From the IMG/VR virus record IMGVR_UViG_3300012973_000875: DNA of 20,000 bases. One strand, 5' to 3'. This stretch comes from an uncultured virus (IMG/VR IMGVR_UViG_3300012973_000875) (lineage: Duplodnaviria > Heunggongvirae > Uroviricota > Caudoviricetes). This document shows positions 1-20,000 of the stretch, in pieces. Under the pieces are notes generated by a model, which was not told the origin of the DNA, ran no database searches, and saw only the letters and a program-made list of their open reading frames with translations. Positions within the stretch are counted from its first letter, which is position 1, and each line of letters starts with the position of its first letter. Made by a program: the position numbers and the translations under genes.

Positions 1-2
1 TC

Positions 3-1559
3 CTCCGCGACGCCTCGGTCGTGCGGGGCCAGGAGCACCAGGACCTCTGGGCGCAGTTCATGTCGGGGCACAAGATGCCCACCCCCAAGGTGCCGTTCGT
101 CCACGAGAAGTTCGTCAACCAGTTGAAGGCCGCCGGGATCAACGTCATCCGCGAGGGGACCCGCCACCAGGTGATGGCCCTGACCGACGCCGACGTCCGC
201 GAGATGTCGGGCGACCGCGAGGTCACCTCGGGCGACACGGTCGACTGGAAGGGGGGCCTGAAGCCGATCCGGGGCGGCCTGTTCGACGAGCACCTGACGG
301 GCGGTCACAACGGCAACCGCTGGGCGCACATCAAGCTCCACGAGCCGATGCCCAACCCCGTCATGGAGGAGCCGGTCCGCAAGATCCTGGGCCTGACCGA
401 GAAGGAATACCGCGAGGTCCTGGGGGGCGACCGCCGGATCGCCGGCGCGACCGGCCCGGCGGCGATCGGCAAGGCGCTGGCGGCGATCGACGTCCCCAAG
501 ATGATGGAGCAGGCCCGTGCCGAGATCGCCGGCAGCAAGCGGGGGGCCCGCGACCAGGCGATCCGCAAGCTCCGCTACCTGAAGGCGGCCGATCGGCTCA
601 AGATCCACCCCAAGGACTGGATGCTGTCGCAGGTGCCGGTCCTGCCGCCGATCTTCCGCCCGGTCTCGGTCATGGCCGGCTCGAAGATGCCGATGGTGGC
701 CGACCCCAACTACCTCTACAAGGAACTGCTGGAGGCCAACGACAACCTCAAGACGATGTCCGGGGCGGTCGACGACACCAAGGACGAGCGGCTGGCCCTC
801 TACGACACGTTCAAGGCGGTCACCGGCCTGGGCGACCCGCTCCACCCCAAGAACCAGGAGAAGCAGGTCAAGGGGATCCTCAAGCACGTCTTTGGCAACT
901 CGCCCAAGGTGGGCGTCGTCCAGCGGAAACTGCTGGGAGCCTCGACCGACCTGGTCGGCCGGGCGGTGATCACCCCCAACCCCGACCTCGACATGGACAC
1001 CGTCGGCGTCCCCGAGACCCGGGCCTGGGAGGTCTACAAGCCGTTCCTGATCCGCCGCCTGGTCCGCCGTGGCGTGCCCCGCCAGCAGGCCGCGCAGTTG
1101 GTCCACGACAAGCACCAGCTTGCCAAGGACGCGCTGCTCCAGGAGATGGAGGCCCGCCCGGTGATCATCAACCGGGCCCCGGTGCTCCACCGCTACGGGA
1201 TCATGGCCTTCCGCCCCAAGCTCGTGAAGGGGGACACCCTCCAAGTCAGCCCGCTGATCGTTGGCGGGTTCAACGCCGACTTCGACGGCGACGCCATGCA
1301 GTACCACGTCCCGGCCTCCGACGAGGCGGTCACCGACGCCATGGAGAAGATGCTGCCGTCGCGTAATCTGCTGGCCGCCAGCAACTTCAAGGTCCACCAA
1401 CTCCCCAGCAAGGAATACGGCGGCGGCCTTTACGCGGCCTCCACGTTCCGTGATGATAAGCGGCAGGTCATGCGGTTTAGGACGAAACGCGACGCCATTC
1501 TGGCACGCCAGCAGGGACGGATCGACGTGGACCAGCCGGTCGAGATTCTGGAGGACTGA
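3..1559 (+). CDS. rpoC: DNA-directed RNA polymerase: beta C-terminus fused to the N-terminal half of beta' (5'-truncated by window edge)
   Basis: Frame is open from base 3 (LRDASVVRGQ...). PKVPFVHEKFVNQLKAAGINV resembles the RpoB C-terminus (PESFxVLxKExxSLGxNI). Beta' motifs follow: KPIRGGLFD, WAHIKL, VPVLPPIFRP, KLLG..DLVGRAVI, PVIINRAPVLHR and catalytic FNADFDGDAM (NADFDGD at 1272-1292). Confidence 0.95.
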   Translation, partial: LRDASVVRGQEHQDLWAQFMSGHKMPTPKVPFVHEKFVNQLKAAGINVIREGTRHQVMALTDADVREMSGDREVTSGDTVDWKGGLKPIRGGLFDEHLTGGHNGNRWAHIKLHEPMPNPVMEEPVRKILGLTEKEYREVLGGDRRIAGATGPAAIGKALAAIDVPKMMEQARAEIAGSKRGARDQAIRKLRYLKAADRLKIHPKDWMLSQVPVLPPIFRPVSVMAGSKMPMVADPNYLYKELLEANDNLKTMSGAVDDTKDERLALYDTFKAVTGLGDPLHPKNQEKQVKGILKHVFGNSPKVGVVQRKLLGASTDLVGRAVITPNPDLDMDTVGVPETRAWEVYKPFLIRRLVRRGVPRQQAAQLVHDKHQLAKDALLQEMEARPVIINRAPVLHRYGIMAFRPKLVKGDTLQVSPLIVGGFNADFDGDAMQYHVPASDEAVTDAMEKMLPSRNLLAASNFKVHQLPSKEYGGGLYAASTFRDDKRQVMRFRTKRDAILARQQGRIDVDQPVEILED

Positions 1560-2071
1560 TGGCCGACGACGCACCCGAGAACAACGATGATCCGGTGGCC
1601 GAGGAGCGGGCGAAACTGGCCGCGCAATGGGCCGAGACCTGGGGCGATCCCGACGATCCCCGGACCCGCGCCCGGATCGCCGACACGATCGCCGCGTTGG
1701 AGGAGGGCACGGCGACCGCGCCGGCACCCGGACTGTTCGAGGGTCCGGCGGACATCGACCACATCGTCCAGGTCGTGCTCACCGACGCGCTGCCGACACA
1801 GGTGGCGCTCAACGTGGTCCTGGGCATCGTCCGAGGCGGCCAGCGGTCAGCGATCCGCATGGCCGACCAGATGACCGCGTCGATCGATCCCACCACGGCC
1901 ACGGCGTGCGTCCGGATCGTCCACGTCGCCTCGGACGGAACGATCCAGTACAGCCTCGTCGGCGGTCCGCTCCGGTTCGCGGCGATGACCCACGCGGAAT
2001 TCCAAGCCAAGTACCCGACGCCGTCGCCTGATCACAAGGACGTGAACGATGCCGCACGCGGAAACGATTAA
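1559..2071 (+). CDS. Hypothetical protein (170 aa)
   Basis: ATG overlaps the upstream TGA (TGATG); GC3-rich codon usage like its neighbours; no recognisable motif. Confidence 0.7.
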   Translation: MADDAPENNDDPVAEERAKLAAQWAETWGDPDDPRTRARIADTIAALEEGTATAPAPGLFEGPADIDHIVQVVLTDALPTQVALNVVLGIVRGGQRSAIRMADQMTASIDPTTATACVRIVHVASDGTIQYSLVGGPLRFAAMTHAEFQAKYPTPSPDHKDVNDAARGND

Positions 2072-2843
2072 CTACGACCTGCTCAAGCTGGCCCGGTGGC
2101 GGGTGGCGAATGATCGCGACTTCGAGAAGTCCGCCGTGGTGCCCCCTGGCGGCGGAGCCCCTCCCGGTGGCGACCCCGCCGCGATGGGGGGTGCGCCTCC
2201 GGGCGGTGATCCCATGATGGGGGGCGGAGCCCCCGGCGGCATGGCCCCACCGATGGATCCCGCCGCGATGGGGGGTGCCCCTCCCGGTGGCGACCCCATG
2301 ATGGGGGGTGGCGCCCCTCCCGGCGGCGGTGCCCCGATCGATCCGGCGATGCAGATGGCGATCCAGCAGGCCGTCCAGCAGGCGGTGGGCGGGGCCGGTG
2401 GCGGCATGGCCGGCGGCAAGCCGGGGGCCGGCGGCGGCAAGAAGGCCGAACAGGCCATGCTCGACACCAAGCTCTGGCAGATCATCAAGATGCTCGCCAC
2501 GATGATGACCCACCAGGGCATCCCGGTGCCGCCGGACATCGTCGTCGGGGCTCCTCCCGACCCGGCGATGCTCCAGATGGCCAACCAGGACAACGCCCAG
2601 TCGTCGGTCCCTGGCGGTGGCGGCGATCCGAGCATGGGGGGCGGCGGCGGGGGCGGCATCCCGCCGATCGACCCGATGCAGGCCGACCCCGCGATGGGGG
2701 GCGGGGCTCCCAAGATGGCCGCCGACCGCCAGGCGCACGACCTCGGCTCGGCGTTCGACACCCAGTCGTTCCGGGCCTTGCACAGCCGCTCGGCGTCGCT
2801 GGCGGCGCTGTCCCGCCGCCGCAACCGGGAGACCGCTGAGTGA
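2049..2843 (+). CDS. Gly/Pro/Met-rich low-complexity protein, possible virion or scaffold-associated protein (264 aa)
   Basis: AAGGA SD at 2036-2040; GGAPPGGDP(AA/M)M repeats; K-x-A motifs (EKSA, PKMAA) flank the repeat region. Confidence 0.75.
   Translation: MPHAETINYDLLKLARWRVANDRDFEKSAVVPPGGGAPPGGDPAAMGGAPPGGDPMMGGGAPGGMAPPMDPAAMGGAPPGGDPMMGGGAPPGGGAPIDPAMQMAIQQAVQQAVGGAGGGMAGGKPGAGGGKKAEQAMLDTKLWQIIKMLATMMTHQGIPVPPDIVVGAPPDPAMLQMANQDNAQSSVPGGGGDPSMGGGGGGGIPPIDPMQADPAMGGGAPKMAADRQAHDLGSAFDTQSFRALHSRSASLAALSRRRNRETAE
2143..2340 (+). repeat. Imperfect coding repeats (GGAPPGGDPxxM)
   Basis: CTCCCGGTGGCGACCC occurs at 2161 and 2281; the peptide unit recurs about 4-5 times. Confidence 0.85.
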
Positions 2844-3085
2844 AAGTCGAGATCCTGCGGAACCTGCAACCACTGGTCCTCGACGCGAACCGGGTCGTCC
2901 TCCGCAACAGCTTTGGCGACCCGGTGTTCGTCTGCGTCGAGTACGCCACGAACACGTTCCTGTCCGCCAAGGCGGGGGACCCGGAGTTCGACCGGATCCT
3001 CCAGAACCTGGGGATCCAGAACACACTCGTCGTGGAAACGCTCCACCCCAAGCCGCTCGATGACTGGCGGTTCCCCGGTCGCTAG
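2840..3085 (+). CDS. Hypothetical protein (81 aa)
   Basis: GTG start overlaps the upstream TGA (GTGA); typical codon usage; globular-looking sequence. Confidence 0.7.
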   Translation: MKVEILRNLQPLVLDANRVVLRNSFGDPVFVCVEYATNTFLSAKAGDPEFDRILQNLGIQNTLVVETLHPKPLDDWRFPGR

Positions 3086-3111
3086 GTTAATTAACGTTTA
3101 TCGGGGGCAGG

Positions 3112-5058
3112 ATGCCACTCAAGACCACCGTCGGGCAGTTGCTGATCAACGAGGCGCTCCCGCCGGAGATGCGGGACTACAACCGCACGCTCGATAAGAA
3201 GGGGATCGCCAAGCTCTTCCAGGAGATCGCCGAGAAGCGGCCGGACCTCTACAAGGACGTCGCCCAGAAGCTCTCCGACGTCGGCCGCGACGTCGCCTAC
3301 ACGACCGGCGGCTTCAGCTTCGGGCTGCGGGACATGCTGCCGAGCAAGGTCGCGCAGGTCGCCCGCCAGCAGATCGAGTCCGAGGTTCGGTCGATCCAGG
3401 CCAACCCCCGGCTTACCGACGACCAGAAGGAGGAGGCGATCATCCGCGCGGTGGGCCGCCACCAGCAGACACTCGAAGGCCAGATCTTCGCCGAGGCCAA
3501 GGCGAGCAAGAACCCGCTGGCCGGGCAGATCATGTCGGGGGCACGCGGCAGCCCCATGAACCTCAAGTCGCTGCTGGGGGCCGACCTGCTCTACGTCGAC
3601 CACCACGCCCGCGAGATCCCGATCCCGGTCCTGAACCCGTACCCGCGCGGCCTCTCGCCGGTGGAATACTGGGCCGGGGCGTTCGGGGCCCGCAAGGGGG
3701 TCGCCGACACCAAGTTCGCCACCCAGGAGGCGGGCTATTTCGCCAAGCAGTTGAACCAGATCGACCACCGGCTCGTCGTCACCCAGCAGGATGACGACGA
3801 GGACGACGACGCCAACGGCGCGATTCGCGGCCTGCCGGTCGATACCGATGACGGCGACTCGGCCGGGGCCCTGCTGGCGCAGCCGGTGGGCACCTACAAG
3901 CGCAACACCGTGCTCACCCCGCGCATCCTCAAGGACCTCCAGAACCAGGGGATCAAGCGGATCGTGGTCCGCTCGCCGATGATCGGCGGGCCGGCACAGG
4001 GGGGTGTCTTCGCCCGCGACGTCGGGGTGCGGGAACGGGGCGGCATGGCCCCGCTGGGGGACCAGGTCGGCCTGGCCGCCGCGCAGGCCCTCTCCGAGAA
4101 GCTCACCCAGGGGCAGCTAAGCTCGAAGCACTCCGGCGGCGTCGCCGGGGCCGAGCAGGCGGTCACCGGCTTCAAGTACATCAACCAGTTGATCCAGGTC
4201 CCCAAGACCTTCAAGGGGGGTGCCGCGCACGCCCAGGTCGACGGCATCGTCAACAACGTCACCGACGCCCCGCAGGGGGGCAAGTACATCTTCGTCGGCG
4301 GCGAGCAGCACTACGTCCCGCACGGCGTCGACATCAAGGTCAAGCCGGGCGATGCGATCGAGGCGGGGGACGTCCTGTCCGCCGGGATCCCCAATCCGGC
4401 CGAGATCGTCAAGCACAAGGGGATCGGCGAGGGGCGGCGGTACTTCATGAACACGTTCCGCAAGGCGTACTCCGACTCGGGGATGGGGGCCGACCGGCGG
4501 AACATCGAACTGCTGTCGCGCGGTCTCATCGACCACGTCAACGTCACCGACGAGTTCGGCGACTTCGTCCCCGACGACGTGACCTCGTATTCGACGATCG
4601 AGCGGAACTGGCAACCACGCGACGGCACACGGGCGATGAACACGACCTCGGCGGCGGGCAAGTACCTGGAACGGCCGATCCTCCATTACTCGATTGGCAC
4701 CAAGATCAGACCGAGTATCATAAAAGAGCTTGGTGAATTCGGGGTCAGCAACGTCGAGGTCCATGACGATCCGCCCCCCTTCGAGCCCGTCATGATCCGA
4801 GGGGCCTCGAATCTCCAACACGACCCCGACTTCATCACCCGCCACCTCGGATCCGGCCTCCAGAAGGCCACGCTCGGTGCGGTCCACCTGGGCGGCACGA
4901 GTGATGCAAGCGGAACGAGCTACGTTCCGGCCAAAGTCTGGAATCCGACCGAGTTCGGACGGCAGGGTCTGGTCCAGGGCTGGAAGCCCAAGACCCCGTC
5001 GGTGCTGTCGACGCCTCCGACCCGAGGGCCGTCAGACAATGTCCTCTCACCGCTTTAA
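3112..5058 (+). CDS. rpoC: DNA-directed RNA polymerase beta' C-terminal half (648 aa)
   Basis: TTVGQLLIN, SGARGS, bridge helix GLSPVEYWAGAFGARKGVADTKFATQEAGYFAKQL, trigger loop VGLAAAQALSEKLTQGQLSSKHSGG, VKPGDAIEAGDVLSAG and DRRNIELLSR are all collinear with bacterial RpoC. Confidence 0.93.
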   Translation: MPLKTTVGQLLINEALPPEMRDYNRTLDKKGIAKLFQEIAEKRPDLYKDVAQKLSDVGRDVAYTTGGFSFGLRDMLPSKVAQVARQQIESEVRSIQANPRLTDDQKEEAIIRAVGRHQQTLEGQIFAEAKASKNPLAGQIMSGARGSPMNLKSLLGADLLYVDHHAREIPIPVLNPYPRGLSPVEYWAGAFGARKGVADTKFATQEAGYFAKQLNQIDHRLVVTQQDDDEDDDANGAIRGLPVDTDDGDSAGALLAQPVGTYKRNTVLTPRILKDLQNQGIKRIVVRSPMIGGPAQGGVFARDVGVRERGGMAPLGDQVGLAAAQALSEKLTQGQLSSKHSGGVAGAEQAVTGFKYINQLIQVPKTFKGGAAHAQVDGIVNNVTDAPQGGKYIFVGGEQHYVPHGVDIKVKPGDAIEAGDVLSAGIPNPAEIVKHKGIGEGRRYFMNTFRKAYSDSGMGADRRNIELLSRGLIDHVNVTDEFGDFVPDDVTSYSTIERNWQPRDGTRAMNTTSAAGKYLERPILHYSIGTKIRPSIIKELGEFGVSNVEVHDDPPPFEPVMIRGASNLQHDPDFITRHLGSGLQKATLGAVHLGGTSDASGTSYVPAKVWNPTEFGRQGLVQGWKPKTPSVLSTPPTRGPSDNVLSPL

Positions 5059-5137
5059 GTACGAACTGACGTTTCGACGCGTGCGGGACGACTACCCGCC
5101 CAAGCCGGGCACCCTCTCGATCCTCAAGGAACCACTC

Positions 5138-5782
5138 ATGGCCAGCAAGCTGGGATACACGATCGGGCTGCCCGACCTGGGCGCACTTGACGTCGAAACA
5201 CGGGAACTGATCCTCACGATCGATGGCACCGACCAGACGATCGCGATCACCAAGGACGAGTCGGGCCATTTCCCCACGCAGTACGAGATCATCGTGCCGC
5301 AGGAAGTCCATGTCTCGCTCAAGCTGGTCGATGTCGACGAGGCCGGCAACCGGTCCGAGCCGACCGATCCGTTCGACTTCGAGACGGCCGACTTCACCGC
5401 CCCGGGCAAGCCCGGCACCCTGTCGCTGATCGGCGAGGTCCGTGTCATCGACGACGAGGAGGAGCCTGGCTCCGACTCCGAGCCGGTGGATCCCACCGAA
5501 CCGGTCGACCCGACTGAGCCTGTCGAACCCGTGGATCCAACCGAACCGGTTGACCCCGTGGATCCAACCGAACCGGTTGACCCCGTGGACCCGACTGAGC
5601 CCATTGATCCGATCGAACCGGTCGATCCGACCGAGCCCATTGACCCGACTGAGCCCGTCGAACCCGTGGACCCGACTGCGCCGGTCGATCCGACCGTACC
5701 CGTCGAGCCCGAGCCGGTTGTTCCCGAGCCGGAGTTCCCCGAGCCGGAGATCGGCCCGGAACTGCCGCCCGCCCCGCAGTAA
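5138..5782 (+). CDS. Ig/FN3-like beta-sandwich segment plus acidic Pro-rich (VDPTEP)n tail; possible surface-exposed virion protein
   Basis: AAGGA SD at 5126-5130 precedes ATG 5138 (alternative in-frame ATG at 5039). VDVDEAGNRSEPT...DFTAPGKPG resembles the end of Ig-like/FN3 repeats. A long PVDPTE repeat tract follows. Confidence 0.65.
   Translation: MASKLGYTIGLPDLGALDVETRELILTIDGTDQTIAITKDESGHFPTQYEIIVPQEVHVSLKLVDVDEAGNRSEPTDPFDFETADFTAPGKPGTLSLIGEVRVIDDEEEPGSDSEPVDPTEPVDPTEPVEPVDPTEPVDPVDPTEPVDPVDPTEPIDPIEPVDPTEPIDPTEPVEPVDPTAPVDPTVPVEPEPVVPEPEFPEPEIGPELPPAPQ
5481..5720 (+). repeat. Coding tandem repeat (PVDPTE / PVD units)
   Basis: About 10 imperfect units, including an exact 27-nt tandem duplication at 5528-5554 / 5555-5581. 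Confidence 0.9.
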
Positions 5783-5811
5783 TGACGTAGTCTGTAACAC
5801 GCTGGTAAGAT
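5782..5811 (+). promoter_or_regulatory. Possible sigma70-type promoter
   Basis: ATGACG (5782-5787), 18-nt spacer, then extended -10 TGgTAAGAT (TAAGAT at 5806-5811) in an intergenic gap. Confidence 0.3.
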
Positions 5812-5815
5812 GGCA

Positions 5816-5843
5816 GGGCCAGGCGCTACCCAGCGCCTGGCCC
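5816..5843 (+). terminator. Perfect 12-bp hairpin, possible terminator or 5' leader structure
   Basis: GGGCCAGGCGCT-accc-AGCGCCTGGCCC followed by gcttgcgttcttt (weak U-tract). Confidence 0.5.
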
Positions 5844-5867
5844 GCTTGCGTTCTTTGGGAGGCCCGC

Positions 5868-6215
5868 ATGACTCAGCCCCTGGACCAGTTGCGTGAGCGG
5901 ATCGAGATCCGCGAGATCCGGTTTGGCGACGGCACCGATCGTCCCGAGATCTGGGCGGTCGGTGGCCCCGACGCCGGCCCCGAGGAGTTTCATACCCTGG
6001 CGATCGAGGGGGATGAGGAGCTTCCTCGGGTCCTCGTGGCCGGCGAAGAGACCGATCTCGACACGGCCCTGCTCTGGGTCGATACGCACAGCCCGGTCAA
6101 CCTGCACGTCCTCCGTGACATGCAGCGTGGTGGTCGCGTCATCGAGGCGGCCTTTGTTCCCGTGCGTCCTCCGGAGAGTGATCACGGCAGCGACGACGAG
6201 TCACGAGTGCAATGA
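5868..6215 (+). CDS. Hypothetical acidic protein (115 aa)
   Basis: GGGAGG SD at 5857-5862 before ATG 5868; this is the 3' part of track ORF 5442..6215. Confidence 0.7.
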   Translation: MTQPLDQLRERIEIREIRFGDGTDRPEIWAVGGPDAGPEEFHTLAIEGDEELPRVLVAGEETDLDTALLWVDTHSPVNLHVLRDMQRGGRVIEAAFVPVRPPESDHGSDDESRVQ

Positions 6216-6305
6216 GATGACCCCGCAGCGTAGTTCCTGACGTTGCGCCATTTCGCTACGATGCAGAACATCTAGGACGCAGGACGACGGCAAGGAGGCC
6301 ATCAC

Positions 6306-8942
6306 GTGGTCACGACTCGCCCCTCACGGAAGACGGAATACTGGCTCACGGTCTGCCGGAGCCACGCGGTCGACGGCCTGTCGATGACCAAGGTGGCCGA
6401 CCTGGGCGGCGACGGCTCCGACATGCCGTTCGAGCAGGCGTTCTCCAACCTGGCGCACGCCTACATCAAGGACAAGGCCCCCGGCCTGCTCGACTACGAG
6501 GTCGGGTTCCAGCTTGTCGATCGCACCGACGACAACAAGAAGGCCATCGGCGTCTTCGGCTTCAAGGTCGGCTCCAGTTGGCTCCTGGTCCCGGTCTTCT
6601 TCCTGGCCGGCGACCTGAAGGGGCACGAGATCCTCTACATCAAGAACCAGGACACCTTCGTGCCGCTGAAGGAAAACTGGATCAACTACATCCTCAACAA
6701 GAAGCCGCTGTCGCTGGGCGAGGGGGTCGGCCGCAACCCCCGCGAGATCGGCATCCGCAACCCCGACTACTCGCAGTTCGCGCATTCCCCCTCGACCTCG
6801 AAGTCGGCCGCCGCGCGAGCCCGGCGGATCACCCCCGAGGAATCGATCGAATTGGCGGCGACCGCCGCCAAGCTCACCAAGGCCGCCGCCGCGACCATGG
6901 ACGCGGCGACCTTCGAGGTCTTTGACGAGATGCCCGCCTGGGCCAAGGTCGCGACCCACTCGATGGCCGTGGCGATGGCCCGCGACCCCCGCACCATGCC
7001 GGCGATCGGGATCGACTTCCCGGCGATGCTCAAGCTGGCCGGTGTCGACGGGGCCAAGGCGACCCTGGCGATGTGCAGCGCCTACCCGACGGTCGCCCGC
7101 GCGATCGACCAGTTCTACCCCCGCGAAACGATCGACGAGGCGATCCGCCACATCAAGCAGGCGGCCACCCGCGTCTCCACCGTCCTCGACGCCGACGACC
7201 CGATGATCCCCAGCCGCTACCGGGTCCGCCGCGAGCCGCAGTCACGGCAGTCGGTCCTGACCCCGAGTAGCCCGGTCAAGCAGGGCTCGCTCCAGGTCTA
7301 CGCCTACGACCCAGGGCAGGAGTCGAATCTTCCCGCGACGATCGCGGAGAAGGACTACGATAAGCTCCTGCGGGACGGTGTCCTGATCAAGGACACCCGC
7401 AAGGGCGATGACGAGGTCTCGATCGCCTACCACACGACGACGACCCGGCAACTGGTCAACCCCGACGTCACCGGGCTCTACGACGTCATGGTCGCCCCCG
7501 ACCTGTACGAGAAGATGCTGGTGATCCTGGGACCGCACGGCCCCTACGGCCGCCGCGACTTCTGCACGGTGATCGCCCTGGACGGGGCCAAAGGGTGGCT
7601 CAACCTCCACCCGACCTACGTCTGGGTATCCAAGCAGCATTCGACCGACGACCTCCAGGACTGGGCCGACAGCCTGCCCGAGGCCGACTCGATCGACGAC
7701 GGTCAGTACGTGCTGCTCAGTCCCGAGGGAACCGACGGCACGCTGCCGTTCGTCCACGACTCGACGACCGCCGGCAAGATCATCAACGTCCACTTCGACC
7801 TGTTCAGCGGCCGGCCCCGCCAGGCGTACATGCGGGGCGAGTCGCACCAACGCAACTTCGACACCCTGGCGGCCAACAACGACGAGCAGTACGACCGCTG
7901 GAACCACGGCGAGCGGATCAACCTCGGGGGCCGCAAGGGGACGACGATCCGCAGCAACTTCGGCGACGTCTTCATCCCCAAGGGCTGGAAGAAGTTCAAG
8001 ATCGAGGAGGCCGACTACGCCGACGACCAGTGGGATGCCCCGGAATACGACGGCTCGAACCAGACCAAGCGGGTCGTCAAGAGCCTGACCGGCGGCCTGG
8101 GGCAATCGAAGACCCCGCCGATCACCGGAGCCAACGTCGTCGATGTCGAACTGGGGATCTGGCAGAAGGTCTCCTCGGTCACCGACCGGCTGGAGATCCG
8201 CGCGACCGGCACCCGGATCGTGATCGACGGTACGCCGTTCACCAAGCGGGCCGCCCTGATCGAACTGGTCCGCGATCGCGGACTCCGCGAGGTCGTGGCC
8301 CGCGACATGATCGCCGACGCCGAGGGTGCCCTGGTCAAGCGCGGGGCCTCCCGCCGCGCGTACCGCGTCCGCTACGCCCCCTGGGTCAAGGCGGCCGCCG
8401 GTGGTCCGTTCCTGACGCACGGGGCCCCGAGTGCACCCCCCTTCCCCGATCCCGAGTCCTCGGGATCGTCGTTCATGGGCACTGGGTTTGAAACCCAGCA
8501 GCCGCAGGAAATGACGATCCCCGTCGACGACATGAAGCAGGACCAGACCGAGGCCCGCGAGTCGCAGAGCCCGTACACCCCCGACCCGATGGCGGCGCAG
8601 GTCGCCACCCAGGCGGCGCAGACCGGCCAGAAGGAGATCTTCGACACCGCGATGGTCGGCAGCCTGCTCAAGACGACCCGCGATGACCTCTTGGTCGACA
8701 AGCACCTGGGGGCCCTGCTCAAGGGGCTCGACAAGATCGGCCGGCTGCTGTTCCTGCTCTACTGGCACCAGGACGAGTTCGCCGACCGCTACGGCAAGGA
8801 GGCGGTCCCCGAACTGGAGGACTCGCTCCGCAACACGTTCGAGAGCCTGGGCGACCTGGTCCTGTTCCTCAAGCAGCGGACGATCGATCCCTACCCCGAC
8901 GGCGGCACGAGTGTTGACCTGAAGGACACCGCCAACGCCTAA
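6306..8942 (+). CDS. Large putative virion/head protein (878 aa)
   Basis: AAGGAGG SD at 6292-6298, GTG start; long ORF with typical codon bias; many K-x-A motifs (KVAD, KSAAA, KAAAA, KLAG, KQAA, KRAA, KAAAG). Function inferred from context only. Confidence 0.8.
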   Translation: MVTTRPSRKTEYWLTVCRSHAVDGLSMTKVADLGGDGSDMPFEQAFSNLAHAYIKDKAPGLLDYEVGFQLVDRTDDNKKAIGVFGFKVGSSWLLVPVFFLAGDLKGHEILYIKNQDTFVPLKENWINYILNKKPLSLGEGVGRNPREIGIRNPDYSQFAHSPSTSKSAAARARRITPEESIELAATAAKLTKAAAATMDAATFEVFDEMPAWAKVATHSMAVAMARDPRTMPAIGIDFPAMLKLAGVDGAKATLAMCSAYPTVARAIDQFYPRETIDEAIRHIKQAATRVSTVLDADDPMIPSRYRVRREPQSRQSVLTPSSPVKQGSLQVYAYDPGQESNLPATIAEKDYDKLLRDGVLIKDTRKGDDEVSIAYHTTTTRQLVNPDVTGLYDVMVAPDLYEKMLVILGPHGPYGRRDFCTVIALDGAKGWLNLHPTYVWVSKQHSTDDLQDWADSLPEADSIDDGQYVLLSPEGTDGTLPFVHDSTTAGKIINVHFDLFSGRPRQAYMRGESHQRNFDTLAANNDEQYDRWNHGERINLGGRKGTTIRSNFGDVFIPKGWKKFKIEEADYADDQWDAPEYDGSNQTKRVVKSLTGGLGQSKTPPITGANVVDVELGIWQKVSSVTDRLEIRATGTRIVIDGTPFTKRAALIELVRDRGLREVVARDMIADAEGALVKRGASRRAYRVRYAPWVKAAAGGPFLTHGAPSAPPFPDPESSGSSFMGTGFETQQPQEMTIPVDDMKQDQTEARESQSPYTPDPMAAQVATQAAQTGQKEIFDTAMVGSLLKTTRDDLLVDKHLGALLKGLDKIGRLLFLLYWHQDEFADRYGKEAVPELEDSLRNTFESLGDLVLFLKQRTIDPYPDGGTSVDLKDTANA

Positions 8943-8986
8943 TGGCGGTGCGGCGGTAATCAAGACTCCTGTCCGAGGATCGATCG

Positions 8987-9838
8987 ATGATTCACGCCAC
9001 GCTTCACGCGTCACTCCAGATCCAGGGTGCCAATCCTGGTCGGATCCGCCGCCTGTACGACTATGTGCGTCTGGTGCGCGGCTCCGACCTGCCCAACTAC
9101 CCGCAGACGATCGGCGACAGTGTCGGCTTCGTCTACAAGAACGTCGCCGAGTACCTCCAGGGGGTCGATCTGGCCCTGCGGGGGGATGTGCGGGACAACC
9201 CCCACGCGATCCGCCTGATCGACCCGTCGTTCACCTACGCGGTGGCACGGACCGAATTCGCCAAGGGGCAACTCAAAGGGGACGGTGCGACCGGTGCCGC
9301 CGGCGATGCCGCGTTCCGCAAGTACGGGCCCCGGCCCCTCCCCGCGTCCGCCTACGACGGCCGGCGGTCGCAGTCCTGGGGCGACGAGGGGGCGCCTGGC
9401 GGTGCCTACCGCGAGACCCTGTCGCTCATCGGCAGCAGCGCGGCGGTGAAGACCGTCGACGAGGTGGCCGAGGCCGTCTACCACGGCTATCCGGTCGCCC
9501 TGTTCTCGGGGCGGTACGGCTTCGCCATGCTGCCCGACGCCGACGGCTTCCACCGCCCCTCCGGGTCGGCCTGGAACCATGGCTACACGGTCATCGCGAC
9601 CAGCCGCGCGGCGGGTTCGCCGCACGCCTTCGAGCTGCTCAATTGCTGGAGCGATGTCCACGGCAAGCTCCCGCCGCTGGACGGGGTCACGCCGCCGCCC
9701 GGCGTGCTCCGCGTGACGGCCGACGTGCTGCACGAGATGCTCGTGAACGCCGGCGCCGAGTGCTTCGCCTACAGCGGGACCGCGACGTTCACCGCCCGCG
9801 CCGAGGCCCTCGACGCGCTCCTGATCCAACCCCAGTAA
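8987..9838 (+). CDS. Papain-like (C1-fold) peptidase homologue with Ser at the catalytic Cys position
   Basis: QTIGDSVGF aligns with the papain Q-x-x-G-x-C motif; further motifs are YPV, WNHGYTVI (catalytic His) and LLNCW (N-S-W-like). GAGGA SD upstream. Confidence 0.6.
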   Translation: MIHATLHASLQIQGANPGRIRRLYDYVRLVRGSDLPNYPQTIGDSVGFVYKNVAEYLQGVDLALRGDVRDNPHAIRLIDPSFTYAVARTEFAKGQLKGDGATGAAGDAAFRKYGPRPLPASAYDGRRSQSWGDEGAPGGAYRETLSLIGSSAAVKTVDEVAEAVYHGYPVALFSGRYGFAMLPDADGFHRPSGSAWNHGYTVIATSRAAGSPHAFELLNCWSDVHGKLPPLDGVTPPPGVLRVTADVLHEMLVNAGAECFAYSGTATFTARAEALDALLIQPQ

Positions 9839-9848
9839 GGAACCCGCC

Positions 9849-10328
9849 ATGCCGGCCCCGACGATTCTCGATATTGGCCCCGCCACGCCGCTGGTCGCCG
9901 AGGGGGGCAAGACCACGCGTCTGGCCCTGCCGGTGCCCACGATGGGCGAGGTCACGCGGTTGTTCCTTCAGCAGGTGACGATCACCGCGACCAGTGGCGT
10001 GGTGACGGCGGTCGCTCCGGCGACCGACGGGTTCACCTACAGTTGGTACGCGGCGGAGGCCGGCTGCCCGCTGGGCGTCGACAAACCCGTGCTGGCCGTC
10101 TACGAGGACCAGTACCGCCTGGCCCCCGAGACGGTCGTCGAGGCGGGCGACTCGATGGTGACCAAGGACGACAAGCCCGATGACTTCGGTCAGTCGTTCG
10201 CCTACGTCAACCGCGACGGCGGGCACTCGACCCGCCGCCAGCGGCTCTACCTCAAGATCAAGCCCAACGGCACGGGCAACAAGACGTTCATCCTGTTCAT
10301 GACCATCAAGCCGGGATCGGCGAGTTGA
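9849..10328 (+). CDS. Hypothetical beta-rich protein (159 aa), possibly structural
   Basis: TAAGGA SD just upstream; typical codon usage. Confidence 0.75.
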   Translation: MPAPTILDIGPATPLVAEGGKTTRLALPVPTMGEVTRLFLQQVTITATSGVVTAVAPATDGFTYSWYAAEAGCPLGVDKPVLAVYEDQYRLAPETVVEAGDSMVTKDDKPDDFGQSFAYVNRDGGHSTRRQRLYLKIKPNGTGNKTFILFMTIKPGSAS

Positions 10329-10567
10329 TGCTCGCCCACTGGATCACCCGCCGCGTGCGCCTGGCACGGCGGCGGTTGCGGGGCCTGGTCCCGGGCGGTC
10401 CGGTCTGCGACCGCTGCGGCCGGGCCGCCGAATCGTTCACCATGGCCCACGACGTCCGGTGCCGCGCCGTGGGCGACACGCGTCGCTACTGCTTCCGCTG
10501 TTTCACCACGATTGCCCGGCTGCGAGGCTACACTCCGACCTGGTACATCACCCCTCTGGCCGATTAA
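10328..10567 (+). CDS. Small basic protein with two CxxC pairs (putative zinc finger, 79 aa)
   Basis: TGATG coupling with the upstream stop; CDRC and CFRC motifs. Confidence 0.6.
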   Translation: MLAHWITRRVRLARRRLRGLVPGGPVCDRCGRAAESFTMAHDVRCRAVGDTRRYCFRCFTTIARLRGYTPTWYITPLAD

Positions 10568-10578
10568 CGTTAATTAGA

Positions 10579-11556
10579 ATGATTCACGAATTCCTCCCCA
10601 GCAATCCGCGTCGGCCCGTCAACTGGCGGTGGGAACGTGCCCGCGACATCGCCGAGGGAGGCGTGCCGCTTTCCCGCAAATACGACGACGTGTGGGTCCG
10701 CAAGGCGCTCCAGTTCCGCCTGGCCGACCGCGAGGCCACGCTCGAACTCGATCGGCTCTACCTCGTCGATCGGATGCCCGACGTCTTCTGGGCCTACGAA
10801 CTGGCGTTCAACGGCGACGCCGATCGCGGCAACTCGATGCGGTCGGAGATCGAGGCCCGGATCCTCTCCCGCGAGAGTGTCAACGACATCGCCTACCGCT
10901 GCGCCACCAGCCCCGAGGTGATCACCGCCTACGAGAAGCTGTTCTTCAACGTCCTCGACCGGATCGATCGGCTCGCCTACATCACCCACCAGGTCTTCAC
11001 GGCGGCCGCGTTCCAGAGCATCCACGAGCGGGACTACGACCTGCTCTGGAAGATGTTCGGCTACTTCGGCGGCCCGCATGTCCTCGACGTGCTGATCACG
11101 ACCTTCCAGAGCGTGCCGCACCCGACCCGGTCCGACGAGGTCACCGGCTTCATCCAGGACACGGCGATGAACGCGCTGCGGCGCAAGGCGCTGATCGCCT
11201 GCCAGACGCTGGGGGTCAACAGCTTCACCGCGACCGAGATCATCGCCCAGTTCATCAAGCTCCACGAGATCGATCGCGCGGCGGGCGGCGGTGGCGGCCA
11301 GCAGTCGATTTCGGCCAACGTCGAGGCCATGGTCGCGGCCCTGGGGCCGACCTTCGCGATCGGTCGCCACGCCGTCAGCGGTGTGGACTCCCCCATGCTC
11401 GCGCATTACGATAGCCAGGGCACCGAACTCACCGGTGCCGAGATGATCGAGGTCACGACGACCGGCGAAATTGACGCGGCCAAGCGGGATATGGTGGAGC
11501 GGCTCCACTTCCCGCCCCCGCCGATCAAGGACGCCTTCTCCAAGGATACGGGATGA
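10579..11556 (+). CDS. Hypothetical helical protein (325 aa)
   Basis: ATG 10579 follows an AT-rich palindromic spacer; strong coding bias from this point; stop overlaps the next start. Confidence 0.8.
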   Translation: MIHEFLPSNPRRPVNWRWERARDIAEGGVPLSRKYDDVWVRKALQFRLADREATLELDRLYLVDRMPDVFWAYELAFNGDADRGNSMRSEIEARILSRESVNDIAYRCATSPEVITAYEKLFFNVLDRIDRLAYITHQVFTAAAFQSIHERDYDLLWKMFGYFGGPHVLDVLITTFQSVPHPTRSDEVTGFIQDTAMNALRRKALIACQTLGVNSFTATEIIAQFIKLHEIDRAAGGGGGQQSISANVEAMVAALGPTFAIGRHAVSGVDSPMLAHYDSQGTELTGAEMIEVTTTGEIDAAKRDMVERLHFPPPPIKDAFSKDTG

Positions 11557-13025
11557 TGGTCGAACCGATGAACGAGCACGGCGAGCGGCTCATCCTCCGC
11601 GCCCTGGAGGATGTGGCCGAGCACGCCAGCGGGTCGATGTCGCCCAACGACGCGATCGTCAAGGCGGCCTCCGACCACCAGATCCCACCGGGGCATATCC
11701 CCATCCTGGTGCAGGCATACAACACCGGCCGGACCACGCGGCAACGCGAAGCGGGTGACGACCCGCACGAGAAGTCGGCCGACTTCGACCTGGCCTCGAC
11801 CGCCGAGGTCATGGAGGCACTCTACCCGTCGGCGCTCAAGGCGGCCGCCGCCCAGCGGCGGGCCAGTGCGGTCTCCTCGGACTACGACCGCCCGCCCGAC
11901 GCCTGGTACAAGGCGGTCAAGCAGGCCGAGGTCTTCGAGAAGGCCGCCGCCTCGATCCGGCCGAGCATCCTCCCCGAGGGGGTGACCGTCCCCCCGCTGC
12001 CGACGGATCCCACGCTGCCGGTCAAGCGGGCCTACGCCGCCGCCCAGCGGCGACAACGCGATGTCGAGAACGCCCGCCGCGAGGTGGCCGGCTCGCAGGA
12101 CCTGCTGATCGCCAGCCTGACCAAGCTCGCCGCCTACTTCCGCACCCCGGGGCACCTGCCGCTGGCCGAGGTCGCCTACAACGCCACGACCGCGTATGGC
12201 GTCGAGGGGACGGCGGTGCTCGACCACGTCCGCAGCCACCTACCCGCGTCGTTCCAGAAGCAGGCCGCCTACGACGAACGCCCCACCCACGCGGTCAACA
12301 CCCACGTGGCGCCGTACAGCACGATCCGCCAGGCCGTGACCCAGGTCCGCCAGGTGATCGCCGCCAACGACCACTACGTCAAGCTGGCGCAGGCGAACGT
12401 CACGCAGACGGCGGAGGAACTCGCCCCTTTCGTGGCCACCACGCGGTCGTCGAGCGTCCTGGAAGGCGTGAGCGCGAGTCCGTCCTCGGCCCTGGATCCC
12501 ACCGGGACCCAGTCCGCCTTGGGGGCGTCCTTGACCAAACACGCCAATCGAGGACTGGGCGCGTGGTTTCGCGATAATGTGTTCGCCGCCAAGATGACCT
12601 CGGACATCGTCAACAACGTGGCGCAGGGGATGGCGGCCAACCGGCCGAGCAAGAACGACCAGATCAACAAGTCACTCCAGGAGATCTCCTCGCCGTCGCA
12701 CGAGCAGAGCCTCCGCGACATCCGCGCCCGCGCCATGCTCCAGGACATGATGGCCAACGACGAGGTCATCTCCGGCTACGACCCGACCGAGGTCACCGAG
12801 GCATTCAACGGGATCAGCAGCATGGTCCCCCGGATCGCCAATCAGCCGCTCTACGTGCAGGCCCTGCTCCGCAAGCAACTCGCGCAGAAGCACCTCGACA
12901 CGTTCGACTACGACAACCTGACGGGCACGGAAAAGAATCTCAAAGAGATTCACCGCCCCTCGGCACCAGGGATTGGGATCAGGACCAAAGACAATGACAC
13001 CCAACTGCCCAGCGTACTATCTTGA
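11553..13025 (+). CDS. Putative internal head protein, K-x-A rich (490 aa)
   Basis: ATGA coupling; ten K-x-A motifs (VKAAS, EKSAD, LKAAA, VKQAE, EKAAA, VKRAY, TKLAA, QKQAA, VKLAQ, TKHAN). Confidence 0.8.
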   Translation: MMVEPMNEHGERLILRALEDVAEHASGSMSPNDAIVKAASDHQIPPGHIPILVQAYNTGRTTRQREAGDDPHEKSADFDLASTAEVMEALYPSALKAAAAQRRASAVSSDYDRPPDAWYKAVKQAEVFEKAAASIRPSILPEGVTVPPLPTDPTLPVKRAYAAAQRRQRDVENARREVAGSQDLLIASLTKLAAYFRTPGHLPLAEVAYNATTAYGVEGTAVLDHVRSHLPASFQKQAAYDERPTHAVNTHVAPYSTIRQAVTQVRQVIAANDHYVKLAQANVTQTAEELAPFVATTRSSSVLEGVSASPSSALDPTGTQSALGASLTKHANRGLGAWFRDNVFAAKMTSDIVNNVAQGMAANRPSKNDQINKSLQEISSPSHEQSLRDIRARAMLQDMMANDEVISGYDPTEVTEAFNGISSMVPRIANQPLYVQALLRKQLAQKHLDTFDYDNLTGTEKNLKEIHRPSAPGIGIRTKDNDTQLPSVLS

Positions 13026-14073
13026 CCGGGACCCGGCCGAAGCCGCCGAGTTCCTGGCCAAGCTCGCCGTGGCCAGCCGTCGCGTGGGCGGGTTTGTCAA
13101 GGCGGCCGACATGCCTCCCGAGGTCGCGGCCGTGCTCCGTAACGGCCTGATCGGCGCGGGCGTCGGCGGCGTGGCCGGCGGGATCTCCGGGCTGCTCAAT
13201 CGCAAACGCCGCAACCCGCTCCGCACCGCCCTGACCGGGGCGTTGATCGGTGGCGGGCTGGGGGCGTCGGGCACGGCGCTCAAGGGGGTCTACGACAGCT
13301 ACGCCGGCAACGGTCCGCAGGGGGGCCCGGCGTCGATGACCGACCAGGCGGCGGCCAGTCAGGACACGGCCCTGGCCGCCGCCGCCGCCGCCAAGACCCC
13401 GGCGGCCCGGCTCATCGAGCGGATCCCCGGCCTGGGCGGACCCGCTCCGGTCGGACCCCGGAGCACAGCGGCCCAGAAGAACCACACCCTGATCGACGAT
13501 GCGAAGGGCGCCGCTGGCCAGGCCATCGACGCCGGGGGTCAGGCGTTCCAGCAGGACCCGCTCCGGACCGGTCTGTCGGTTGGTGGCGGGATCGCCGGCA
13601 CGGCCGCCGGGATCCGCAGCGGCCAGACCGCCGCACGGAACCAGGCGATCAACTCGCTGGCCACCGACGACGCGGCCATGAGCCGGATGAAGAGCCAGGG
13701 CGGTGCCGACGCCCAGGCCCAGGCGCTACGGACCCAGATGCTCAACCGCCAACTCAGCCCGACCCAGTTCCGCCAGGCGCTGAAGCAGAACCCCGCACTG
13801 GCCGCCGAATACAAGGCGACCAGGGCCCAGACCCCGAGCGTCCGCCGCAGCGCCGGTCGCGGCCTGGCCGGCGGCGCCGTCGGCAGCCTCGCCCCGTTCT
13901 TCGGCGAGCAACTCGCCCGGAAGTATCTGCGCCGGACCCTCCCGGGGTCCCCGGTCGGCCTGCAAGACCTCCCCGGGGTCAACGCACTCGGCCAGCATCT
14001 CCAAGGCGCGCGGCCGCCGCAGGCCGGTGACGCCTGGGGCCTCATCGACAGCTACAAAGGCGGTGGCCGATGA
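12994..14073 (+). CDS. Glycine-zipper protein, putative ejected / membrane-inserting virion protein (359 aa)
   Basis: AGGA at 12981 before ATG 12994; GxxxG hydrophobic hairpins GLIGAGVGGVAGGISGLL / ALTGALIGGGLGASG, GLSVGGGIAGTAAG and GLAGGAVGSLAPFFG; VKAA just before the first zipper. Confidence 0.7.
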   Translation: MTPNCPAYYLDRDPAEAAEFLAKLAVASRRVGGFVKAADMPPEVAAVLRNGLIGAGVGGVAGGISGLLNRKRRNPLRTALTGALIGGGLGASGTALKGVYDSYAGNGPQGGPASMTDQAAASQDTALAAAAAAKTPAARLIERIPGLGGPAPVGPRSTAAQKNHTLIDDAKGAAGQAIDAGGQAFQQDPLRTGLSVGGGIAGTAAGIRSGQTAARNQAINSLATDDAAMSRMKSQGGADAQAQALRTQMLNRQLSPTQFRQALKQNPALAAEYKATRAQTPSVRRSAGRGLAGGAVGSLAPFFGEQLARKYLRRTLPGSPVGLQDLPGVNALGQHLQGARPPQAGDAWGLIDSYKGGGR

Positions 14074-15545
14074 TGTACAAGGTGCTCGCACCCAATTCCT
14101 GGCGGTTCGACGACCCGATCGCCCAGATGGTCAAGGTCTCCTCGCGGGGCCTGCGGGGCCACGACCTCAACAGCTTCATCAAGCGGGCCGGCCACCGGTT
14201 CGTCGACGACCTGGCGATGGTCAAGGCGGGCGAGATCCCGGTCCACCTGATCGCGATCGGGGCCCGCGAATACTACAACGCCAACCGCAACGGCGACGGC
14301 TTCTCCGAGGCGGTCTGCGAGCGGACGCACCCGACGTTCACGAAGTACGCGCGGTTCTACCGCAACCACAAGAACAAGGACCCCAAGATCTCCTACGGCC
14401 GGGTCATCAAGAGTGCCTACCACCAGTCGATGCGCCGCATCGAACTGCTGGTCGGCCTCAACGGCGATGACCGCGCGGTGGCTGCCAACGGCGGCTTCCT
14501 GGCCGACAAGGAGATGGAGAAGCTGGCCAAGGGGGAAGACATCCCGGTGTCGATGGCCTGCCGGGTGCCGTACGACGTCTGCTCGGGGTGCGACAACCAC
14601 GCCCGCAGCCAGGCCGAATACTGCGACGGCGCCATGTGCAAGTACGGCGGGCTGAAGCACAACATCGGCCGCACCTTCGCCGATGGGCACACGCTCTACG
14701 CCGACAACACCGAGCCGACCTTCTTCGACATCTCCAACGTCTACCGTCCGGCCGACCGGATCGCCTACACCTTTGGCCGCCTGGAGAAGGCGGCGGCCGC
14801 CGGCCAGATCGTCTCCGGCGCGGCGCTGGCCGAGGAGCTTGGCCTGGAGATCCCGATCGCGATGCGGATCGACCCGAGCACCCCCGAGCGGGTGGCCCGG
14901 CAGATCAAGATTGCCCACCACATGGCCGAGGCCGAGGTCCAGGCGGCACGCCGGCAGGCCCAACCTGGTGACGCGGCGTTCCATCCGGCCGTCGCCCCGC
15001 CGATCCAGACCTTCCCCGCCGTGACCGAGTCGCGGTCGCGACTGGGCGAAACACTGCACGCGCTGGCCGCCGAGAAGGTCGCGCTGTCGCTGCGGGACTT
15101 CCTGGTCCTGGTCAGCGGCGACGTCAAGCAGGCCGAGGCGGCCCTGCCCGACGTGGCGCAGCAACTGCCCGGCGTCTTCGGCCGCCTGGTCGCCAGCCCG
15201 ACCCTCGACACCGATCTGCGGGAGAACCCGTTCAACCCGTCGCGGGCGACCCCCGCCACGGCCCTGCGGCAGTGGGCCCAGAAGCAGGCCGCCGCGCACA
15301 GCCTGGACGCCGCGCACCGCGCCCGCCGCGCGACCCTGGCGGCGATCCGGTCGGTGCCCGCGCCGGCGGTGCGCACGACGACGGCGGCCATGGAGAAAGA
15401 GGCCGCCGACCACGGCGGCGCCGAGCAACTCGCCCGCCAGTTTGCCATCTACGAGTTGGCGTTCCTTGACGCCGTCAGCGGGCCCGAAGACGCTGGTTTT
15501 CCTAACACCGCCGCTTGTCTGTCCCGAAAGAACTACCTATCCTAG
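14070..15545 (+). CDS. Prohead (capsid maturation) serine protease with Cys-rich insert and C-terminal extension
   Basis: NRNGDGF, FYRNHKN (His codon 14367), GRVIKS, VSMAC (Ser codon 14550), CSGC...C...C insert and FFDISNVYRPAD form the motif order of HK97/herpes-fold prohead proteases. Located upstream of scaffold-like and capsid-like genes. Confidence 0.8.
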   Translation: MMYKVLAPNSWRFDDPIAQMVKVSSRGLRGHDLNSFIKRAGHRFVDDLAMVKAGEIPVHLIAIGAREYYNANRNGDGFSEAVCERTHPTFTKYARFYRNHKNKDPKISYGRVIKSAYHQSMRRIELLVGLNGDDRAVAANGGFLADKEMEKLAKGEDIPVSMACRVPYDVCSGCDNHARSQAEYCDGAMCKYGGLKHNIGRTFADGHTLYADNTEPTFFDISNVYRPADRIAYTFGRLEKAAAAGQIVSGAALAEELGLEIPIAMRIDPSTPERVARQIKIAHHMAEAEVQAARRQAQPGDAAFHPAVAPPIQTFPAVTESRSRLGETLHALAAEKVALSLRDFLVLVSGDVKQAEAALPDVAQQLPGVFGRLVASPTLDTDLRENPFNPSRATPATALRQWAQKQAAAHSLDAAHRARRATLAAIRSVPAPAVRTTTAAMEKEAADHGGAEQLARQFAIYELAFLDAVSGPEDAGFPNTAACLSRKNYLS

Positions 15546-15592
15546 ATTTGCAACAGGATAGGCAGGATGCTGATCGGGCAAGGAGTCCCACG

Positions 15593-17071
15593 ATGCCGCA
15601 GTCCCAGCACGCCGCAATTCTCGACAGTCTGTCCGGCCTGCTCACCCAAATCGGACAGACCAAGTCGGCCAGCGTGAAGCAGGCCGACAAGCCGATCGGC
15701 GAGGCCGGCGGCTACGAAGGGGACACCTCCCACCCCGTCAAGAACGCCCCCAACAACACGATCAGGCCGACCGAAGGGGCGCGCTCCGCCGAGAACACCA
15801 AGGACGTCAAGGACCAGATCCCGCAGAACGTCGACGAGACGGCCGAGGATCGCTCGGTCTTCGGGACCAAGGGTTCGGGCAACCAGGACAAGGTCCAGAC
15901 CCAGATCGGCGCGCACCACGCCGCCACTGGCGAGGACCCCTCGGTCGAGAACGACTTCAAGGGCGACAAGGACGATCCCGGCACGTCGTCGCAGATGACG
16001 ACCGAGGACAGCACCAAGTACGGCTCGTACCGCGCGATGCCCTTCGCCAAGCTCGCCGCGCTCCAGGCCACCCTGGGCAACGAGATCCTGGCCGACATCT
16101 CCAACGGCCTGCTCGTCGACGCCGGGACGGCCAAGCGGGCCGCCGCTGCCGCCAAGCGGGCCGCCGCTGCCGGCAAGCGGCTGGGGGACAACGTCGACAA
16201 CGGCACGATCAAGGTCAACGGCGGCAAGCAGGTGCCCGCCAAGCCCAAGGATCCCGCCGCCGCCCAGGCCGAGGCCGGCGAGCCCGAGATCCATGCGACC
16301 GACGAGTCGGTCCAGAAGGCGGCCGCCGCCGGCTACAACATGGCTGCGGCGGCCGGCGTTGGCTCCGACCCCGAGGCCCAGACCCGCGACCTGATCTATC
16401 AGACGGTCAAGGAAGCCCACATCCAGGCCGACCTGTTCGCCGATTACATCATCAAGCTCGCCGAGGGCGAGGGGGGCATGGCCGAGGGGGAGGATCACTC
16501 CGCCGCCGGTGACGCCGCCTCGGGGATGAATGACATGGGGGGCATGGGCGGCATGGGGGGCGACCCGGGCATGGGGGGCGACCCCGGCATGGGGGGCGGC
16601 GACCCGCTGTCCGTCCTGAGCCAGCTTCCTCCCGAGCAACTGGCCCAGCTTGCCGAGATGGTCGTCAGTGGCGAACTGCCGCTGGACGGCGGCATGGGTG
16701 GCGATCCAGGCATGGGGGGTGACCCCGCGATGGGGGGTGACCCGGCCATGGGGGGTGATCCCGCGATGGGCGGCGGCGCCATGGACGCCCTGGGTGCCGG
16801 CCCGATGCCCGGTGGTCCGGTGAGCCCCGAGGAGTCGCTCGACGCCCTGGGTAACGCCTCCGCCGAGGCGGGCGCCACCCCGGACGACCTGATGTCGCAG
16901 GCCCCCAAGGCCGCCAGTGTCCAGGCCCGTGCCGACATCGTCAAGGTCGCCTCGGCCCTCAAGCAGCACATGCGCAGCGGCAAGTTCCGGCTGGGTGCCC
17001 CCAAGACGGCCCGAGCCCGGCGGATCCACGACGAGATGCGGACGTTCGTCCAGGAAGTCATGGGCTACTAG
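15593..17071 (+). CDS. Putative scaffolding / internal head protein (492 aa)
   Basis: AAGGAG SD at 15580-15585, ATG 15593; acidic, largely disordered, MGGDP(G/A) repeats, many K-x-A motifs; lies between protease and capsid genes. Confidence 0.7.
   Translation: MPQSQHAAILDSLSGLLTQIGQTKSASVKQADKPIGEAGGYEGDTSHPVKNAPNNTIRPTEGARSAENTKDVKDQIPQNVDETAEDRSVFGTKGSGNQDKVQTQIGAHHAATGEDPSVENDFKGDKDDPGTSSQMTTEDSTKYGSYRAMPFAKLAALQATLGNEILADISNGLLVDAGTAKRAAAAAKRAAAAGKRLGDNVDNGTIKVNGGKQVPAKPKDPAAAQAEAGEPEIHATDESVQKAAAAGYNMAAAAGVGSDPEAQTRDLIYQTVKEAHIQADLFADYIIKLAEGEGGMAEGEDHSAAGDAASGMNDMGGMGGMGGDPGMGGDPGMGGGDPLSVLSQLPPEQLAQLAEMVVSGELPLDGGMGGDPGMGGDPAMGGDPAMGGDPAMGGGAMDALGAGPMPGGPVSPEESLDALGNASAEAGATPDDLMSQAPKAASVQARADIVKVASALKQHMRSGKFRLGAPKTARARRIHDEMRTFVQEVMGY
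16130..16171 (+). repeat. Exact 21-nt tandem duplication encoding (AKRAAAA)x2
   Basis: GCCAAGCGGGCCGCCGCTGCC at 16130-16150 and 16151-16171. Confidence 0.9.
16535..16775 (+). repeat. Coding repeats MGGDP(G/A)
   Basis: Two clusters of 18-nt imperfect units (about 16535-16606 and 16693-16775). Confidence 0.85.
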
Positions 17072-17136
17072 ACCCCGTGGCCCGCTGAGTCGATCGCGCC
17101 GTCGTCCTTCCCACACGCCACCAGGAGCACGAACCC

Positions 17137-17565
17137 ATGCCCGCCGACGCCCAGAGCATTCCCGAACGAGCCGTCGACTTCGTCGGCGTGTCGGCTGCGA
17201 TCACCGAGCAGTACGCCGACACGCTGGAGAAGCAAGCCGCGATGCAGAAGGAGGCCGACGCGTTGATCCCCGACGTCGTCCAGGCCCTGCTCGCCAACGG
17301 CCGGATCGACCCGGGCCAGGAGAAGGAAGCGACCGCCGCGCTGAAGAGCCACACGCGGACGCTGCAAATCCTGCTCAAGACGGCCGCGCACCGTACCGAC
17401 GCCGAGGGGAGCGACATCGCCATGGGCCGCCCCGCCCCGGCCGTCAAGCAGGCCGGCGCCCGTAGCTCGCTCACCAATCCCTATGTCGGTGCCCGCCGTG
17501 CCGACCCGTTCGATACCGAAAGCAACCGGGCCCTGCTGCGGGGTCTGGGCATCGCCTCGCAGTAA
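17137..17565 (+). CDS. Small helical head-module protein (142 aa)
   Basis: CAGGAG SD; EKQAA, LKTAA and VKQAG motifs. Confidence 0.8.
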   Translation: MPADAQSIPERAVDFVGVSAAITEQYADTLEKQAAMQKEADALIPDVVQALLANGRIDPGQEKEATAALKSHTRTLQILLKTAAHRTDAEGSDIAMGRPAPAVKQAGARSSLTNPYVGARRADPFDTESNRALLRGLGIASQ

Positions 17566-17623
17566 TCCTGGCTGCCCGGTTTCGTGATTGTCTTTTCGTC
17601 ACCGACATGGAGGTCACCTGACC

Positions 17624-18211
17624 ATGCCTGCTCCAGTTCAGAGTTACACGCACGCGCTGGATATGCTCAAGGGCTGGTGGGACATGCACGCCCTTGACTT
17701 CGATGCCCCCCTCTCGTCCAACGTGACGATCGACCCCGTGTACGGCGGGACCTGCGTCCACGTCAACGCGGCGGGGGCCTTCGAGCTTGGGCACATCCGG
17801 GCCAAGATGCCGATCTTCCTGATCCAGGGCTCGCAGGAACACGACGTCGCGAACCCCGGCGGTAACGAGTGGTACGCGGCCTCCCCGACCGGCAAGCAGT
17901 CCGGCCTGGTGGCTACCGGCGGCTACGAACTCGAAACGACCGAGTTCTACAACCCCGGCAACGTCGCCTACGTCCCCGGCGACTGCCTGCACGCTCCGAC
18001 CGAGGGGCAGATCAACACCACCCCGGGCAAGGTCTTCGCTGGCAAGCTGTTCAAGGCGCGAAGCTGGGCCGGTGGCAGCGCGGCGGTGATCTACCCGACC
18101 ACCGACTCGGTCTGCGGCATCGTCTCGCGGGCCAACCACGTCAACCACCACCGCGTTCCCGTCCTGTCGTTCTGGCCGGTCTGGGCCTGGGGCCCCGCCA
18201 ACGAAGCCTAA
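17624..18211 (+). CDS. Putative capsid decoration/cement protein (195 aa)
   Basis: GGAGGT SD, ATG 17624; beta-rich sequence with GGYELETTEF...YVPGDCL; immediately upstream of the capsid gene, the usual position of decoration genes. Confidence 0.6.
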   Translation: MPAPVQSYTHALDMLKGWWDMHALDFDAPLSSNVTIDPVYGGTCVHVNAAGAFELGHIRAKMPIFLIQGSQEHDVANPGGNEWYAASPTGKQSGLVATGGYELETTEFYNPGNVAYVPGDCLHAPTEGQINTTPGKVFAGKLFKARSWAGGSAAVIYPTTDSVCGIVSRANHVNHHRVPVLSFWPVWAWGPANEA

Positions 18212-18219
18212 CGGACCCG

Positions 18220-18247
18220 GCGGGGTGGGTCGTCCGGCCCGCCCCGC
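18220..18247 (+). promoter_or_regulatory. 12-bp GC-rich hairpin in the capsid gene leader
   Basis: GCGGGGTGGGTC-gtcc-GGCCCGCCCCGC with two G:U pairs, which favour a + strand RNA structure. Confidence 0.55.
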
Positions 18248-18302
18248 GTCGTACTTGGTTTAAGAACTTGGTTTTCCCACAGTGACACGGAGGTCGCGAC
18301 CC

Positions 18303-19238
18303 ATGGCGACGGCTCTCAATCGCAGCGAAGTCCAACTGCTCAACGAGACCCTGTTCGAGCAACTCGACAACCCCGGCATGGTCAAGTCGGCCATCGATGC
18401 GGTGAACGACTTCACCCGCATCAAGATGCGTGAAGACGGCTTCGCCCGGCGGATCATGCCGTCGATCGAGATCTCCAACGAGGAACTCGACCGCCAGGTC
18501 GGCGACGACAAGCCGGTCAAGGTCGTCGACAAGGAGCCCGATAGCCCGGCGGCCATCTCGGTGCCGTTCGCGACGCTCCCCACCTCGGTCTACATCCGTG
18601 GCCCCCGTTACAAGGTCGCCTTCGACCGGATCGTGACGCCCCGGTTCACCAAGGACGTCGACGAGCTACGCACCTGGGTCATGGACATCCGCCAGGTCCT
18701 CTCGGACAACGCCATCAAGGACATGCTGGCCGAAGAGGACAGCAAGTTCCTGGCGGCCGTGAACCGGGCCCTGATGGCTCCGGACACCCCCCTGCCCTGG
18801 TCGGGCGTCCCGCAGTGGGAAACGATCTACGGTGGCATCACCCGTGACACGGTGATGGACGCCATGAAGATCATGCCCAAGACGGACGCACACCTCGAAG
18901 CCGCCACCCTGCTGATCAACAACGTCACGTTGTACGAGATCATGAAGTGGGGCCGCGACGAGATCGGTGGCGACCTGAGCCAGGACCTGTTGCGGAACGG
19001 CTGGTCCGAAGCCGAGTTCATGAACCGCCGGTGGGTCGTCACGATCAAGCGTGACTTGGTCCCCGACGACACGATGTACATGTTCGCGGACCCCAAGTTC
19101 ATCGGGAAGGCTTACCTTCTCGAAGATACCACGATGTATATAAAGAGGGAAGCTTTTTTAATGGAGTTCTTCGCCTATGAGACGATGGGCATGACCATCG
19201 CGCACACAGGCGGCTTGGCCAGGGCTGACTTCGCCTAA
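18303..19238 (+). CDS. Putative major capsid protein (HK97-like fold, 311 aa)
   Basis: Strong GGAGGT SD, ATG 18303; size, position at the end of the head operon and a strong terminator directly after. REDGFARRIMP and MLAEEDSKFLAAV resemble HK97-fold N-arm and backbone-helix segments. Confidence 0.75.
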   Translation: MATALNRSEVQLLNETLFEQLDNPGMVKSAIDAVNDFTRIKMREDGFARRIMPSIEISNEELDRQVGDDKPVKVVDKEPDSPAAISVPFATLPTSVYIRGPRYKVAFDRIVTPRFTKDVDELRTWVMDIRQVLSDNAIKDMLAEEDSKFLAAVNRALMAPDTPLPWSGVPQWETIYGGITRDTVMDAMKIMPKTDAHLEAATLLINNVTLYEIMKWGRDEIGGDLSQDLLRNGWSEAEFMNRRWVVTIKRDLVPDDTMYMFADPKFIGKAYLLEDTTMYIKREAFLMEFFAYETMGMTIAHTGGLARADFA

Positions 19239-19271
19239 GTAAGCCTGTTGCAACGACTTCCATCAATCACG

Positions 19272-19307
19272 ACAGCCCGGCCACTCGGCCGGGCTGTTTG
19301 CGTTTCC
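19272..19307 (+). terminator. Intrinsic terminator after the capsid gene
   Basis: ACAGCCCGGCC-actc-GGCCGGGCTGT perfect 11-bp stem followed by ttgcgttt. Confidence 0.8.
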
Positions 19308-19384
19308 CGGCCTCAAAAATGACGCGGATCGTGTCATAAACCAATGAGAACTGCCAGTTAGCCCCTAGCACACGGAGTAGACCA

Positions 19385-20000
19385 TTGGCACAGGATGTTG
19401 AGACGCAGAAACGCAAGAATCGCGAGCGCGCAAAGCAGCGACGCGAGAGCGGCTTATGCGGGAATTGCAATCAGCCGAAGGTTCCCGGTAAATCGCTGTG
19501 TGAGAAGCACGTTGAAGAATCCGCAGAGCGGTCGCGACAGCGGTACTGGCGACGACGCCAGCGACAAGTCTGTACGCTGTGCCCTGTCGATACAGCCAAG
19601 CCTGCTGAAGAGGGCAAGTCGGCGTGCCGCGCGTGCCTGGACAAGCAGAACGCCGCGACCGCAACGACGCGGCCGGACAAGGCAGCGTCGCACAAGGCGT
19701 ACAAGCAGGCGACCGCAGAGTCGCGAAAGCAACGCGGCGTCTGCATCGGCAACGGGTGCGAGCGGCCGGCACGAGACGGCCGGGTCACGTGCGGCGAGTG
19801 CGCCAAGACACAGTCCGTACGCAGCAGCAAGCGGTGGCGGAAGATACGGCTCCTGGTCATTGCCAAGTACGGATCGAAATGCGCATGCTGTGGCGAGGCG
19901 ACCATGGAGTTCCTGCAAATCGATCACATCAACGGCGGCGGCAATGCACATCGTCGCGAGATCGGGAGGAGTCGGCTTTATATCTGGCTGATCCGGAACA
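19385..20000 (+). CDS. Zinc-finger-repeat HNH-type endonuclease (3'-truncated; absent from ORF track)
   Basis: TTG 19385 with ACGGAG SD. My translation MAQDVETQKRKNRERAKQRRESGLCGNC...CEKH...CTLC...CRAC...CIGNGC...CGEC...YGSKCACCGEATMEFLQIDHINGGGNAHRREIGRSRLYIWLIRN is open to the window end; CxCCGE...IDH is the start of an HNH domain. Confidence 0.85.
   Translation, partial: MAQDVETQKRKNRERAKQRRESGLCGNCNQPKVPGKSLCEKHVEESAERSRQRYWRRRQRQVCTLCPVDTAKPAEEGKSACRACLDKQNAATATTRPDKAASHKAYKQATAESRKQRGVCIGNGCERPARDGRVTCGECAKTQSVRSSKRWRKIRLLVIAKYGSKCACCGEATMEFLQIDHINGGGNAHRREIGRSRLYIWLIRN

Follow-up and report, generated by a model that had tools for sequence, protein, structure and literature searches.

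A tailed-phage RNA polymerase in which beta is fused to the N-terminal part of beta' and the remainder of beta' is encoded by a separate gene

Results

The analysed stretch of DNA, here called the window, comprises 20,000 nucleotides from an uncultured tailed virus (IMG/VR record IMGVR_UViG_3300012973_000875). It begins with two genes for parts of a bacterial-type RNA polymerase (RNAP), and the following features lie in and around them:

3..1559, + strand, ORF open at its 5' end, the last 518 codons of the gene for a 1442-aa fusion of beta and the N-terminal part of beta' (beta'-N)
1272..1292, + strand, codons of NADFDGD, the catalytic Mg-binding motif of the beta' double-psi barrel (product residues 424-430)
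1557..1561, + strand, TGATG, where the fusion gene terminates and the following ORF starts in overlapping TGA and ATG codons; conserved site of the break in beta'
1559..2071, + strand, 170-aa gap ORF, an orphan
2049..2843, + strand, 264-aa gap ORF (g264), product rich in Gly, Pro and Met, largely of low complexity and without cysteine
2840..3085, + strand, 81-aa gap ORF (g81)
3086..3101, + strand, AT-rich element GTTAATTAACGTTTAT, ending 11 nt ahead of the beta'-C start codon
3112..5058, + strand, gene for the C-terminal part of beta' (beta'-C), 648 aa (P0002), beginning at the TTxGQ segment and covering Rpb1 domains 4 and 5

The initial annotation had proposed that beta runs without a stop into the N-terminal part of beta', and had called for recovery of the upstream reading frame. 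The product of the ORF at 3-1559 (P0001) carries PKVPFVHEKFVNQLKAAGINV close to its start and ends with ...GRIDVDQPVEILED. A 50-residue fragment from the window matched the C-terminus of Salmonella beta at a BLASTP E of 36, so that the RpoB-like start is not demonstrable from the fragment alone; it is established because the complete 1442-aa protein of the window's own contig (P0006), to which P0001 is 100% identical over 518 residues (window residue 1 being P0006 residue 925), carries Rpb2 domains. In this single ORF, Rpb2 domains 2, 3 and 6 are followed by Rpb1 domains 1 and 2 (Pfam), the former lying upstream of the window (Rpb2_6, E 2.7e-50; Rpb2_3, 1.5e-5; Rpb2_2, 9.8e-5), while the ORF at 3-1559 contains Rpb1 domain 1 as a weak match and Rpb1 domain 2 at E 4.9e-26. 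Residues 23-990 of P0006 align to solved beta chains and residues 1047-1439 to beta' chains. Within P0001, the beta C-terminus occupies residues 1 to about 66, and beta' begins at about residue 58 (match to Salmonella beta' residues 22-63, BLASTP E = 0.01), the linker between the two being short (about 10 residues). The NADFDGD motif is unchanged in 23/23 aligned clade members. Chain 1 is a complete beta joined to the clamp and the catalytic double-psi barrel part of beta'.

Chain 2 supplies the remainder of beta': it starts at the TTxGQ segment and includes the bridge-helix and trigger-loop region. P0002 starts with MPLKTTVGQLLIN, contains Rpb1 domain 5 (Pfam, E 1e-20), and aligns with its residues 3-481 to residues 577-1081 of a solved 1188-aa beta'. 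Pfam domains and alignments to solved chains thus bear out the proposed phage multisubunit RNAP with beta fused to beta'-N and a separate beta'-C. Bacterial beta' has two Cys4 zinc sites; both are absent here, as P0006 (1442 aa) and P0002 (648 aa) together contain no cysteine. The AT-rich element at 3086..3101, in a window of 68% G+C, is a candidate regulatory or promoter site; a related element at 10561-10577 also lies directly ahead of an ATG on the + strand.

The break in beta' corresponds to about residue 553 in Salmonella numbering and lies in a variable surface segment just after the barrel; with the solved beta' 8i23_D as the reference, chain 1 ends at 561 and chain 2 begins at 577. The two reading frames are 1552 nt apart, and the gap is filled by three co-oriented ORFs. 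The initial annotation had called these three ORFs unrelated; two of them, however, form a conserved cassette and are not random fillers. The 170-aa ORF has no match in Pfam or PHROG and no homologue in 82 related loci. Across the split clade, members of the g264 family occupy the space separating the two RNAP genes (32 ORFs in a jackhmmer search, with high compositional bias), and the g81 family is confined to this space. In the AlphaFold2 model (pLDDT 82), g81 forms five strands and a single helix, a fold for which no match was obtained.

A split intein, or ribosomes bypassing the 1.5-kb gap, could in principle rejoin the halves of beta' during or after translation, but this is very improbable. 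RNAP genes of the relatives are rich in inteins, and intein or LAGLIDADG domains occur in 5/6 oversized relatives. However, neither chain has a Pfam intein match, and when split and fused forms are aligned the end of chain 1 and the start of chain 2 are beta' sequence that abuts without loss of residues, leaving no room for intein halves; a trans-spliced gene was therefore rejected. In addition, the gap contains three real-looking ORFs, two from conserved families, and the products of the homologous genes of Salmonella phage Arash were identified as separate proteins (PMC10585845).

In all 82 related loci the junction of beta and beta' lies inside one ORF. The reading frame stops within three codons of the same site in 46/82, and 36/82 read through as one beta-beta' protein of about 2000 aa. 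The break is retained across identities from 31% to 66%, and at least 120 protein clusters have 58% or more identity to the window's protein. Since 46 of the 82 loci, which are independent of one another, share this stop position, both chance and an assembly artefact are excluded as the origin of the break. The window is a metagenomic-style fragment, and the wider suspicion that the break reflects an assembly error, a recent disruption yielding a pseudogene, or cellular rpoB and rpoC genes from a host contig retains practically no probability: both halves have long open frames and invariant catalytic residues, the neighbouring genes encode capsid and virion proteins and not ribosomal proteins, the family groups with phage sequences, apart from Salmonella beta', and one scan of 185,579 species genomes, of limited sensitivity, found no relative.

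Two trees were calculated by quick searches; branch support is limited to SH-aLRT values, and one bacterium serves as the root of each tree. A branch with a starred support of 99 in the first tree and 97 in the wider one divides the family from Salmonella beta' and outgroups. In the first tree the window lies within a 44-row clade of split forms only (97, starred), and Arash, Vibrio phage D69 and the locus L051 lie nearer to the fused clade (85-88, not starred), a position that would require either repeated splitting at one site, at least twice, or a re-fusion. In the wider-sampled tree, which is based on one 385-column region with 27 fused and split rows and few rows from the mReC survey discussed below, 12 split rows are nested among fused rows. 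The AU test does not reject a single origin for the 47 split rows (p = 0.43), and beta' is unbroken in the outgroups. Because split forms are nested inside fused forms, the ancestral state was probably a full beta-beta' fusion that was split later.

Genes for alpha and omega were not found within the window, and neither alpha (PF01000) nor omega (PF01192) was detected by Pfam in the whole records of four relatives (0/4), versus 14/14 control genomes. Arash and D69 gave matches to sigma70 region 2, which was detected in neither of two closer relatives (0/2).

Downstream of the polymerase genes, three further genes could be assigned by homology to Arash:

6306..8942, + strand, 878-aa protein (g878), homologue of the Arash structural protein gp218
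14070..15545, + strand, 491-aa protein (g491), homologue of the Arash structural protein gp222 (E 3e-35)
18282..19238, + strand, major capsid protein (g318), homologue of Arash gp226 (BLASTP E 4e-42; genome search E 5e-38)

Their order is that of gp218, gp222 and gp226 in Arash, g318 is also a PHROG major head protein (E 1.2e-6), and a g878 homologue follows beta'-C in 26 related loci. The RNAP genes are thus located within the head module, in the same orientation as the capsid gene, in agreement with the initial placement beside head genes.

Discussion

The fused-and-split layout is real. Many phages have it, among them one cultured phage of Salmonella, and very little has been written about it. 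Arash encodes gp206 (1525 aa) and gp216 (606 aa), with beta and beta'-N in one ORF and beta'-C separate downstream, as in the window, and the Vibrio phages D69, D148 and D181 have the same genes and the same split layout. In these phages the break coincides with that of the window within about two residues, the RNAP genes have the portal gene on one side and the capsid gene on the other, and several downstream virion genes are homologous to those of the window. Differences from the window include the low identity (only about 30-31%), the catalytic motif (AADYDGD versus NADFDGD), and the gap, which holds other genes and in which neither the g264 nor the g81 family was detected. The Arash-type records and the paper (PMC10585845) call the genes beta and beta' only, and the layout is left undescribed there. 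The initial annotation had seen in the layout a distinct phage architecture; the architecture is present, but it is shared with Arash, D69 and many metagenomic contigs.

The fused relatives are beta-beta' genes of uncultured phages (about 2000-2100 aa, for example L045 and L050), which have 34-39% identity to the window, the same junction, and Rpb2_3/6 and Rpb1_1/2/5 in one protein (Pfam). They are monophyletic with the window family versus the outgroups, but have no stop after the beta' barrel, and their sequence continues through the break site. A different relation holds for the mReC phages (Weinheimer and Aylward 2020, PMC7481178), which are likewise uncultured tailed phages with bacterial-like beta and beta' beside structural genes, and in which membership of the window had been considered. 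As reported, they were selected for separate beta and beta' proteins of at least 800 aa each with NADxDGD in the beta' match (PMC7481178), whereas in the window the protein with NADFDGD is the one that also contains beta, and the second beta' piece has 648 aa. In Supplementary Dataset 2 of that survey (PMC7481178), beta and beta' are different proteins in each of the phage RNAP rows (104/104; beta 900-1563 aa, beta' 887-1391 aa). Three contigs that could be matched to the list (L102, L104 and L137) encode beta' in an ORF of about 900 codons (901-937) and beta at another place, with 26-27% identity to the window's beta'-N; in the quick 385-column tree with few mReC rows they form, with 12 similar contigs, a clade (98, starred) that excludes the 27 fused and split rows. 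A place of the window RNAP inside the mReC clade was therefore rejected provisionally.

Fusions and splits of these subunits also occur elsewhere. Helicobacter and Wolbachia have rpoB-rpoC fusions, which work with alpha and omega. Beta stands head-to-tail with beta' in the same order as in the window, but their beta' is whole, while that of the window is cut after the barrel and its relatives lack detectable alpha or omega (n = 4). In cyanobacteria and plastids beta' is split into gamma (RpoC1) and beta' (RpoC2), also after the double-psi barrel. However, beta is not fused to gamma in cyanobacteria, and the phage break differs from the gamma/beta' break, as the initial annotation had anticipated, being placed about 70 residues closer to the N-terminus: P0001 stops level with residue ~552-554 of the 624-625 residues of gamma, and the alignment of P0002 with RpoC2 pairs residues 50-367 with residues 32-363. 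A cyanobacterial-type split was therefore rejected. The RNAPs of phiKZ and AR9 are described as multisubunit enzymes without alpha or omega, with beta' split after the barrel and one set packaged in virions, but their beta is also in two to three pieces, nothing is fused, and the reported beta' break is the cyanobacterial one (PMC7598289). Their sequences are far more divergent than the window RNAP.

To our knowledge, all cellular RNAPs need an alpha-type platform to unite beta and beta'. We regard it as likely that the window encodes a two-chain bacterial-type RNAP of a large tailed phage, the chains of which would assemble non-covalently without alpha, were split once from a full fusion, and would be packed in the virion and delivered with the DNA for early genes. 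The two chains would have to join non-covalently and thereby rebuild a bacterial-type catalytic core, with the covalent link of beta and beta' probably standing in for the alpha-dimer assembly platform. The break most likely arose once, by insertion of genes into an ancestral, fully fused gene. The enzyme would most likely be packed into the virion and, delivered together with the DNA, carry out early transcription independently of the host polymerase. The homology to Arash Gp206 and Gp216 and the head-module context suggest that the window RNAP is a virion enzyme, and it probably functions without an alpha subunit. In purified Arash virions the two chains were reported with 3516 and 1210 spectra, first and fifth among virion proteins and above the capsid protein (PMC10585845). 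It should be noted that packaging is known only for Arash, whose proteins are about 31% identical to those of the window.

A less likely, though still serious, alternative is that the same two-chain polymerase is not packaged but serves only middle or late transcription inside the host cell, its location among the head genes being a matter of gene-order history. The non-virion RNAP of phiKZ works in this way, inside the infected cell on middle or late genes, and the co-oriented block with capsid genes suggests late expression. In addition, the Arash authors allow that abundant intracellular proteins might be mere carry-over in purified particles (PMC10585845). Nevertheless, late co-expression with head genes is exactly what a packaged protein needs, the spectral ranks of the Arash chains are high, and the enzyme contains no cysteine in 2090 residues. 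Moreover, a single RNAP set is present in the records of four relatives, which would leave nothing else to start transcription without the host.

For the preferred two-chain virion enzyme, one may ask why the break persists. One explanation, which we consider unlikely, is the two-gene cassette, encoding a disordered Gly/Pro/Met-rich protein of about 240-264 aa and a beta-sheet protein of about 81 aa, both of which would be dedicated partners of the polymerase, for example adaptors for packaging or ejection, or assembly factors. If so, the locus would be a four-gene virion-transcription module, and an enzyme free of alpha, zinc and cysteine would be delivered in pieces and reassembled in the host.

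The family appears to replace the alpha platform by a covalent link between beta and beta', and one of its branches tolerates a clean cut after the catalytic barrel. What results is a minimal enzyme found in nature, made of two chains with about 2090 residues in all and free of cysteine, the sequence of which is much closer to bacterial RNAP than the phiKZ or crAss-type enzymes are, and Arash is a cultured member that could be used for biochemistry. As the family is unlisted in the published mReC survey, phage-encoded RNAPs of the cellular type are more diverse than the catalogue suggests.

Fusion of beta to the N-terminal part of beta'

The window has a G+C content of 68%, and its long ORFs are all on the plus strand. 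The RNA polymerase (RNAP) locus consists of the following genes:

3-1559, plus strand: 5'-open ORF of 518 codons ending in ...VEILED (P0001), the end of beta and the N-terminal part of beta' (beta'-N)
1559-2071, plus strand: gap ORF, 170 aa, no Pfam match
2049-2843, plus strand: gap ORF, 264 aa, no Pfam match
2840-3085, plus strand: gap ORF, 81 aa, no Pfam match
3112-5058, plus strand: C-terminal part of beta' (beta'-C; P0002), 648 aa, N-terminus MPLKTTVGQLLIN

The strings quoted in the initial annotation were found in ORF 3-1559. NADFDGD occupies residues 424-430 of P0001, in which Pfam detected Rpb1 domain 2 (E 4.9e-26) and, below the threshold, Rpb1 domain 1. The first 110 residues of the window gave no significant BLASTP match to the C-terminus of Salmonella beta (E 36), and therefore the assignment to RpoB is based on the full protein. 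This protein, P0006, is encoded in full by the contig from which the window comes (73,596 bp); it comprises 1442 aa and is 100% identical to P0001 over its entire length, the window beginning at residue 925. Its Pfam domains are, in order, Rpb2 domains 2, 3, and 6 (E 2.7e-50 for domain 6), followed by Rpb1 domains 1 and 2, so that the RpoB domains expected upstream of the window are indeed present. In comparison with solved chains, residues 23-990 align with beta and residues 1047-1439 with beta'. The former alignment places the end of beta at about window residue 66, and beta' starts at about window residue 58 (BLASTP versus Salmonella beta' residues 22-63, E 0.01); the junction is nearly seamless. 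No exact match to the 50-base stretch at the window start was found in metagenome or viral contig collections, and megablast detected no near-identical DNA among phage records.

Position of the cut within beta'

P0002 contains Rpb1 domain 5 (Pfam, E 1e-20), and P0001 and P0002 match one and the same PHROG profile of unsplit beta' (1216 positions) at positions 139-540 and 611-1101, respectively. With a solved 1188-aa beta' (8i23_D) as the reference, the end of P0001 falls at residue 561 and the start of P0002 at residue 577. The break site was aligned for 15 split relatives (fusion gene stopping after the beta' barrel, beta'-C encoded separately), 10 fused relatives (whole beta-beta' in one ORF), and Salmonella beta'. 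In this alignment the stop is immediately followed by the next start. The site directly precedes the TTxG(Q/R) segment and corresponds to about residue 553 of Salmonella beta', which has a short extra segment there. The end of P0001 faces approximately residue 552-554 of the 624-625 residues of cyanobacterial gamma, and P0002 residues 50-367 align with residues 32-363 of cyanobacterial RpoC2; therefore, the phage cut differs from the cyanobacterial split in lying about 70 residues earlier. The beta' breaks of phiKZ/AR9 coincide with the cyanobacterial site, according to a passage of a review (PMC7598289). In one relative, L009, beta'-C (15798-19907) is lengthened to 1369 aa, the added C-terminal part carrying AAA/kinase-like, acylphosphatase, and DUF5661 domains.

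Spread of the layout among phages

A tblastn search of phage records matched 52 records, four of which cover at least 80% of P0001, with 30-31% identity: Salmonella phage Arash and Vibrio phages D69, D181, and D148. In Arash, gp206 (1525 aa, annotated as 'beta') follows the portal gene and gp216 (606 aa) lies 4.8 kb downstream; the corresponding D69 ORFs encode 1527 aa and 609 aa. At least 575 IMG/VR stretches encode relatives, and the best 80 of these were combined with Arash and D69 into a set of 82 loci. The beta/beta' junction lies inside one ORF in all 82. A stop within 3 codons of that of the window is present in 46 loci, and the other 36 read through into beta'-C as one protein, for a further 453-847 codons. 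Among the 46 split loci, 32 encode beta'-C on the same strand, 660-5934 nt downstream; no beta'-C was detected in the available DNA of the remaining 14, at least three of which are short. By Pfam, L003, L007, and Arash each combine beta with beta'-N, and the 2026-aa protein of L045 combines beta with the entire beta'. Other breaks, further upstream within beta, occur in nine of the 82 loci. L015, L017, L024, and L025 have a further break, with an insert of 0.75-2.3 kb, around fusion-protein residue 952; it lies close to the end of beta, some 20 residues ahead of the point at which the window starts. Intein-splicing, Hint, and LAGLIDADG domains were found on in-frame inserts of about 1 kb in five of six oversized RNAP ORFs tested (L005, L018, L020, L028, L039), and the window's own two RNAP genes are devoid of inteins.

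A protein search yielded at least 120 clusters with at least 58% identity to P0001, most of them 1436-1526 aa in length; one scan of species genomes with P0002, by a method that detects close relatives only, retrieved none. Thus, the architecture proposed in the initial annotation, a phage RNAP with beta fused to beta'-N and a separate beta'-C, is confirmed by the domain content of P0006 and P0002 and by the 46 split loci, and this last number contradicts the rarity that the annotation had implied. No description of such a phage fusion with a separate beta'-C was found in the parts of the literature covered (including those of PMC7481178, PMC10585845, PMC7598289, and PMC7824862). The window locus adds a further member to a large family that has scarcely been described, and among multisubunit RNAPs the fused-and-split layout constitutes a new variant.

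Relation to the mReC phages

A relation to the metagenomic tailed phages of Weinheimer and Aylward (2020), termed mReC, had been considered possible. According to the portion of the main text covered, this set was selected for matches of 800 aa or more to both COG0085 and COG0086, the COG0086 match also containing NADxDGD, and that portion was not found to refer to fused or split subunits of phages (PMC7481178). Supplementary Dataset 2 of the same study contains 104 phage RNAP rows, each of which assigns beta (900-1563 aa) and beta' (887-1391 aa) to two distinct proteins. A second IMG/VR scan delivered 80 loci, of which 35 are fully fused, nine are fused and split, and 36 have a beta' ORF without beta inside. 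Three loci of the last type (L102, L104, L137) were matched to mReC rows; in a quick tree, these three and 12 similar rows make up a clade (SH-aLRT support 98) apart from 27 fused or split rows. Because the mReC rows are two-protein systems and the matched contigs form this separate clade, the window's family is distinct from the published mReC set, and the proposed link is not upheld. No close IMG/VR relatives of the beta' of Vibrio phage Va2 were found. For several mReC contigs, two RNAP sets are listed on one contig, marked by the suffixes a and b, whose subunits measure about 1360/1005 aa and about 1000/900 aa (PMC7481178, Supplementary Dataset 2); this recalls the pairs of virion and non-virion RNAPs of jumbo phages.

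Probable order of fusion and cut

A first, quick tree (86 rows, 513 columns) separated the family (SH-aLRT support 99) from the beta' of Salmonella and from those of two other phages; the placement inside a bacterial clade that would have refuted the initial annotation was not observed. The window belongs to a clade of 44 rows (support 97), all of which are split. A second clade unites all 36 fused rows with split Arash, D69, and L051, the break of which is at the same site within about two residues. The gene may have been cut repeatedly at a hot spot, or split genes may have been re-fused; a single clade of all 47 split rows was not rejected by the AU test (p = 0.43). In a second quick tree with wider sampling (49 rows, 385 columns), the earliest branches are fused rows, and all 12 split rows fall into one nested group together with two fused rows, with weak support (89). 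Beta' is unbroken in the outgroups. The most economical reading is that beta and beta' would have started as separate genes, that a single complete beta-beta' fusion would have followed, and that the fused gene would then have been cut once. In three loci of the fused clade (L169, L141, L150) the beta and beta' matches adjoin, yet not within one ORF (in L169, beta extends to 5307, and the ORF for beta' begins at 5428); such loci may be survivors of the unfused state or may result from frameshifts or sequencing errors.

Genes in the gap and gene starts

The gap between P0001 and P0002 comprises 1552 nt and is filled by the three ORFs, each of which overlaps the preceding stop. Homologues of the 81-aa protein were detected with an HMM in 31 loci, every one of which belongs to the split clade and has the homologue downstream of the fusion gene; the homologues lie inside the gap in every locus that includes beta'-C, and none was detected in fused-clade loci, Arash, or D69. 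For the Gly/Pro/Met-rich 264-aa protein, jackhmmer retrieved 32 homologous ORFs at the same place, with high compositional bias, and the 170-aa ORF is an orphan. The shortest gaps, of about 1 kb (L005-L008, L011, L013, L031), contain only the 264-aa and 81-aa families. The 81-aa protein is predicted to fold into five strands and one helix (pLDDT 82), with no PDB match at E <= 0.001 (Foldseek), and a three-chain complex prediction with the RNAP pieces (score 0.13, mark 0.32) is evidence neither for binding nor against it.

The idea that a homing endonuclease directly caused the break is unsupported, although inteins are common elsewhere in the relatives' RNAP genes: HNH, GIY-YIG, and LAGLIDADG Pfam domains were found in none of 93 gap ORFs from 26 loci, and the sole trace is a weak HNH PHROG match (E 2e-4) of window ORF 19385-19999. 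This Cys-rich ORF (14 Cys in 205 aa), which follows the capsid gene, has a sole homologue among the loci, L003:11567-12175, which is situated between the two RNAP genes of the closest relative, and the ORF looks like a mobile gene.

Two AT-rich elements, at 3086-3101 and 10561-10577, both carry TTAACGTT and TTAATTA and are the only such sites in the 20 kb (three occurrences of each word over both strands together, 0.04 expected). Each is directly upstream of a plus-strand ATG (3112 and 10579), and, judging from the second element, the gene listed as 10459-11556 would in fact begin at 10579. The element was not found in the relatives, and no shared promoter motif was seen upstream of beta'-C in 26 of them. 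Gene calls are uncertain in 5059-6305, where a plausible frame of 214 aa runs from an ATG at 5138 to 5782; an overlapping minus-strand ORF (5092-5640) with collagen-repeat matches is probably a G+C-rich antisense artefact.

Virion context and probable role

The downstream genes of the window match Arash proteins in identical order: g878 (proteins are named by their length in aa) corresponds to gp218 (E 5e-8), g491 to gp222 (E 3e-35), and g318 to gp226, the major capsid protein (E 4e-42). The phage context claimed in the initial annotation is thus corroborated. Virions of Arash were found to contain all three of these proteins, and, in the part of that report covered, Gp206 yielded 3516 virion spectra, the most of any virion protein, and Gp216 yielded 1210 (PMC10585845). 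An upstream portal gene, as in Arash, was not recovered: the upstream 658-aa ORF of L003 has no significant similarity to the Arash portal and no PHROG match.

The two RNAP chains (P0006 and P0002, 1442 + 648 residues) contain no cysteine, and therefore both Cys4 zinc sites of beta' are absent. Cysteine is also missing from the virion-module proteins g264, g490, g518, g142, and g318. The alpha and omega families were detected in none of four whole records of relatives, versus 14 of 14 control genomes. Sigma70 region 2 has two matches in Arash, one in D69, and none in two closer relatives (G001 and G002, one rated 100% complete). Studies of Helicobacter and of engineered fusions in E. coli reportedly indicate that a beta-beta' fusion is able to replace alpha-guided assembly. 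The homology to Arash and its virion data, the lack of cysteine, and the results for alpha, omega, and sigma together lead us to infer that the RNAP of this phage would be a two-chain core without alpha or omega, which is probably packaged in the virion.

Follow-up and report, generated by a model that had tools for sequence, protein, structure and literature searches.

A cysteine-free phage multisubunit RNA polymerase lacking both beta' zinc sites is a candidate for packaging in the virion

In the portions of the published account considered here, the virion RNA polymerases (RNAPs) N4 gp50 and DEV gp71 are without cysteine, homologues of gp71 contain 0.00075% Cys as compared with 0.865% for the proteomes, and the suppression of cysteine covers the virion RNAP and the ejection operon and is tied to passage through the periplasm (PMC11445570). 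The premise of the original prediction, that the N4 virion RNAP is cysteine-free, is thereby borne out, and a rationale based on thiols and the periplasm had, according to the same portions, already been published for N4-like virion RNAPs (PMC11445570). A phage multisubunit enzyme without the N-terminal beta' zinc domain has also been described, namely the non-virion RNAP of AR9 (PMC7618050). The nearest cultured relative of the phage studied here is Salmonella phage Arash, whose Gp206 (1525 aa) and Gp216 (606 aa) show 26-31% identity to the polymerase described below. In an Arash virion preparation obtained by sucrose gradient and pelleting, Gp206 and Gp216 were among the most-detected proteins (3516 and 1210 spectra), Gp218 gave 1149 spectra, and the RNAP, helicase and sigma factor were all detected; the preparation comprised 116 proteins, with ribonucleotide reductases, primase and kinases among them, and the authors considered as an alternative that abundant enzymes had been carried over into it (PMC10585845).

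Here we analysed a stretch of 20,000 nucleotides from an uncultured virus (IMG/VR IMGVR_UViG_3300012973_000875), which we refer to as the window. Two of its genes specify a phage multisubunit RNAP, whose catalytic core is divided between two chains. The features discussed are the following.

3..1559, plus strand: beta-beta'N fusion, C-terminal 518 aa (Pfam Rpb1_1, Rpb1_2)
273..332, plus strand: scar of the lost beta' zinc ribbon (GGLFDEHLTGGHNGNRWAHI), a 32-residue gap relative to Salmonella rpoC
1272..1292, plus strand: intact NADFDGD, aligned to solved bacterial beta' chains
1559..2071, plus strand: 170-aa ORF between the RNAP genes, 1 Cys (codon-position GC fits coding)
2049..2843, plus strand: 264-aa Cys-free protein of GGAPP(M/G)DP-type repeats
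2840..3085, plus strand: conserved 81-aa ORF directly 5' of beta'C (GC3 0.90)
3112..5058, plus strand: beta'C chain, 648 aa, 0 Cys (Pfam Rpb1_5)
3685..3759, plus strand: stretch aligned to the bacterial GARKGLADTALKT..YLTRRLVDV segment, which we take to be the bridge helix
3775..3798, plus strand: VVTQQDDD, aligned to bacterial VVTEDDC, in which C814 is the first ligand of the second zinc site
3970..4026, plus strand: RSPMIGGPAQGGVFARDVG, aligned to bacterial RS..SC....GVC..CYG, with C888, C895 and C898 replaced by G, F and D
5039..5782, plus strand: ORF of ~247 aa that overlaps the 3' end of the beta'C gene and has a tail of PVDPTE-type repeats (codon-phase GC, translation)
6306..8942, plus strand: protein of 878 aa with weak homology to Arash Gp218 (tblastn)
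14070..15545, plus strand: prohead protease candidate with a helical C-terminal half (AF2 model, mean pLDDT 75.8)
15515..17071, plus strand: low-complexity protein of 518 aa with AKRAAAA and GMGGDP repeats, no Cys and no Trp
18282..19238, plus strand: major capsid protein (phrog_2522 major head protein, E 1.2e-6)

The complete fusion protein of the window, P0124, has 1442 aa, the C-terminal 518 of which are identical to ORF 3-1559, and carries the Pfam domains Rpb2_2, Rpb2_3 and Rpb2_6 in addition to Rpb1_1 and Rpb1_2; it comprises the whole of beta and the Mg-binding N-terminal half of beta'. The junction lies within ORF 3-1559, where beta ends at ~nt 146 and the beta' alignment starts at ~nt 174: the NCBIfam rpoB alignment of P0124 stops at residue 972, rpoC_TIGR spans residues 1055-1440, and the BLASTP alignment of ORF 3-1559 with Salmonella beta' opens at window residue 58. 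NADFDGD is the catalytic Mg-binding motif of beta'. The beta'C chain supplies the remainder of beta', with stretches that align to the bridge helix and the trigger loop; its residues 3-489 correspond to rpoC_TIGR profile positions 548-1057. The RNAP chains match PDB beta' chains at E 8e-52 and 7e-37 (for beta'C, the best match to a solved beta' chain is at E 6.6e-37), and phrog_25354 is collinear over both halves (ORF 3-1559 and beta'C). The scores stay below the NCBIfam cut-offs for cellular subunits (rpoB, 304 vs 896 bits; rpoC_TIGR, 209 and 198 vs 963.5 bits); the enzyme belongs to a divergent viral lineage and is no cellular orthologue. The clade is a very large one, made up of uncultured phages on contigs of up to about 250 kb. 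In many relatives beta'C has a Cys-free C-terminal extension (total length up to 1770 aa), and in one, P0332, it is fused to a helicase resembling Arash Gp217; no added domain was seen in the window's own RNAP chains.

Alignment shows that the window RNAP has neither of the two structural zinc sites found in bacterial beta'. The original prediction had read a deletion of the beta' zinc-binding domain at 273-332, and a MAFFT alignment with Salmonella rpoC confirms it: the gap takes out C70, C72, C85 and C88, and the flanks GLFD..G and RW.H..L are retained. The identical gap is found in Arash, in Vibrio phage D69 and in 6/6 clade homologues aligned. The second zinc site, also described as erased, is indeed lost, C814, C888, C895 and C898 (Salmonella numbering) being D, G, F and D in the window. 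In the C814 column, the window and the seven aligned homologues of the clade have D, G, A, E, H or S, and Arash and D69 have C; G, Y/F and D at the former C888, C895 and C898 are kept in all seven homologues. Both sites are likewise missing from close homologues (57-69% identity), among which no intact zinc site was found. Arash and D69 have kept the second site; the window clade is a zinc-site-free branch.

The predicted absence of cysteine from the visible chains (518 and 648 aa) held as well, with 0 Cys in ORFs 3-1559 and 3112-5058, and it extends to the two complete chains (0 Cys in 2090 aa in total); P0124 has none, and its upstream beta part is thus not Cys-rich. The remaining window ORFs, a Cys-rich HNH ORF being left out of this baseline, contain 26 Cys in 5209 aa (0.50%), at which rate about 10 would be expected in 2090 aa (P(zero) ~3e-5, Poisson estimate). 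Among the homologues, 93/119 fusion and 108/119 beta'C forms are Cys-free; outside inserts and inteins, the 119 fusion forms together contain 7 Cys in about 173,700 aa and the 119 beta'C forms 1 Cys in about 77,600 aa. In the insert-bearing forms, 234 of the 235 Cys of the fusion chains (n=20) and 53/53 of those of beta'C (n=10) lie within the inserts. The residue after the intein in RNAP genes is Ser or Thr in 37/37 cases and Cys in none. Three other phage beta' homologues are undepleted (RHph_Y65, 16 Cys/1127 aa; Va2, 17/1192; IME392, 9/522), and each carries, close to its N-terminus, a CxC..CxxC cluster that resembles the ribbon. No description of the clade's Cys-free, zinc-site-free RNAP was found in literature titles or abstract openings.

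Between the RNAP genes, the 170-aa ORF has no Pfam or PHROG match and no tblastn match in 80 related loci. The 264-aa repeat protein is retained between the RNAP genes of relatives (8 positional counterparts aligned), and its tblastn matches, from 16 loci, add up to 2755 aligned aa without a single Cys; the 81-aa ORF, matched in 23 loci, has 13 Cys per 1000 and shows no avoidance. ORF 5039..5782 contains tandem repeats at 5478-5749 and is followed by a strong hairpin (about 5816-5843, -32 kcal/mol, z -3.75), at which the RNAP transcription unit may end before the head genes. The Arash gp218 query matched 33 sequences by tblastn, among them the window at 6441-6830 (26.5%, 132 aa, E 7.7e-6), and the gene for this homologue comes after the RNAP genes and before the head genes. 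The location near head genes is corroborated by the protease candidate and the capsid gene, which together with the scaffold-like gene lie 9-13 kb downstream of the RNAP genes on one strand. Residues ~27-226 of ORF 14070..15545 are a candidate for the T4 gp21 / herpesvirus assemblin fold: in VIA-align the model matches 5jbl_C (Z 9.2, 128 residues at rmsd 2.9), followed by herpes proteases (Z 4-5), and Foldseek alone gave nothing at E <= 0.001 (5jbl_B, E 0.64, prob 0.80). The location of the 15515..17071 protein between protease and capsid genes suggests a scaffold role; its relatives have 1.3 Cys per 1000. The capsid protein matches PDB 6wkk_A ('Gp27 major capsid protein', E 9.2e-8), and a strong hairpin lies 3' of its gene (19272-19297, -25.4 kcal/mol, z -3.4). 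The K-x-A-[A/S] motif is frequent in the head-module ORFs and missing from both RNAP chains, a point against packaging. No Pfam or PHROG match to a helicase or sigma factor was found in the window.

Packaging in the virion is, in our analysis, the most likely reading of the Cys-free, zinc-free RNAP, and we consider it fairly probable that the enzyme is packaged in the capsid, ejected along with the DNA and then used for early transcription independent of the host RNAP. Its chains would be assembled into the capsid late in infection, would exit together with the DNA, and would then transcribe the early genes, the host RNAP being unneeded. Such a route would take the enzyme through storage outside the cell, a narrow tail channel and perhaps an oxidising periplasm before immediate work, and a polymerase that needs no zinc insertion and has no thiols for wrong disulfides would be at an advantage. 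The evidence for packaging by homology would come from Arash, whose RNAP is just 26-31% identical. The proposal of the original prediction that the enzyme is packaged and ejected is supported by the presence of Gp206 and Gp216 in the Arash virion preparation, but its step from Cys-free and zinc-free to packaged proved loose. The second zinc site is intact in Arash and D69, and the phiKZ virion RNAP has 16 Cys, so packaging without a purge is possible and Cys suppression is no universal mark of packaged RNAPs; the AR9 enzyme, which like that of the window is without the ribbon, is non-virion (PMC7618050), and ribbon loss is therefore not specific to virion enzymes. The Cys purge is thus neither required for packaging nor, as far as these comparisons go, proof of it. 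The phiKZ subunits gp80, gp149, gp178 and gp180, presumably the virion set (the assignment is in part our assumption), total 2614 aa with 16 Cys, and their Cys rate is roughly half that of the non-virion set (33 Cys in 2850 aa); gp80 retains a Zn2-like cluster, and gp180 is without the four-Cys cluster that non-virion gp55 has at C58, C60, C73 and C76.

A less probable reading, though a possible one, is that synthesis of the RNAP takes place only after infection and that the enzyme stays out of the virion, the ribbon and the thiols having been lost for some other reason. The loss might confer immunity to a phage or host factor that acts on the beta' zinc ribbon to disable the host RNAP, or it might help the enzyme to tolerate infection conditions that are thiol-reactive, oxidising or zinc-limited. 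An unpackaged enzyme would be in line with the ribbon-free non-virion RNAP of AR9 (PMC7618050), with the long Arash virion list and its many metabolic enzymes (PMC10585845), and with the possible terminator that separates the RNAP genes from the head genes. It would also agree with the chains themselves: the profile match of beta'C starts as early as residue 3, with no long N-terminal targeting region or pro-peptide visible, and, judging from the positions of the Pfam domains, the fusion chain probably has none either. However, absence from the virion would explain the loss of the ribbon and leave unexplained both the purge to about 0.004% Cys and the Ser or Thr after all 37 inteins, and the fusion chain shows no avoidance of Met (3.3%), which is also sensitive to oxidation. 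Furthermore, the sole comparable purge described in the portions of the literature considered here concerns ejected proteins (PMC11445570), and in Arash, Cys avoidance goes together with virion detection for the RNAP as well as for the helicase and the sigma factor: a single Cys occurs in the 1525 aa of Gp206, those of Gp216 are confined to the four zinc ligands, and the helicase Gp217 (472 aa) and the sigma factor Gp10 (234 aa) have none, the mean for the first 21 Arash ORFs being 0.59%.

That the absence of cysteine is a functionally meaningless by-product of composition, or of drift after the loss of the zinc sites, appears very improbable. Cysteine is fairly rare window-wide, and four further window ORFs (142-518 aa) are Cys-free, but the RNAP genes in the 80 related loci, which span 35-72% GC, have 0.25-0.48 Cys per 1000 aligned aa, as against 4.7-20.3 per 1000 in four neighbouring gene families. 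Hundreds of homologues at 57-69% identity have gained almost no Cys, the inteins within the same RNAP genes have a normal Cys content, and TGY codons are common off-frame (frame +1: 23 in ORF 3-1559 and 18 in ORF 3112-5058). The 80-locus neighbour comparison and the distribution of Cys in inteins and inserts contradict a by-product. Based on the homologue counts, the Cys rates of the neighbouring families and the residues after the inteins, the Cys-free, zinc-site-free state is not due to chance, and the sequences indicate that strong selection maintains it across the clade. Finally, it is hardly credible that the RNAP genes are decaying relics encoding an inactive enzyme, as the loss of two conserved structural zinc sites and NCBIfam scores far under every cellular cut-off might suggest, because both frames are open with a GC3 of 0.91-0.95, NADFDGD is intact, the bridge-helix and trigger-loop stretches can be aligned, 1103 homologue clusters occur at E <= 1e-30 in the representative library, and the residues replacing the second zinc site are themselves conserved.

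With regard to known systems, Arash and the Vibrio phages D69, D148 and D181 share with the window the combination of a beta-beta'N fusion and a separate beta'C. Arash gp206 covers 97% of ORF 3-1559, and the likeness extends to the 32-residue ribbon deletion, the near absence of free Cys, the Gp218 homologue downstream, and the location of the beta'C gene a few genes downstream of the fusion. Unlike the window, Arash and D69 have all four Cys ligands at the second zinc site, and the helicase gene that directly follows beta'C in Arash has no counterpart there in the window. The Arash portal gene is located two genes 5' of the fusion; in L015, the one relative whose upstream region was examined, no recognisable portal was found there. 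Arash and D69 have a single PF00623 match each, and this is therefore apparently their sole RNAP. The phiKZ virion RNAP (gp178, gp149, gp180, gp80) is also multisubunit and bacterial-type and is annotated as structural head protein, but its beta and beta' are in more pieces and the phage has a second, non-virion RNAP set. In cellular beta::beta' fusions (NCBIfam PRK09603, PRK14844) beta is joined head-to-tail with beta', as in the window; cellular RNAPs have either the whole beta' fused or beta' split, never both, whereas the window has both. Its beta' split lies ~20 residues or less from the rpoC1/rpoC2 split (residue 23 of P0002 corresponds to rpoC2 profile position 3), which we take to be that of cyanobacteria and plastids, and the scores against the cut-offs of the cellular fusion and split families are 375.6 vs 5372 bits and 173 vs 1117 bits. 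The N4-like virion RNAPs of the Schitoviridae resemble the window clade in that, in the account considered here, cysteine is suppressed family-wide. They differ in being one chain of about 3400-3500 aa, whereas the window enzyme has Rpb1 and Rpb2 domains; the N4-like core is T7-like, with a fold unrelated to that of multisubunit enzymes. Ejection has been shown for N4 and DEV, and the window RNAP would, by our reasoning, be ejected as well.

All recognisable genes of the window are on the + strand, and its GC content is 65-74% across most of its length. The RNAP genes occupy the first quarter, in the following arrangement:

3-1559, + strand, 3' part of the beta-beta'N fusion gene, the 5' end of which runs off the window (Pfam Rpb1_1, Rpb1_2)
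1559-2071, 2049-2843 and 2840-3085, + strand, three small ORFs between the RNAP genes
3112-5058, + strand, beta'C gene (Pfam Rpb1_5)

Both RNAP ORFs are matched collinearly by phrog_25354 (1216 positions), whose function is not assigned in PHROG. A search for longer proteins recovered the window's own full-length fusion product, P0124 (1442 aa, from a contig of 73,596 bases), whose final 518 aa match ORF 3-1559 exactly. The Pfam domains of P0124 are ordered Rpb2_2, Rpb2_3, Rpb2_6, Rpb1_1 and Rpb1_2, the NCBIfam rpoB alignment stops at residue 972 (window nt ~146), and rpoC_TIGR aligns to residues 1055-1440, ORF 3112-5058 resuming at position 548 of that profile. Thus, the enzyme consists of beta fused to beta'N, with beta'C as a separate chain, and the break in beta' falls no more than about 20 residues from that between cyanobacterial rpoC1 and rpoC2. 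The NADFDGD motif is intact, and other aligned stretches are presumably the bridge helix and the trigger-loop histidine. ORF 2049-2843 encodes a Cys-free protein with GGAPP(M/G)DP-type repeats whose position is kept in relatives; it is possibly a partner without ordered structure or an adaptor for packaging. Its repeats resemble a GMGGDP repeat (16534-16770) in the scaffold-like ORF 15515-17071.

The original prediction that neither visible chain contains Cys and that both zinc sites have been lost is borne out, its coordinates and quoted peptides being exact, and the absence of Cys extends to the upstream part of the fusion (0 in 2090 aa for the whole enzyme). Alignment of the window chains to Salmonella rpoC, taken from a record that the phage-collection search brought up, shows that a 32-residue deletion, its scar visible at nt 273-332, removed C70, C72, C85 and C88 of the first beta' zinc site (the zinc ribbon), and that C814, C888, C895 and C898 of the second site are replaced by D, G, F and D. 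The other ORFs of the window contain 26 Cys in 5209 aa, not counting ORF 19385-19999, located just past the capsid gene. This ORF is open at its 3' end and weakly matches HNH endonuclease and WRC; with 14 Cys among its 205 aa, it shows that the phage does encode Cys-rich proteins.

The same purge is seen in homologues of both chains. No Cys is present in 108 of the 119 beta'C homologues (57-69% identity) and in 93 of the 119 fusion homologues. Ten of the 11 Cys-bearing beta'C homologues carry inserts that hold all 53 of their Cys, and the eleventh has a single Cys; 20 fusion homologues carry 27 inserts, which contain 234 of their 235 Cys, and a further six have one Cys each. Outside inserts there are 7 Cys in about 173,700 aa of fusion and 1 in about 77,600 aa of beta'C. 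The inserts, which in both chains start with CL and end with VSN, are inteins, as precomputed Pfam matches to LAGLIDADG and Hint families on several of them indicate. The 37 inteins (relatives P0012-P0110 and P0128-P0240) occupy nine or ten sites, located after reference residues 336/339, 389, 577, 762, 802 and 880 of the fusion and 201/210, 327 and 336 of beta'C; the window RNAP genes have none. The residue following the intein is Ser or Thr in 37 of 37 cases and never Cys, so the Cys rule operates at the level of the spliced protein and not of the DNA. Across 80 related metagenome loci (35-72% GC), the number of Cys per 1000 aligned residues is 0.48 and 0.25 for the two RNAP genes and 10.0, 10.3, 4.7 and 20.3 for four neighbouring gene families. 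Met is not avoided in the RNAP. The beta' homologues of other phages (RHph_Y65, Va2 and IME392) are not depleted in Cys and have an N-terminal ribbon-like CxC..CxxC cluster.

The zinc-site-free lineage of large uncultured phages to which the window belongs (hereafter, the clade) is very large, with 1103 clusters at 50% identity in the representative library (E <= 1e-30); the best 150 matches of this search all fall inside it. A viral-contig scan with beta'C gave one partial locus only. No close cultured phage was found; the best are Salmonella phage Arash and Vibrio phages D69, D148 and D181, with 30-31% identity in the fusion part and 26-27% in beta'C. Like the window, these phages have the beta-beta'N fusion, a separate beta'C and the deleted ribbon, but their beta'C has exactly four Cys, all at the second zinc site. 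The ribbon was therefore lost before the two groups diverged, and loss of the second site is confined to the clade. Many relatives (P0244-P0392, P0081, P0088, P0095) have a beta'C with a C-terminal extension (total up to 1770 aa), poorly conserved and rich in Pro, Ala and Gln, while the window beta'C ends at 648 aa. Among 149 representatives, 69 are wholly Cys-free. In one relative, P0332, beta'C is fused to a helicase resembling Arash Gp217; tblastn with the extensions gave no match in the window, and Pfam searches of seven named nothing except DUF5661 and DUF4269, in two of them.

Is the enzyme packaged in the virion, as originally predicted? Taking the evidence on both sides together, we lean towards packaging. 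According to the text available of the Arash study (PMC10585845), Gp206, the counterpart of the fusion, is the most detected protein of the virion preparation (3516 spectra), accompanied by the beta'C counterpart Gp216 (1210), helicase Gp217 (1148) and sigma factor Gp10 (467). The same four proteins avoid Cys (Gp206, 1 in 1525 aa; Gp216, only the four zinc ligands; Gp217, 0 in 472; Gp10, 0 in 234), and the first 21 ORFs of Arash have a mean Cys content of 0.59%. Arash has a single match to PF00623, as does D69. The premise that the N4 virion RNAP is Cys-free agrees with the DEV phage paper (PMC11445570), which, in the portion at hand, reports the absence of Cys from both N4 gp50 and DEV gp71, and ties a Cys content of 0.00075% in gp71 homologues, versus 0.865% in the proteomes, to periplasmic passage. 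Gene context also argues for packaging: the RNAP genes do lie near head genes, upstream of a prohead protease gene, a scaffold-like ORF and a capsid gene, and a homologue of Arash Gp218, a protein detected in the Arash virion preparation, is likewise located downstream of them.

Several observations count against packaging. The Arash preparation, made by sucrose gradient and pelleting, contained 116 proteins, including many with metabolic roles; its authors offer carry-over as an alternative (PMC10585845, same text). The head-annotated RNAP subunits of phiKZ have 16 Cys in 2614 aa, versus 33 in 2850 aa in the other set, and keep a Zn2-like cluster. The non-virion RNAP of AR9, like the window enzyme, has no zinc ribbon (PMC7618050). 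No pro-peptide was seen on the window beta'C, profile searches detected no added domain in either chain, and a strong hairpin lies 3' of ORF 5039-5782.

This ORF overlaps the end of the beta'C gene and has an ordered N-terminal part followed by a PVDPTE-like repeat tail (tandem repeats 5478-5749). The hairpin (5816-5855) and another after the capsid gene (19272-19305) are both strong and GC-rich, have 4-nt loops and are trailed by similar tails, GCUUGCGUUCUUU and UUUGCGUUUCC. They are candidate terminators missed by the consensus scan of the window, in which promoter and terminator counts were not above those of shuffles; a tRNA scan found none. The prohead protease is predicted to have a T4 gp21 fold. 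A portal gene lies upstream of the fusion in Arash, and tblastn with its product, Gp204, gave no match in the window or the 80 loci; in one relative, L015, neither PHROGs nor Pfam identified a portal among the ORFs upstream of the fusion. Two ORFs sit between the RNAP region and the protease gene. ORF 11553-13025 (490 aa, Cys-free in the window, with a rate of 4.7 Cys per 1000 in relatives) was rejected as a portal, its model being all-helical and without a Foldseek match at E <= 0.001; ORF 12973-14073 (366 aa) is Gly- and Ala-rich with a weak Gly-zipper match. For ORF 6306-8942, only weak matches to encapsulin segments were found (E 0.007), and the Atlas search gave no usable match. The motif K-x-A-[A/S] occurs 5 times in ORF 6306-8942, 5 in 11553-13025, 3 in 14070-15545, 7 in 15515-17071 and 2 in 17137-17565 (raw counts) and is absent from both RNAP chains.

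In summary, it is possible, and we put this forward tentatively, that a lineage of large phages (contigs up to about 250 kb) carries its sole transcription enzyme in the capsid, as a two-chain bacterial-type RNAP core with no structural metal site and no thiol, which could hence be threaded out unfolded and refold in the host without cofactors. If true, this would be the first demonstration of a natural multisubunit RNAP that does not require zinc, the family-wide Cys purge would be a sequence-only marker of ejected enzyme cargo in uncultured phages, and the GGAPPMDP-repeat protein would be the first further candidate for such cargo. A naturally Cys-less two-chain RNAP would also be a handy scaffold for site-specific labelling and folding studies. 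Among the papers listed by literature searches, judged by title and abstract opening, none deals with a multisubunit phage RNAP lacking Cys or zinc, and in the part available of the jumbo-phage review PMC7824862 the enzymes covered are solely of the phiKZ and YonO types. According to Lane and Darst, as quoted in PMC7618050, every multisubunit RNAP shares the N-terminal beta' zinc domain. The window RNAP contradicts this generalisation and departs from it further than AR9, the known exception, since it has lost the second zinc site and all Cys as well. If packaging is confirmed, this would support Cys purging as a predictor of ejected proteins from sequence alone, and a third group, uncultured and very large, would join the phiKZ group and the single-chain enzymes of N4 type as a case of virion-delivered transcription.
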